Shown: positions 1 to 64,000, counted from the first letter of the stretch. The stretch: DNA of 64,000 nucleotides from Spongiibacteraceae bacterium (GCA_047602265.1 JASGHU010000001.1:3465702-3529701); one strand, 5' to 3'. The notes: a model not told the origin generated them from the sequence alone. Numbers and translations are program-made.

Positions 1-1539
1 CAGGCTGTGAGGGATAACCCGTGGAAAGTTAAATCGGATGTAGATGCCAAAGAAAACGTCAGAAATATTTTTGGCTCTAACGCAACAGAATACGACTTAA
101 TGGATGATCTTACGGTAAAAAATGTATTTGGTTACCGCAAAGTTTTTTTAGCTAATGGAACCGATATTGATGGTACTGATCGCGAACTCGCTCCAGGTCA
201 AAACCTTCTCGGTAACCCACTAATTACAGGCACCAATGATCCGATATTATCAACGGTCGCTACTGAGTTCTATAGTGATGAATTACAACTATTTGGCTCA
301 GCCTTTGATAACAGCCTAGACTGGATCAGCGGTTTGTATTGGTCAAAATTAGCAGGAACGGAGGACAAAGTTAGCACACAGGCTGGTCAAATCGACTCCG
401 CCCTTAACGATGTCCTCAATACCTCTTATGGCCTGTTTGTTGAAGGCACATATGAATTTACCGACCAATGGTCTCTTACATTGGGCGCACGCCAGAGCCA
501 AGAGGAACGCGAGATCACGGTTCGAAAATGGTCCAACTTGGCCCGCACAACTTGCGGTATATATGCAGAGGGAGCAGCAATTGGCGGCGCGCTAGACCCA
601 GATTGTGCGAGAACTGTCAGCGAGAAATTTGACAGCACAACCTGGAAAACTTCGATTAACTTTACCCCGCAACCAGGCATTCTCCTTTACGGAAGTATTT
701 CAACCGGCTTCCGAGCAGGTGGCTTTAATACTCGTGGCACTAGTGATTCAACACTTCAACCCTACGACCCCGAAAATGTAATGACCTACGAGCTAGGCCA
801 CAAACAGGATTGGGATCTCGGTGGCGTCCCCGTCCGCAGCAGCATGGCGGTGTATTTCCAAAACTATGAGGATATCCAAAACACGGTCTCATTCTTTGAG
901 GGCGGCAGACTGCAGACTAAAACAGTAAATGCTGCAAAAGCTGAGATCAAAGGGCTTGAGCTTGAAATTACTGTTAAACCTACAGATGATCTGACTTGGG
1001 CAATGTCTTACTCCTACGTTGATGCCCAGTTTAAGAAGAAAAATGATGATCTCTCCGTATCTAACCCCCTTCCACCGAGAGACACCGTGGTGTTTGCGAG
1101 TCAAGTAGATACTAGTGGTAACGATTTCACATACATCCCAAAACAATCTCTGACCTCGTCGTTAACCTACATGCTGCCACTTGATCAGTCCTTGGGTGAT
1201 ATCTCTCTAATGGCAAGCGTCTATTGGCAAGACAAAATGTCAACTCATCCACTGAAGGATCAATTCCCGCTTTATGCATCAGCTCCTTATCCTTGGTCCG
1301 CATCCGACATTGCAGCCGTGACAGACTTCTCGGAAGTGGATGCTTACACAGTATGGAATGTTCGTGCTGATTGGCGCGGCATTATGGGATCCACGTTTGA
1401 CGCGGCCCTGTATGTAGATAACGTGACTGATGAGGAATATGTGCTTGGCGGGCTAAATGTTATGGAGAGCGGAGGCTTTGGCTCTTACCACTACGGCGCA
1501 CCTCGTACCTTCGGCGCTTCAGTTAAATACTCGTTCTAA
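1..1539 (+). CDS. TonB-dependent outer-membrane receptor, C-terminal portion (5' end lies outside the window)
   Basis: The reading frame is open to the window edge. The sequence is beta-barrel-like and ends ...GASVKYSF, the terminal aromatic Phe typical of TonB-dependent receptors. A strong hairpin follows. Confidence 0.8.
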   Translation, partial: QAVRDNPWKVKSDVDAKENVRNIFGSNATEYDLMDDLTVKNVFGYRKVFLANGTDIDGTDRELAPGQNLLGNPLITGTNDPILSTVATEFYSDELQLFGSAFDNSLDWISGLYWSKLAGTEDKVSTQAGQIDSALNDVLNTSYGLFVEGTYEFTDQWSLTLGARQSQEEREITVRKWSNLARTTCGIYAEGAAIGGALDPDCARTVSEKFDSTTWKTSINFTPQPGILLYGSISTGFRAGGFNTRGTSDSTLQPYDPENVMTYELGHKQDWDLGGVPVRSSMAVYFQNYEDIQNTVSFFEGGRLQTKTVNAAKAEIKGLELEITVKPTDDLTWAMSYSYVDAQFKKKNDDLSVSNPLPPRDTVVFASQVDTSGNDFTYIPKQSLTSSLTYMLPLDQSLGDISLMASVYWQDKMSTHPLKDQFPLYASAPYPWSASDIAAVTDFSEVDAYTVWNVRADWRGIMGSTFDAALYVDNVTDEEYVLGGLNVMESGGFGSYHYGAPRTFGASVKYSF

Positions 1540-1545
1540 GCATAT

Positions 1546-1579
1546 GCCGCTTGCAAGCTCAACAGAGCTTGCAAGCGGC
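1546..1579 (+). terminator. Perfect 15-bp-stem hairpin just after the receptor stop codon
   Basis: GCCGCTTGCAAGCTC-aaca-GAGCTTGCAAGCGGC. The following U-tract is weak (tctct). Confidence 0.55.
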
Positions 1580-1761
1580 TCTCTACATACTTGTACCCTC
1601 CGGTGGTTGTAACACTCAATCACCCCCTTTTTCAAACACAGCGAATTGGATTCGCCCGTAGTTTCGGGGCGTATATCTTCTCGCGTAGAGAAAAACCGAG
1701 GGCAACGACCGAACCTCTTGCCTCAATGGAAAATTTGCTCTGACCCCCTCAGGTCAGTTTG

Positions 1762-1815
1762 GCGGTATATGACGTAAATATCGCAGTCATATGCGGTACC
1801 GCTCTTTTTTCTTTC
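1762..1815 (+). terminator. Second intrinsic-terminator-like structure
   Basis: GCGGTATATGAC pairs with GTCATAT(gcggt bulge)ACCGC, followed by TCTTTTTTCTTTC. It lies about 180 nt after the first hairpin. Confidence 0.45.
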
Positions 1816-1887
1816 AATGATTCCCGACCGGCATTGCACCATCGAGCAAATATCTAGTGATATTGCCAAAACCAAGTACTTTGCGAA

Positions 1888-2379
1888 TCATGTTCGCTGC
1901 TCGGCCTTGGCTCGCAATGAACGAAATACCTGCATCAAAATCTCTCGAACTTCACCGGGAACATCGCCAAAGAAAAATGCCTCATGCTCTGCGGAAATCT
2001 TAGCAATTTTGTTGTGCAACTTAACGCCTTTACTCGTCAAATAAAGCGCATGCGAACGACCATCAACCGCCGATCGATCGAGTACCCCCTTCGCCATTAA
2101 GCCATTCACGATGGGCACCATATTAGTCCGCTTGACTCCAATCGCCCGCCCTATATCCGCCTGGGTACATCCAGGATTTGCTTTAACGAAGCGGATAATA
2201 ATCACCTCCGTTTGAGCAAGCCCAAGCTCTGCAAACGCATCCGTTAAAGCGATCATTGTGCTCAGCGCCGCCCGCCTTAATTGATAGCTGAGAAGATGCT
2301 CAAGCGGGTCGCGGAGCAGCGCTTTCTGATTTGTTTCGTTCATTGACATCGTTTCAAGCACCGGTGGAAGTTCAGACAA
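1888..2379 (-). CDS. MarR-family transcriptional regulator
   Basis: 163 aa. The winged-helix core is TEVIIIRFVKANPGCTQADIGRAIGVKRTNMVPIVNGLMAKGVLDR. Confidence 0.85.
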   Translation of the reverse strand: MSELPPVLETMSMNETNQKALLRDPLEHLLSYQLRRAALSTMIALTDAFAELGLAQTEVIIIRFVKANPGCTQADIGRAIGVKRTNMVPIVNGLMAKGVLDRSAVDGRSHALYLTSKGVKLHNKIAKISAEHEAFFFGDVPGEVREILMQVFRSLRAKAEQRT

Positions 2380-2438
2380 AATGGTATGAACTATCGCAAT
2401 TTATGTTATGAGCCATTACAATCAATATTCAACGATAA

Positions 2439-3551
2439 ATGCAGCGAACCAACCATAGCACTACGTCCGCGCAAGCGAGGGTAATTATGAACTTACTCAA
2501 ACAACACCCAAAAAAAATGATTACTCTGATCATTTTTCTGATCGCAATTGCATACAGCTACACCTGGACCTTCACCCCGCACGGACGACTGGACTATCGA
2601 GCAGCACTATCGCTGCATACAATGTCGTTCACCTACAATAATTTCAAGCCCGACCCCAACATCGATTTCGAAATCCCGCTACCGATTAATTTAATTTATT
2701 CTCTGAGCGATTTGCTGCCCAGCGAAAAAGTCGCGGATACGAAAGATTTTAAAATTCCGTCGAGTGGATTCGACATTCCGGTTCGAGCTTATTGGCCGCA
2801 GAATACTGATCGCAACCAGCCATTACCCGTCATCGTTTATTTTCACGGCGGCGGATTTGTCGTGGGCAGTGTTGATATTTTCGATGGACTTACACGCGCA
2901 TTGGCCAATGCCACTAAGGCGATAGTGGTGTCGGTGGACTATCGTCTGGCGCCAGCACACCCCTACCCTGCTGCAGTTGAAGACTGCTACACAGCAACGC
3001 AATGGGTCGCGGATAATATTGCAACGCTCGGCGGCGATCCGAAAAAAATTGCCGTGGCTGGCGACAGTGCTGGCGGAAATTTATCGGCTGTCGTTGCATT
3101 GAAAGCGCGCGAGGCTGGCACACCAACGATTGCGGCTCAGATTATGTACTACCCCGCTGTTGATTTGTCTGAAACCCATTACGACAGCAAAGATAAATTT
3201 GGTGATGGTTACGGCCTCTCGAAAGCCGCAGGAAAAAAATTCGAGCAGGCATACGGCGCCAACGTATCCGATCGAAAAGATCCGTATCTCTCGCCGCTCT
3301 ATGCGCCGAGTCTCGCTGGGTTACCGCCCGCGTTGATTATTACCGCAGGCTTTGATCCGCTCACCGATGCCAGCAAAGCCTATGCTGCGAAACTTGAAAG
3401 CAGCGGAATTTCCGTAACTGCGCTGAACTATTCCGACATCGTACACGGGTTTATGAGCGTCAAACTGTTTCCACAGCGACGCGATGCGCTTAACGTAACT
3501 AGCGTATTCCTGAACAGCGTATTCGATAAAACCGCTGCAACTAAAAACTAA
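2439..3551 (+). CDS. Alpha/beta-hydrolase, hormone-sensitive-lipase-type esterase/lipase
   Basis: Oxyanion motif YFHGGGFVVGS and nucleophile elbow GDSAGGN are present, with an N-terminal membrane/signal segment. The start could instead be the ATG at 2487. Confidence 0.85.
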   Translation: MQRTNHSTTSAQARVIMNLLKQHPKKMITLIIFLIAIAYSYTWTFTPHGRLDYRAALSLHTMSFTYNNFKPDPNIDFEIPLPINLIYSLSDLLPSEKVADTKDFKIPSSGFDIPVRAYWPQNTDRNQPLPVIVYFHGGGFVVGSVDIFDGLTRALANATKAIVVSVDYRLAPAHPYPAAVEDCYTATQWVADNIATLGGDPKKIAVAGDSAGGNLSAVVALKAREAGTPTIAAQIMYYPAVDLSETHYDSKDKFGDGYGLSKAAGKKFEQAYGANVSDRKDPYLSPLYAPSLAGLPPALIITAGFDPLTDASKAYAAKLESSGISVTALNYSDIVHGFMSVKLFPQRRDALNVTSVFLNSVFDKTAATKN

Positions 3552-3605
3552 ATCGGCTTTTCTCTGCAGCGGTCTCTACTGCAAAAAACCAGCAGAATTA
3601 TTTTG

Positions 3606-3645
3606 GCGGCATGCATCCTAATCACGACGATCTCATGCATGCCGC
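3606..3645. terminator. 11-bp-stem hairpin between convergent genes
   Basis: GCGGCATGCAT-18 nt-ATGCATGCCGC. The flanking T-runs are weak, so its function is uncertain. Confidence 0.35.
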
Positions 3646-3653
3646 TTATATAC

Positions 3654-4382
3654 TTATATTGCTGGAACCAACTCTAAATCCCGCCACCGCCAATACCACA
3701 CATTGCGACTGTGTCGCGCCGCGAGCGTTGCAAGCTCCACATCACCATCCTCCACTGCGGCGAATTCCATGATTTTCGCAGCGCGCCACGCCTTAACAAA
3801 ATCAACGTGCTCCGGTGAGTCATCGTCTGCATCAGGGCGAGTAACGAATTGTCGCGACGCATAAATAACATTGATCTGAAATAAGAACTCGATGTAACGC
3901 GACTTGATAAGCTCAAGAAAGGCAGCGCGAATTTCCAAGTCCAATTGCAACACATCATCCAAACTCGCATCTGCGCGCAGCGCTACCACTTTGTTGCGGA
4001 GTGCCTGTGTCACGACCTTGACGCGATCACGCCCCACACCGGCAGCGCGGCGCATAATTTCAATCCACAATGCAGTACCGACAATGGCCGTCTCTTTTAC
4101 ATCGGCATCGATCAGATCGAGATAAGCACTCACCGAATTTTCAATGGCATTTAAATCAGGACGTGCCGAGAAATAGCCGCCGTTGATTCCGCGCTTAACC
4201 GCCAGCCAACCCTCGCGCTCCAACAGACGCGCGACCTGACGCAACGTTGCCCGCGAAACCTGAAGGCGAGCGATCAATTCCTCCTCGCTACCCAGCAGCG
4301 CCCCGGGCTCGATCGACTGGATGAGTTTTCGCAGACTCGCTGCGGCGGTTTCTATTATCGATTTCGCTTTAGTCGATTTCAT
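3654..4382 (-). CDS. GntR/FadR-family transcriptional regulator
   Basis: 242 aa. N-terminal wHTH EEELIARLQVSRATLRQVARLLEREGWLAVKRG plus a helical FCD-like C-terminal domain. Confidence 0.85.
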   Translation of the reverse strand: MKSTKAKSIIETAAASLRKLIQSIEPGALLGSEEELIARLQVSRATLRQVARLLEREGWLAVKRGINGGYFSARPDLNAIENSVSAYLDLIDADVKETAIVGTALWIEIMRRAAGVGRDRVKVVTQALRNKVVALRADASLDDVLQLDLEIRAAFLELIKSRYIEFLFQINVIYASRQFVTRPDADDDSPEHVDFVKAWRAAKIMEFAAVEDGDVELATLAARHSRNVWYWRWRDLELVPAI

Positions 4383-4432
4383 ATCGTCATGTAATTATTA
4401 AAAATATTATCCCTGCATGCCCACCTAACAAA

Positions 4433-5371
4433 TTATAGAAATTCCTGGAGAGCCGCCACGAATTTATCGAATTGATCGTGATGCAGCCAATGCCCTGCGT
4501 GCTCGAATGTGAGATTGCGATGATCGCGAAAATACGCGGAGCGCCCATCGGTTGCCGGGTTCGTCGTCCAGCTTTCCGACCCCCAGCAAATCAGCGTTGA
4601 GGCCGTAATTTTGCGCCAATACTCTGCCAAATCAATCGCAAAATCTTCCGGCAGAAAATTGCCGACGACGGGATCCTGCTTCCAACTGTAACCATCGGAG
4701 TGACGACGCACACCATGCAATGCCAAGTGATGCGCGTAGGCCGAGGTCAGCAACTTATTGGTCTTCATCAAACGCTCAGCGGCTTCTTCGACGCTGGCAA
4801 AACGTCGCTGCGCCTTTTCAGTATCGCGTCGCTTTTCCAACCACTCGCGCATACGTTTTACAGTACCGAGCTCGTTCCATCGCGCAACCACAGGTGCGGT
4901 CGGTCCCATTGCATCGATCAACACCAATTTGCGCACGCGCTCGGGATAAAGCGCGGCATATCGCGTGGCCGGATTACCGCCAAACGAATGCGCAACGATA
5001 TTAATTTGCGCGTAGCCGAGCGTATCGATGAGATCGGCAAAATCGAGCAGATAATACGATGCGAGGTAGGCCCCATCCGGCGACCAATCGCTGTCGCCAT
5101 GCCCGCGTAAATCGGGCGCGATCACATGCCAGTCATGCCGCAATTCGCGCGCAATCCAATCCCAACTGCGCGCGTGATCCCACATGCCATGAACCAGCAA
5201 CAAGGGCGGCGCGGTTTCGTTGCCCCAATCCAGATAATGGAGTGTTAGCCCCTGCGACCGATAAGTTTTCGATACCGGTTCGACGTGGAGAGTGGAATCG
5301 CCGTGAATAGACATGAGGAGCACAATTCTGTGAATAGAAGGAAGGAGCTTGATTCGTCGAAATGATAACAA
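4433..5371 (-). CDS. Alpha/beta-fold hydrolase (epoxide-hydrolase/dehalogenase-like)
   Basis: Contains LLLVHGMWDH, nucleophile elbow AHSFGG and a C-terminal HAGHW. The start codon is uncertain: TTG at 5371 or ATG at 5314, neither with a good SD. Confidence 0.8.
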   Translation of the reverse strand: MLSFRRIKLLPSIHRIVLLMSIHGDSTLHVEPVSKTYRSQGLTLHYLDWGNETAPPLLLVHGMWDHARSWDWIARELRHDWHVIAPDLRGHGDSDWSPDGAYLASYYLLDFADLIDTLGYAQINIVAHSFGGNPATRYAALYPERVRKLVLIDAMGPTAPVVARWNELGTVKRMREWLEKRRDTEKAQRRFASVEEAAERLMKTNKLLTSAYAHHLALHGVRRHSDGYSWKQDPVVGNFLPEDFAIDLAEYWRKITASTLICWGSESWTTNPATDGRSAYFRDHRNLTFEHAGHWLHHDQFDKFVAALQEFL

Positions 5372-5495
5372 GCCTTGCGGAGGTTACGAATTAATTTTCC
5401 TCCACGGTCTTCGATAGACCCGACTCTCTCTCGCAAACAATCGATAGGCTCGAACGCCGGTTAAATGCGCATTCGTCCAATAATACTTACTCCAC

Positions 5496-5585
5496 CTTCT
5501 AACCCCTAATCTTCTAACCCCTAATCTTCTAACCCCTAATCTTCTAACCCCTAATCTTCTAACCCCTAATCTTCTAACCCCTAAT
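5496..5585. repeat. Six perfect tandem copies of a 15-bp unit (CTTCTAACCCCTAAT), decaying into degenerate units up to about 5625
   Basis: Read directly from the sequence. The degenerate tail overlaps the last codons and the TAG stop of the GGDEF-EAL gene. Confidence 0.95.
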
Positions 5586-5612
5586 CTTCTAACCTTCTAA
5601 TCTTTTAACCTT

Positions 5613-7772
5613 CTAGCCCTCTAACACCGTGACCTGTTGCGCGACCAGCAAACTCGTCAATTGCTGCCAGGTTAGTGGCTTATAAAACCAGTAGCCCTGA
5701 AACTCATCACACCCCTCTGCGCGCAAAAATTCGAACTGCGCCGCATTTTCGACTCCTTCGGCGACGACAATTTTTCGCAAACTCTTCGCAACGGTAATCG
5801 CCGCACGCGCAATCATAGCCACCTCCTCTTCCTTCTCGACATCGCGCATCAGCGAACGATCGATCTTGATGATATCGAGCGGATAGCGCCGCAGATAACT
5901 CAGTGATGAATAGCCCGTACCGAAATCGTCCATCGCCAAAAGCACGCCAAGCTGTTTGAATTCGCGCAAGATATTGATGGTGTGCTGAGTGTCATGCAGC
6001 AACACCGATTCGGTGATTTCCAATTCGACGCAATCGGCGGGCAATTCAGTTGAGCGCAGTGCATCTTCAATCTGCGCGACAATATTGCCATTGACGAATA
6101 ATTTGGGCGATAGATTGACCGCGATACGTAAATCCACACCGTAAAGCTTTCGCCACTCCTGCGCGGCCTGAAATGCGCGACGCAATACAAATGTCGTCAG
6201 CGGTACGATTAAACCGGTCTCCTCCGCAATCGGAATAAAGCGATCCGGTGCGACCATCCCCAATTCCGGATGATGCCAACGCGCAAGCGCTTCAACGCCG
6301 ACGATCTGCCGCTGCGCATCGACTTTCGGCTGAAAGTGCACATCGAAACTTTCGTTTTCCAGTGCCTGCCGCATTGCACTCTCGAGCATCAGGCGCTCAT
6401 CGGCAACGCGATTTAATTCCGCAGTAAAAAATTGAAAATTATTACGCCCGCGCGCTTTCGCCGCGTACATCGCCACATCGGCGCGGCGCAACAAGGTTTC
6501 GGCGTCATCTGCATCGGAAGGATACAGCGCAACCCCGAGACTGCCCCCGACCTGAAACTCGGTGCCATTGATCGTAATCGGCCGTCCGATTTCCTGGATG
6601 ATGCGCTCAAGCAAATTCACCACCATGCGCACACTGTAATAATCGTTAACCACCAATACAAATTCATCGCCGCCGAGACGCGCAACGGTATCCGATTCGC
6701 GCAAGCAATTCGTCAGTCGCTTGGCGACATGTTTTAACAATTCATCGCCAGCCGCATGGCCGAGACTATCGTTGATGAATTTGAAATTATCGAGATCGAT
6801 AAAGACGAGCACCAGGAAATAACTCAGGCGATGCGCCCGCGCTATACCTTGCTCAATGCGATCGTTGAGCAAGCTGCGATTGGGCAAACCCGTCAGCAAA
6901 TCGTGCTTGGCCTGTGTCTCCAGCTGCTGCTGATAATGCTTGCGCTCGGAAATATCCTGCACCGTGCCTTCATAACAAATGAATTCGCCTTTAGGGCCGC
7001 GCACGATATGCGCGTTTTCGGAAATCCAGATGCGCGAGCGATCCTTGCGATAAACCTCTGATTCGAAATTGTTGACTTCACCGCGAGTTTTCATCACCTG
7101 ATGAAACGTCAGGCGACGATCGGGATCGACATACAATTGATGCTGAATATCCGCCAAATCGCTGATCAGCTCTTCCGGCGTATCGTAACCGTAAATTTTC
7201 GCCAGCGCTTTATTCGCCGCCAAGTAGCGGCCATCGCTGGTGGTTTGAAAAATACCTTCGGATGCGTGCTCGAAAATATGCCGATAGCGCAGCTCTGCCT
7301 GCTGCAATGCTTCCAACGTGGCGCGCTGTTCGGAGATATCTTCGATAAAACCTTCGATCACGCTTTTACCGGATTCATCCAATACGCCGATTCCGCACTC
7401 AAGAACCCATTTCCTGGCGCCACTGCGAGTGGCGATGCGGTACTGCACGGCGAAGCGCTGGCCACTCTTGATCGCCGCATCAATAATGGAGCGCACGCGC
7501 GCACGATCGGCGACATCGGTAATTTCTTCCCAGGAAATTAGACCGTCGACAAAATCCTTCGGCAGGTAGCCGGTTAGCTCCTGACAGCCTCGGCTTACAA
7601 AGACCATACTCCAATGCGCATCGTTAACGCATCGAAAGGCCATTCCCTGCAAATTATCAACGAGTGTTTCCAGCACGCGCGAGCGATCGATAACACGCGC
7701 AGAATGGAGGCTCACCGCTTCGCGGCTCTGAATTGTCGCTTCATCAAAACTCATGGATCTCAACTTCCTCAC
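5613..7772 (-). CDS. PAS-PAS-GGDEF-EAL cyclic-di-GMP signalling protein
   Basis: 719 aa. Contains the GGDEF motif (ARLGGDEFVLV), the EAL motif (VGVEALARW) with downstream DDFGTGYSSLSYL, and two PAS-like N-terminal regions. Confidence 0.9.
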   Translation of the reverse strand: MRKLRSMSFDEATIQSREAVSLHSARVIDRSRVLETLVDNLQGMAFRCVNDAHWSMVFVSRGCQELTGYLPKDFVDGLISWEEITDVADRARVRSIIDAAIKSGQRFAVQYRIATRSGARKWVLECGIGVLDESGKSVIEGFIEDISEQRATLEALQQAELRYRHIFEHASEGIFQTTSDGRYLAANKALAKIYGYDTPEELISDLADIQHQLYVDPDRRLTFHQVMKTRGEVNNFESEVYRKDRSRIWISENAHIVRGPKGEFICYEGTVQDISERKHYQQQLETQAKHDLLTGLPNRSLLNDRIEQGIARAHRLSYFLVLVFIDLDNFKFINDSLGHAAGDELLKHVAKRLTNCLRESDTVARLGGDEFVLVVNDYYSVRMVVNLLERIIQEIGRPITINGTEFQVGGSLGVALYPSDADDAETLLRRADVAMYAAKARGRNNFQFFTAELNRVADERLMLESAMRQALENESFDVHFQPKVDAQRQIVGVEALARWHHPELGMVAPDRFIPIAEETGLIVPLTTFVLRRAFQAAQEWRKLYGVDLRIAVNLSPKLFVNGNIVAQIEDALRSTELPADCVELEITESVLLHDTQHTINILREFKQLGVLLAMDDFGTGYSSLSYLRRYPLDIIKIDRSLMRDVEKEEEVAMIARAAITVAKSLRKIVVAEGVENAAQFEFLRAEGCDEFQGYWFYKPLTWQQLTSLLVAQQVTVLEG

Positions 7773-8140
7773 ATCAACATCAGTGCGAAGCCATTCACAA
7801 TCTAACGGGTTGTCACTTACCGAGATCTAAGCGTTAACCGATCCCGCGACAGGAGATCTCTGCGGATCTTCGACTTACGCTAGCGTTAGCAACTTCCGTT
7901 CTCAGATCGATATTGCGCACTGTCGCGAAAAAAACACGAAATATGAACTAAAAAATGTATCCATATACCTTAAAGCCGACTCTAACGAATCCTCTAAGCC
8001 ATAAGAGATCGCGAAGAGCATGCACAAAAATAACGCGCAAAAAGTCGACTTGCACCAGCGACGATCGATCCTTCGCAGTTGCGCCCCAGCTATCGCGCAG
8101 TTTTTGCACAAAAATGCGATAAATAGAGAAAGACATCCTT

Positions 8141-8156
8141 TGGCTTAGCTTTTGCA
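8141..8156 (+). promoter_or_regulatory. Sigma-54 (-24/-12)-like promoter upstream of the MCP/NIT gene pair
   Basis: TGGCTTAGCTTTTGCA has the GG-N10-GC spacing with a TTGCA -12 block, 155-200 nt upstream of the candidate starts. Confidence 0.4.
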
Positions 8157-8310
8157 CAATTTAATAGCACTGCCAACGGCGGCAGTCTAATCTGCAACGA
8201 CGCTTGTCATCTCTCCGAATCATGCTTTGCCCAGTCCTGGCGTTGACGAGCATTACGCTCTGACCAGTACCGTGGCTTGCACAATCAACTGAGGTGGTAG
8301 GCGTTTTTTT

Positions 8311-9540
8311 TTGAGTTTTCGGCGCGTCGCTCGCCCGAAGCTCTGGTGTCACGTGATGAACAATTGGTTTTTTGTCGGTGCCAAGCTGCACCTGTGGTGT
8401 GGCCGCTACACGTTCTTGCTGGCCGCCGCTATCACAGCGGCAATCGTTAGCTGTATTGCGCTGCAGATGCATCAAATCGCGGCGGCGCTCGGCGCATTTG
8501 CGCTCTACTATCATCTCTCCGTCACCGTGTTGGTCAACCAGCGGCAACAGCTCGCCGAACAGCAATTAAATTCGCTGACCGAAATGCTGCCTAGCTTCAA
8601 CACATTGGCCTACGCGCAACACGGCACGCTGATCGAAAAATTATATTGCGCATTGCGAGAACTCATCCGCGATGCACAACGCGTGCGTAGCGAGACCCAA
8701 TTTTCCGGACTGGCCTTGGAAAAATTAGCCACCGCCGCCGAACATGATTCCTCTGAGCAGCGGCGTCGTTTGGAAATGATTGCTGCAGCCGCGGAGGAAA
8801 TCTCTCAAACGGTGCAACATATTCGCAATCTCGCCGAGCAAGCGAATATCGCTTTCAACACTGTGCAAAAAAATAGCGCCGTCGGTGTGCAGGAAATGCA
8901 GCTGATGCGCAACAGCATGGTCGAAATCAAGGAAACGATGGAAAAAACTCACGAAGCGGTGACTCATTTGCTAACGCGTACAGACGCCATCGATAACTTC
9001 GTGCAAACGATTCAAGGTGTCGCCAAACAAACCCAATTGCTAGCACTCAATGCCTCGATCGAAGCTGCGCGCGCCGGCGAACACGGTCGCGGCTTTGCCG
9101 TGGTTGCCGATGAGGTGCGCTCGCTGGCGATGACGACGCAAACCGCTGCTTCCGATATCACCACGCTGATCGCACAGATCAATACCGCCGTCGAACAGGT
9201 GCGCGACAGCGTGAGCGCGCATCGCGAGTTGCTCGACGACAACAGCGAGCGCACCGATCATCTTGCCGAATCGCTGCAGTCGCTGACCGAACTTAGCCTT
9301 GCCAATCTCGATGGCCTGGCCACGCTGCAACATGCATTGAATGAACATTCGCTGGCGAGTCAATCGCTCAGCGAACAATTGCAGGAAGTGAATGGCATTG
9401 TGATTCAACAAAACGATCAGACCAGCCGCCTGCGTTCGCTCACCGTCTATCTGACGCAATTGACCGGCACGAATGTGCAAGACGCAAAGCTACAACAACC
9501 GAATCGACAATTGATGTCGAAACTGGAGGTAGCCGTATGA
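8311..9540 (+). CDS. Methyl-accepting chemotaxis protein lacking a recognisable ligand-binding domain
   Basis: Carries the conserved signalling hairpin [34 protein letters not shown]. The N-terminus has only two closely spaced TM helices. Start is TTG 8311 or ATG 8356. Confidence 0.85.
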
Positions 9541-10298
9541 TGGCTCCACTCGCACTATTCAGCATCGCGCTGCTGCTGTGTATCGCTTTCAGCCTGTACA
9601 GCTATCACCGCGCATGTCGTCATGTCGCCGCGGGTGATAATGCCAGTACGCAATTAATTGACGGCACGCTGGCGTTGATCCAGCTACTGCAAAAACACCG
9701 CGGCTTAGGCGCGCAACAAAGCGGTGTTGCCGTCACGCAGCGCACACAGATTGCGCGAGAAATCGATTATCGCTGGCGCGACTGGGCCATCCACCTTGGC
9801 GATCTGGAATACCTGCAAACACAATGGATGCGGCTAAAAAATACGCCGAGCGATTTCGAAGGGCACTCGCACATCATCAAAGATTTACTGGGGTTTATCG
9901 AAATTCTTGCGCTGCGGGTGAACGGCCCTGCACTCGATCAACGCCTTGCATTTGCAGAGCGTTGTCGCGCACTGGAAGATCTGGCCAAGCTCCGCGGCCT
10001 CTCGGCGCGCGCCGCCAATTACCCGCAATGCCCAATCGAACTTAAAGTCATGCTGAAATATCTATGCACGAATCTGCACAGCTCCGGCTTGCAGAACAGT
10101 AGCAACGCCCTGCGCGCTGCGCTCAATGAAATCAATCAGAACATGCTCGACGCAAATCGCACAACGATCAGCGCCGCGCGCTGTTTCGAAATACTCACGC
10201 CAATCATCGACGAAGCGCTCGATGAATTGCGTCAATCGATCAACACCCTTAATCAATCAAGCAACCATCAGCAGATGAATCTGGCATACGTTGTTTGA
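9537..10298 (+). CDS. Membrane-anchored NIT-like (nitrate/nitrite-sensing type) domain protein
   Basis: 253 aa. Its start overlaps the MCP stop (ATGA). It has one N-terminal TM helix followed by [17 protein letters not shown], which resembles the NIT-domain LQKERG signature. The domain call is by eye only. Confidence 0.5.
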
Positions 10299-10300
10299 AA

Positions 10301-10345
10301 ATTAAAGGTTAGACAATTAAAGGTTTGATAATTAACAGCTCGATA
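10301..10345. repeat. Three degenerate 15-bp tandem units related to the 5496 array
   Basis: ATTAAAGGTTAGACA / ATTAAAGGTTTGATA / ATTAACAGCTCGATA. The first unit matches the reverse complement of the 5496 unit (ATTAGGGGTTAGAAG) at 11 of 15 positions. Confidence 0.6.
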
Positions 10346-10356
10346 ACCTGGGGAAG

Positions 10357-10389
10357 AACGCTGATTCGTAAAATCAGCGTTTATTTTTT
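10357..10389 (+). terminator. Rho-independent terminator of the MCP-NIT pair, overlapping the nikR stop
   Basis: AACGCTGATT-cgtaa-AATCAGCGTT followed by TATTTTTT. Confidence 0.75.
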
Positions 10390-10829
10390 GGAGCGTGCAG
10401 CGGTGGAATCACCGCAGCCATCAACTGCAACCTGCCAGTGATCACGCCGCGCATAGTGATCATCTCGTCGGCGATTTGTTGCAGGCGCAGCACGGGGCCC
10501 TGCACCAGAATCACCTCCATGGTTTGATGATGCATGAGGTGCACATGCAGCGAACTGATAACTTCGTCGATATGTTCGTGCTGTAAATCGGCCAACTGCT
10601 TTTGCAACCCGCGCGTCGAATGGTCATACAACAGCGTGATCGTGCCCGCCATCACCTCATCGCCAAACTCGCGCTTATGCTCGACGACATGCTGATTGAT
10701 CATGTCGCCGATCGCCTGCGAGCGACTTTCGAAACCGCGCCTCTCGACCATTTCATCGAGATCGATCAACAATTCTTCCGGTAACGAAATGCTAATGCGG
10801 CTGACGAGATTTTTTAATTCTTTAGCCAT
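10374..10829 (-). CDS. nikR: Nickel-responsive regulator NikR
   Basis: 151 aa. Ribbon-helix-helix N-terminus (RISISLPEELLIDLDEMVERRGFESRSQAIGDMI) and an ACT-like C-terminal domain with His-rich metal-site residues (HEHIDEVISSLHVHLMHH). Confidence 0.85.
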   Translation of the reverse strand: MAKELKNLVSRISISLPEELLIDLDEMVERRGFESRSQAIGDMINQHVVEHKREFGDEVMAGTITLLYDHSTRGLQKQLADLQHEHIDEVISSLHVHLMHHQTMEVILVQGPVLRLQQIADEMITMRGVITGRLQLMAAVIPPLHAPKNKR

Positions 10830-11166
10830 TGGCTTCTTGGACTCCGTGCCTTGGAGCAGTGAACTGTTATTTTTCGCTTACCAAGTAGCATTTGTTCGTT
10901 TGAACTACTCGGCTCACCAAAGGGGCGAAGGCCGGTGCTTTCCAATGAACCGTTGGCGAAAAATAACAGTCCACGACTCCTTCAAAAACTGCTGCAAACA
11001 TCAATAAAAACCGTATCGATGCATCAAGCGAGGTGGTCGAATATTTTTCGGCCGGACTCCTTGCGAAGCCGAGACAACCCTTGTGTTTGCGGGTTGAATT
11101 TAAAACACCATAGCAACCATTGCTTGCAAGCCGCAAAAATAATCGACTACCTCGCCCACCACAAAA

Positions 11167-12528
11167 CTAAAACATATAGCTATAACGATCGGTCTCCCAT
11201 TGACTCACGCTCAAGTGATATTCCTCCCACTCCAACGTTTTGTATTTGATGAATTCATCGCGCAATTCTTTGCCGAGTACTTTTTCCACGAGTGGATCAG
11301 CAGCGAACGCAGCCACCGCTTCCTGCAAGGTTTGCGGCAGAAATTCGATCCCGCGATCGCGACGTTCGGCATCGCTGATTTCGTACAAGTTATCTTCGTT
11401 CGGCGAACCTGGATCGATACCCTCGCGAATACCTTCCAATCCGGCGGCCAACGCGAGCGTCGCCGCCAAATAGGGATTCACCGCACCATCGGCATTACGT
11501 GATTCACAGCGACCGCCGCCGGCCGGAACGCGTACGGAATTCGTGCGGTTGTTCGAACCGTACGAATTGAATACCGGCGCCCACGAGAAATAGCTCATCG
11601 CACCGCGACGCACCAAGCGCTTGTAGCTATTCACCGTCGGCGCAAACACCGCACACAACGCGCGACCATGTTTGAGAATACCGCCGATAAATTGATAACC
11701 CAGCGGCGTCAAACCGATGCCACGAGGATCATCCTTCGGATCGCAGGCAAATAAATTTTTGCCCGTATCGATGTCGAACAGCGACATATTGAAATGCGCG
11801 CCATTGCCGGTTTTATCGGCAAATGGTTTCGGCATCATCGTCGCGATCAAGCCTTCCTCTTTCGCGTAATGCTTTGCCATGAAGCGGAAGAAGGTGAGGC
11901 GATCGCATGTGGTCAATGCATCGGCATATTGAAAATCGAATTCGTATTGCCCATTGGCATCTTCATGGTCGAAGGAATATAAATCCCAACCAAGATCGTT
12001 GATCGTCGTCGCGACTTTATCGAGCCAGCTGAAACTATCGACAAAACCGCGCACGTCATAACACGGCTTAGTCAATTTGTCGTCGGGATTTGGCACCGCC
12101 AACGTGCCATCTTCATTTTTCTTGAGCAAAAATATTTCGCACTCAATGCCAAGATTAAAGCCGTAGCCGAGTGCCTTCGCTTCGTTCATGACATTTTGCA
12201 AAGCCACGCGCGTATTCAGCGCATACGGTTTTCCCTGAAAATAATTATCCGCGGGAATCCACGCAATTTTCGGCTCCCACGGTAATTGAATCGCGCGATC
12301 GAGATCGGGTACCGAAGTGATTTCGTCATCGTTCGGCGCCTGCCCCAAACCATCGAGCGCGTAACCGGTGTAACGTTCCGAGCCATGCGCCATATGTTCG
12401 AGATGTGCAATCGGCACGACCTTCGCCTTTGGCACGCCATGAATATCGACATAGGCGCCGATGCAATATTTCACGCCTTTTTCTTGCAACTGCTTTTGAA
12501 TGGTTTGAATTTCTGCTGCTGATTTCAT
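11167..12528 (-). CDS. Glutamine-synthetase-family ATP-dependent ligase (type III / gamma-glutamyl-amine synthetase-like)
   Basis: GS catalytic-domain blocks are present: [24 protein letters not shown] and [10 protein letters not shown] prefer the ATG at 12528 (SD GAGG 7 nt upstream) over the GTG at 12552. Confidence 0.85.
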
Positions 12529-12655
12529 CGTATACCTCGTCTTCTCAGTCACTCCGTCATCATGCGGCGACCGTGTTTAACACTCTCGACCGTGGTCCGT
12601 TCGGTCATTCGAAATACGAACGTATCGTCACTTTAAAAGTGCTACTTTAAAATCG

Positions 12656-13411
12656 TCACTTAAAATGGGAGTGATCCAGCGGTGGATTTTCACTAACACC
12701 ACGCATGATGAGATCGCTCAAATCCTCAACCATCCACGCAAACCATTCGCGACCTTTATCGGCATTGGCTCGACTTGGAAATCCCGTTACGCCGTTGGTG
12801 CTCGTACGATTCACCGGATGCGCAAACACTAAATTATCGGTGCGATCGGGATCGTCGGCTTCGGTCAGCAATTCGGTGCGCACCATCTGTGGTGCGCGCG
12901 CCAGCATCAATGACGTTTCAGCATCGTTCGCGTGCCAGTCATCACCATCGGCAAAGTGAAACTCACGTACACGTTTTGAGATCGTCGCTGAGTTAAAAAT
13001 TGCCACCATCATGTCGTCGTGCTCGGAACGCAGCATTTCGAGCGCACAACGCAACGGCGCCGCGTTGGTGACATGCGTATTGACGATAAATAAACGGCGC
13101 ACGCCGCTGCGATATGCCCAATCGCCGATTTGTTTAATCAATTCAATCAGCGTGATCGGTTGAATCGCTATCGTGCCGGGCCAGCGTTCGCTGTGCCCGA
13201 GTGAACAGCCATACGGCATCGTCGGCAACATCGGCACTTGTGTTTGTTGCGAAACAGCGCGACACAATTCATCGGCGAGTACGAAATCCATGCCGCACCC
13301 CATGTGCGGGCCATGCTGTTCAGTCGCACCGATCGGTAAAATCGCAGAGTTATTGACTGCGCTTAATTGCGCGGGCAATTCAGCCCAGGTCGATTCAGCC
13401 CACAGCATCAT
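12656..13411 (-). CDS. Creatininase-family metal-dependent amidohydrolase
   Basis: 251 aa. Carries LPIGATEQHGPHM, the FIVNTH block and a DAETS acidic ligand region, as in creatinine amidohydrolase / ArfB / MftE-type enzymes. It starts 15 nt after the ABC ATPase stop. Confidence 0.85.
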   Translation of the reverse strand: MMLWAESTWAELPAQLSAVNNSAILPIGATEQHGPHMGCGMDFVLADELCRAVSQQTQVPMLPTMPYGCSLGHSERWPGTIAIQPITLIELIKQIGDWAYRSGVRRLFIVNTHVTNAAPLRCALEMLRSEHDDMMVAIFNSATISKRVREFHFADGDDWHANDAETSLMLARAPQMVRTELLTEADDPDRTDNLVFAHPVNRTSTNGVTGFPSRANADKGREWFAWMVEDLSDLIMRGVSENPPLDHSHFK

Positions 13412-13426
13412 TTACTCGCTTCAAGA

Positions 13427-14344
13427 TCATTCAATCTCTTCGACATCATCGCCGACACGCACCATGCGGATCATATTCGGCGATACCTTATCGCTTTCAT
13501 CCTCCTCAACCGCGGGTGGATGAATCAACGCTTCGAGACGTGCTTTGGTGGCGAGAAATTCCGGCGATAAATATTGTTCGGAAAAATTGCGCGGACGCGG
13601 TACGGGAACCTCGATCAACTCCTGCACTTCGCCGGGATGTGCCTTCAACACGAGAATGCGATCGGCGAGAAAAATAGCCTCATCCAGATCGTGCGTGATA
13701 AATAAAATCGTGATATCGATATTTTTCCAGATTTCGAGCAGGTGCGATTGCATCTTGCAGCGCGTCTGCGCATCGAGCGCACCGAACGGCTCATCCATCA
13801 ATAAAATACGCGGCTGATTCGCCAGTGCGCGTGCAATAGCCACACGCTGCTTCATGCCGCCGGATAATTGATGCGGATAGGCATCGGCGAATTTCGATAG
13901 ACCAACCAGATCAAGCCACTGCAGCGCCTCGCTTTCGGCAACGCCACCGCGATTGTTCATTTCGAGGCCAAACATCACGTTCTTTTTGACAGTTAGCCAA
14001 GGAAACAGCGTGTAGCCCTGAAACACCATGCCGCGATCGGAACCGGGCGCTGTCACCGCTTTGCCATCGAGCAATACTTCGCCAGAGGTATACGATTCGA
14101 GCCCGGCGAGAATTCGAATTAATGTCGATTTTCCGCAGCCCGATGGGCCGATTACGCAGACGAATTCGCGACGATGCGTTTTGAAATTAATATCGCGAAG
14201 AGCGGTGACTGCGCCTTGAGCACTGTCATACGTTTTGCCGAGATGCTTGACTTCGAGAATCACTTCGCGCTGTTTCAATTTGTCAAAACGCGAACGTACC
14301 GCATCCGATTGTTCGAGATAGCTTGGCAGATTCGTTTCACTCAT
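13427..14344 (-). CDS. ABC transporter ATP-binding protein (NitT/TauT family)
   Basis: Walker [10 protein letters not shown], signature [15 protein letters not shown], Walker [13 protein letters not shown]. Confidence 0.9.
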
Positions 14345-14389
14345 CGCATCAAATCCTGGACAAATTCGCTGGGGCAGACCGTGTTTGCG

Positions 14390-15418
14390 TTACGCTTTAT
14401 TCGGCGAGCGTTCCCACGGGAATAACCATTTCGCCATCCACGACAGCAGCAAATCAGTGACAAGACCGATAATGCCAATAATGATGATGGCGGCATAAAC
14501 ATTCTCGAAATTCTTGTAACGTGCCTGCTGCGTGATAAACCAGGTAATGCCTGAGCTGGTGCCGATCAATTCCGCCACGATTAAATAGGTCCAAGCCCAA
14601 CCCAGCAAAATGCGCTGATCGCGATACAGATCGGGGAGAATCCCAGGAATTACCACGCGAAACAGCAGCTGCATTTTTTTGGCGCCGAGCGTAAGCGCAG
14701 CTTCCAGCAACGAGATATCGAGTTTGCGTGTGGTGTTGGCAATGACCAGCACTTGCTGAAAGAAGGTGCCGATAAAAATGATCGCGATTTTCGGGCCGTC
14801 ATAAATACCGAGAATCGCTACCGCCAACGCACCGAAGGCAGGTGCCGGCAAATAGCGAAAGAATTCGATGAAGGGTTCACTCAAGCGTGAAAATACGGTG
14901 AATGTTCCGCACAAGATGCCGAGTGGCACACCGATGATCGACGATGCAACGAAACCCCAGAAGATAATTTGAATGCTGTGCCACAAACTTTCATGAAGCC
15001 ATTGGCCATCTTTGCGTTCTGGCGCAGTGGTAAATCCGGTATACAGCGCTTTGGCGACCAAATGCGGCGCCGGCAAATAGATTGGATTCGCTGGCGTTCC
15101 CTGCGGTAACTTCTGCCCCGCAGCCTGAGCGGTGGCAGACTCATCGGCGAATACCGATTTTTCAACCAACATGTCGGGAGCAAAATAACTCACATCTCCC
15201 GGCTCGGTGATACGCATCATCGGATGCCATATGAATGGCACGTAACTGACGATGCTCCAGATGAATAACGGCAGTAAAAACGAACCGATCGTGAGTAACA
15301 ATCGCTCGCGCGGCGACAATTCCTTGCGCACCGCGAACCACGATGTTTTTTGAACTGCGGATTTCTTTTGCATCACCGCACCCGTCACGTCTTTCTCGAT
15401 CTGCTCTACTGCCGTCAT
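14390..15418 (-). CDS. ABC transporter permease (NitT/TauT family)
   Basis: 342 aa and polytopic. It has an EAA-like loop (LEAALTLGAKKMQLLFRVVIPGILP). Confidence 0.9.
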   Translation of the reverse strand: MTAVEQIEKDVTGAVMQKKSAVQKTSWFAVRKELSPRERLLLTIGSFLLPLFIWSIVSYVPFIWHPMMRITEPGDVSYFAPDMLVEKSVFADESATAQAAGQKLPQGTPANPIYLPAPHLVAKALYTGFTTAPERKDGQWLHESLWHSIQIIFWGFVASSIIGVPLGILCGTFTVFSRLSEPFIEFFRYLPAPAFGALAVAILGIYDGPKIAIIFIGTFFQQVLVIANTTRKLDISLLEAALTLGAKKMQLLFRVVIPGILPDLYRDQRILLGWAWTYLIVAELIGTSSGITWFITQQARYKNFENVYAAIIIIGIIGLVTDLLLSWMAKWLFPWERSPNKA

Positions 15419-15430
15419 GTCGCAGGTCTC

Positions 15431-16426
15431 TTAAAGACCGGAAGTGAACGAAGGATCGATATAGCTTTCGATCGGCTGTGCAGTTTTATAAACACTGTAT
15501 TTCACGTTGAAGTCGTCGACGATTTTGGTCGAGCCATAGATCGATTTGAAACCTTCGGCTTTGACATAAGCTGCTTTCGCTTCAGGCAGCGTGAGAATTT
15601 TTGTTCCCTTCAACAGCGCATCGTATTCTGCGGCAGGTACACCGACACGCGCAGCCATGATTTTCACGGCATCGGCGTGCGTTTTCGGATCATGGATGTA
15701 ATCGACAACGCGATACCAAACCTTCACGACTTTTTGCCAATCGGCTTTGCGCGCGGCTACACTTGCTGGATTCACCGCGAGCACGTCGTAAATCAAACCG
15801 GGCTCATCCGCCGAGGTGTAAATCGGTTTCGAACCGGGAACGAGTTTCAGCGCCATACCGGAGTTAGGCTGCCACGCACCGATCGCAGCGACACCACCCG
15901 ATGCCAGAACTTGCGGTGTTTCGTTAGTCGGCGAATTGACGAGCTCAACATCGCTCTCTTTCATGCCGGCTTTTTCGAGACCATTGAGCAGCAGCAGGTG
16001 ATCGACAAATCCAACTTCTACGCCCACTTTTTTGCCTTTCAAATCTTTGAGCGATTTGATGCCGGGCTTGCCGACAATCATGTCGTTGCCGTTCGAATAG
16101 TCGTTGATAAGAATCATCACGCTCTTCGCGCCGTTGGCACCGGTGACAAGTGCATCGCCATTGGTAACCGTTACCGCATCGAGTTTTCCTGCAGCGTAGG
16201 CATCCATCGAAGCGACATAATCGAACCACTCGAATTGCACATCGACACCGGCCTCTTTAAACCAGCCTTTCTCGATGGCGACTTGCCAAGCCACCCATCC
16301 CGGCCAATCCGAGTAGCCCACTTTCAATGGTGGCGCCGCGAATGCCGGCAACGCTGCGCTACATAGCAGAGACAAAGCAACACGCTTGAGCCAGCGTGCA
16401 CACACGTTTTTCGTACGTTGTTTCAT
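15431..16426 (-). CDS. ABC transporter periplasmic substrate-binding protein (NitT/TauT family; the type usually found next to urea/guanidine carboxylase genes)
   Basis: Signal peptide ends ...[21 protein letters not shown] prefer the ATG at 16426 (SD GGGAGA); the track ORF extends to the TTG at 16441. Confidence 0.85.
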
Positions 16427-16514
16427 TGCGGGTTCTCCCAAAGGTCACGTTCACTGCTTGTTTTCAACAACTGGTTTCGAGTATTACGATTTGATCTTGC
16501 CGTAATACCGTGTG

Positions 16515-16530
16515 AGCAACCCCCATGCCA
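16515..16530 (-). promoter_or_regulatory. Sigma-54 -24/-12 promoter for the ABC transporter operon
   Basis: The minus strand reads TGGCATGGGGGTTGCT (GG-N10-GC, TTGCT -12 block), about 90 nt upstream of the ATG at 16426. Confidence 0.6.
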
Positions 16531-16615
16531 GCGATAAAAAATCCCGAAACATCAACAGCCCAACTGTTTTCTCACGCGACTACAGATGGAAAAGCAACGT
16601 GATTGCGCTCCAAAA

Positions 16616-16652
16616 CAATGCAAGACGCTTTGTTTTGGAGCGGAAAAAAAGG
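16616..16652. promoter_or_regulatory. 13-bp-arm inverted repeat, a candidate enhancer-binding-protein site (UAS)
   Basis: CGCTCCAAAACAA-11 nt-TTGTTTTGGAGCG, located 90-135 bp upstream of the sigma-54 -24 element. Confidence 0.35.
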
Positions 16653-16734
16653 TTTGCCAGAAAAAAAAACTTGGGTTAGCCTGAAAAAAGACAGCGATAA
16701 CTGCAGTGTTTTATCGCCTGTTTGGAGTAAGCAA

Positions 16735-16882
16735 TGGACGACTAGGGTTCCGGTTTTCTAAGCAGCCACATCGATTGAGGTGCAGCGAAAACGGCAGGTC
16801 CGAGAGTTGTCGACCTCATCGAACCGATCTTGCCAATTTGTTCGCGAGGTTACACGGCGGGATAAAAGCCCGGGAGATTTTG
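16735..16882 (+). promoter_or_regulatory. Guanidine-I riboswitch (ykkC-yxkD motif)
   Basis: The invariant blocks appear in the right order: ACTAGGGTTCCGG ... GGTCCGAGAG ... ACACGGCGGGATAAAAGCCCGGGAGA. It sits about 125 nt upstream of the first DUF1989 gene. Confidence 0.85.
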
Positions 16883-17005
16883 ATAACGCACGCGCTCGTT
16901 TGACGACACGTAAACGAAGTTGTGTTATCCGAATTAACGCATCGCTGACGATGCACGTGTTAACCGAGCCATGTATTCGTATCGAAAGACGAATCGAATT
17001 GGGAG

Positions 17006-17818
17006 ATGGGTATGCCTCACAACGAATCCTTAAACAAATCTTTATTCGCATCGACGAAACCTCTCTATCGCGACGAAATCGAAGGCGGTAAGCACTGGTC
17101 TTTCGTAATCAAGCGCGATCACGTCCTACGCATTATCGACAAAGACGGCGGTGCCAATGTCGGCATGCTGTTTTACAACCCGCTCAATCCGCTCGAACGC
17201 TACAACGCACCCGATACGCTGAAATGTCAGCACACGTTCAAGCTCACCAAAGGGCATTGCCTGTATTCGGATATGGGCCGCATTTTTTGTTCTATCGTCG
17301 ACGACACTTGCGGCTGGCATGACACCGTCGCCGGCACCAGCAATAAAGCGCTCGTAAAAAATCGCTGGGGCGAACACAACTATCAACAATTTCGCAACGA
17401 CTGGTACTTAAATGGGTATGACAGCTTTCTCGTCGAACTCGCCAAATACGGTTTGGGAAGAAAAGATTTAGCGGCCAACGTCAATTGGTTCAGTAAGGTC
17501 GCGGTCGACGACGCGGGCAATTTTCAGTATGACGAAAGCCACAGCAAAGCCGGCAATTATGTCGACCTGCGTTTTGAGATGGATACGCTGGTGATTTTCA
17601 ACACCTGCCCACATCCGCTCAATAAATCCAGCGAATATCCACGCAAATCGATCATCTACGAATTTTACGAAGCAGCGCCGCGCGCCGCCGACGATTTCTG
17701 CGAGCACTCGTGCTGCGAGAACGAACGCGGATTTAAAAATAATGCGCTCTACCATCTTCAAGCGACAGGCGCATTTCCTATTTTCAAAAACCAGAATGGC
17801 TTCGGAGGTGCGCAATGA
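17006..17818 (+). CDS. DUF1989 'urea-carboxylase-associated' protein, probable carboxyguanidine deiminase subunit (CgdA/B type)
   Basis: 270 aa and a paralogue of the next gene. It sits between the riboswitch and the carboxylase. The start could be 17012. Confidence 0.8.
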
Positions 17819-18450
17819 TACTCTCAAGCCAACTCGCACCCGAAGCAGCAACGTATCGCAAAGTCATTCCAGCCGGCGATTACTGGATGCACGTGATCAA
17901 GAAAGGTCAGGTATTGCGCATTCTCGATCTCGAAGGCAATCAGGCGGCGGACACACTGTTTTATTCGGCTGCTGATCCCGGCGAACGCTACTCTGCTGTC
18001 GACACCATTCGCGAACAAGGCAATGTGTATTTAACCGCGGGCACGAAATTATTATCGAACGAAGGCAATGTGCTGCTCGAAATCGTCGCCGATACCTGCG
18101 GCAGACACGACACCCTCGGCGGCGCGTGCGCAACCGAATCGAATACCGTGCGTTACGCACTCGAAAAGAAATGCATGCATGCGTGTCGCGATAGCTGGAT
18201 GCTCGCCGTTGCCGAAAACGAAAAATTCGGCATGACCAAGCGCGACATTACCCACAACATCAATTTCTTCATGAACGTGCCGGTAACACCCGAAGGCGGT
18301 TTGACGTTCGCCGACGGTATTTCCGAAGCCGGAAAATACGTTGAATTAAAAGCCGAGATGGATGTGATCGCGCTGCTGTCGAATTGCCCGCAGCTGAACA
18401 ATCCATGCAATGCATACAACCCAACACCGATTGAAGTGTTGATTTGGTGA
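17815..18450 (+). CDS. DUF1989 'urea-carboxylase-associated' protein, second probable carboxyguanidine deiminase subunit
   Basis: 211 aa. ATGA start/stop overlap with the previous gene. The two share the motif pattern ([20 protein letters not shown] versus [20 protein letters not shown]). Confidence 0.8.
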
Positions 18451-18460
18451 GGGTGACAAT

Positions 18461-21400
18461 ATGTTTAACGCTGTATTAATCGCCAATCGCGGCGCCATTG
18501 CCTGCCGCATTATTCGTACGCTGAAAGCGATGAATATCCGCGCCATCGCCGTGTATTCGGAAGCCGATGCCGACTCGCGCCATGTCGCGCTCGCCGATGC
18601 CGCTTTCAGTTTGGGTGTTGGCAATGCCGCGCAAACCTATCTCGATCAGGACAAGTTATTTGCGATCGCGAAGCAAAGCGGCGCGCAGGCAATTCATCCG
18701 GGTTATGGATTTCTGAGTGAGAACGCAGGCTTCGCACGCCGCTGTGCCGCAGAAAATATTGTATTCCTCGGCCCCACGCCCGAGCAGATGGAGGCCTTCG
18801 GCCTCAAGCACACCGCGCGACAACTCGCGGTCGACAGCAAATTACCGCTGCTGCCAGGCAGCGGCTTACTCGACACGTTAGACGAAGCGATTACAACAGC
18901 TGAACGCATCGGCTATCCACTCATGTTGAAATCCACCGCGGGCGGCGGCGGTATCGGCATGCAGCTGTGCTTTAGCGAAGACGATTTGCGCGCAGCGTAC
19001 GATTCGGTGCGCAGACTTTCTGCCAATAATTTTTCGAACAGCGGTGTGTTCCTCGAAAAATACGTCGGCAATGCACGCCATATCGAAGTACAAATTTTCG
19101 GCGATGGCAAAGGCGGCGCGCTCGCGCTCGGCGAACGTGACTGCTCGACACAGCGCCGCAATCAGAAAGTTATCGAAGAAACGCCAGCGCCGAATTTACC
19201 CGAGAGCGTGCGCACGCAATTGCGCGATGTTTCGATTCGTCTCGCCAGCGCCGTGCAATACCGCAGCGCGGGCACCATCGAATTTATTTACGATCCACAG
19301 GCCGAGCAAGTTTACTTTCTCGAAGTCAATACGCGACTGCAGGTCGAACACGGCGTCACCGAACAGATTTACGGCGTCGATCTCGTGCGCTGGATGATCG
19401 AAGTTGGCGCAGGCGAATTGCCGCCGCTCGATCAACTCGCCAAAAATCTAACCCCGCGCGGCCATTCGATTCAGGTGCGCTTGTACGCGGAAGATCCCGG
19501 CAAGAATTTTCAGCCGAGTGCAGGATTACTCAGCTCAGTAGATTTCCCGGAAGCTGACGGCAAGCAATTGCGAATTGATCACTGGCTCGAAGCGGGCATC
19601 GAGGTCTCGCCCTTCTTCGACCCGATGCTCGCGAAAATTATTGTGTGGCGCGACACGCGCGAAGCGGCGATTGACGCTCTCGATCACGCACTGTCGCAAA
19701 GCACGGTTTACGGAGTCGAAACCAATCGCGATTATTGCCGCGCGATTTTGCGCAGCGACATTTTTACACGCGGTGAAATCCACACGCGCTATCTCAATCA
19801 ATTCGAATTTCTGGCTCCGCGCATCGATGTGCTGCGCGCGGGCACGATGACGACGATTCAGGATTTTCCCGCTCGCGGCGGCTACTGGGATGTCGGCGTG
19901 CCGCCGTCGGGACCGTTCGACGATTGGTCGTTCCGGCTTGGCAATCGCCTGCTCGGCAACGATGAGAAATGCGCGGGCCTCGAAATCACACTCAACGGCC
20001 CGACACTGCAATTTCGAACCGCAACACAAATTGTGTTGGCTGGTGCACCACTCGCAGCAAAACTCAACGACGCGCCGGTCGATTATTGGCAAGTGATCGA
20101 TATTGCTGCGGGCGATGTGTTGTCGATTGGCAGTAACACCGCATCGGGAGCGCGCGCGTATTTGCTCGTGCGCGGCGGCATTGAATGTCCGGATTATCTC
20201 GGCGCAAAATCCACATTCACGCTCGGCCAGTTCGGCGGTCATAACGGCCGTGCATTGCGTGCGGGCGATGTGATTGCGATTTCGCCGCTCGAAGCGAAAG
20301 TTGACGCAAAGCTATTAGCGAGCGATTTAATTCCCGCGCTCAATTCGACGTGGGATATTCACGTTATTTACGGCCCGCATGGCGCACCCGATTTTTTCAC
20401 GCCGAGCGACATTGAGAAATTCTTCGAAGCCGAATGGGAAGTGCATTACAACTCCTCGCGCACGGGCGTGCGTCTGATCGGCCCGAAACCCGAATGGGCG
20501 CGCAGCGATGGCGGCGAAGCAGGCATGCATCCGTCGAATATTCACGATAACGCCTACGCACTGGGCAGCATCGATTTCACCGGCGATATGCCCGTGATTC
20601 TCGGGCCCGATGGCCCTTCGCTCGGCGGTTTCGTGTGCCCCGCTACGGTCATTCGCGCCGAGCGTTGGAAAATTGGCCAGCTCAAAGCCGGAGATCGTGT
20701 GCGTTTTGTTCCGGTCACGCTTGCGACTGCCGAAAAAATCGAACGCGCACAACTCGCTGCGCTGGAAAACTTAAGCGCACAAAATATCGCTGTCGAATCC
20801 TGCACAAGTCTGCCGAATCCAATCATCGATTCCATCGCGGCAACCGATGCGAGTGTCGCGGTGAATTATCGCTGCGCCGGCGATAAATTTCTGCTCGTCG
20901 AATACGGTCCGATGATGCTCGATATCGATCTGCGTTTTCGCGTGCACGCACTCATGCTCGAATTACAACGCAGTAAACCCGCCGGTATTTTCGAGATGAC
21001 GCCGGGTATTCGCTCGCTGCAAATTCATTACGACAATCTGCGCATCAGCACCGCGCAATTGATTGCGTGGCTGAAAGATACCGAAGCCAAACTCGGTGCG
21101 AGCGACGATCTCGAAGTACCTGCGCGTGTCGTTTATTTGCCGCTGTCGTGGGATGACGAAGCCTGTCGCCTCGCGATCGAGAAATACATGCAGTCGGTGC
21201 GCAAAGACGCGCCGTGGTGCCCGAGCAATATCGAATTCATTCGCCGCATCAACGGCCTCGATAGCATCGACGACGTGAAAAAAACCGTGTTCGATGCGAG
21301 TTATGTGGTGATGGGCCTCGGCGATGTGTATCTCGGTGCGCCCGTAGCCACGCCGCTCGATCCGCGCCATCGCCTCGTCACCACCAAATACAATCCTGCA

Positions 21401-22075
21401 CGCACGTGGACGGCGGAAAACTCAGTCGGCATCGGCGGCTCATATATGTGCGTGTACGGCATGGAAGGTCCTGGCGGCTATCAATTTGTCGGCCGCACGC
21501 TGCAGATGTGGAACCGCTATCGCACCACGAAAGAATTTTCCAAACCATGGCTGCTGCGCTTCTTCGATCAGATTCGCTTTGTCGAAGTCAGTGCCGAAGA
21601 ACTTGTAAAAATTCGGCGCGATTTTCCCAATGGACGTTATTCGCTGCGCATCGAAGAAACCACCTTCAACTTGCAGCAGTACCGCCAATTTCTGCGCGAC
21701 AACGCGGACGACATCGCCGCCTTCACGAAAACACGCGATGAGGCCTTCGCGGAGGAGCTGCAGCGCTGGCGCGATAACGGCCAATTCACCTTCGACAATA
21801 CCCCGCTCGATGTCGATACGAGTGGGGATACCGAGCAGCTTCCACCGGGTGGCATTGCGGTGGAAAGTCAGGTCGCGGGCAGCATTTGGAAGATTCTGGT
21901 CAAGCCCGGTGAAAAAATTAAATCGGGCCAGATTATTGCTGTGCTCGAATCGATGAAAATGGAGATCGACGTACACGCCAGCGTCGACGGCGTTGTACAC
22001 AACATTGCCCGCGGGGAAGGCAGCCAGATCGGCGCTGGCCAAACTCTGATGGTGATTCGCGAGGAGAAAATTTAA
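18461..22075 (+). CDS. Biotin-dependent urea/guanidine carboxylase (context favours guanidine carboxylase)
   Basis: 1204 aa. N-terminal biotin carboxylase (MFNAVLIANRGAIACRIIRT...), central carboxyltransferase/KipA-KipI-like regions, and a C-terminal biotinyl domain with the AVLESMKME motif. Confidence 0.9.
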   Translation: MFNAVLIANRGAIACRIIRTLKAMNIRAIAVYSEADADSRHVALADAAFSLGVGNAAQTYLDQDKLFAIAKQSGAQAIHPGYGFLSENAGFARRCAAENIVFLGPTPEQMEAFGLKHTARQLAVDSKLPLLPGSGLLDTLDEAITTAERIGYPLMLKSTAGGGGIGMQLCFSEDDLRAAYDSVRRLSANNFSNSGVFLEKYVGNARHIEVQIFGDGKGGALALGERDCSTQRRNQKVIEETPAPNLPESVRTQLRDVSIRLASAVQYRSAGTIEFIYDPQAEQVYFLEVNTRLQVEHGVTEQIYGVDLVRWMIEVGAGELPPLDQLAKNLTPRGHSIQVRLYAEDPGKNFQPSAGLLSSVDFPEADGKQLRIDHWLEAGIEVSPFFDPMLAKIIVWRDTREAAIDALDHALSQSTVYGVETNRDYCRAILRSDIFTRGEIHTRYLNQFEFLAPRIDVLRAGTMTTIQDFPARGGYWDVGVPPSGPFDDWSFRLGNRLLGNDEKCAGLEITLNGPTLQFRTATQIVLAGAPLAAKLNDAPVDYWQVIDIAAGDVLSIGSNTASGARAYLLVRGGIECPDYLGAKSTFTLGQFGGHNGRALRAGDVIAISPLEAKVDAKLLASDLIPALNSTWDIHVIYGPHGAPDFFTPSDIEKFFEAEWEVHYNSSRTGVRLIGPKPEWARSDGGEAGMHPSNIHDNAYALGSIDFTGDMPVILGPDGPSLGGFVCPATVIRAERWKIGQLKAGDRVRFVPVTLATAEKIERAQLAALENLSAQNIAVESCTSLPNPIIDSIAATDASVAVNYRCAGDKFLLVEYGPMMLDIDLRFRVHALMLELQRSKPAGIFEMTPGIRSLQIHYDNLRISTAQLIAWLKDTEAKLGASDDLEVPARVVYLPLSWDDEACRLAIEKYMQSVRKDAPWCPSNIEFIRRINGLDSIDDVKKTVFDASYVVMGLGDVYLGAPVATPLDPRHRLVTTKYNPARTWTAENSVGIGGSYMCVYGMEGPGGYQFVGRTLQMWNRYRTTKEFSKPWLLRFFDQIRFVEVSAEELVKIRRDFPNGRYSLRIEETTFNLQQYRQFLRDNADDIAAFTKTRDEAFAEELQRWRDNGQFTFDNTPLDVDTSGDTEQLPPGGIAVESQVAGSIWKILVKPGEKIKSGQIIAVLESMKMEIDVHASVDGVVHNIARGEGSQIGAGQTLMVIREEKI

Positions 22076-23928
22076 TGCTGGCTTTTGAACAAATCGATCT
22101 CACTATTTCCGGCCTGCGCGCGCATTACCAACGCGGCGATTTCACACCGCGCGAATTGATCGCCCTGCTGCGCGAGCGCAGCAAGCAATTCGTCGATCGC
22201 AATATCTGGATTCATGAGTTGAGCGACGCCGAGATCGACATTTACTTGAGTGCTCTCGATAAGCGCTCACCCACCGATGCACCGCTGTACGGTGTTCCCT
22301 TCGCCATTAAAGATAATATTGACCTCGCCAACATCGAAACAACCGCTGCGTGCAAAGCCGTCGCATTCACGCCGAGCGAAGATGCATTCGTCGTCAATAA
22401 TTTAATTGCTGCCGGCGCGATTCCACTCGGCAAAACCAATCTCGATCAACTTGCGACGGGCATCAATGGCACGCGCTCACCGTGGGGCCCCGGCAAAAAC
22501 AGTTTCGATCCAAAATATATTTCGGGCGGTTCGAGTTCGGGTTCGGCGATTGCGGTTGCACTCGGCATCGCCACATTTTCGCTCGGCACCGACACCGCAG
22601 GCTCCGGCCGCATTCCCGCCGCGTTCAACAATATCGTCGGCTGGAAACCCACACGCGGCATTTTAAGCAGCCGCGGTATGCTGCCCGCATGCCGCACACT
22701 CGACTGCATCACGCTGTTCACCTCCACCGCCGCCGATACCGCTGCATTGCTGCCCTTCGTCGCGCGTTACGATGAGAAGGATGCCTACGCACGCGTCAAT
22801 CCTGCGCACAATACATCGAACAGCGGCATGGCGAATCCGTTCGGTGCACCTGCCAAAAAATCGTTTAAATTCGGTGTACCGCGCGCCGATCAGCTTGAAT
22901 TTTATGGCAACGAAAACTATGCAGCAGCGTTTGCGAAAAGTATTGCATTGCTCGAAAGCATCGGCGGTATCAAACGCGAGATCGATTTCCGTGATTTTCT
23001 CGATGCCGCGCGCCTGCTGTACGAAGGCCCATGGATTGCCGAGCGTTATCACGGCATTCGCGAACTGATCGATAGTAATCCTTCTGCGTTATTGCCCGTG
23101 ATTCAAACCATCATCGGTCAGGGCCGCGATAAATCCGGCGTCGATACGTTCGATGCGATGTACAAAATGCAGGAATTCCGCCGCAAGATCGAACCTCTCA
23201 TCAACTCGCTGGAATTCATTGCAACACCAACCGCGGGCACGCATTTCACGATTGAAGAAATGCTGGCCGAACCGATTCTGCATAATTCGCAGCTCGGCTA
23301 TTACACCAACTTTATGAATCTGCTCGATCTTGCCGCTGTCGCTGTGCCCACGCAGATACTCGACAACGGCATGCCCTTCGGCATTACCTTATTTTCCGAT
23401 CGCTTCACCGATCTGCGTTTGCTCAGTTACGCACAAAAAATTCAAGCGACGACGAAACTGCCGCTTGGCGCCACGAAAAAAGCGGTTGAATTCCCCGCGC
23501 TGCCCGCACGCACCGAATTATCGACGTGCAAGGTTGTCGTCTGCGGCGCACACATGAGCGGCCTGCCATTCAACAATCAATTACTCGCGCGTCAAGCGAA
23601 ATTAATTTCAAAAACCAAAACGTCGTCGAGCTATCGCTTCTACGCGCTTCCAGGCGGCGCGGTACAACGTCCGGGTTTGATTCGTGTCGGCTCTCTCAAT
23701 GACGCTAGTGCTGGGGGCGGCGCAGCGATTGAAGTCGAAGTTTGGGAAATGCCGAGTGTCGAATTCGGCTCCTTCGTCGCCGCGATTCCGCAACCGCTCG
23801 GTATCGGCAAAGTGGAATTGGAAAGTGGTGAATGGGTACCGGGATTTATTTGCGAAGGTTATGCAGTAAACGGCGCGGAAGATATTACGGCGCTCGGCGG
23901 GTGGCGGAATTTTATCGGGCGCAAATAA
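22075..23928 (+). CDS. Allophanate hydrolase
   Basis: 617 aa. Amidase-signature domain (GGSSSGSAIAVALG, GTDTAGSGRIPAAFNN) plus the extra C-terminal domain typical of allophanate hydrolases. TAATG overlap with the carboxylase. Confidence 0.9.
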   Translation: MLAFEQIDLTISGLRAHYQRGDFTPRELIALLRERSKQFVDRNIWIHELSDAEIDIYLSALDKRSPTDAPLYGVPFAIKDNIDLANIETTAACKAVAFTPSEDAFVVNNLIAAGAIPLGKTNLDQLATGINGTRSPWGPGKNSFDPKYISGGSSSGSAIAVALGIATFSLGTDTAGSGRIPAAFNNIVGWKPTRGILSSRGMLPACRTLDCITLFTSTAADTAALLPFVARYDEKDAYARVNPAHNTSNSGMANPFGAPAKKSFKFGVPRADQLEFYGNENYAAAFAKSIALLESIGGIKREIDFRDFLDAARLLYEGPWIAERYHGIRELIDSNPSALLPVIQTIIGQGRDKSGVDTFDAMYKMQEFRRKIEPLINSLEFIATPTAGTHFTIEEMLAEPILHNSQLGYYTNFMNLLDLAAVAVPTQILDNGMPFGITLFSDRFTDLRLLSYAQKIQATTKLPLGATKKAVEFPALPARTELSTCKVVVCGAHMSGLPFNNQLLARQAKLISKTKTSSSYRFYALPGGAVQRPGLIRVGSLNDASAGGGAAIEVEVWEMPSVEFGSFVAAIPQPLGIGKVELESGEWVPGFICEGYAVNGAEDITALGGWRNFIGRK

Positions 23929-23974
23929 TTGCTGTTGTGAAACATTGATGTAGTGAACCTAGGGAGATATTACT

Positions 23975-24424
23975 GTGATAGCAAGTCGTGATGAAGTAAC
24001 GGAAATGATCGTATCCACCAAGGTACGTAAAGGTATCAAGTGGAAAGACGCTGCCGAGTTGATCGGTCTTTCGAAAGAGTGGACAACGGCTGCCTGTCTC
24101 GGGCAAATGACGTTCAACAAAGAGCAAGCCGAAAAAATTGGCAAGCTGTTCGAATTACCCGATGAAGCGATCGCCTGGCTGCAAATTGCGCCTTACAAAG
24201 GCTCGCTGCCAACCGCAGTACCAACTGATCCTCTCATCTATCGCTGGTATGAAATCGTCAACGTTTACGGCTCAACCATCAAAGAATTAATTCATGAAGA
24301 ATTCGGCGACGGCATCATGAGCGCCATCGATTTCTCGATGGATATTCAACGTGAACCCGACCCAAAAGGCGACCGCGTGCATGTGGTGTTGTCGGGTAAA
24401 TTTTTGCCTTACAAAACTTATTGA
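23975..24424 (+). CDS. cynS: Cyanase (cyanate hydratase)
   Basis: 149 aa. Colinear with E. coli CynS, including PTDPLIYRWYEIVNVYG, KELIHEEFGDGIMSAIDF and the C-terminal GKFLPYK. GTG start with SD AGGGAGA. Confidence 0.9.
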   Translation: MIASRDEVTEMIVSTKVRKGIKWKDAAELIGLSKEWTTAACLGQMTFNKEQAEKIGKLFELPDEAIAWLQIAPYKGSLPTAVPTDPLIYRWYEIVNVYGSTIKELIHEEFGDGIMSAIDFSMDIQREPDPKGDRVHVVLSGKFLPYKTY

Positions 24425-24441
24425 TCACCGAGCAGATTGGC

Positions 24442-26076
24442 TCAGGAAAAACGCACAAACTCCCCCTGCGCCGACGACATCGAGCGGTCGTTGGTTGCAG
24501 CGGTTGACGGTGCTGTGGTTGACGGCACTTTGCTTACATCGACCCGAATGTTGTCGCCGCGTTGTTCAGACACTTTGAAGAACGAAACCATATCCAGCAA
24601 ATGATTCGCTTGCGATCCCATTTCCTCGGAAGTTGCCGCCAGCTCCTCTGAAGCACTCGCATTTTGCTGCGTCGTTTGATTGAGCTGCCCCATAGCACTG
24701 TTGATCTGCTCCACTCCGGTCGACTGTTCCTGCGCAGCGGCAGAAATTTCTTCGATAAGATCCGAAGTACGCTTGATCGAAGGCACGATAGCATCAATCA
24801 ACTCACCCGCTTTTGTCGCACGCGCGACTGACGATATCGCCAAACTGCTGATTTCTTCGGCGGCGACGCGACTGCGCTCGGCGAGCTTGCGAACTTCGGT
24901 AGCTACGACCGCAAAGCCCTTGCCGTGATCACCCGCGCGTGCCGCTTCAATCGCTGCATTCAGCGCAAGCAAATTCGTTTGATAGGCGATGTCATCGATA
25001 ATATTTATTTTTGCGGCGATTTGTTGCATCGCTTGCAGAGTGTCCGACACCGCACCCCCACCCTGCTCAGCATGCCCAGCCGCCGTGGTAGCAATATTTT
25101 CGGTGACCTTGGCATTTTCGGCAGATTGACCAATCGATGCGCTCATCTGCTCGATCGAGGCCGATGTTTCTTCAACGCTCGCGGCCTGCTCGGATGTTGC
25201 CTGAGCGAGACTCTGGGCTGTAGCGGAAACCTGATCAGCTGCATTTTTCAGGTTGTCTGCGCTGTCTACTACACTGCCAATAGTCGTCGATAGGCGGGCA
25301 ATCATTTCCTGCATGGCAGACATCATCTGTCCAATTTCATCGGTTGATCTTGCCTCCACACGCACGGTCAAGTCGCCATGCGCAAGCGCAGTCGCTGCAA
25401 TCAACGCCTCTTTCACGGGACGTACAATGCTCACTGTCAGCAACAGCGCAATCAAAATGGTGAGAATACCCGCTGTGGCTGATAACCCAACGATGGCGTG
25501 ACGCGCGATGATTGCCTGCTCGTGAGAAATTCGCCCTGCAGCTGCAGCAATATCTTTTTCCTGCTGCTCGAGAGCTTTAATGCTATCGGCGTAAGCACTG
25601 GCGACTTTTGAATATTCGCCAAGCACCATATCGATCGCTTTTTTTCGGTTATAGGAGGGCGAATCGATATCAGCCAGCTTAAGTAGCTTTTCAAGTTCAT
25701 CACGGTAAGCCGCTCTAGCATTCGTGAGCTGCGTAAATGATTCTTTTCCCTTTTCAGAATCAATCTTCGACTCAAACTTTTGCAGAATCTCGCTATTGCG
25801 CCTGACGAAATTTTCTACGATGGCCAATTGCTGTCGCTGATAATCTTTGTCCTCGGACAGGATTAAATTGCGCAACGCCTGCGCCTGAATCAGCGAATTT
25901 TCAAAAACCTCTGAGGACATTTCCAGTTTGGGAATTTTATCATCGGCCAGATCCAGCGCGTCACCCGCCAACACCGAGATCTTGTTGTAAGCGATTCCCG
26001 AAACTGCAAGCATGAGCAGAAAAATGACGGAGAAACCCAACGCCAAACGGTAGCCTACATTCAGATTTTTGAGCAT
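24442..26076 (-). CDS. Methyl-accepting chemotaxis protein (helical-bundle sensor, HAMP, signalling domain)
   Basis: 544 aa with two TM helices, a HAMP region ([22 protein letters not shown]) and the signalling hairpin [34 protein letters not shown]. Confidence 0.9.
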
Positions 26077-26274
26077 ACCCCCCCACGCAGAGATTTACGA
26101 AATTCGTGCGCAATTCCGCGCAATATGTAAGGACTCTCTCAAAGCTAGCAGTCATCCATCATTTTGTCAGGGTGAAAGCTACCTCTGAAGGCGGAAAAAT
26201 ACTCTCTGGCGTGCCTATTAAACGGTGGTGTGGATTGCCCCCTAGCGAATTACTCAGTTATAGCCGCCGCCGAT

Positions 26275-26634
26275 TTAGATCTTCCGCAACTGCTCATACG
26301 CAAAATCTAAATACATCTCCAGCCGCCTGTTTACCTCGGCAGACAGGCTAATGTATTTAACACGACGATCCTCCACTGCGTACTTCTCAATTAGCAATTC
26401 ACGGTCAATCAGATCCTGCACGTACTTAACAGCAGTACGCCGGCTGATCCCGGGCATAAAATCGTAGAGGCTGGTTTTGGTGAGCGGCTCGCCAGCATGC
26501 AGCCACATCTGAAAAAAAAGATCGGAGTAATTCAGATCGTTTAGGCCCAGCTCTGCAAATGTATCGGTCCAGTAATCGTCGGCTCTTAACATGGCGCTCG
26601 CGACCGCGACCCGTCTTTTATTGCTGATCGCCAT
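26275..26634 (-). CDS. Small winged-helix (MarR-like) transcriptional regulator
   Basis: 119 aa. wHTH-like segment LTKTSLYDFMPGISRRTAVKYVQDLIDRELLIE...RRVKYISLS. Confidence 0.55.
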   Translation of the reverse strand: MAISNKRRVAVASAMLRADDYWTDTFAELGLNDLNYSDLFFQMWLHAGEPLTKTSLYDFMPGISRRTAVKYVQDLIDRELLIEKYAVEDRRVKYISLSAEVNRRLEMYLDFAYEQLRKI

Positions 26635-26701
26635 AACTCCTCCTTACCTTGCCCCTATCTCAACTCCGCCTTCCGGCGAAATAAATAAATCGGGCCGGAT
26701 T

Positions 26702-26725
26702 TATACATGCAATTTTGCATGTATA
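26702..26725. promoter_or_regulatory. Perfect 10-4-10 palindrome, a candidate operator in the divergent promoter region
   Basis: TATACATGCA-attt-TGCATGTATA, between the small wHTH gene and the TIM-barrel/desaturase pair. Confidence 0.5.
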
Positions 26726-26758
26726 GTAACACCCATCAATGAGGTGGAGGAATCCATC

Positions 26759-27601
26759 GTGCAATTTAAATTATTCAAAACCTTCTGGGGATTTTCTGGT
26801 ACGCCGCAGCAAGCGGCTGAGCTGGCGATTGCGGCGGGATTTGATGGTCTCGAAGCGCCTGCGCCGCATGAAGCTAACAAGCTCGAAGAGTTCGCTGCAG
26901 TACTTTCCGATAATCATCTCGACTACATCGCCGAAATCACCACAGCCGGCAGTTATGTGCCCGAACGCAATGCCACACCGCAGCAACATCTCGACGATTT
27001 CGAAGCGAAATTAATTCACGGCAAAAATCTCAACCCGCTGTTTTTCAATGTGATGGCCGGCTGCGATGCGTGGCCACTCGCGACGCAGATCGATTTCTTC
27101 AAGCGTCTCGTCGACATAGCCGATAGACATTCTGTGATTTGCAGCTTCGAAACTCATCGCAGCCGTTCGACGTTTAACCCATGGGTGACACGCGATATTG
27201 CGCGAGCGGTACCGCAATTAAAACTCACCTGCGATTTCAGCCACTGGGCCGTGGTGATGGAACGCTTGCCCGACAGCGAATGGGAGGTGATCAGCGAACT
27301 CGCTGCACATGCACATCACATTCATGGCCGCGTCGGTTACGAACAAGGGCCACAGGTGCCGCACCCTGCTGCGCCGGAATATGCGGCGGCACTTCTCTCG
27401 CACCAACGTTGCTGGGAAGCGATCTGGCAATCGCAACGGCAGCGCGGCTATTCACTCTCGACGATGACGCCCGAATTCGGGCCCGACGGTTATTTGCATC
27501 ATCTGCCTTTCACTAATGTGCCTGTCGCCGATTTATGGCAGATCAATGTGTGGATGGGAACGATAGAACGAGCGCACTTCCATGAGGTGCTTGCTCGTTA
27601 A
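26759..27601 (+). CDS. Xylose-isomerase-like TIM-barrel protein (sugar-phosphate isomerase/epimerase family)
   Basis: About 280 aa. GTG start preceded by GAGGTGGAGG. The longer track ORF (from 26591) would overlap the divergent regulator. The family call comes from general resemblance (FDGLE..., FETH, His/Glu-rich metal-site pattern). Confidence 0.6.
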   Translation: MQFKLFKTFWGFSGTPQQAAELAIAAGFDGLEAPAPHEANKLEEFAAVLSDNHLDYIAEITTAGSYVPERNATPQQHLDDFEAKLIHGKNLNPLFFNVMAGCDAWPLATQIDFFKRLVDIADRHSVICSFETHRSRSTFNPWVTRDIARAVPQLKLTCDFSHWAVVMERLPDSEWEVISELAAHAHHIHGRVGYEQGPQVPHPAAPEYAAALLSHQRCWEAIWQSQRQRGYSLSTMTPEFGPDGYLHHLPFTNVPVADLWQINVWMGTIERAHFHEVLAR

Positions 27602-27652
27602 TGCGTACGCGTAATCGCGTTGTGCGTAATTGCTATCGAATCGACACGGTGA

Positions 27653-28663
27653 ATGAAGATGACAACGATGAAAATGCGTTATGACGATGGCCTGCTGCCG
27701 ACTGCCGCAGCGCTCGTCTATGTGCTGGTGATGTACATCGGCGGATTTGCTCTTTTGCTCGACGCGCAGTGGTGGAGCTGGCCACTCGGCGTACTCGCGG
27801 TGGCGCACGCCATGGTGATCGCCTCTTATATGATTCACGAATGCGCGCATGGCGCCGTATTTATGAAATCGCAACACAATGCCTTGCTCGGCCGTGCGCT
27901 GTTGTGGATTAACGGCGCAAGCTACGGCGATTACGAAGCGATCAAACACAAACACATGCGCCATCATTTCGATCGCGCCGATGTGATCGCCATCGATTAT
28001 CGCGAGATACTGCAACGCCATCCGCTGCTCAGTAAACTCATTGTCACGCTCGAACGTATTTATATTCCGGCGATCGACTGCCTCATGCACGCGCTCGTCA
28101 TTATTCTTCCATTCACCGACGAACGTTATCGCGCACAACGCAAACGCGTTTTAATCAGCCTTTGTGCGCGCAGCTCACTGCTGCTAGCGCTCGCCTTGTA
28201 TTCCTGGATGGCTTTCGCCGGCTACATCGTCGCTTATTTATTGTTTGAAGTCGTGCTGCGCACGATGGATATGCATCAACACACCTACGAAGTTTTCATT
28301 AATCTCGATCAACAGCGCGATGCGGTGAAATTCGATAAAGCGTGTCGTGACAAAAACTACGAACAGCGCAATACCTATTCGAATCCCCTTGGCAAAGGCC
28401 TGCTCGCGAATTGGCTCGTACTGAATTTCGGCTTTCACAATGCGCATCATGAAAAGCCATCGGCACCGTGGTATCGATTACCCGCAATCGATCACGAATT
28501 GAATTATGCCGAACAGGAATTCGATTTTACCGATGTGCTGCGCAGCTATCACCAACACCGCCTGACGCGCGTGCTCAACACCGATCACGGCGACACCAAA
28601 AACATTGCCGATGGTATCGGCTTTGTCGGCGTGCTCGGGGTTTCGTTTTTAACGGCGATTTGA
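27653..28663 (+). CDS. Membrane fatty-acid-desaturase-family di-iron enzyme
   Basis: 336 aa with three His boxes (HECAHG, HKHMRHH, HNAHHEKP) and multiple TM segments. Confidence 0.8.
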   Translation: MKMTTMKMRYDDGLLPTAAALVYVLVMYIGGFALLLDAQWWSWPLGVLAVAHAMVIASYMIHECAHGAVFMKSQHNALLGRALLWINGASYGDYEAIKHKHMRHHFDRADVIAIDYREILQRHPLLSKLIVTLERIYIPAIDCLMHALVIILPFTDERYRAQRKRVLISLCARSSLLLALALYSWMAFAGYIVAYLLFEVVLRTMDMHQHTYEVFINLDQQRDAVKFDKACRDKNYEQRNTYSNPLGKGLLANWLVLNFGFHNAHHEKPSAPWYRLPAIDHELNYAEQEFDFTDVLRSYHQHRLTRVLNTDHGDTKNIADGIGFVGVLGVSFLTAI

Positions 28664-28671
28664 GCGTGAAT

Positions 28672-29388
28672 CTATAACGTGCCGCGTTTGATCGCGTGCT
28701 GCAGCTGACTCAATGTCACACTGCGCGCGATATTCTGACTCTTGCGAATATGCTCGATCATGGCTTTGCGCGCAGCGCGTGCATTGCGCGCACGAATCAT
28801 TTCGCACAGCTCGTAATGCTCGACGAAGGTTTCCATGATCGACTTGCGATCAGGAAAACCCAAGCGGCGTAAAATGCGGATGTGGTTGTTGACGTCTTCA
28901 AGGTATTCAACCAGAACAGGATTACCGCAACCGACCGCAATTTCAATGTGAAATGCTTCTTCGAGCGATTTGATTTCATCGACGTTGACTGCCTTTTTCG
29001 CCCGAGCGGGATTCCAGATTTCCATCAGCGCCGCGATATCCTCGTCGCTCATGCTTTCGCAGGCAAGCTCCACTGCGGCCGCCTCAAGATGCACGCGCAC
29101 ATCGTAATACTGACTGATTCTTTCGATATCCACCGCCCGCACGAAACACCCCTGTTTCGGCTGAATGATCACATGACCTTCCACTGCTAGGCGCTGTAAT
29201 GCAGCGCGCACCGGTGTGCGACTGACGTTGAAATCTTCGGCCAGCTCGGTTTCGGTGATACGCGTTCCCGGATAAATCTCGAATTCGAGGATTTTCTTGC
29301 GCAACTTTTCGTAAATTTTTTGCGATGAAAACTGCGTGGTGGACAAATCGGCTCTCCAAACGATAACAACATAGCGCGCGACAGACAC
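28672..29388 (-). CDS. GntR-family regulator with FCD domain
   Basis: 238 aa. wHTH ITETELAEDFNVSRTPVRAALQRLAVEGHVI plus a helical C-terminal domain. It is divergent from the hydrolase-permease-hydrolase genes. Confidence 0.85.
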   Translation of the reverse strand: MSVARYVVIVWRADLSTTQFSSQKIYEKLRKKILEFEIYPGTRITETELAEDFNVSRTPVRAALQRLAVEGHVIIQPKQGCFVRAVDIERISQYYDVRVHLEAAAVELACESMSDEDIAALMEIWNPARAKKAVNVDEIKSLEEAFHIEIAVGCGNPVLVEYLEDVNNHIRILRRLGFPDRKSIMETFVEHYELCEMIRARNARAARKAMIEHIRKSQNIARSVTLSQLQHAIKRGTL

Positions 29389-29703
29389 TTCGTGGCACGT
29401 TAAATCAGTCGGCCAACACTGTCAAAGTGCGCTCATTTTTAGCGCGCTCGCCTACTAATGAAGCATATCAGGCATTACTGAAAAGACTCATTTTCGCCTT
29501 CGCAGTCCGCATCATCGCGCTAACTCCACGGCATATCGGCATTTTTCCGCGAGCCTCAACAGCTCATGCCGATTGGCGTGACGCTTGCTATCGAAAGATT
29601 GTGCGTTGTATACATCGTCGTGCACATAGACATTTCGACAGCGATTGCGGGTTCCGAAATGCCGGTATTGTGAGTGTCGTTATTTCGCCATGGATGGCGA
29701 CTT

Positions 29704-29745
29704 TTTATGACGCCACACACACGATTTATGACGCCACGCGCACGA
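29704..29745 (+). promoter_or_regulatory. Two tandem 21-bp direct repeats upstream of the first cysteine hydrolase gene
   Basis: TTTATGACGCCACACACACGA / TTTATGACGCCACGCGCACGA (19 of 21 identical), about 50 bp upstream of the ATG at 29794. Confidence 0.4.
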
Positions 29746-29793
29746 CGCTGATTGCTGCAGCGCGTGACTGGACTCACCCGGATCGAGATCTCC

Positions 29794-30474
29794 ATGGCGA
29801 CAGTGACCGCAAAACCCTATCCATTCGAATTGACCCCGGCACAGTGTGCGCTGGTAATTATCGATATGCAGCGCGATTTTCTCGAACCCGGCGGCTTCGG
29901 CGATGCGCTCGGTAACGATGTCTCGCTGCTGCGCCGCACTATCGAACCCAATCAACATTTACTCGCAGCGGCACGTGCAGCAGGCATGCTGGTGATACAC
30001 ACGCGCGAAGGTCACCGACCCGATTTATCCGATTTACCACCGGCAAAAAAACGGCGCGGCAATCACGCAACCACCATCGGCGATGCAGGCCCGATGGGGC
30101 GCATTCTCGTACGCGGCGAAAGCGGCCACGACATTATTCCCGAACTCTACCCCATCGCCGGCGAGCCGATTATCGACAAGCCCGGTAAAGGCGCATTTTA
30201 CGCAACAGAACTCGAATCGATTCTGCGTCACAGCGATATCAAGCAATTGCTTGTCTGCGGCGTCACCACCGAAGTGTGCGTGAACACAACGGTGCGCGAA
30301 GGCAACGATCGCGGCTTCGATTGTCTTGTCGTCGAAGATTGTGTCGGTTCGTACTTTCCGGAATTTCAGGAAATGGGTTTAAAAATGATTGTCGCTCAAG
30401 GCGGCATTTTTGGCTGGGTTGGAAGTTCAAAAGACATTATCGATGTGTTGCGAAATGCGGTGAAAGCCGCGTGA
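29794..30474 (+). CDS. Isochorismatase-like cysteine hydrolase, paralogue 1 (biuret/guanylurea/N-carbamoylsarcosine amidase-type)
   Basis: Asp-Lys-Cys triad context: VIIDMQRDF, DKPGKGAFYAT, GVTTEVCVNTT. ATG 29794 is preferred over TTG 29752. Confidence 0.8.
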   Translation: MATVTAKPYPFELTPAQCALVIIDMQRDFLEPGGFGDALGNDVSLLRRTIEPNQHLLAAARAAGMLVIHTREGHRPDLSDLPPAKKRRGNHATTIGDAGPMGRILVRGESGHDIIPELYPIAGEPIIDKPGKGAFYATELESILRHSDIKQLLVCGVTTEVCVNTTVREGNDRGFDCLVVEDCVGSYFPEFQEMGLKMIVAQGGIFGWVGSSKDIIDVLRNAVKAA

Positions 30475-30502
30475 GAACAATTTAAATCTGGGGGATATTA
30501 CG

Positions 30503-32089
30503 ATGACCACTGCAAAACCTAAGTTATGGGTGCCGGGCGATTGGAATGCATTTTTCGGTTTCGGCACCAATATTCTCGTCAACTTACTGGTGCTCACAGG
30601 ACTGATGCGTTTCGTGCTGAAAATGCCAGATGATTTAGTTTTCGGTCGAATTCTTCCCGCCGTCGGTTTGATGCTGTGCTTGAGCACACTCTACTACGCC
30701 TATCTCGCTTATAAGCTCGCGAAGGAAACCGGACGCAACGATGTTTGCGCATTGCCTTCGGGTATCAGCGTGCCACATATGTTTGTCGTCGTGTTCGTCA
30801 TCATGTTGCCGATCGCTGCAACGACGGGCGATCCCGTCAAAGGCTGGGAGGCGGGATTGACGTGGGTATTCGTGCAAAGTTTTGTGTTGATGGTCGGCGG
30901 CTACATTGCGCCGTTCATTCGCAAAATTACGCCGCGCGCTGCGTTGCTCGGCACACTCGCCGGTGTTTCGATTGCATTTATTTCGCTACGCCCTGCACTC
31001 GAAATGTTTATGACGCCTGTGATCGGCGTTGTCTGCTTCTCAATTATTTTATTGAGCTGGTTCGGCGGTGTGCGCTATTTCAAAGGCATTCCAGCGGGTT
31101 TGATCGCCATCGCCGTCGGCACGTTGATCGCCTGGGGCTCGACTGCCGTTGGCTTGAACTATGGCGGTTTAACTCTCGCAAAACTTTCCGCTTCGATTGC
31201 GAGTTTCGGTTTTTCGATTCCGCTACCCGCTGTCAATCATGTATTCAGCGGCTTCGAATTTATCGGCGTGATTTTAGTCACCGCCATTCCGTTCGGCATT
31301 TACGATCTGGTCGAAGCGATGGATAACGTCGAGAGCGCAGCCGTCGCTGGCGATAGTTTTCCGACAACGCGCGTGCTCACCGCCGACGGTGTGATCAGTT
31401 TGATCGGCTGCCTGATGGGCAATCCATTTATTAACGCGGTTTATATTGGCCATCCCGGCTGGAAAGCGATGGGCGGACGCATCGGCTATTCCGCAGCAAC
31501 AGGTATCGCCGTGATTTTGTTGTGCTGGCTCGGCATTATTGCGGTGTTCTCATCGCTGATTCCCGTCGTTGCGATTTCACCGATTCTTTTATACATCGGC
31601 ATGCTGATCGGTTCCCAAGCATTTCAGGAATCGCCGAAGAGTCATGCGCCTGCGATTATCGTTTCGCTGATGCCGCATCTCGCTGCCTGGGGAAAATTAC
31701 AAATCGATAATGTGCTTGGTGCTGCCGGCACTAACGCTGCGACTGTGGGGCTCGATAAACTCGCGCAAACCGGCGTGCTCTATCACGGGCTCGAAGTGCT
31801 CGGCGGCGGCGCGATTCTCGGCGGCCTTATGCTCGGCGCAATCACGGCCTTCATCATCGATCGTCAATTCGCCAAAGCCTCCGCGTTTGCTCTCGCATCG
31901 GCCGCACTCACCTTCTTCGGTTTCATGCACGGCGAAGCGATCGGCATCGGCCAAACACCGACGGTTGCCTGCGCGTATGTGCTTGTCGCTGCGATTCTCT
32001 TCGCGTGCGAAAAATTCGCGATCGTCGAGAAGAAAATTCACGATAGTTTTGACAATCATGCGGGCGATCACAGCCATGCGAGTGCGTGA
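30503..32089 (+). CDS. Polytopic permease, AzgA/NCS2 (xanthine/uracil/vitamin C permease)-like
   Basis: 528 aa with about 12-14 hydrophobic segments. The family assignment is by general resemblance only. Confidence 0.7.
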
Positions 32090-32090
32090 A

Positions 32091-32780
32091 ATGAAAGAAA
32101 TCTATTTAAAAAGTGATCCTTATCCGTGGCCGTACGATGGCGATCTACGGCCCGACAACACCGCGCTGATCATTATCGATATGCAAACGGATTTCTGCGG
32201 CAAGGGCGGTTATGTCGACAGCATGGGCTACGATATTTCGCTCACGCGCAAACCGATTCAGCCGATAAAAAATGTGCTCGAAGCGATGCGCGCTCGCGGA
32301 TTTTTAATTATTCACACGCGCGAAGGTCATCGCACCGATCTATCGGATTTGCCGGCAAATAAACGCTGGCGCTCGCGCAAAATCGGCGCAGGTATCGGTG
32401 ATCCCGGGCCATGTGGAAAAATTCTCGTACGCGGTGAACCGGGTTGGGACATTATCCCCGAACTGTATCCTATCGCTGGCGAGCCAATTATCGATAAGCC
32501 GGGCAAAGGCTCGTTCTGCGCGACCGATCTCGAATTGGTTCTGCACACGAAAGGCATTCGCAACATTATTCTGACCGGAATCACCACCGATGTGTGCGTG
32601 CATACGACAATGCGCGAGGGCAACGATCGCGGTTTCGAATGCGTGCTGCTGCACGATTGCTGCGGTGCGACCGATCAGAAAAATCACGATGCTGCATTGC
32701 AGATGATCAAGATGCAGGGCGGTGTATTCGGCGCTGTCAGCAGCTCAACGGATTTGATTGCCGCACTCAATGCCGGCTAA
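32091..32780 (+). CDS. Isochorismatase-like cysteine hydrolase, paralogue 2
   Basis: Carries [20 protein letters not shown] and [11 protein letters not shown], and shares the 21-aa block [21 protein letters not shown] with paralogue 1. The ATG at 32091 lies 1 nt after the permease stop. Confidence 0.85.
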
Positions 32781-32817
32781 ATCACGCCAATTAACCAGCG
32801 TAAACGGATGATGTTGT

Positions 32818-33174
32818 GTGGACGAAAATATTGCACCGATCGTATGGCCAAACCTTATCGAGATCGATCCCAATAATGAGGATTTAGTGTGGGAAACGCT
32901 CCAACCCGGTGTGACGATTGCCATGCTGCACGGCGATCGCCATGTCGGCTGCTCCGCCGCGCTATTGTTGTATCAACCTAACACGTCGATTCCACCGCAC
33001 ACGCATACCGGTCACGAACATTTATTGATTCTACGTGGCAGTCAAAGCGACGAGCACGGCACCTATCGTCAGGGCACATTTCTGATCAACAAACCTGCTG
33101 GCGGTCATCGCGTCAGCAGCATCGAAGGCTGCCTGGTACTTGCCGTGTGGGAAGCGCCCGTTAAGTTCACCTAG
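32818..33174 (+). CDS. Cupin-domain protein (ChrR-like cupin)
   Basis: 118 aa with the His-rich cupin motif PPHTHTGHEHLLILRG. Confidence 0.55.
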   Translation: MDENIAPIVWPNLIEIDPNNEDLVWETLQPGVTIAMLHGDRHVGCSAALLLYQPNTSIPPHTHTGHEHLLILRGSQSDEHGTYRQGTFLINKPAGGHRVSSIEGCLVLAVWEAPVKFT

Positions 33175-33302
33175 CGGCATTCGTTTAAAATTTTGACGAA
33201 ACTCACACCTTTAGTACGCGGGAAGCACGGATGCAACTCTTGTGCGCCGATGTACTCTTGCGCCATGATGGCGCCTCATAAAAATCAAAGGGAGGTGATG
33301 TC

Positions 33303-33701
33303 ATGAATATTCCATTATTTTGTGTCGCGGCACTCGGCTTTCTAACGATCGCACTTGGCTTTAACGTCAGCATGGCGCGCGCCAGTACGCGCATCATTAT
33401 CGGCCAACCCAACGATCCGAGCAGCCGCTTATTCAAAGCCATTCGCGCGCACGGCAATACCACTGAATACGCACCTGCGTTAATGGTAGTGATCTACGCA
33501 CTGAGTCAACGCGCTGTCGCCGGCTGGGTAGTGTGGTCGATGATCGGCGTTACCTGCTCGCGCTATTTGATCGCAAGCGGTTTGCTGTTATCGAAAACGC
33601 TGGAAAAACCCAATCCGCTGCGCGCACTCGGCGCTTTGGGGACTTATATTTTCGGATTGGCGCTGTGTTTCGCTCTCGGCATCTACGCATTCGCCGCGTA
33701 G
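33303..33701 (+). CDS. MAPEG-family membrane protein
   Basis: 132 aa with 3-4 TM helices and a RAHGNTTEYAP motif resembling the MAPEG R-x-H-x-N-x-E signature. Confidence 0.6.
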   Translation: MNIPLFCVAALGFLTIALGFNVSMARASTRIIIGQPNDPSSRLFKAIRAHGNTTEYAPALMVVIYALSQRAVAGWVVWSMIGVTCSRYLIASGLLLSKTLEKPNPLRALGALGTYIFGLALCFALGIYAFAA

Positions 33702-33733
33702 TTGAGATCGTTAAGCCGCAATGGAAATCCCAT

Positions 33734-33773
33734 AAAAAAACCTCGATGAGCACGATACTCATCGAGGTTTTTA
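33734..33773. terminator. Bidirectional rho-independent terminator
   Basis: AAAAAACCTCGATGAG-cacgata-CTCATCGAGGTTTTT, between convergent genes. Confidence 0.8.
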
Positions 33774-33787
33774 AATTCGTAAATTAT

Positions 33788-34459
33788 TTAGAAACGATAA
33801 CCCAAACCGAAACTGATGACTGGCCAATGTTTGTAATCGGAGACTTCGTCGTTTAAGTCATCTTCTTCCGCTTGAACATTCGACTGCAATTGACTGCATT
33901 GCGGAGCCGACAACGACGCGCCGCAGGTACCATTCAATTTCACGTCGGGACTGCCTTGAAACACCACGCCAATATCGGCGACGAAATGGAAATTGCCGTT
34001 CTTACCGGCAACATTTCCCCAGCCGATGCCTAAATACGGAGCCGTTGATTTGAAATCGACGGTACCATCCAGTGTTCCAAGCTGGCTTGACGTATACGTC
34101 GTTCCGTTTATCGTCACCGACTGGTTAGCTTTGGCTTCAACATCGATTTTATTACGATTTGCGATCATGCCCGCCGTAAGACGAAAGCTACCGCTGAATG
34201 GATGCCAATCGAGCATCAACTCACCACCGCCAATTTTGGCTTCGGCATCGTAATTCACATCATCTGTATCAACGTCGGTATCGTAATTAAAAGCCGTATA
34301 GCCAAGACGTGCGGTGAGATTCTCGGTAACGCCGTAACCGATGCCACCACCAAAACCGAACGTACCCGCCTTGGCGTAAATACCGAATTCAGCATGAGCC
34401 AACAGTGGCGCGCAGAGCGCAGTAGCAAGCAATGAGGCTTTGAGAGATTTGAGTTGCAT
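33788..34459 (-). CDS. Small outer-membrane beta-barrel protein
   Basis: 223 aa. Signal peptide ends ...CAPLLAHA, the sequence has a Gly/aromatic-rich alternating pattern, and it ends GLGYRF. Confidence 0.7.
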   Translation of the reverse strand: MQLKSLKASLLATALCAPLLAHAEFGIYAKAGTFGFGGGIGYGVTENLTARLGYTAFNYDTDVDTDDVNYDAEAKIGGGELMLDWHPFSGSFRLTAGMIANRNKIDVEAKANQSVTINGTTYTSSQLGTLDGTVDFKSTAPYLGIGWGNVAGKNGNFHFVADIGVVFQGSPDVKLNGTCGASLSAPQCSQLQSNVQAEEDDLNDEVSDYKHWPVISFGLGYRF

Positions 34460-34596
34460 GGCCGATTCCTTGTTCGATGTTTGGGTATGGAGGTACTACA
34501 ACGATGTATCAAGGGTAGACGGCTCTTTCGCGCCGTCAAATCCATTGGCTACTCGATATACCCGAACACCGCATATGAACTTTCGGCCATTAACAA

Positions 34597-35163
34597 TCAG
34601 GCTGCGATCAATAACGCACTGCCGACAACCGTCAGCAATGCGCCCATTTCGCGATATATATTAACGTTGGTTTTCGATAACAAATTTGCAATAACGAGAC
34701 CCAACCCATGCAGCAGCGCGGTGGCAGCTAACATACCGATACCCGTTGCAATGGGCGCCGAGCCCGACAATTCAGTGCCGTGCGCCAGCCCATGCAACGC
34801 AGCAAATATCGCGACCACACTCAACTGAATGGCAAACGGCATCGTGATCTGTAACAAAAACATCACACCGAGTGCGATCAGGCCAGCGGCGATGCCACTC
34901 TCGATTGCGCCGAACGTTAAACCCGCAACCGCGCTCAGCCAGCCAATCGCCATCGCACTCAAAAACGCGAGCGGCAATTGCCAACGCGCGCTGCCACCGA
35001 TGCGCCCGGCGAAGATACCGACACACAACATCATCAACAAATGATCGACACCCGTAAATGGGTGTGCGAACGCCGACAGAAAACTCTCGCCGTGACCCGG
35101 ATGCGCGAATGCAAACGACGGCAGACAAAACAATGCTGCACCGATCATTTTTTTGTTCATCAT
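34597..35163 (-). CDS. ureJ: HupE/UreJ-family nickel transporter/accessory membrane protein
   Basis: 188 aa. Signal sequence followed by AHPGHG...HPFTGVDHLLMMLCVG, the hallmark of this family. It lies 18 nt downstream of ureG. Confidence 0.85.
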   Translation of the reverse strand: MMNKKMIGAALFCLPSFAFAHPGHGESFLSAFAHPFTGVDHLLMMLCVGIFAGRIGGSARWQLPLAFLSAMAIGWLSAVAGLTFGAIESGIAAGLIALGVMFLLQITMPFAIQLSVVAIFAALHGLAHGTELSGSAPIATGIGMLAATALLHGLGLVIANLLSKTNVNIYREMGALLTVVGSALLIAA

Positions 35164-35181
35164 TAAACTCTCGCTCGTTAA

Positions 35182-35796
35182 TTAATGTTTCATCAGGCCG
35201 CGCGTTTCGATGAAACGCACAATATCTTCCAGGCCCTGACCGGATTTTAAATTGCTGAATAAAAACGGGCGCTCACCGCGCATGCGTTTGGCATCGCGAT
35301 CCATCACTTCGAGCGATGCACCCACCATCGGCGCGAGATCAATTTTATTGATGACAAGCAAATCCGATTTGGTAATGCCGGGTCCGCCCTTACGCGGAAT
35401 TTTTTCGCCTGCGGCCACATCGATCACGTAAATCGTTAAATCGGATAATTCGGGACTGAATGTCGCCGCAAGATTATCGCCGCCGCTTTCGACAAACACG
35501 ATATCGAGCGCTTCAAAACGATTGCACAACTGCGCCACCGCCTCGAGATTCATCGACGCATCTTCGCGAATCGCGGTATGCGGGCAGCCGCCTGTTTCCA
35601 CGCCGATAATGCGCTCGGGCACAAGCGCTTCGTTGCGCGTGAGAAACTCCGCGTCTTCTTTTGTGTAAATATCGTTGGTGACCACCGCGATGTTATAAAC
35701 CTCGCGTAAACGTTTACAGAGCGATAAGGTCAATGCTGTTTTTCCGGAGCCGACCGGGCCACCGATACCGACGCGGAGGGGTTCGTTACTTGCCAT
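35182..35796 (-). CDS. ureG: Urease accessory GTPase UreG
   Basis: P-loop [22 protein letters not shown] and ESGGDNL motifs. Confidence 0.95.
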
Positions 35797-35823
35797 ATTT
35801 TTCGATCACCTATTTTTCAATAA

Positions 35824-36540
35824 TTACGAACGAAATAATCTGCTGTACTGCGTTTCATGCCTTGCACCTGCAATCGACAAGCCCGGTGCAAAATTGCTGA
35901 TTTCATCATCCCCCAGCGCACATGCGGTTTGTACCGCCGCAGGAATTCTTGCGCCAAGCTCTAGCAACATGCGCTGACCCGCGACTTGACCGAGCGGCAC
36001 CGCTTTCATCGCCGCGCTGACCTGATTTTCAATCCACGACCACAAAAATGCATGCAATGAACTGTGCATGGGAATCTGCCACACCGAGGTAGCGCACGCG
36101 TATGCCAATGAAAACGATACGGGCACGAAGCGTTCAATCAACATCAGCGCATCGGTGTCGAGATCGATATCATCGAGCAAGCGCACCAGCGAATAACCCA
36201 TCTGCAATGTTTCGGCGCGCGCTTCGGCGGTATCGCGGCCCGCGCAGTAATAACTGTTCCAGTATTTCAGCGCGGCCAGATCTTTTTTGTCCCACGCCTT
36301 GCGCATACGCCATAACACCGGCAATTCGAAACGGCACATGTAGGTTTCGATCACATCACCAATCCAAACCGCCGCACTGCTGGCATCGGTCACGGTTTGA
36401 GTTTCGATCGCCCATTCCAGCCCTTGCGAATACGCATATGCACCGACCGGCAACATCGGACTCGCCAATTGCAATAATCGGCTGAGATCATTTGGCTCCA
36501 GTGCAATTGCGTATTGCGCTTTAGCTGTCATAGCGATCAA
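35824..36540 (-). CDS. ureF: Urease accessory protein UreF
   Basis: 238 aa. Carries LLQLASPMLPVGAYAYSQGLE, typical of UreF, and has the right position in the operon. Confidence 0.9.
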   Translation of the reverse strand: MIAMTAKAQYAIALEPNDLSRLLQLASPMLPVGAYAYSQGLEWAIETQTVTDASSAAVWIGDVIETYMCRFELPVLWRMRKAWDKKDLAALKYWNSYYCAGRDTAEARAETLQMGYSLVRLLDDIDLDTDALMLIERFVPVSFSLAYACATSVWQIPMHSSLHAFLWSWIENQVSAAMKAVPLGQVAGQRMLLELGARIPAAVQTACALGDDEISNFAPGLSIAGARHETQYSRLFRS

Positions 36541-37019
36541 TGCTCGTGATGGTGATGATGTCCTCCGCCATACGCACCGGCTTCCGGTTCGAATGGCGCC
36601 GATTCTTCAACCACATGCATACTCAAACCGAGCAGCATGGCTTTCAATACATGATCCTGTTCAAGCCGAAGCCAGCCGTCGCCGATTTGCAGCGGCACAT
36701 GGCGATTGGCGAGGTGATAAACCGCTCGCAATAATTGCTGTGAATTGTTGGCGGTTACCTTCATCACAGTTTCGTTCGCAGCGACGACTTTAATCACGCG
36801 CCCGTCACCCGAGCGCAGAAAATCGCCGCCGCGCAAAATCGTTCCGCGCTCCAACATCAGCGCCGCTTCGATGCCGGATTTCAGCGTGACACGCAAACGG
36901 CTTTTCTGACGTAAATCGAAGGGCAAAATCAATTCATCATCGAAATACTCGATTGGCTCGATGCGTTCGGTGATTTGTAAAAGCATTGTGATCATTGTGC
37001 TTGTGTTCTCATCGAGCAC
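36537..37019 (-). CDS. ureE: Urease accessory metallochaperone UreE
   Basis: 160 aa with a His-rich tail (GGGHHHHHEH). 4-nt overlap with ureF. The start may be an internal ATG. Confidence 0.9.
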   Translation of the reverse strand: MLDENTSTMITMLLQITERIEPIEYFDDELILPFDLRQKSRLRVTLKSGIEAALMLERGTILRGGDFLRSGDGRVIKVVAANETVMKVTANNSQQLLRAVYHLANRHVPLQIGDGWLRLEQDHVLKAMLLGLSMHVVEESAPFEPEAGAYGGGHHHHHEH

Positions 37020-38723
37020 CTAAAACAAAAAATACCGTTGTGTCATCGGCAACGATTGCGCCGGCTCGCACGTCAGCAACTCGCCATCGGCGCGCACGAT
37101 ATACGTTTCGGGATCGACATCGATGTGCGGCTGATAATCGTTGAGCACCATATCTTTCTTGCGCACGGTGCGCGTTCCACTCACTGCGACGAGGGGCTTT
37201 TTCAAATTCAGTGCAGCGACCTGCGGATTATTCAACGCCGCTTGCGACACGAAGGTCACCGAGGTTTTTAATCCGCCGCCGAATGAGCCGAACATCGGGC
37301 GATAATGCACCGGCTGCGGAGTTGGAATCGACGCATTGGGATCGCCCATTGCCGCTGCTGCGATGAATCCGCCTTTAATAATTAATGACGGTTTAACTCC
37401 GAAGAATGCGGGCTTCCACAACACGAGATCGGCGAGCTTACCGACTTCGACTGAACCGACTGTGTGCGCAATTCCGTGCGTGAGCGCCGGGTTCATCGTG
37501 TATTTTGCGATGTAACGTTTGATACGGAAATTGTCGTTGCCGCTCACGTCCTGCTTGAGCGAACCGCGCTGCATTTTCATTTTGTGCGCAGTCTGCCAGG
37601 TACGAATAATCACTTCACCGACGCGACCCATCGCCTGTGAATCCGACGACATCATCGAGAACGCGCCGAGGTCATGCAGAATATCTTCGGCGGCAATCGT
37701 TTCGCGGCGAATGCGTGATTCGGCAAACGCGATATCTTCGGCAATCGCGGGATCGAGATGGTGACACACCATCAACATATCCAAATGTTCGTCGATGGTA
37801 TTTACCGTGTAAGGACGCGTCGGATTGGTCGACGACGGCAATACGTTCGCGTAACCCGCCGCTTTAATAATATCGGGCGCGTGACCGCCGCCCGCGCCTT
37901 CGGTGTGGAATGTATGAATCGTGCGATCTTTAAATGCCGCAATCGTGGTTTCAACAAAACCGGATTCGTTAAGCGTGTCAGTGTGAATCGCCACCTGCGT
38001 GTCAGTCGCTTCGGCAACACTCAAACAATTATCGATCGCTGCGGGTGTCGTGCCCCAATCCTCGTGCAATTTCAAACCGATGGCACCCGCTTCGATTTGT
38101 TCGGTGAGCGGCCCCGGTAAACTCGCGTTGCCCTTGCCGAGAAAACCCAAATTCATCGGAAATGCATCGGCCGCTTCGAGCATGCGATGCATGTACCACG
38201 GCCCTGGCGTACACGTGGTGGCGAAGGTGCCTGTCGCGGGACCAGTGCCGCCACCAATCATCGTGGTGACGCCGGACATCAACGCTTCTTCGATTTGTTG
38301 CGGGCAAATAAAATGAATATGCGAATCGATTCCGCCTGCCGTGATAATCGAACCTTCGCCCGCGATAATTTCAGTGCCTGCGCCGATCGGAATCGTCACG
38401 CCCGGTTGAATATCGGGATTGCCCGCTTTACCGATCGCAGAAATTTTTCCGTTCTTGATACCGATATCTGCTTTGACGATGCCCCAGTAATCAATAATCA
38501 CCGCGTTGGTGATGACGGTATCGGCGACTTGCGCAGAGAGCAATTGCCCCTGCCCCATGCCGTCGCGAATGACTTTGCCGCCGCCGAATTTCACTTCTTC
38601 GCCATAGATCGTGAAATCTTTTTCGATTTCGATCCACAAATCAGTATCGGCGAGACGCACTTTGTCGCCGACGGTGGGACCGAACATTTCGGCATAGGCT
38701 TGGCGCGATATTTTTCTACTCAT
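37020..38723 (-). CDS. ureC: Urease alpha subunit UreC
   Basis: 567 aa. Carries [37 protein letters not shown], the carbamylated-Lys region GLKLHEDWG, and MVCHHL. Confidence 0.97.
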
Positions 38724-38735
38724 GGTAGGTTTTTC

Positions 38736-39044
38736 TCACTTCAACTTGCCCATCACGCGACCGGCAAAACCATAAACGACGCGATCACCCGCGAGTGCAA
38801 CCAATTGCACCGTGCGCGTTTGACCCGGTTCGAAACGCACCGCGGTTCCTGCGGCAATATCCAAACGAAATCCATACGCTTTTTCGCGATCGAACGCGAG
38901 CGCGTCGTTGGTTTCGAAAAAATGATAATGCGAGCCGACTTGAATCGGGCGATCGCCCGTATTCGCCACTTCGATTTCCACCGTCGCGCGACCGACATTC
39001 AATTCGATGTCGCCTGCTGCAATTTGCATTTCACCTGGGATCAT
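38736..39044 (-). CDS. ureB: Urease beta subunit UreB
   Basis: 102 aa. MIPGE...[19 protein letters not shown]. Confidence 0.95.
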
Positions 39045-39062
39045 GGAGCCTCCAATATTTTT

Positions 39063-39184
39063 CCCTCTCCCGTTCGGGGAGAGGGATTAAGGGAGAGGGC
39101 TTACGAAGTTTAAAAGTATCAATTGAAATAATTTCAACATCGCTGCCCTCTCCCCTGCCCCTCTCCCCAAATGGGAGAGGGGAG
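39063..39184. repeat. Composite palindromic (REP/MITE-like) element, copy A, filling the ureA-ureB spacer
   Basis: CCCTCTCCCgttcgGGGAGAGGGattaaGGGAGAGGGC ... GCCCTCTCCCCtgCCCCTCTCCCCaaatGGGAGAGGGGAG. The arms are mutually inverted. Confidence 0.9.
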
Positions 39185-39187
39185 TCT

Positions 39188-39490
39188 TTATGGTATCGGA
39201 TGATGCACCGTCACCAATTTCGTACCATCTGGAAACGTCGCCTCGACTTGAATTTCGGGAATCATTTCCGCGACGCCTTCCATCACATCATCGCGCGACA
39301 ATAATGTCGCGCCATGGCCCATGAGCTGCGCCACGGTCATACCATCGCGCGCGCCTTCCATAATCGCAGCGGTAATAAACGCGACCGCTTCCGGGTAATT
39401 CAATTTGAGACCGCGCGCTTTTCTACGCTCGGCTAATAGCGCTGCGGTAAAAATCAGCAGCTTGTCTTTTTCTCTGGGTGTCAGTTCCAT
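39188..39490 (-). CDS. ureA: Urease gamma subunit UreA
   Basis: 100 aa. [35 protein letters not shown]. Confidence 0.95.
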
Positions 39491-39537
39491 GCGTCTGTCT
39501 TTTTTGCAATGAGCGTTAATTTTTTAGGAAAAATGAA

Positions 39538-40473
39538 TTAAGTAGACCAAATACGCGGGCGCTGCGTATCGACACTCGCATACCAGGGCCGCAACACATG
39601 CCACAACTGTTCGAAATACATGCGCGCCTGTTCGATGTTATCGCCGATAAAGCGCGCTGCGAAAATTCCCGGTAACGCTGTTACGCCATAACCATTATTT
39701 GCTTGCCCGACTTTTTCGACAGGAACGATCGCTCTACACGCTTCGAGAATATCTGCGGGTACTGCCCCTGCCGCCACCAGAAATACTGCACTGATGGTAT
39801 GGCCGTTCAAACCAACTGGCGATAGCATCGCTCGCGATCCCGCTTCGAGATTCGCCGCTTCATTCCACAATAATTCGTCGTCGCGCCAGATTTGCACGTG
39901 CTGCTGCAAATGCCCCTGTGCGAATTTTTCACCGGCTGCGCGGCGACCGAAACAGAGCATTTCCCAGCCGGCGAATTTCGCATCGGCTGCGAGCTCGACG
40001 CGCGCACTCATTCGCACTCGCGCCGCATCGAACAGTATCGTTTCCTGTGGCAACCATTCGAGCGTAGCGCCCGCGCTCACCTTGAAACGTAAATGCTGCG
40101 CCGCATCGCGCCCGTTGGCCTTGTACCATTTTCCCGCACCCGGCGTTGTCAGCAATGCATGCGCACCTTCATCGAGATTCACATGCAGATGCAATTCATC
40201 GCCACCGGCAATACCGCCGGGAGGATGCACGATCACCGCGTGACAAATACCATCGCCTTCGGGATAGAGCGGCTTCTGCACCACCAGCGGACCCGAATGC
40301 ATGCGTTCAACCAAAACGGTGCGCTGCTTTTGCGCGGCAAAACGCACATCGAGCTGTGCACGCCAATTGGCGGTCATCTTATTCAGAGAGCCTGCAAACG
40401 ATGCACCACTCTGCACATCATCATGAACATCGCGAACACTAACGTCACAGGCTTCATCAGATGGCCTATGCAT
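39538..40473 (-). CDS. ureD: Urease accessory protein UreD
   Basis: Carries HSGPLVVQKPLYPEG, typical of UreD/UreH. The probable true start is the ATG at 40377 (MTANWRAQL...). Confidence 0.88.
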   Translation of the reverse strand: MHRPSDEACDVSVRDVHDDVQSGASFAGSLNKMTANWRAQLDVRFAAQKQRTVLVERMHSGPLVVQKPLYPEGDGICHAVIVHPPGGIAGGDELHLHVNLDEGAHALLTTPGAGKWYKANGRDAAQHLRFKVSAGATLEWLPQETILFDAARVRMSARVELAADAKFAGWEMLCFGRRAAGEKFAQGHLQQHVQIWRDDELLWNEAANLEAGSRAMLSPVGLNGHTISAVFLVAAGAVPADILEACRAIVPVEKVGQANNGYGVTALPGIFAARFIGDNIEQARMYFEQLWHVLRPWYASVDTQRPRIWST

Positions 40474-40512
40474 AGCAAAAAATCTTATCCGACATAGCGA
40501 GGAGCGCTGCGA

Positions 40513-41211
40513 TCAAAGCGCAACGAAATTGCGAATATTGTCGTTATCCATATCGGCGCCCTTACCCTGCTTGACCACTTGACCACGCGACATTACCAGA
40601 TAGTGATCGGCGAGCGCACGTGCGAAATCGTAATACTGCTCGACGAGCAATATCGCCATATCGCCGCGTTGTGCCAGCGTGCGAATCACGCGCTCGATAT
40701 CTTTGATGATCGAGGGCTGAATACCTTCGGTAGGCTCATCGAGGATCAGCAATTTTGGTTTCGAGGCGAGCGCGCGACCGATTGCGAGCTGCTGTTGCTG
40801 CCCGCCGGATAAATCGCCACCGCGACGATGCTGCATATCCTTGAGCACGGGAAACATGGTGAAAATTTCGGCGGGCACATCGGAAACCTTGCCGCTTTTT
40901 TTCACGGCGAGACCCATTTGCAAATTTTCCATCACCGTAAGCCGCGCGAAAATTTCGCGGCCCTGCGGCACATAGGCGATACCCGCCGCTGCGCGCTCGT
41001 ACGGGGTCATCGCCGTCACATCCTTGCCGTCGAAATTGACCTTGCCGCCTTTAACGGGAATCGCACCCATCAAACATTTGAGCAAGGTGGTTTTGCCAAC
41101 GCCGTTGCGACCAAGCAATACCGTGCATGCGCCATTCGGCACATCGAAAGAAATATCGCGCAGCGTTTGCGAGCTGCCATAAAACTGATTTAAATTTTTT
41201 ATCGATAACAC
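40513..41211 (-). CDS. urtE: Urea ABC transporter ATP-binding protein UrtE
   Basis: 232 aa. Walker A GRNGVGKTT, signature LSGGQQQQLAIGRAL, and the fifth position in the urt block. Confidence 0.88.
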   Translation of the reverse strand: MLSIKNLNQFYGSSQTLRDISFDVPNGACTVLLGRNGVGKTTLLKCLMGAIPVKGGKVNFDGKDVTAMTPYERAAAGIAYVPQGREIFARLTVMENLQMGLAVKKSGKVSDVPAEIFTMFPVLKDMQHRRGGDLSGGQQQQLAIGRALASKPKLLILDEPTEGIQPSIIKDIERVIRTLAQRGDMAILLVEQYYDFARALADHYLVMSRGQVVKQGKGADMDNDNIRNFVAL

Positions 41212-41238
41212 AATATTTCCTCAACACTTCGGACTGTT

Positions 41239-41329
41239 CCCTCTCCCATTTCGGGAGAGGGTTAGGGAGAGGGCATTTCTGCATCGAAACCCTCTCCCCC
41301 AACCCCTCTCCCCTAAAGGGAGAGGGGAG
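41239..41329. repeat. Composite palindromic (REP/MITE-like) element, copy B, in the urtD-urtE spacer
   Basis: CCCTCTCCCatttcGGGAGAGGGttaGGGAGAGGGC ... CCCTCTCCCCCaaCCCCTCTCCCCtaaaGGGAGAGGGGAG. Confidence 0.9.
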
Positions 41330-41331
41330 TT

Positions 41332-42171
41332 TTATCTACCCAAATAAACTTCAATGACTTTCTCGTCATTTTGCACTTGATCCATCGGCCCTTCCGCGAG
41401 GACGCTACCTTCGTGCAATACGGTCACTTTGCGTGCGATGCGATTGATGAAATCCATATCGTGCTCGACCACCATGATCGAATGTTTTCCGGCCAGGGTA
41501 TTGAGCAATTCGGCGGTGCGTTCGGTTTCGTGATCGGTCATGCCCGCGACGGGCTCGTCGAGCATCAATAATTTCGGATCCTGCGCGAGCAGCATGCCGA
41601 TTTCGAGCCATTGTTTTTGCCCGTGCGAAAGCAATCCCGCGCGCGTGTTCGCTTTATCGGCGAGTTGAATCAAATCGAGAATTTCGGCGATGCGATCGGT
41701 CTGCTCGGAATTCAATTTCCCGAATAGCGAATGCCAGATGCCCTTGTCGGTTTTTATCGCGAGTTCGAGATTTTGAAACACGCTGTGTTGCTCAAATACC
41801 GAAGGCTTCTGAAATTTTCGACCGATGCCGGCCTGCGCAATCGCAGGTTCGTTCAATTTGGTGAGATCGAGTGTCTGCCCGAAAAACACGGTGCCGGTAT
41901 CGGGCCGCGTTTTCCCCGTGATCACATCCATCATCGTGGTTTTGCCAGCGCCATTCGGGCCGATAATGCAGCGCAACTCACCGACATCGATCGACAGCGA
42001 TAATTTATTCAGCGCGCGAAAACCATCAAAACTGACGGTGACATCTTCGAGGTATAAAACCACGCCATGCGACGTATCGAGCTCGCCCGGCACATGAATA
42101 TGCGCGTTGCTCGCACTGCCCCCTTCAGGAATATTAAGAGGGGGAACATTTTCAATTTCCGCCATGATCAT
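41332..42171 (-). CDS. urtD: Urea ABC transporter ATP-binding protein UrtD
   Basis: 279 aa. Walker A GPNGAGKTT, signature LSHGQKQWLEIGMLL, and the N-terminal extension typical of UrtD. Confidence 0.88.
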   Translation of the reverse strand: MIMAEIENVPPLNIPEGGSASNAHIHVPGELDTSHGVVLYLEDVTVSFDGFRALNKLSLSIDVGELRCIIGPNGAGKTTMMDVITGKTRPDTGTVFFGQTLDLTKLNEPAIAQAGIGRKFQKPSVFEQHSVFQNLELAIKTDKGIWHSLFGKLNSEQTDRIAEILDLIQLADKANTRAGLLSHGQKQWLEIGMLLAQDPKLLMLDEPVAGMTDHETERTAELLNTLAGKHSIMVVEHDMDFINRIARKVTVLHEGSVLAEGPMDQVQNDEKVIEVYLGR

Positions 42172-42184
42172 TGAACCCTATATC

Positions 42185-43303
42185 TCATTGGCTTTTGCTG
42201 CGTAATTTGGACAGCAGACCCAGCACGCCGGTTGGCAGAAATAATGTGACGAGAATAAATATCAAGCCGAGGAAATACAGCCAGTATTCGGGAAACGCCA
42301 CCGTGAAATAACTTTTTGCGCCATTGACGATACCCGCACCGAGCAGCGGACCGATCAAGGTGCCACGCCCACCGACCGCAGCCCAGATCGCAATTTCGAT
42401 CGACGCAGCGGGCGACATTTCGCTCGGATTGATAATACCGACCTGCGGCACATACAACGCACCCGCGATGCCGCACACCACCGCTGAAAATGTCCAGATC
42501 GCGAGTTTGTAATGCAATGTCGTGTAACCCGAGAACATGGTGCGGCCTTCGGCGTCGCGAATCGCGGTGAGCACACGACCGAATTTGCTGCTGACGATAA
42601 AACGCGATATCAGCAAAAGTCCGAGTAAAACGATGCCGGTTGTCACGAATAACGCCATGCGCATTTCGCTCGTCGCAACCGGAATGCCGGCGATGCGCTT
42701 GAAATCGGTGAAACCATTATTGCCACCGAAACCCGTTTCATTGCGAAAGAACAACAACATGGCCGCGTAGGTTAATGCCTGCGTGATAATCGAGAGATAC
42801 ACGCCTTTGATGCGCGAGCGAAACGCGAAATAACCGAACACGAACGCGAGCACGCCAGGCACCAGTACGACGAGCAACAATGCGTACCAGAGATGATCGG
42901 TAAATGCCCAGAACCACGGATATTCTTTCCAATCGAGAAACACCATGAAGTCGGGCAAATCGCTTTGATAATTGCCATCGCGGCCGATCTGACGCATCAG
43001 ATACATGCCGAATGCATAACCGCCGAGCGCGAAAAACAAACCGTGCCCCAAACTCAAAATACCCGTGTACCCCCACACCAGATCCATGGCGAGCGCGACG
43101 ATGGCGTAGCACAGAATTTTTCCGCACAGCGCAACGGTGTAATCGGAAATATGGAGCGCGCTCGTTTCTGGCATGACCAGATTGAGCACGGGAAACATCA
43201 CACAAATTACGATTAACGCAACGACAAATCCGGCCCAACCCTTGACGCCAAACAAACGCATAAGCGGACTCTGATTTTTTATTGGCAATGAAACATCAAG
43301 CAT
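42185..43303 (-). CDS. urtC: Urea ABC transporter permease UrtC
   Basis: 372 aa, polytopic, LivM-like. Position in the urt block supports the call. Confidence 0.88.
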   Translation of the reverse strand: MLDVSLPIKNQSPLMRLFGVKGWAGFVVALIVICVMFPVLNLVMPETSALHISDYTVALCGKILCYAIVALAMDLVWGYTGILSLGHGLFFALGGYAFGMYLMRQIGRDGNYQSDLPDFMVFLDWKEYPWFWAFTDHLWYALLLVVLVPGVLAFVFGYFAFRSRIKGVYLSIITQALTYAAMLLFFRNETGFGGNNGFTDFKRIAGIPVATSEMRMALFVTTGIVLLGLLLISRFIVSSKFGRVLTAIRDAEGRTMFSGYTTLHYKLAIWTFSAVVCGIAGALYVPQVGIINPSEMSPAASIEIAIWAAVGGRGTLIGPLLGAGIVNGAKSYFTVAFPEYWLYFLGLIFILVTLFLPTGVLGLLSKLRSKSQ

Positions 43304-44912
43304 CGGCGGAACGACCTTTCAACGCAAACAGTCCCTGCGGACGTTTTTGAATGAAGAAAATAATGATGACGAGCACGATGATTTTGGCGAGCACCGCACC
43401 CGAAAACCCTTCGAGGAATTTGCTGATAATGCCGAGACCGAGCGCTGCATACACTGCACCTGCAAGCTGACCGACACCACCGAGCACCACCACCATGAAC
43501 GAATCGACGATGTAATTGCTGCCGAGATCAGGGCCGACGTTGGTAACTTGCGACAACGCCACACCGGCGAGACCGGCGACACCCGACCCCAAACCGAATG
43601 CGCGCATATCGACACTCGCGGTATTCACGCCGACACAACTGGCCATGCCGCGATTTTGCGTCACCGCGCGCACGAATAAACCAAGCCGCGTTTTCGTCAG
43701 CAACAGCCACATGCCGAGCAGCACCAGCGCCGAAAAAATAATGATCGCAATGCGGTTATACGGCAGCGTTAAATTCGCAGCGATATCGATACCACCGGAC
43801 AACCACGCGGGATTTTCCACCTGCACGTTTTGCGCACCGAAAATACTGCGCACGCTCTGCATCAGCATGAGACTGATGCCCCACGTTGCCAGCAAGGTTT
43901 CAAGCGGGCGACCGTAGAGAAAACGAATCACCGTGCGTTCGAGAATCATGCCCACAACAGCAGTGACCACGAACGCGACAGGAATCGCCGCGAGAATATA
44001 CGCATCGAAAAATTGCGGCAGGTGCGCACGAAATAAATTTTGCACGACAAACGTGGCGTACGCACCGAGCATCATCATTTCGCCGTGGGCCATATTGATG
44101 ACACCCATCAGGCCGTAGGTGATGGCGAGCCCCAATGCCGCGAGCAATAAAATCGAACCGAGACTGATACCGGTAAAGACACGACCGATGATTTCATAAA
44201 TCTGTAGATGACGATCGATAGCGTCGATCGAATATTGAATCGCAGCGCGCACATCGGGATCGGTTTCACCGCCATCAGCCAAGCGCGTCGACAACATCTG
44301 CTTCACATTCTGATTAGTGCCGCTGCCAAGCATTTTCGCTGCAGCCATGCGCACATTTTTATCTGCGCTTTGCAATTGCGCTCCGGCCAGAATCTGCACG
44401 AGCGCATCTTTCAACTCGCTGTCTTTTTCGTTCGCCACCGCGACTTCGAGTAATTTAGTTTTGCTCTCGTCGATTTCAGCGTCCTGCAGGATTTTCACCG
44501 CATCAGCGCGTACGCTGCGATTCTCGTCTTGCAGATTCAGAAACGCGATGCCGGCCTCAATCTCGCTGCGGATCAGATTGTTATTAACGATATCTTCGGC
44601 ATCGGCCGGTAACTCCGCCGCTGCGCCGGTGATGGGATCGATTGCATTACCGCTCGCATCGATCATAAAAACTTTGTCGCCCGCGAACTTCACACTGTCA
44701 TCGAGCATGGCTTGTAGAAAGGTTTTTGCAGAGCTGTCGCCATTCACGACCACCTTGCTGATAGCTGTGATACGCGTTTCGTAATCGCCAGTGGCGAGTG
44801 CAGTGTAATCTTCGGCGGTTAATGCGAATACGCGAGCGCTGCTGAGTAGCGCGATTAAAAGCACAACACTGCGGACTATTAACACGGCACAGGGATTTGC
44901 CCAGTTGCGCAC
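43296..44912 (-). CDS. urtB: Urea ABC transporter permease UrtB (long form with N-terminal periplasmic extension)
   Basis: 538 aa. Signal/TM segment, an extension of about 230 aa, then a LivH-like permease. 8-nt overlap with urtC. Confidence 0.88.
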   Translation of the reverse strand: MRNWANPCAVLIVRSVVLLIALLSSARVFALTAEDYTALATGDYETRITAISKVVVNGDSSAKTFLQAMLDDSVKFAGDKVFMIDASGNAIDPITGAAAELPADAEDIVNNNLIRSEIEAGIAFLNLQDENRSVRADAVKILQDAEIDESKTKLLEVAVANEKDSELKDALVQILAGAQLQSADKNVRMAAAKMLGSGTNQNVKQMLSTRLADGGETDPDVRAAIQYSIDAIDRHLQIYEIIGRVFTGISLGSILLLAALGLAITYGLMGVINMAHGEMMMLGAYATFVVQNLFRAHLPQFFDAYILAAIPVAFVVTAVVGMILERTVIRFLYGRPLETLLATWGISLMLMQSVRSIFGAQNVQVENPAWLSGGIDIAANLTLPYNRIAIIIFSALVLLGMWLLLTKTRLGLFVRAVTQNRGMASCVGVNTASVDMRAFGLGSGVAGLAGVALSQVTNVGPDLGSNYIVDSFMVVVLGGVGQLAGAVYAALGLGIISKFLEGFSGAVLAKIIVLVIIIFFIQKRPQGLFALKGRSADA

Positions 44913-44951
44913 GAAATTATTCTCCGAACTATTAAGGTACTTCGATTAATT

Positions 44952-45071
44952 CCCTCTCCCGTTCGGGGAGAGGGTTAGGGAGAGGGCAACGGAGCTTAAA
45001 TAATTTTTTGAAAAATATTCGAGTATCGTAGCCCTCTCCCCCACCCCCTCTCTCCTGAAGGGAGAGGGGAG
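44952..45071. repeat. Composite palindromic (REP/MITE-like) element, copy C, in the urtA-urtB spacer
   Basis: CCCTCTCCCgttcgGGGAGAGGGttaGGGAGAGGGC ... GCCCTCTCCCCCaCCCCCTCTCTCCtgaaGGGAGAGGGGAG. Confidence 0.9.
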
Positions 45072-45080
45072 TTTTCAGGA

Positions 45081-46358
45081 TTAAATCTTCTCCGGCTCAT
45101 CCTTCTTCTTGTCGTTACCAGGAATGAACGGGCTCCACGGTTGTGCTTTGATCGGGCCCGGTGTTTTCCAAACGACGTTGAATTGACCGTCAGCTTTCAC
45201 TTCACCGATAAATACCGGTTTGTGCAGGTGATGGTTTTTCTCGTCCATTTTCGCCACGAAGCCAGACGGTGCGTTGAAGGTTTGACCCGCCATTGCCTTG
45301 ATCACTGCATCGACGTCGGTAGTGCCGGCTTTTTCAACAGCCTGCTTCCACATATTGATGCCGATATAGCTCGCTTCCATCGGATCGTTGGTGAGTGGCT
45401 TGCTCGCGCTCGACAGACCTTTCGCTTTCGCGTAATCAGCCCACTTCTTCTTGAACGCTTCGTTCGCCGGGTTTTTCAGCGACATGAAGTAGTTCCATGC
45501 AGCGAGGTGACCTACCAGCGGTTTGGTATCGACGCCGCGCAACTCTTCTTCACCGACCGAGAACGCAACGACCGGAACATCCTTCGCTTTCAAACCCTGG
45601 TTGCCGAGTTCTTTGTAGAACGGCACGTTCGAATCGCCGTTGATGGTAGAGATCACCGCTGTCTTGCCGCCAGCGGAGAATTTCTTGATATCGGCAACGA
45701 TCGTTTGATAATCGCTGTGGCCGAACGGGGTGTATTTCTCGTCGATATCTTTATCGTCGATGCCTTTCGAATGCAGGAACGCACGCAGGATTTTGTTGGT
45801 GGTACGCGGATAGACGTAGTCGGTACCGAGCAGAACGAAGCGTTTAGCACCACCACCTTCTTTGCTCATGAGATATTCCACTGCGGGAATCGCCTGCTGG
45901 TTGGGAGCAGCACCGGTATAAAACACGTTCTTGGAGAGTTCTTCACCTTCGTATTGAACGGGGTAAAACAACAGGCCGTTCAGTTCCTCGTATACCGGCA
46001 ACACCGATTTACGCGATACCGACGTCCAGCAGCCGAAGGTCACCGCAACTTTATCTTTGGTCAGCAATTGACGCGCCTTCTCCGCGAACAACGGCCAGTT
46101 CGAAGCCGGGTCAACTACCACGGGCTCAAGCTTGCGACCGAGCACACCGCCGCTGGCGTTAATTTCGTCGATTGCCATCAACACGGTGTCTTTCAACACG
46201 GTTTCGGAAATGGCCATCGTGCCCGACAGCGAATGCAATACGCCGACTTTGATCGGCTCTTTATCAGCGGCAAACACGCTGGACGCGCTGCCGAGCGCAA
46301 GCGCGACGCCGGCGGCGAGTGCGCTCATTTTTTTAAGGAAGGTGCGACGTTGTTGCAT
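45081..46358 (-). CDS. urtA: Urea ABC transporter substrate-binding protein UrtA
   Basis: 425 aa. Twin-Arg-like signal (MQQRRTFLKK...VFA) followed by the UrtA hallmark IKVGVLHSLSGTMAISE. Confidence 0.9.
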   Translation of the reverse strand: MQQRRTFLKKMSALAAGVALALGSASSVFAADKEPIKVGVLHSLSGTMAISETVLKDTVLMAIDEINASGGVLGRKLEPVVVDPASNWPLFAEKARQLLTKDKVAVTFGCWTSVSRKSVLPVYEELNGLLFYPVQYEGEELSKNVFYTGAAPNQQAIPAVEYLMSKEGGGAKRFVLLGTDYVYPRTTNKILRAFLHSKGIDDKDIDEKYTPFGHSDYQTIVADIKKFSAGGKTAVISTINGDSNVPFYKELGNQGLKAKDVPVVAFSVGEEELRGVDTKPLVGHLAAWNYFMSLKNPANEAFKKKWADYAKAKGLSSASKPLTNDPMEASYIGINMWKQAVEKAGTTDVDAVIKAMAGQTFNAPSGFVAKMDEKNHHLHKPVFIGEVKADGQFNVVWKTPGPIKAQPWSPFIPGNDKKKDEPEKI

Positions 46359-46547
46359 ATCGAGATTCTCCTGGAATGCTGATTAGGCTTTATCGGAATG
46401 ACTGGTGTTGGAAACAACGGATGTCAGGAACATCTGGCCTACGCATTAGAGTTTTTTGGGCCACTGCCGACAATGCGTCAAATGACGTATGCCATGCGTA
46501 GTTGATGGTGATAACTTGCCCGACGGAGAATACTGACGCGCATTAAA

Positions 46548-49500
46548 ATGTGTCAGACTCACCACTCACATCTTCAACACAACCAGAACGGAACCACCAT
46601 GGGGGAATACCGCCCGCAGCGTGTCTTCAATATTCGCCGCGATTACAACTCATGGGTCGCTAACGAAACGCTCGAAGATTACGCGTTACGTTTTGCGCCA
46701 CGCTCATTTCGCAAATGGTCGGCGTTTCGCGTCGCCAATACGGCGTTTGGCTCGATTTCATTTCTCGTGCTCGAAGCGATCGGTGGCTCGCTCACCATCA
46801 CCTACGGTTTTGAAAATGCGTGCTGGGCGATTCTTGCCGTCGGTCTCGTTATTTTTCTGACCGGATTTCCGATCGCCTACTACGCGGCGAAATACAATAT
46901 CGATATGGATTTGCTCACGCGCGGTGCCGGCTTTGGCTACATCGGCTCGACGCTAACTTCGTTAATTTACGCATCGTTCACGTTTACGCTATTCGCGCTC
47001 GAAGCCTCGATCATGTCGCTCGCGCTGCAGCTGTATTTGAATATTCCACTGTGGATCGCGCATTTAATTAGCGCGGTGGTGGTGATTCCGCTCGTCACCT
47101 ACGGCATAACCAACATCAACCGTCTGCAATTGTGGACACAACCGCTGTGGCTGTTATTACTCGCCCTACCCTACGGCGCCGTACTCCTTAAAGAAGGTTC
47201 CGCGTTACCGGAATTATTGAGTTTTCGCGGCAATAGCGATGAGCACTCGGCATTTTCGTGGCTATCGTTCGGCGCGGCGACCACCGTGGCGTTCGCGATG
47301 ATTGCGCAAATCGGCGAGCAGGTGGATTTTCTGCGCTTCCTGCCGGAAAAAACCCGCGAGAATCGCGCGCAGTGGTGGAGCGCCGTGATCATCGCCGGTC
47401 CCGGTTGGATCGTATTCGGGATTTTGCGCCAACTCGGCGGTGCCTTTCTCGCGTATCTCGCGATCAAATACGGCGTCAATGCCATGCACGCGCACGAACC
47501 GACGCAAATGTTTTTGATGGCCTTTCGCTACCTGACCGAGCCATTCAAAAACTCCGCCGCAATCGCCATCACGCTGACGGTATTACTCGTCGTTATTTCG
47601 CAAATCAAAATCAACGTCACCAACGCTTACGCCGGCTCGCTCGCGTGGTCGAATTTCTTTTCGCGACTGACGCACTCGCATCCGGGTCGTGTCGTCTGGC
47701 TTGTATTCAATGTCGCCATTGCGCTGCTGTTGATGGAGCTCGGTTTATTCAACGCACTCGAACGCGTGCTCGGATTATTTTCCAACGTCGCGATCGCATG
47801 GATCGGCGCCCTCGTTGCCGATCTCGTCATCAACAAACCGCTGCGGTTGAGCCCTTCGTATATCGAATTCAAACGCGCGTATCTGCCCGACATCAATCCG
47901 GTCGGCGTCTTCTCCACCCTGCTCGCCTCGCTCATTTCCATCGCGGCGTATCTCGGTTTATTCGGGGAAATGGCGCAGGCATTTTCCGCATTCATCGCGC
48001 TGTGCATTGCATTTATTTCGGCGCCGATTCTCGCCATCGTCACTCGCGGAAAATTTTACCTCGCTCGCGATCGCAATCTCTGGCCCGATGGTGCGCAGCC
48101 CACCGATAAATGCTGTATTTGCGGCAATCGTTTCGAACGCGAGGACAATGCGTATTGCCCCGTCTACCAAGGCACGATCTGCTCGCTGTGCTGCACGCTC
48201 GATGCGCGCTGTCGCGATGCGTGCAAACCGCAATCGCGCCTCGAAGATCAATTGCAGTACCTGGCCAATCTGATTCTGCCCAAGCGATTTTCGCCGCAAC
48301 TCAAACTGCGCCTGCTGCAATTCTTTCTGCTGTATCTATTACTCGCCGGGCTGACGATTATTTTTGTCGGTGTCATTTATTATCAGGATATTCTGGCAAT
48401 CTCGGCCGGCGAGCATTATTACTCGACGCTGCTCATCAATAATTTCATCAAGATTTATTCGTGCCTAACGATATTTCTCGGTCTAGGCACCTGGTGGCTC
48501 ATTCTCAACAACGAGAGCCGTCAGGTGGCGCAGGAAGAATCGAATCGGCAGACGCTGCTGCTCATCAAGGAAATCGAAGAGCACCGCAAGACCGATGCGA
48601 AATTGCAGCAAGCGAAAGAAGCGGCCGATCGCGCGAACTTGGCGAAGAGCCGCTTTCTTACCGATATGAGTCACGAAATTCGCACGCCGCTCAATAGCAT
48701 TCTCGGCTACGCGCAAATCATGCGCAAAGATACGTCGATCCCGGAGCATCGGCGCGAAGCTATCGGCATCATGCAGAACAGCGGCGAACATTTATCGCGC
48801 CTCATCGAAGATATTCTCGATATCGCACGCATCGAGGCGCGCAAATTCGATTTGAAGCGCGCGCCGATCGATTTTCCATCGTTCATCGAACACATGGTGC
48901 GCATGTTCAAGCCGCAGGCGGAGAGCAAAGGCTTGGCGTTTCGCTGTCAGGTGCTGTATCAATTGCCGCGTTACATTCGCGGCGACGAACACCGCCTGGG
49001 GCAAATTTTAATTAATTTACTGAGCAACGCGATTAAATTTACCGATAGCGGCGAAGTCGTTTTACACATCGAATACAGCGGTCAGGTCGCGGTGTTCAGT
49101 ATTATCGATAGCGGTCGCGGTATTCCCGAAGATAAGCGCGACGATATTTTTCAACCGTTTCGCCGCCTCAGCAATCCCAACGGCAATGCCGTTGCCGGCA
49201 ACGGTTTGGGTTTAACGATCAGTAAAATTCTCACCGAAATCATGGGCGGCGAACTCAGTATTCGCAGCAACGAACCTCACGGCACAATTTTTACCGTGCG
49301 CCTGTTCATGCCGGAATTACACAACATTGCTATCGCTCAGGACGAAGGTGAAATCGTCGCCTATCGCGGCCAGCGTCGCAGCGTATTGATTGCCGACGAT
49401 CAGGCCGAGCAGCGCAATTTATTGAAATCGGTATTGGCGCCGCTCGGCTTCGAATTGCACGAGGCCTCATCAGGCGAACAATGCTTCGAGCTTGCGCTGC

Positions 49501-49985
49501 AGTTGAAACCGGATCTGATTTTGCTCGATATCGTCATGGGCGGCATGACGGGTATCGAAGTCACACAGCGTCTGCGTCAGGCGGGATCGCTATCGAGCAT
49601 CATCGTGGTCAGCGCCAATGCGTTTCAGAGTCATCGACACGAAGCGACTCAAGCCGGCTGCGATAATTTCGTGCCCAAGCCGATTCAAATCGACGAATTG
49701 CTCCGTAAAATAAAGCTGCACCTGAGTCTCGACTGGGTTTATGCCGGCGAAGAACTCCCCGTGAACGAAGTGGTGGAAAATACGCCGATGCAAATTCCGC
49801 CCGCGCATTATTTGAGCGAGCTGGCCGAATTTGCGCGCATCGGCGATTTGCGCGGCCTGGCTGACAGACTGCATACGCTCGCCGAGAAAGAGCCGGGGTA
49901 CATCGCGTTTGTATCGCACCTGCAAACGCTATCGCGCGAATTTCGCCTCGCCGACATCAAGCGCCTGCTCAATCACAAGCACTGA
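46548..49985 (+). CDS. Hybrid sensor histidine kinase with N-terminal NCS1 (cytosine/purine permease)-like 12-TM domain, Cys-rich insert, HisKA-HATPase, receiver and C-terminal helical domain
   Basis: 1145 aa. The permease-like N-terminus includes LEDYALRFAPRSFRKWS and LLTRGAGFGYIGS. There are 9 Cys in 38 aa (CCICGNRFEREDNAYCPVYQGTICSLCCTLDARCRDAC). H-box MSHEIRTPLNSILGY, G-boxes, and REC (LILLDIVMGGMTG). The start may be the ATG at 46599. Confidence 0.85.
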   Translation: MCQTHHSHLQHNQNGTTMGEYRPQRVFNIRRDYNSWVANETLEDYALRFAPRSFRKWSAFRVANTAFGSISFLVLEAIGGSLTITYGFENACWAILAVGLVIFLTGFPIAYYAAKYNIDMDLLTRGAGFGYIGSTLTSLIYASFTFTLFALEASIMSLALQLYLNIPLWIAHLISAVVVIPLVTYGITNINRLQLWTQPLWLLLLALPYGAVLLKEGSALPELLSFRGNSDEHSAFSWLSFGAATTVAFAMIAQIGEQVDFLRFLPEKTRENRAQWWSAVIIAGPGWIVFGILRQLGGAFLAYLAIKYGVNAMHAHEPTQMFLMAFRYLTEPFKNSAAIAITLTVLLVVISQIKINVTNAYAGSLAWSNFFSRLTHSHPGRVVWLVFNVAIALLLMELGLFNALERVLGLFSNVAIAWIGALVADLVINKPLRLSPSYIEFKRAYLPDINPVGVFSTLLASLISIAAYLGLFGEMAQAFSAFIALCIAFISAPILAIVTRGKFYLARDRNLWPDGAQPTDKCCICGNRFEREDNAYCPVYQGTICSLCCTLDARCRDACKPQSRLEDQLQYLANLILPKRFSPQLKLRLLQFFLLYLLLAGLTIIFVGVIYYQDILAISAGEHYYSTLLINNFIKIYSCLTIFLGLGTWWLILNNESRQVAQEESNRQTLLLIKEIEEHRKTDAKLQQAKEAADRANLAKSRFLTDMSHEIRTPLNSILGYAQIMRKDTSIPEHRREAIGIMQNSGEHLSRLIEDILDIARIEARKFDLKRAPIDFPSFIEHMVRMFKPQAESKGLAFRCQVLYQLPRYIRGDEHRLGQILINLLSNAIKFTDSGEVVLHIEYSGQVAVFSIIDSGRGIPEDKRDDIFQPFRRLSNPNGNAVAGNGLGLTISKILTEIMGGELSIRSNEPHGTIFTVRLFMPELHNIAIAQDEGEIVAYRGQRRSVLIADDQAEQRNLLKSVLAPLGFELHEASSGEQCFELALQLKPDLILLDIVMGGMTGIEVTQRLRQAGSLSSIIVVSANAFQSHRHEATQAGCDNFVPKPIQIDELLRKIKLHLSLDWVYAGEELPVNEVVENTPMQIPPAHYLSELAEFARIGDLRGLADRLHTLAEKEPGYIAFVSHLQTLSREFRLADIKRLLNHKH

Positions 49986-50057
49986 TCAATTACAAAGACT
50001 CATCAATCACAAACACTAACAATATGAACGATGCATATTTAATTCTGGGACCTTGCC

Positions 50058-50999
50058 ATGATGACAGAGGACACATTTTCCAACTCAACGCCGGCTAACC
50101 AAAATGCCAACAGCGGCACCGTCATGATTGTCGACGATACCCCGGCAAATCTTGCCGTTCTTTCCGATGCACTGGTGGAGTCGGGTTATCGTGTGCTCGT
50201 GGCAACCGATGGCTACTCGGCGCTGGAGCAATTAAATTTCATCCGCCCCGATGTGATTTTGCTCGACGGCATGATGCCGGGCATCGATGGTTTCGAAACC
50301 TGTCATCGCATCAAACAGCGCGAAGAAACGCGCAACATTCCGATTCTATTTATGACCGCGCTCGGCGATATCGATAATTTGCTGCGCGGCTTCAGCGAAG
50401 GTGCGATCGACTACATCGTCAAACCCTTTCGCAACGAAGAAGTGCTGGCACGCGTCGGCGCCCACGTTTCGCGTGGACGCTTGATGCAGCGCGCAGAACA
50501 AGCCCTCAGCGAAAGCGGTATGAATGCCTTGGCGATCGATCCGCGCGGTGCGATCACCTGGATTACTGATAATGCGGTGAAGTTGCTCGATGCGTTTCCG
50601 GAGTTTTCACAATCGCGCGCACTACCGCCTGCATTGATCGATCTGGCACTGAGCTGTGCCACTCAATGCGATGACAGCAGCGCCGGAAAATTCGACTTTA
50701 AAAACCTATCGGTAAAAATCGCGCCGTGCTTCGACCGCACCGAGTTTCTTTTATTGCTGCAAAAAAGCGGCGAGGATTGGGATCTCGATGCCGTGCGCAA
50801 CGAGCTGGGACTCACCGCACGGGAAGCAGAAATTTTAATGTGGATTTCGCGCGGAAAAACCAATCGCGATATCGGCACCATTCTCGATTCAAGCCCGCGT
50901 ACGGTGAATAAACATCTCGAACATATTTTCGAAAAGCTAGGCGTCACCACGCGCAGCGCAGCGGTTTCCAAAGCGTTGCAGCGCGTGAAAGAGGGATAA
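50058..50999 (+). CDS. Response regulator: receiver + uncharacterised middle region + LuxR-type HTH
   Basis: 313 aa. REC (VMIVDDTPANL...VILLDGMMPGIDG...K) and a C-terminal LTAREAEILMWISRGKTNRDIGTILDSSPRTVNKHLEHIFEKLGV. Confidence 0.85.
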   Translation: MMTEDTFSNSTPANQNANSGTVMIVDDTPANLAVLSDALVESGYRVLVATDGYSALEQLNFIRPDVILLDGMMPGIDGFETCHRIKQREETRNIPILFMTALGDIDNLLRGFSEGAIDYIVKPFRNEEVLARVGAHVSRGRLMQRAEQALSESGMNALAIDPRGAITWITDNAVKLLDAFPEFSQSRALPPALIDLALSCATQCDDSSAGKFDFKNLSVKIAPCFDRTEFLLLLQKSGEDWDLDAVRNELGLTAREAEILMWISRGKTNRDIGTILDSSPRTVNKHLEHIFEKLGVTTRSAAVSKALQRVKEG

Positions 51000-51037
51000 A
51001 GAAAAACAGTTTCAACACCGCGCAAACTCCGCACGAG

Positions 51038-53236
51038 TTACGACGCCAATTCTTCGCTGCGAATCGGCAAATTGCGCACTCGTTTGCCAGTCGCTGCGGC
51101 GATCGCATTCGCGAGTGCCGGTGCCAGCGGCGGCACACCGGGTTCGCCGATACCAGTCGGTTTTTCCGACGAAGAAACCAGATGCACTTCCACCGTCGGC
51201 ATTTCATTGATGCGAATCGGCGCGTAATCATGAAAATTCGATTGCTCGACGACGCCTTCTTTCAGCGTAATTGCGCCGTGCAACGCGGCCGACAAAGCGA
51301 ATCCAACTCCGCCTTCGATTTGCGCACGCACGTTGTCGGGATTGATAACGGTGCCGCAATCGACCGCACAGACGACGCGATCGACTTTCAAACTACCATC
51401 GCTCGCCACGGTGACTTCCACCACCTGCGCGACGAAACTTTTGAACGATTCGTGCACGGCAACACCACGACCGCGTCGCTCGCCATTCGCAGATTTTGCG
51501 AGCGGTTTATTCCAATCGGATTTTTCAGCGGCGAGGTTCAATACGGCACGATGACGCGGATGCGCTTTGAGCAAATCCAAACGAAATGCGACCGGATCTT
51601 TACCCACCGTCGTCGCAATTTCGTCGATAAAGGTTTCGGTGGAAAACGCGGTGTGTGTCGAACCGACCGAGCGCCACCACAACACCGGCACGCCGATATT
51701 ATCGGGCGAGTGCAAATCGACCAGCATGTTCGGAATCGCGTACGGCAAATTCGCGGCGCCTTCGACCGAGGTTTCGTCGATGCCATTTTTAATCAGCGCG
51801 GTGAGCGCCGAACCTGCAATGATCGATTGCCCGACCAGGCGATGCCGCCAGCCAGTTAAATTACCGTTGCTATCCAGCGCGGCTTCGAGAGCGTGATGAA
51901 ATGCGGGGCGATAATAGCCGCCTTTGGTATCGTCCTCTCGCAACCAAACCAATTTGATGGGAGCGCGTCCATCGATGGCTTTCGCAATATTAACCGCCTC
52001 AACAATATAGTCCGCGTCTTTGCAAGCGCGGCGGCCAAAGCTGCCACCCGCATAGAGCATATTGAGAATAACCTGCTCGGGTTTTAAACCAAGCAATTTA
52101 GCGACCGCATATTGATCGCCCGTTTGCATTTGCTCGCCATTCCAAATTTCGCAACGATCCTTGCTCAATTGCACGACGCAATTCATCGGTTCCATCGGCG
52201 CGTGCGCGAGATACGGAAAATCGTATTTCGCACTCAACACGCGCGCAGGTTTTTCAAATGCTGAATCCGCATCGCCTTCCTTACGTGCAACAAGACCCGG
52301 TGTCTGCGCGAGTTTGTGATACTGCGCGAAAATTTCCTCGCTGCCGAGTTTGAAGGCGTTGCTTTCGTCCCATTCGACGCTGAGTGCATCGCGGCCTTTT
52401 TTCGCGCTCCAGGTATCTTTCGCGAGCACGGCAACGCCGCTCGGAATTTTTACGACATCGACAACGCCTTTGATTTTTTTAGCCGACGTCGCATCGAACG
52501 ATTTCACCGTGGCGCCGAAGCGCGGCGGATGTGCGACCACCGCAGTCAACATGCCAGGCAGATGGACATCCTGCGTGAATCGTGCCTTGCCCGTGGTTTT
52601 ATCGACGCTGTCTTTGCGCGGCGCATGCTTGCCGATGAGTTTGAAATCTTTCGGATCTTTTAATTTCACATCGGCGGGAACCGGCAACGTCGCCGCCTTC
52701 GCCGCTAATTCACCGAAGGTAGCACTGCGCTTTGACGATGCATGTGTCACCACGCCATCGCTCACGCTAATTTCCGTTGCGGGCACACGCCATTGCTGTG
52801 CAGCCGCAGAGACGAGCATTGCGCGTGCGGTGGCGCCAGCTTTGCGCATCTGCTCCCACGAATTCGCCATCGCGGTGCTGCCGCCGGTAAGCTGCGCGCC
52901 GATTTGTAAATTCGCATAACGTTTGACGTCGGCCGGCGCACCTTCGATAAGTACTTGCGTCCATGCAGCATCGAGTTCATCGGCAGCGATCGTCGCCAAG
53001 CCGGTAAATGTGCCCTGCCCCATCTCCAAATGTTTGGAGATCACCGTGACGGTGTTGTCGGTGCCGATGCGCAAAAACGCATTTGGCTCGAATACCGTGG
53101 CTGCCGACGCAGTGCCACCGCTTACCGCTGCCTTGACCGCGCCCGGCAAACATACCGCGATGGTTAGACCTGCAAAGCCTTTTAAAAAATTGCGGCGACT
53201 TTGATTTTCAATGTCGATGTCGATTTTGCTATTCAT
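51038..53236 (-). CDS. Molybdopterin-binding large subunit of an IorB/aldehyde-oxidoreductase-type enzyme
   Basis: 732 aa. Tat signal [16 protein letters not shown] and xanthine-dehydrogenase-family a/b hammerhead and MoCo-binding regions. Confidence 0.88.
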
Positions 53237-53248
53237 GATGCGATCTCC

Positions 53249-53707
53249 CTAGGCCAGTGCTTTGGCAGCAGCGTGAATAGCGGCGCGAATGCGCACATAC
53301 GTCGCACAGCGGCAAATATTTCCCGACATTGCGCCATCGATGTCGGCATCACTCGGTTTGGGATTGCTCTGCAATAACGCGACCGCACTCATGATCTGCC
53401 CCGACTGACAATAACCGCATTGCACGACATCCATTTCCTGCCAGGTTTTTTGCACGACCTGAGCAACACGTTCGCGACTGACACCTTCGATAGTCGTGAT
53501 TTTTTTACCGACCGCTATAGACACCGGCGTCACGCACGAACGCATCGGCTGTCCATCCAAATGCACCGTGCACGCACCGCACAACGCCATGCCACAACCG
53601 AATTTCGTTCCTGTCAGTTGCAACGAATCGCGCAACACCCACAGCAGCGGCGTGTCGTCTTCAACAGCGACGGGCATATCCTTGTCATTTACGTTGAGTG
53701 TCAGCAT
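53249..53707 (-). CDS. [2Fe-2S]-binding small subunit (IorA/CoxS-type)
   Basis: 152 aa from the ATG at 53707 ([10 protein letters not shown]...). Cys clusters [12 protein letters not shown] and CGYCQSG...CRC are present. The longer track ORF is an upstream read-through. Confidence 0.88.
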
Positions 53708-53880
53708 GGCAACTCCGATTTGAGGTGGAACGGGTGGGCCCCATTGTCGAAATAAGCGCACGCAAAGCGATAGCCTATTTCTTCCGGCTTTTAGCCTAAT
53801 TCTCCGAAGACTCGGACAAATCGCTGTCTCTGCAGTACGATTAACGCTGTTCGATTTAAAGATCGGCGAGATAAATAACC

Positions 53881-54816
53881 ATGATACGAGAGCGATGGGA
53901 AATGGCTCGCGCGCAATTGGCCAACAGTATTGCGCGCCAAATCGAGCCCGAGACCAGCCCGTTTGTAACACCGATTAAAACGCTGACGCTGTATCGGCAA
54001 ACCGCTGCGTCCGAGGCGATTCGCTGTATTTACGAGCCGGGTATTGCCATCGTCGCGCAAGGTGCCAAGCGCGTGTTGCTCGGCGATGAAACACACACCT
54101 ACGGCACTGGCCACTTCTGCATTTCATCGGTAAATTTGCCGACGATTGCCGAGGTGGTCGAGGCAAGCTCCACCAAACCGTATCTCGCGATGTGGCTCGC
54201 GCTCGATCCGCAAATGATCAGCGAACTTATTGTCGAAGGCGGTTTGCGCCCGCCGCAATCGAAGCCGACAACGCGCGGACTCGTGCTTGGCGCTGCGACG
54301 CTGCCGCTGCTCAATGCATTTCAACATCTCATCGATCTACTCGATGAGCCCGAATCGATTGCCGTACTCGCGCCGCTGTTTCAACGCGAAATCGTCTATC
54401 GCGTGTTGATGAGCGGTTACGGTTCGCACCTCTGGCAAATCGCGACCTTGGGTAGCCAAAGCCAGCGCATCGCGCGCGCAATCGACTGGCTCAAACTTAA
54501 TTTCATGAAGCCGCTGCATGTCGATGAACTCGCGGCTTCGGTGCAAATGAGTACATCGACATTCCACCATCATTTTCGCGCGGTAACGGCGATGAGCCCG
54601 CTGCAATATCAAAAATGGCTGCGGCTGCACGAAGCGCGCAAATTGATGCTGAACGAGCTGCTCGATGCATCGACTGCGGCGTTTCGCGTCGGCTACGAAA
54701 GCGCATCGCAATTCGGCCGCGAATATCTGCGCCTGTTCGGCGCGCCGCCGATGCGCGACGTAATGACATTGCGTCAAACACTCACTGTCGATACGCCGCC
54801 TTTGCGAAAATACTGA
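53881..54816 (+). CDS. AraC-family transcriptional regulator (AraC_N-type N-terminal domain)
   Basis: 311 aa. C-terminal dual HTH ([34 protein letters not shown]...ASQFGREY). Confidence 0.85.
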
Positions 54817-54833
54817 ACAACAGGAGATCGCGA

Positions 54834-56144
54834 TTGATTTTTGACAAGAACGAACAATCCACCGCCGATGATAGGCGCTGGTTTACCGGCGATATTTTCG
54901 GCCTTGAAATTCCGGCCGATGCCGAGACGTTGATCGCCGGCGGCACCGATTTTCTCACTAATGCCTTTCATAAATCCGGCGCGCTCGCGCCCGATAATCG
55001 CGTCAGTCGCATCGTTGAGTCCAAAGAGTTTTTCGGCGGCGGCACGGGCAAAAAATTATTGCTGACCGTGGCGTACGAATTTCCCGGGTCGAATTTACCC
55101 GAACAGCTATTTATAAAATTTTCGCGAAATTTCGATAATGAATTGTGGGATCGTGCACGCTTCATGATGATTTCAGAAGCGAATTTCGCGGTACTTTCCC
55201 GCTCGCCGGATTTCCCCGTTACCGTGCCGCTGTGCCTGTTCGCAGACGTTGAATCAGAATCCGCAACCGGCCTGATTATTACCGAGTGCATAACCTATGG
55301 ACGCAATGGTGTAGAACCGCTCTACCCCAAATGTATGGACTACAACGTACCCGCTCCCGTCGAGCACTACGCAACCATTCTGAAAGGGCTGGCGCGATTA
55401 TCGGGAGCACATCGCAGCGGAAAACTGTTATCCGACTTCGATAAAAAATTTCCTTACGACCGCGAGCGTTCGGCGGCCATCTTTGCTATTCGCACGCCGG
55501 AAGATAAATTGATACAACGCGCGAATCGAATGTTCGATTTTATCGAGCGTTGCCCTCAGTTATTTCCGGAAAGCGTGCGCACACCGGAGTTTCGTCAGCA
55601 ATTTCTCGACGATATTCCTGCGGTAGTTGCCGCAGAAGCACGGATTAGAGAAGTGCTTTTCGGCAACGATGATTTCATCGCCTTCGCACACTGGAATGCG
55701 AATATCGATAATTGCTGGTTCTGGCGCGATGCAGACAGCACATTGCAGTGCGGCTTTATGGATTGGGCCAACGCTGGACAAATCAGCGTTGCGCAATCCG
55801 TCAGTGGCGCAATCAGCGGTGCCGAACCATTTATCTGGAACGAACATCTCGACGAACTACTGGCAATATTCATCGAAGAATATGCAGCTCAAGGCGGACC
55901 GCGCCTCGATCTTGAAGAGCTGAAACTGCATATTTTATTGATCGTCGCAGTTTCGGGCGTCGCCTATGCCATGGGCGCACCCGTCGCTATCGAACGCGAT
56001 ATTCCCAACCTTGATGCTGTCGCAAGTTATCGCGACGATTGTTTTCGCGAACACGAGAATGCGCGTATTCAACTGCACATGATGACGAAGATGCTCAATG
56101 TGTGGGAGACAAGAAAATTGGGTGATGTGATTCGCAAGCTCTAG
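54834..56144 (+). CDS. Hypothetical protein with aminoglycoside/choline-kinase-like (phosphotransferase) fold features
   Basis: About 436 aa. TTG start 8 nt after an AGGAG SD. Has a LFIKFSR (beta3-Lys-like) segment, a catalytic-loop-like FAHWNANIDNCWF and GFMDWANAG. The function call is weak. Confidence 0.45.
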   Translation: MIFDKNEQSTADDRRWFTGDIFGLEIPADAETLIAGGTDFLTNAFHKSGALAPDNRVSRIVESKEFFGGGTGKKLLLTVAYEFPGSNLPEQLFIKFSRNFDNELWDRARFMMISEANFAVLSRSPDFPVTVPLCLFADVESESATGLIITECITYGRNGVEPLYPKCMDYNVPAPVEHYATILKGLARLSGAHRSGKLLSDFDKKFPYDRERSAAIFAIRTPEDKLIQRANRMFDFIERCPQLFPESVRTPEFRQQFLDDIPAVVAAEARIREVLFGNDDFIAFAHWNANIDNCWFWRDADSTLQCGFMDWANAGQISVAQSVSGAISGAEPFIWNEHLDELLAIFIEEYAAQGGPRLDLEELKLHILLIVAVSGVAYAMGAPVAIERDIPNLDAVASYRDDCFREHENARIQLHMMTKMLNVWETRKLGDVIRKL

Positions 56145-56181
56145 ATAAATCAGGATCGATAAACGTGAAGCGACCGTGCAG

Positions 56182-56622
56182 TTATCCACGGCCGGTTTTA
56201 GCTTTATTAACAACCTTCTTTTTCGCAGGCTCCAATGCACCGCTAGAAGCCGCGCGTAGCAATCGCTGAAAGGTTGGACATTCAAAATGATCTTTTGCCG
56301 GACAAACCGCCGCGTGTCGCAGTCCATTGCTCATGGCTTTCAGCTCAGCGATGCGCCGATCGATTTCATCCGCTTTTGCGTTGAGCATCGGTCGATTGAT
56401 TTTCGGCTTGGCATCGGTTCCGAACATCGACACGATTTCATCGAGCGAAAATCCCGCCGCTCGCCCTAGGGCGATCAAGGCGAGCCGCTCCAGTACGACA
56501 GGATGAAATACCCGTCTCAATCCTTGCCGCCCCGTCGAGGCGATCAAACCTTTTTCTTCATAAAACCGCAATGTCGACGCGGGAACTCCAGCACGTTTCG
56601 CAACCTCGGCGATATCCATCAA
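56182..56622 (-). CDS. MerR-family transcriptional regulator
   Basis: 146 aa. N-terminal HTH MDIAEVAKRAGVPASTLRFYEEKGLI and C-terminal Cys residues (AAVCPAKDHFECPTF). Confidence 0.85.
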   Translation of the reverse strand: MMDIAEVAKRAGVPASTLRFYEEKGLIASTGRQGLRRVFHPVVLERLALIALGRAAGFSLDEIVSMFGTDAKPKINRPMLNAKADEIDRRIAELKAMSNGLRHAAVCPAKDHFECPTFQRLLRAASSGALEPAKKKVVNKAKTGRG

Positions 56623-56628
56623 AACCCC

Positions 56629-56659
56629 TTGACCTCAAGTTGACTTTAAGTCGTACAGT
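56629..56659 (+). promoter_or_regulatory. MerR-type promoter with 19-bp spacer
   Basis: TTGACC-19 nt (tcaagttgactttaagtcg)-TACAGT. The spacer contains the dyad GACTTtAAGTC. It faces the DUF2938-like gene. Confidence 0.55.
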
Positions 56660-56702
56660 GATCTCAACGGCATATCAAGTCAACTTTCGAGAGGTGAGGA
56701 AC

Positions 56703-57194
56703 ATGAATAACTGGGAGGAGATCGCAGCGAGCACTGCACTTATCGGGATCGGTGCAACTGCTGTCATGGATGCGTGGCTTGTATTGTTAAAGAAGCTGAA
56801 TATTCCGACGCTCAATTTTGCGTTGCTTGGGCGCTGGATTGGCCATGTCTTGCGTGGCCAATGGTTTCATCAAGGCATGGCGAAATCTGCGCCGATTCGA
56901 CATGAGTTGGCGATCGGCTGGTTGGCGCACTATGGCATCGGCACTGGCTTTGGCGCCTTGCACATCGCGCTATTTGGTGTCGAATGGTTGATCAACCCAA
57001 CGTTTGCCCCCGCGATCACCACCGGTATTGCGACCGTCGCCGCGCCTCTTTTCATCATGCAACCCGCTATGGGTTCCGGCATCGCATCAGTAAAAACTCC
57101 GACGCCCATCCGCAATTGCATTAAAAGCTTAATCAATCACAGCGTATTCGGTTGTGGAATCTATTTAACGGGCGTGCTTGTGCACGGGGTATAG
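56703..57194 (+). CDS. Small polytopic membrane protein (DUF2938-like)
   Basis: 163 aa from the ATG at 56703 (MNNWEEIAAS...), with four hydrophobic segments. The DUF assignment is from memory of the family, not a search. Confidence 0.55.
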   Translation: MNNWEEIAASTALIGIGATAVMDAWLVLLKKLNIPTLNFALLGRWIGHVLRGQWFHQGMAKSAPIRHELAIGWLAHYGIGTGFGALHIALFGVEWLINPTFAPAITTGIATVAAPLFIMQPAMGSGIASVKTPTPIRNCIKSLINHSVFGCGIYLTGVLVHGV

Positions 57195-57274
57195 GAATTT
57201 TCTGGCATCGGCTGTGATGAAAAAGATCTCAACCACCTTGTATCACGCATCAACCTGAAACAAAGGAAACAAAC

Positions 57275-57499
57275 ATGTTCGCAAAAAAATACGAGCCGTT
57301 ATTATTCGGACTCTTACTCTCCGGAGTAATGTCGTTACTGGTATCTGGCATATCGACACTGCGCGCACTGGGTATGCGCGGCGATTTTATAAGTGTATGG
57401 ATCGGCGCGTGGTTAGCTGCCTGGATAATTGCGTTTCCTGCGGTGCTAGTGGCGGCACCGCTGACGCGACGCATCGTGCAACGATTGATCCGGCAGTGA
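57275..57499 (+). CDS. Small two-TM membrane protein (DUF2798-like)
   Basis: 74 aa. MFAKKYEPLLFGLLLSGVMSLLVSGIST... with two hydrophobic helices. Confidence 0.5.
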   Translation: MFAKKYEPLLFGLLLSGVMSLLVSGISTLRALGMRGDFISVWIGAWLAAWIIAFPAVLVAAPLTRRIVQRLIRQ

Positions 57500-57522
57500 A
57501 AAAGCGCATACCACATAAAGCT

Positions 57523-57559
57523 CAGAAAAATAAATCGGGGCAGAAATACTTCTGCCCCG
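57523..57559 (-). terminator. Rho-independent terminator of the porin gene
   Basis: On the minus strand: CGGGGCAGAA-gtat-TTCTGCCCCG followed by ATTTATTTTTCTG. Confidence 0.75.
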
Positions 57560-57564
57560 TTCAA

Positions 57565-58794
57565 TCAGAACTGCAATTGCACACCCAAAATGATTCCATT
57601 GGTATCGGAATCATTTGCGCTTTTATCAACCTCCGTATCGAAATACGTCAGACTGACTTTCGCATTCGGACCGGCGATGATGTAGTTCACGCCGATATCG
57701 TAACGCGTAATTTCCGTATCATCAGCGGGCAAATCCGTTTCGAATTTCTGATAGCGCGCGTAAGGCTGGAATTTACCCATACCGACTTGCATCGGGAATA
57801 AATACGCTACGCTCGCCAGATAAGCATCACCCTGTGTAATACCACCCGAATTTGGGCCATAAAATTCGTAAGGCACATCGGCGACATCATCGGTATCGTA
57901 GCTGTAGTAAGCGCCTTCGAGGGTCAAAGAGCCGGATCCTGTGTCCTTCGTTTCGTAGAGCACATCGATGTTATATGCGGTGTAATCACCTTTCGTTGCT
58001 GCAGTACCAACCGCATCCGATTGCTCCTGGAAGGTCAGACCAATCGTAAAAATATTGAAACCACCGTAGTACGTCGTGCCTTCGTAATACGCGGGGGCAG
58101 GCTCTGCATCCATCAAATTAATGGCGAGGCGGCCCGCGTACAATAAATTATCGGACTCGCTCGAAGCACCCGCGTAATTGTTGTGGCCCTCGAACGCGCC
58201 AATGGAATACAGCAACATATCGTTCGCCACTTTACCCCACGCCATCAAACCATCATCGCGACCGACTGCATATTGCGGATATTGCGACACCACGCCCGGG
58301 TAATCCCACGCCATCGCATAGAACGGTCCTGCCAAATTCGCGCGATCGCTCGGCGGCAACATGCGGCCCATCCACACATTGAACTCTTTCGATGGCTCGA
58401 ACTGCGCGATGGCATCCATGATCTGCATCGAGTTATCGCTTTTCTTGTTGGCGTTGAATGTGCCTTTGATGTATTTATTCAAACTGCCGCTGACATATAA
58501 ACGAAGATCTTCCAGATCGAAATCTTTCGAGCGGCCATCGCCATCCGGCGCCGCATCTTCGATGCTCGCAAAATGTGTACGCACACCAAAGCCAACGCTC
58601 ACCGATTGATCCGGACCAAAATTAATGGTGCCGCCTGCGTGCGCCACCGACGGTAAGAAAACGGCACTCGCAATTGCCGCACTAACAACGCGCTGCTTAA
58701 AGTTGCGAGACAATAAGCTCTGGCACTGATTAACAGAGCGCGAAGCACTCACTAAACGAAAAGTATTTATTGAAGGAAAAGTCACTTGTAGCAT
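57565..58794 (-). CDS. Outer-membrane porin (beta-barrel, specificity unknown)
   Basis: Ends GVQLQF and has a Tyr/Gly-rich alternating pattern with signal peptide ...AIASAVFLPSVAHA. The start is uncertain: ATG 58794, TTG 58713 (which gives a canonical 26-aa signal), or the track start 58908. Confidence 0.7.
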   Translation of the reverse strand: MLQVTFPSINTFRLVSASRSVNQCQSLLSRNFKQRVVSAAIASAVFLPSVAHAGGTINFGPDQSVSVGFGVRTHFASIEDAAPDGDGRSKDFDLEDLRLYVSGSLNKYIKGTFNANKKSDNSMQIMDAIAQFEPSKEFNVWMGRMLPPSDRANLAGPFYAMAWDYPGVVSQYPQYAVGRDDGLMAWGKVANDMLLYSIGAFEGHNNYAGASSESDNLLYAGRLAINLMDAEPAPAYYEGTTYYGGFNIFTIGLTFQEQSDAVGTAATKGDYTAYNIDVLYETKDTGSGSLTLEGAYYSYDTDDVADVPYEFYGPNSGGITQGDAYLASVAYLFPMQVGMGKFQPYARYQKFETDLPADDTEITRYDIGVNYIIAGPNAKVSLTYFDTEVDKSANDSDTNGIILGVQLQF

Positions 58795-59246
58795 TTGTCT
58801 TGCTCCCCAAGAGTCAAAGAAAGTTGATTGGCATCCCGACAAGGCAATTACGATTGTATTTGTTGTTGTATACATCGTTGCACTCGTTAAAAGCACTTTG
58901 CATGCCATTGCATTTTCGTGCCATAGCTCAGCCTTCGCACGACCCGATGCCGCACGCCATTTACTGAATATCCGCAGAGTTATCCCGACACCGACAGGTC
59001 GACTTTGACAATGTCATCTCGATGCAAACGCCGTGTAATTACCCATTCGCACCGATTTCGCGCTCAAATGAGCCGCATGCTCCCGTTACGAGCACAATTA
59101 ATTTATTCAATGAACGCTGTGCTCTGATCTATCCGGCTCGACGCGCAGGCATAGCATTTGCTTTCGAGAAACAGCGATGAAAAAAACATTGCTCTTATGA
59201 ATCGAATCCCGCAGCTAAGCGGGCCGGAATCACCTAGGGCTTTCGC

Positions 59247-60833
59247 ATGCATAACACGCCGTACTCCGAACACTCGCAAATCAACGATGCGCTCATTCTC
59301 GAAGCAACACGAATACTGACCAAGTCAACTCCGACCGAGCAGAAAATTGTCAGCGTTTTGCGCTTGCTTGCGGAGTGGGCACAGCTCTATTACGGCCGCG
59401 TGCTGTTGCCGAATTACACCGCCAATGAGTTGCAACCCGCATATTCTTATGGATTGAATCGCGAGCGATTGGCGCGCGGCGATTACAGCGTCGCATTCGA
59501 TCAGGGATTGACGGGCGCGGTCTGGCGAACCGGACAATTGGCGCTGGTAACGAATGTGATGGACGAGCCGATTTTTCTGACTCGCATCGCGGAGCCCATC
59601 GACGGCAAAAAAACAGGCGTCGGTTTCATTTCGGTGCCGATCATTGCCGATGGCAAAGCGATCGGTGTGCTCTCAGTTCAGCGTCGCACAGACTCACCGC
59701 GCCTCCACTCGCACGATATCGATGTGCTGCGCGTTATCTCATCGATGCTCGGATTTGCCTTGCTGGTGATGTGTCAGCCCGTGCAATACCACGTCAGTAT
59801 CGAAACCATGAACAGCGAAAGCGATCGATTGCGCGCGCTGTGTAACAGCAATGGCATTATCGGCAATAGTCCGGCTCTGCTCGCCGCGGTGAAGCAAATC
59901 GATAATGCACGCAAAAGCGACGCGCCCATTTTGCTGCTTGGCGAATCGGGAACGGGCAAGGAAATGTTTGCCGCGATGGCGCATCAACTGAGTCAGCGAC
60001 GCCACGGCCCTTATGTTCCGTTAAATTGTGCGGCGATCCCTGACCAACTGCTCGAGTCGGAATTATTCGGTCACGAGAAAGGCAGTTTCACCGGCGCGCA
60101 CAAAAACAAGAAAGGGAAATTACAGCAGGCAGCGAGCGGCACACTCTTCCTCGATGAAATCGGCGACATGCCGCTCGATCTGCAAGTAAAATTGCTGCGC
60201 GTGCTGCAAGATCGCAAAGTGCAACCGGTTGGCGGCGATTATCCGGTCGATGTCGATTTCCGAATTATTACGGCAACCCATGTCAATCTAAAACAGGCGG
60301 TCGAATCGGGACGCTTCCGTCTGGATTTATTTTTCCGCCTCAACGTGATTCCAATTTCGTTGCCGCCATTGCGTGAACGGCGCAGCGATATTCCATTACT
60401 GGCGCAATATTTTCTCGATCGCTACCAGGGCATGTATCGGCGACAGGTGAGTTTTACCGGCGGCGTCACTGAACGTCTGCAAGCCTACTCGTGGCCCGGC
60501 AATATCCGACAACTGCAGAACGTCCTCGAACGCGCCGTTCTTCAAACTGATGGCTCCCTTTTAGGAGTCGAGCACATAGACGCACTGCTCGCTCAAGAAT
60601 GTGAAATGCATCCACAGACATCGGGATACGGAGTCACCAACGTAAGCAACCTTCACGCGGTGTCAGATGCCAAAACCGATGTGCGCTACCGCCCTTACAC
60701 GCGCGTCGACTCGCATGGCCGGGAACAACTCATGGCCACGCTGCAACGCACAGGCGGCAATCAAACCCGCGCAGCCGAATTGCTCGGCATGACATTACGA
60801 CAACTACGCTATCGCCTGGCGAAACTCGCTTGA
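59247..60833 (+). CDS. Sigma-54-dependent transcriptional activator with N-terminal GAF domain (FhlA/NifA-like architecture)
   Basis: 528 aa. AAA+ core with GESGTGKE, ESELFGHEKGSFTGA and an RFRLDLFFRLNV block, plus a C-terminal Fis-type HTH (NQTRAAELLGMTLRQLRYRLAKL). Confidence 0.9.
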   Translation: MHNTPYSEHSQINDALILEATRILTKSTPTEQKIVSVLRLLAEWAQLYYGRVLLPNYTANELQPAYSYGLNRERLARGDYSVAFDQGLTGAVWRTGQLALVTNVMDEPIFLTRIAEPIDGKKTGVGFISVPIIADGKAIGVLSVQRRTDSPRLHSHDIDVLRVISSMLGFALLVMCQPVQYHVSIETMNSESDRLRALCNSNGIIGNSPALLAAVKQIDNARKSDAPILLLGESGTGKEMFAAMAHQLSQRRHGPYVPLNCAAIPDQLLESELFGHEKGSFTGAHKNKKGKLQQAASGTLFLDEIGDMPLDLQVKLLRVLQDRKVQPVGGDYPVDVDFRIITATHVNLKQAVESGRFRLDLFFRLNVIPISLPPLRERRSDIPLLAQYFLDRYQGMYRRQVSFTGGVTERLQAYSWPGNIRQLQNVLERAVLQTDGSLLGVEHIDALLAQECEMHPQTSGYGVTNVSNLHAVSDAKTDVRYRPYTRVDSHGREQLMATLQRTGGNQTRAAELLGMTLRQLRYRLAKLA

Positions 60834-60912
60834 TTTTTTTTGCTGCGATTTGCAGCGAACGACTGCCAAAATTAGATCCGGCACGCTATGTTAAGCGAGT
60901 CGCCACTACAAC

Positions 60913-61776
60913 ATGGCAGTCACGATGAAAGCGGGTTCGATTTACGCAACAAACGTCAATACGCTTAACGATTTACGCAAGAGCCACCTGCAGGAAGTCA
61001 TGGTCTCAATCTGCATCGACGGCATCAGCTACGCCGTCATGCTGGCCAGCCCCTATGAGCTTGAGGATTTTGCGCGCGGCTTTGCCATCGGCGAGTCATT
61101 GATTCAGCACGACGCTGAGTTGCGCGACATTCATATCCAAGAACACGCAGACGGTATCACCCTCGATTTACACCTCTCCGCACGCGCCTCGAATACCGCC
61201 AAGCAACGGCGGCGTGCACTGCTGGGCACTAGCGGCTGTGGATTATGCGGCGCCGACGCAATCGCTCAGGCCCATACGCAGCGCCCCCCGCGACTGCCTG
61301 CAACCCGAATTCCTCGCATCGAACAGATCATGCAGGCGCGCGAGCGATTGGCACCGTTGCAGGTTCGCAATCGCGAAGCGGGCGGCGGCATGCACGCTGC
61401 CGCGCTATTCACCATCGGCAACGCCACTAACACCACTAACACCACTGCGCAGATCGTGCGCGAGGATATCGGTCGTCACAATGCGTTGGATAAACTGATC
61501 GGAGCGATGGCGCGTTCACCGAGCAATTCGATCGCCAATGCCGATGGTGATTCGCGAACACTTTCGCGACAGGACAGCTTCGTTATGTTGACGAGCCGTT
61601 GCAGTTACGAGCTGGTGGTCAAATGCGCACGCGCCAATATCGGTTGCCTCATCACGTTTGCAATGCCAACCAACCTGGCCATCGAGTGCGCACGCGAATG
61701 CAACGTGACGCTCGCGTGCTTTCAGGGGCCACAACTATTTTTTTACCACAAAGCCATGGATGACACCTCGGCGTGA
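60913..61776 (+). CDS. fdhD: Formate dehydrogenase accessory sulfurtransferase FdhD
   Basis: 287 aa. Carries the GTSGCGLCG motif and HAAALF...EDIGRHNALDKLIG, characteristic of FdhD. Confidence 0.85.
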   Translation: MAVTMKAGSIYATNVNTLNDLRKSHLQEVMVSICIDGISYAVMLASPYELEDFARGFAIGESLIQHDAELRDIHIQEHADGITLDLHLSARASNTAKQRRRALLGTSGCGLCGADAIAQAHTQRPPRLPATRIPRIEQIMQARERLAPLQVRNREAGGGMHAAALFTIGNATNTTNTTAQIVREDIGRHNALDKLIGAMARSPSNSIANADGDSRTLSRQDSFVMLTSRCSYELVVKCARANIGCLITFAMPTNLAIECARECNVTLACFQGPQLFFYHKAMDDTSA

Positions 61777-61792
61777 TCGAGACAAAGACGAC

Positions 61793-64000
61793 GTGAGCGA
61801 AAAAGACGAAACGCGCATCGAACCCTTCGATGGGCCTGCCGGCGGATGGTCGGCATTAAAAAGTTCTGCCAAGCACCTGCTTGCCAGTCACAACGTTATC
61901 AACGGTACGCGCGCGTTGCTGAAAGCCAATCAACCGGAGGGATTCGACTGTCCCGGTTGCGCTTGGGGCGAAGCTCCCAATTCTGGCGCTGTGGATTTTT
62001 GTGAAAATGGCGTTAAGGCAGTTGCCTGGGAAGCGACATCAGCGCGGGCCGACGCCGAATTTTTTGCACGCCATTCCCTAACAGATCTATCGAGTCGCGA
62101 TCATCACTGGCTGGAATCACAAGGCCGTCTGACCGAACCGATGTTTCGCGCCAAAAATAGCGATCACTACATTCCTATCAGCTGGGACGCTGCGTTTGCG
62201 CTTATTGTGCAAGAACTCCATGCGTTGAGCGACCCCAATCAACTGCTGCTCTACACCTCCGGTCGCACCAGCAACGAAGCTGCATTTCTGTATCAATTAT
62301 TCGGGCGCGTGTTCGGCACTAACAATTTTCCCGACTGCTCAAACATGTGCCACGAAGCCAGCGGAATCGCGCTGGAGGAATGTATCGGCGTTGGTAAAGG
62401 CACCGTCACTTTCGATGATTTCGATCACGCCGATGCGATTTTCGTCATCGGCCAAAACCCCGGCACCAATCACCCGCGCATGCTCGCCACACTATCGGCC
62501 GCAGCTAAGCGCGGCGCTACTGTGGTTGCTATCAATACGTTGCGCGAGCGCGGTCTGCAAAAATTCGCACACCCGCAAAATCCAAAAGAAATGTTACTGG
62601 CCACCAGCTCGCCAATCAGCCGCTTCTACATCACGCCGCAATTGGGCGGCGATATGGCACTGCTTCGCGGTGTCGCTAAATTTATTTTGCAATGGGATGA
62701 CGAGGCTCGCGCTCGTGGCGAACCATCGCTCCTCGATCACGAATTCATCAGCACACACACGATAGGTTTCGAGGGCTATCGCGCTGCGGTCGCAGCGACG
62801 TCATGGCAAAAAATTGTCGAGCAATCGGCAGTGCCGCTAACCGAAATCGAAAAACTCGCGCAGGTGTACGCGCAATCGCGAAACACCATCATCACGTGGG
62901 CGATGGGAATTACGCAGCACAAGCATTCCGTCGACACCGTGGCCGAAATCTGTCATCTGCTTTTTCTGCGCGGCAATTTCGGCAGACGTGGCAGCGGCGC
63001 CTGCCCCGTGCGCGGCCACAGCAATGTGCAGGGCGATCGCACCATGGGTATCACCGAAGCGCCCTCGCGCGATTTTCTCGAACGTCTCGGCGCTGAATTT
63101 AATTTCGCGCCGCCATCAGCGCACGGCTACAACACCGTCCAAGCAATTACCGCGATGGCCGATGGCGAGGCCCGCGTATTTATCGGCATGGGCGGAAATT
63201 TTGCCGCAGCGACACCGGATACCGAAGCCACCGAACGCGCACTTAAAAAATGTGCGCTCACCGTGCAGATCAGTACCAAGCTCAATCGCAGCCATACCGT
63301 CACTGGCGAGCAGGCTTTGATATTGCCGTGTCTTGGCCGCACCGAGCGCGATCAGCAAGCGTGCGGCAATCAATTCATCACCGTCGAAGATTCGATGAGC
63401 ATGGTGCATGGATCGACCGGCACCAACGAACCGGCATCGCCGCATTTATTATCGGAGCCCGCCATCGTCTGCGGTATCGCGAACGCCGTGCTGGGTAACG
63501 CAATTATCGACTGGAAAAATTACGCGGCAGATTACGATCGCATTCGCGAAAAAATCGCGGCGGTCATTCCCGGCTTCGAGCAATTCAACACCCGCGTGCG
63601 CACGCCGCACGGATTTTATCTCGGCAACGCTGCGGCGAAACGCGAATGGCTAACCCCCTCAGGACGTGCGCAATTTCGCGCAACTCAATTGCCCGTCGCG
63701 TTGCCACGCGAAATTGCGCTGGCCAAATTACTGACTCACCAGTTACAGGCAGACAAGCTACAGGCGCACGATTTACAGGCACACGATTTAAAGGCACAAC
63801 CGGCGACGCAAATTTCAACGAATGCTCCGGCGAAGGTATTTACGCTGCAAACACTGCGCTCGCACGACCAATACAACACCACGGTTTATGGTCTTGATGA
63901 TCGCTATCGCGGTGTTTATGGAGGGCGCAAGGTATTGATGATGTGCAGCGCCGATATCGCCGAGCTGAATTTAAACGATGGCGATCTCATCGACATTTTC
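61793..64000 (+). CDS. FdhF/YdeP-family molybdopterin oxidoreductase (3' end outside the window)
   Basis: This frame is open from the GTG at 61793 to the window edge (736 codons), which is why it is absent from the ORF track. My own translation gives GFDCPGCAWGE, SGRTSNEAAFLYQLF, NNFPDCSNMCHEASG and PVRGHSNVQGDRTMG. Confidence 0.85.
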   Translation, partial: MSEKDETRIEPFDGPAGGWSALKSSAKHLLASHNVINGTRALLKANQPEGFDCPGCAWGEAPNSGAVDFCENGVKAVAWEATSARADAEFFARHSLTDLSSRDHHWLESQGRLTEPMFRAKNSDHYIPISWDAAFALIVQELHALSDPNQLLLYTSGRTSNEAAFLYQLFGRVFGTNNFPDCSNMCHEASGIALEECIGVGKGTVTFDDFDHADAIFVIGQNPGTNHPRMLATLSAAAKRGATVVAINTLRERGLQKFAHPQNPKEMLLATSSPISRFYITPQLGGDMALLRGVAKFILQWDDEARARGEPSLLDHEFISTHTIGFEGYRAAVAATSWQKIVEQSAVPLTEIEKLAQVYAQSRNTIITWAMGITQHKHSVDTVAEICHLLFLRGNFGRRGSGACPVRGHSNVQGDRTMGITEAPSRDFLERLGAEFNFAPPSAHGYNTVQAITAMADGEARVFIGMGGNFAAATPDTEATERALKKCALTVQISTKLNRSHTVTGEQALILPCLGRTERDQQACGNQFITVEDSMSMVHGSTGTNEPASPHLLSEPAIVCGIANAVLGNAIIDWKNYAADYDRIREKIAAVIPGFEQFNTRVRTPHGFYLGNAAAKREWLTPSGRAQFRATQLPVALPREIALAKLLTHQLQADKLQAHDLQAHDLKAQPATQISTNAPAKVFTLQTLRSHDQYNTTVYGLDDRYRGVYGGRKVLMMCSADIAELNLNDGDLIDIF
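63743..63802 (+). repeat. In-frame 4 x 15-nt tandem repeat inside the oxidoreductase gene
   Basis: TTACAGGCAGACAAG / CTACAGGCGCACGAT / TTACAGGCACACGAT / TTAAAGGCACAACCG, encoding LQADK-LQAHD-LQAHD-LKAQP. Confidence 0.85.

Follow-up and report, generated by a model that had tools for sequence, protein, structure and literature searches.

The window, i.e. the whole stretch of DNA that was analysed (64,000 nucleotides), contains a gene for a hybrid sensor histidine kinase (1145 aa, plus strand, 46548–49985), identified from the ORF map and Pfam matches. It is followed on the same strand by the gene for a 313-aa response regulator (50058–50999) and is divergent from urtA (minus strand, 45081–46358). 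All three ORFs lie where an earlier examination of the DNA alone (hereafter the sequence-only reading) had placed them, and the 189-bp gap it had described between urtA and the kinase gene was borne out when measured to the ATG at 46548. Judging from the length of homologues (about 1128 aa), translation of the kinase probably begins at Met18 (46599), which would give a protein of 1128 aa. Based on sequence and repeats, we delimited the divergent control region between the two genes, assigned to neither strand, as 46359–46598. UrtA scores 598 bits against TIGR03407 (cut-off 493) and also matches Pfam family Peripla_BP_5. According to the ORF map, urtBCDE, ureD, ureA, ureB, ureC, ureE, ureF and ureG, together with a 188-aa ORF, occupy 34597–44912 on the minus strand; they are contiguous, separated by short gaps, and probably share one transcription unit with urtA. 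UrtB-E, UreC, UreE and UreG exceed their NCBIfam cut-offs, by which the block belongs to the operons for a Urt urea ABC transporter and nickel urease; ureD, ureA, ureB and ureF were named from position and size only.

The N-terminal region of the kinase (aa ~40–500, plus strand, 46665–48047) is an NCS1-like sensor/transporter domain with 12 TM segments and the LeuT fold, as assigned with AlphaFold, Foldseek, hhalign and hydropathy analysis. Hydropathy revealed about 12 TM segments within aa 66–499, with TM5 falling under the threshold and read by eye. For the AlphaFold model of this domain (pLDDT 86, pTM 0.85), the best PDB fold matches found by Foldseek were the NCS1 members CodB and Mhp1. 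These made up all of the top five hits (E-values from 3e-9 to 3e-7, target-normalised TM-scores of 0.68–0.81; CodB reached 3e-9 and 0.77–0.81), and SSS, APC and NRAMP transporter structures scored behind them. The comparison of the family alignment (A1) with E. coli CodB by hhalign provided moderate support (probability 78%, E-value 1.8e-5, 342 columns), at a sequence identity to NCS1 members of 16–20%. The sensor and CodB have in common an ED..L..P...R.W-like N-terminal segment, an R-x-x-FG-x-x-GS loop and a D-F-x-R-F motif. The motifs LEDYALRFAPRSFRKWS and LLTRGAGFGYIGS, which the sequence-only reading had quoted for this domain, were found and are strongly conserved in homologues. Its assignment of an NCS1-like 12-TM domain is upheld by the fold and by hhalign, whereas PF02133 (Transp_cyt_pur) gave no match to kinase aa 1–521 even at E<=10. 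Pfam and PDB sequence searches with the N-terminal 520–680 aa matched nothing either. A distant relative (P0228) scores 17.9 bits against PF02133, under the cut-off of 23.5, and a few stand-alone relatives bear precomputed matches to this model. The relationship of the sensor to NCS1 is visible only by fold and profile comparison.

What the kinase adds to the NCS1 transporter plan is a Cys-rich tail and kinase modules. The cytoplasmic Cys-rich domain (aa 522–559, plus strand, 48111–48224), delimited by homologue alignment, contains the nine cysteines noticed previously. Eight of them are invariant among 49 homologues (38–92% identity), in the pattern C-x2-C-x11-C-x7-C-x2-C-C-x5-C-x3-C. The domain matched nothing in Pfam or the PDB and is probably metal-binding. 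The same domain forms the C-terminal tail of stand-alone relatives; the segment is not an insert made for the kinase, as it had first appeared, but the ancestral C-terminal tail of a transporter subfamily. In all six cases examined, stand-alone relatives reside in amidase gene clusters, which include amidase-signature and isochorismatase-like hydrolases. The sensor module is also found fused to GGDEF-EAL and PAS-kinase outputs. Relatives are labeled 'purine-cytosine permease-like' by JGI and NCBI.

Pfam and hydropathy confirmed the arrangement proposed for the remainder of the kinase, namely two TM helices, a coiled coil, HisKA/HATPase and a receiver (all coordinates on the plus strand). The TM13-TM14 hairpin (aa 592–652, 48321–48503), in which hydropathy delineates TM segments at aa 592–610 and 628–652 around a ~17-aa loop and the AlphaFold model has long helices, brings the chain back to the cytoplasm. 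The coiled-coil linker into the DHp helix (48504–48641), recognised from the sequence and from helix 607–673 (model numbering), leads to the catalytic core at 48642–49307. This core consists of HisKA (aa 699–764, E-value 4.7e-21, 75 bits), with the H-box MSHEIRTPL, and HATPase_c (aa 812–920, 1.2e-25, 90.5 bits). The receiver domain follows at aa 946–1055 (49383–49712, 5.6e-25, 88 bits); all three scores are above Pfam cut-offs. The chain ends in a helical tail (aa 1056–1145, 49713–49982), conserved in the homologue alignment, with the motifs RIGDLxGL and EFRLxDIK; it measures about 90 aa and not the ~120 aa initially estimated. We ruled out this tail as an HPt domain because it has no conserved His across 160 homologues, and it matched neither Hpt or another Pfam model nor any PDB entry. 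Within the kinase we therefore found no HPt that would complete a His-Asp-His-Asp relay.

The response regulator had been described as a REC-LuxR protein. Pfam identified both REC (aa 22–133, 98.7 bits) and the LuxR/GerE HTH (aa 252–305, 58.1 bits), and between them lie a long helix and an extra PAS-like domain (aa ~156–236). Residues D26, D27, D70, T100 and K122 are invariant in the alignments, and all phospho-acceptor residues are present. In the AlphaFold model (pLDDT 86.6) the middle domain has the topology b-b-a-a-a-b-b-b; sequence support for PAS is weak (DcuS PAS at an E-value of 0.25; PAS_8 detected in 3 of 17 members). The fold search with the regulator was dominated by REC matches, and matches of the middle domain to 'Pizza' designed propellers were discarded as repeat artefacts.

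The control region harbors an 18-bp palindrome, ATGCGTCAAATGACGTAT (46473–46490, no strand), with the consensus ATACGTCA-NN-TGACGTAT, which we predict to be the operator bound by the regulator. The palindrome is conserved in the divergent promoters of orthologous loci from alpha-, beta- and gammaproteobacteria. At up to two mismatches it occurs once in the window (0.04 expected) and 18 times in the window plus 1.5 Mb of fetched loci, compared with about 0.4 expected by a uniform-base estimate. All 18 sites are within kinase+regulator loci, and those with mapped flanks (the window, L001-L004, L008, L011, L016, L017 and L023) are in the divergent promoter region. A metagenome search using the operator only also returned loci enriched for kinase, urtA and fmdA: 28 of 120 carry the kinase sensor, UrtA, FmdA or the regulator. 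The commonest gene starts less than 450 bp from the site in these loci were those of the kinase (17) and UrtA-like proteins (14), followed by a LuxR paralogue that lacks REC but has the same PAS-like domain and HTH (6) and a porin (5). Comparative genomics thus shows a link between the predicted operator and its putative regulon.

Two further features of the control region are worth describing. Repeated ACGCAT/ATGCGT half-sites had been reported there, and three are indeed present in the gap (46441, 46473 and 46494), compared with about 0.15 predicted by the window-wide rate; the palindrome overlaps one of these hexamers. The outer pair CTACGCAT/ATGCGTAG, which had been singled out, is a real 8-nt inverted repeat with 47 nt between its arms, but it is not the conserved element. 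As an operator candidate it was rejected, being unconserved past the closest relatives (L009 has another outer repeat, L008 none). A weak sigma-70-like promoter may be directed towards urtA (minus strand, 46445–46473), with TTGTCG as a putative -35 (46473 to 46468), a 17-nt spacer and TCTAAT as a putative -10 (46450 to 46445). Its hexamers are weak and under the promoter-scan threshold; they were read by eye, and the sole site reported by a sigma-70 scan of the control region is on the wrong side. The palindrome would be centred at about -43 relative to this promoter, a geometry that by eye is repeated in L011 and L001.

Orthologous kinase-regulator pairs sit beside urtABCDE, linked to urease or formamidase. 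They adjoin urt genes in 17 of the 18 informative kinase+regulator loci from alpha-, beta- and gammaproteobacteria, in agreement with the synteny anticipated by the sequence-only reading; no urt gene was found within 10 kb of one orthologue from a proteobacterium (L013). The link that had been drawn to urt and urease holds for urt but is not specific to urease: in about half of the orthologous loci, a formamidase and an urt-like transporter flank the pair. Thus, urt-urease genes adjoin the pair in L008, L010, L011, L014-L017 and L038, and fmdA with an urt-like operon in L001-L004, L023, L025, L030, L052 and L076. Only one conserved position, aa 172 (His versus Tyr), sets urease-linked sensors apart from formamidase-linked ones. 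Most cyanobacterial relatives (63–66% sensor identity) do not adjoin urt, ure or fmd genes, and some are near formamidase or aliphatic amidase genes. The same kinase-regulator-urt arrangement is present in Dechloromonas aromatica (PMC2907700) and E. guguanensis (PMC13296017). Genome papers list the gene pair; our search of the full-text literature found no functional study of the family.

Among known systems, the closest in design are the SLC5/STAC kinases (CbrA/CbrB, CrbS/CrbR, also known as MxtR/ErdR, and RpuS/RpuR). In common with the kinase described here, they have a full LeuT-fold transporter domain N-terminal to a histidine kinase, joined by a small cytoplasmic connector domain, and CrbS is likewise a hybrid kinase. 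The STAC connector also occurs on stand-alone transporters. The present system differs in its transporter domain, which is NCS1-like (CodB and Mhp1 as top fold matches) instead of SLC5/SSS, and in its connector, where an 8-Cys domain and a subsequent 2-TM hairpin take the place of STAC. Correspondingly, we detected no SSS or STAC Pfam match in the kinase, and no Pfam model matches its input region. CrbR and RpuR are reported to activate uptake or catabolic genes of the cognate nutrient via a conserved promoter motif (PMC5715377, PMC9100948). Here the regulon would comprise genes for uptake and hydrolysis of a nitrogen source (urea/amide), and the regulator has an additional PAS-like domain. 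Substrate- or nitrogen-dependent control of urea and amide utilisation genes is exerted by UreR, NtrC/Nac, AmiC-AmiR and FmdB, none of which, to our knowledge, combines the two-component design with a transporter-like sensor in the membrane. UreR belongs to the AraC type and binds urea in the cytoplasm; AmiC senses amides in the cytoplasm, resembles periplasmic binding proteins and controls the antiterminator AmiR; NtrC signals nitrogen status, not substrate. Amt-HK of 'Ca. Kuenenia', which uses an ammonium-transporter fold as histidine kinase input, resembles the present sensor in deriving from a transporter of a nitrogen compound, but it differs in fold (Amt/Mep/Rh), ligand and partners. The best reading of the system is a variant of transporter-fused kinases alongside CbrA and CrbS, with the NCS1-like input as the new feature.

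Taken as a whole, the evidence makes it reasonably probable that the pair forms a two-component system which is devoted to urea or short-chain amides and activates urt-ure. The idea of an NCS1-fused kinase controlling these genes was already put forward in the sequence-only reading; fold and synteny favor it, and the ligand and the direction of regulation are what we infer. In the proposed mechanism, the NCS1-derived 12-TM domain would bind, and maybe still translocate, a small carbamoyl compound: judging from gene neighbourhood, urea in this genome and, in relatives, formamide or another small amide. As the anatomy of the protein suggests, a conformational change of the transporter-like domain upon ligand binding would be relayed by the 8-Cys domain, the TM13-14 hairpin and then the coiled coil to HisKA/HATPase, and the phosphoryl group would reach the adjacent REC-PAS-like-LuxR regulator. 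The kinase His may donate the group directly, in which case the receiver within the kinase would act as a modulator or sink, or the transfer may run via an HPt protein encoded elsewhere. A dimer of the phosphorylated regulator would then bind the palindrome, which abuts the weak urtA -35, and from there would activate urtABCDE-ureDABCEFG; it may also control the kinase-regulator operon.

Alternatively, the signal might not be a transporter substrate at all. The 8-Cys domain (responding to nickel or zinc, through Fe-S or to redox state) or the PAS-like domain of the regulator would sense, and the NCS1-like domain would be mainly a transporter or scaffold. The invariance of the eight cysteines in both kinase-fused and stand-alone forms, the nickel requirement of urease and the conservation of the extra PAS-like domain are all compatible with this. 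CbrA, moreover, is a proven transporter plus kinase, in which the transported substrate, histidine, had no effect on kinase activity in vitro (PMC7096432); therefore, the presence of a transporter domain does not prove that the signal is its substrate. However, the Cys domain is also carried by stand-alone transporters whose neighbours are metal-independent amidases and by kinases linked to formamidase, and is therefore not tied to a nickel enzyme. A structural double zinc site would account for its pattern just as well, and the occurrence of the module with GGDEF-EAL and PAS-kinase outputs is as expected of a portable ligand-sensing input. We consider this alternative unlikely.

It might also be argued that the sensor reads a classical NCS1 substrate (allantoin or another ureide, cytosine, a purine or hydantoin), with urea being the downstream product of ureide catabolism. 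The nearest solved folds are indeed cytosine and hydantoin transporters, the name given to relatives in JGI and NCBI points the same way, and the hydrolases encoded near stand-alone relatives might have larger ureides or amides as substrates. The substrate site argues otherwise. An aromatic pair that sandwiches the ring substrate, Trp in TM3 and Phe/Trp in TM6, is described in the CodB paper as conserved throughout NCS1 (PMC9379551). When we examined conservation of the substrate-site residues, these nucleobase-stacking aromatics turned out to be replaced by Leu and Met: by hhalign, CodB W108 corresponds to Leu148 and F204 to Met251, and Gln105 corresponds to Thr145. The assignment rests on the 78%-probability alignment, in which conserved motifs anchor both sides. 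The replacement therefore suggests a different, probably smaller ligand and argues against cytosine, purines or hydantoins. At the Na2 site, hhalign leaves a gap at CodB W277-T279 and an alternative register gives Ile and Asn, so that the Thr pair is not clearly conserved; an invariant Lys354 is located in TM8 near this region. The enzymes encoded next to the orthologues examined are urease, formamidase or amidases, and none of these orthologues is flanked by allantoin, purine or pyrimidine catabolic genes. A classical ligand is thus at least as unlikely as a Cys- or PAS-borne signal.

Very unlikely is the proposition that adjacency to urtA merely reflects shared nitrogen control (NtrC/sigma-54), with the two-component system regulating other genes or only itself: urt and urease of Burkholderia are NtrC-dependent (PMC5491218) and the kinase operon alone might be autoregulated through the palindrome, but a search of the control region for a sigma-54 promoter motif found none, the palindrome lies in the shared divergent promoter and stays at the transporter-side promoter where a porin, fmdA or lipoprotein gene intervenes, and additional copies are located away from the kinase gene, upstream of urtA (L038) and near ureC (L172).

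Returning to the dedicated urea/amide system, a bolder version of it is possible, although we hold it only tentatively: the kinase may represent a new class of genuine transceptor, whose NCS1-derived domain both binds and translocates urea or small amides and, with a metal-binding 8-Cys domain, reports the flux to kinase, diguanylate-cyclase and other outputs. It would then fill the place of the missing urea/amide sensor with substrate specificity in environmental Proteobacteria and Cyanobacteria, acting through the defined operator given above on a regulon that comprises porin, urt, urease or formamidase genes. In soils, waters and host-associated habitats, urea is a major currency of nitrogen, and urease control in most environmental bacteria is now ascribed to general nitrogen regulators. 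If the dedicated urea/amide system operates as we propose, it would explain substrate-only induction of high-affinity urea or amide uptake in the carrier bacteria and would make NCS1 the second transporter superfamily branch among the few transporter-fused kinases. Biosensors for urea or formamide could also be built on it, as the sensor and operator would form a compact and predictable pair. The 8-Cys domain, invariant and common to transporters and kinases, is a putative structural or regulatory module in its own right. The sensor family occurs in methanotrophs, Burkholderiales, Rhizobiales, Azospirillum and many cyanobacteria.

The ORF map places urtA at 45081-46358 on the minus strand, followed on the plus strand by a kinase ORF of 1145 aa (46548-49985) and a regulator ORF of 313 aa (50058-50999), all as described in the sequence-only reading. 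Since close homologues of the kinase are ~1128 aa long, its true start is probably Met18 at 46599. UrtA, UrtB-E, UreC, UreE and UreG all score above NCBIfam cut-offs, and the urt and ure genes form a minus-strand block that runs from 46358 to ~34600 with no interruption.

In the C-terminal half of the kinase Pfam recognised HisKA (699-764), HATPase_c (812-920) and REC (946-1055) domains, and no other part. Residues 1-521 gave no Pfam match, even at E<=10, and the N-terminal domain found no match by sequence in PDB, either as a single protein or as a small family profile. Hydropathy indicates ~12 TM segments within aa 66-499. An AlphaFold model of aa 17-690, derived from 49 homologues, is confident (pLDDT 86.2, pTM 0.85). 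The solved structures ranking highest against this model are those of CodB (7qoa; E 3e-9, TM 0.77-0.81 to target), the best match, and Mhp1 (2jln, 4d1a and 2x79; TM ~0.7), while SSS, APC, NRAMP and NKCC transporters rank below the NCS1 members. Alignment of the family to E. coli CodB with hhalign (probability 78%, E 1.8e-5, 342 columns) puts the R-x-x-FG-x-x-GS loop and the D-F-x-R-F motif in register. PF02133 has a sub-threshold match in one distant stand-alone relative and precomputed matches in several others, which both JGI and NCBI label as purine-cytosine permease-like. Based on the structure matches, the alignment to CodB and the PF02133 matches in relatives, we assign the N-terminal domain to the NCS1 fold, where it is an atypical member on a divergent branch. 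Fold comparison and hhalign thus agree with the NCS1 assignment originally guessed from sequence.

The 12-TM domain is followed by a cluster of nine Cys within 38 residues (aa 522-559). Eight of the nine are invariant in 49 sequences (C-x2-C-x11-C-x7-C-x2-C-C-x5-C-x3-C). We rejected the idea that this segment is a kinase-specific insert, as stand-alone proteins of ~550 aa (Actinomycetota, Alicyclobacillus) consist of the same 12-TM domain and end with this same Cys tail. Given NCS1 topology, the tail would be cytoplasmic. No relatives of the segment were found in Pfam or PDB; our guess is that it holds two Zn(Cys)4 sites, and it may instead hold an Fe-S cluster. To this unit the kinase form adds a two-TM hairpin (592-610 and 628-652 by hydropathy, with a short loop between), then a coiled coil leading into the kinase core. 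The C-terminal tail of 90 aa is also conserved (motifs RIGDLxGL and EFRLxDIK). It was rejected as an HPt domain, having no conserved His among 160 homologues and no Pfam or PDB match.

In the regulator, Pfam identifies REC and GerE/LuxR HTH domains, and the receiver active site is complete (D26, D27, D70, T100, K122). Between them lies a conserved domain of ~80 aa with a predicted b-b-a-a-a-b-b-b topology (AlphaFold, pLDDT 86.6). By the topology of the model this domain is PAS-like; the PAS assignment from sequence is weak.

The sensor module is abundant: at 90% identity it matches over 8000 clusters as a lower bound; when clustered at 50% identity, 1873 representatives match at E<=1e-3. It is also portable, since it is found fused to PAS-GAF-GGDEF-EAL and PAS-kinase-HPt outputs. 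Full-length orthologues of the kinase and regulator occur on Paraburkholderia, Methylobacterium, Chelatococcus and Azospirillum replicons, and in Methylococcales, Methylophilaceae and relatives. Published genomes include further cases: in Dechloromonas aromatica a 1131-aa kinase and a 308-aa receiver protein adjoin UrtA (PMC2907700), and in E. guguanensis the pair adjoins urtABCDE and fmdA (PMC13296017). Of the fetched loci (numbered with L), 18 were informative, and in 17 of these tblastn detected urt genes flanking the pair. These loci come in two flavours. One has true urea-type urtABCDE followed by urease (window, L008, L011, L014-L017, L038), and the other has a urt paralogue (UrtA identity ~42%) and fmdA, coding for formamidase (L001-L004, L023, L025, L030, L052, L076). 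In all six loci examined (L005, L006, L089-L092), the stand-alone relatives neighbour an amidase-signature gene as well as an ORF of 64-72 aa, a pairing that may be akin to AtzE/AtzG from the catabolism of cyanuric acid and biuret. Many of their clusters also contain a GntR (GntR/UTRA) regulator and an isochorismatase-like hydrolase or CN-hydrolase. Cyanobacterial relatives (63-66% identity in the sensor domain) are non-hybrid kinases without the receiver domain; most are not beside urt, and a few are near formamidase or aliphatic amidase genes. The shared theme is that small carbamoyl or amide compounds are hydrolysed.

What the sensor domain might bind can be approached through CodB. According to the CodB structure paper, the aromatic pair sandwiching the substrate is conserved throughout NCS1 (PMC9379551). 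In the hhalign register (78% probability), the kinase has Leu148, Met251 and Thr145 where CodB has Trp108, Phe204 and Gln105. The replacement of the NCS1 stacking residues speaks for a ligand that offers no ring for stacking and is probably smaller. In TM8, the Na2-site Thr pair is not clearly retained, and an invariant Lys (aa 354) is close by. As a separate observation, aa 172 (window 47059-47064) is His in 7 of 8 urease-linked sensors vs Tyr in 13 of 14 formamidase-linked ones, and is the sole conserved position separating the two. Stand-alone transporters have Tyr at the equivalent position. This residue may be a specificity determinant, or else the difference may be a lineage effect.

Comparison of regions upstream of kinase genes revealed one conserved element, a predicted operator of 18 bp. 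It reads ATGCGTCAAATGACGTAT in the window (46473-46490), L009 and L011, ATGCGTCAAATGACGTAC in L008 (one difference), ATACGTCAAATTACGTAT in L038 (Methylophilaceae), ATACGTCATATGACGTAG and ATACGTCGATTGACGTAT in the Paraburkholderia loci L001 and L004, ATACGTAGAATGACGTAT in L003 (Chelatococcus) and ATACGCGTTTTTGCGTAT in L002 (Methylobacterium). The consensus is a palindrome, ATACGTCA-NN-TGACGTAT, which by its size fits those bound by LuxR/GerE-type dimers. Scanning the fetched loci and the window (1.5 Mb) with up to two mismatches returned 18 sites, compared with ~0.4 expected by our own uniform-base estimate, and all 18 belong to loci with both kinase and regulator; the window has one match vs 0.04 expected. 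The operator is in the divergent promoter region wherever flanks were mapped (window, L001-L004, L008, L011, L016, L017, L023). Methylococcales often have two sites, 16 bp apart, and the cyanobacterial loci scanned have none. In the reverse direction, the exact motif retrieved 120 metagenome stretches, 28 of which, within their short flanks, code for the kinase sensor, UrtA, FmdA or the regulator. The commonest gene starts within 450 bp of these metagenome sites are those of the kinase (17 loci) and UrtA-like proteins (14), followed by a REC-less LuxR paralogue (6) and a porin (5). The paralogue (L177:1585-2670 and five other metagenome loci) shares the PAS-like and HTH part of the window regulator and starts within ~20 bp of an exact operator copy, which suggests an autoregulated one-component regulator acting on the same DNA site.

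The ACGCAT/ATGCGT hexamers earlier noticed in this control region are real and over-represented (3 vs ~0.15 expected), and one of them forms the palindrome's left arm. The outer pair, CTACGCAT...ATGCGTAG, does form a perfect 8-nt inverted repeat, but is not conserved beyond the nearest relatives. In the urtA direction, a weak -35 hexamer, TTGTCG, adjoins the palindrome, with 17 nt and then TCTAAT after it; these hexamers score under the threshold of the scan tool. The palindrome centre would lie at about -43 of this putative promoter, which we infer to be a class II activator position. The same geometry can be read by eye in L011 and L001. No sigma-54 motif was found in the urtA-kinase control region.

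The architecture, fold, synteny, and conservation and specificity of the operator are observed; the ligand, sign of regulation, phosphotransfer route, metal binding and any transport activity we infer. The transporter-like domain would bind, and perhaps transport, urea in this genome and formamide or other short amides in relatives. The kinase core would receive the conformational state of this domain by way of the Cys domain, then the TM13-14 hairpin and then the coiled coil, and the regulator would be phosphorylated directly or via an HPt encoded apart from the kinase. A regulator dimer on the palindrome would then activate urtABCDE-ureDABCEFG and may control its own operon too.

The urease and amidase regulators UreR, NtrC/Nac and AmiC-AmiR act in other ways. 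Closest among known systems are the SLC5/STAC kinases CbrA, CrbS and RpuS: in these, too, a kinase carries a fused LeuT-fold transporter domain and governs, via a conserved promoter motif, the uptake or breakdown of its cognate nutrient. They differ in transporter family, connector and regulon. The position of the Cys segment parallels that of the STAC domain in SLC5-fused kinases (PMC5715377, PMC9100948). For CbrA, histidine transport and kinase activity are largely independent in vitro, which calls for caution with the model (PMC7096432). Full-text searches of literature open without subscription found the pair only in genome descriptions listing genes. The system is widespread, ecologically relevant and directly testable.

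Several neighbouring genes deserve mention. Immediately upstream of the kinase, on the same strand, Methylococcales relatives (L012, L013, L016, L017, L023, L025, L030, L052, L076) have a conserved lipoprotein-like ORF of 260-316 aa that ends in ...IIHNQGxPVIxxFGHER (e.g. L016:9098-9970, L023:9179-9955). A porin-like gene (~410 aa) precedes urtA in L008, L016 and L017. In the window, both are absent from the interval separating urtA from the kinase. In 16 cyanobacterial loci (within L018-L087) a very large gene immediately upstream of the kinase encodes a ~1550-aa multidomain signalling protein, kinase/AAA-like by eye, and in seven cyanobacterial loci the gene after the kinase resembles a REC and MarR-type regulator.

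Within the urt-ure block, UrtB (43296-44912) is 538 aa long and the UrtB model covers aa 244-534 only. Ahead of this, the N-terminal ~240 aa constitute an extension of their own, rich in repeats and HEAT-like by eye; a comparably long UrtB (525 aa) is reported for Dechloromonas (PMC2907700). The block also contains six copies of a GC-rich hairpin, CCCCTCTCCC-N5-GGGAGAGGGG, arranged as three pairs (44951-45069, 41238-41327, 39062-39182), each within a composite element of ~120 nt. They occupy the urtA-urtB, urtD-urtE and ureA-ureB gaps and occur nowhere else in the 64-kb window, with shuffles predicting 0. The element looks REP/MITE-like and could cause differential mRNA stability inside the operon.
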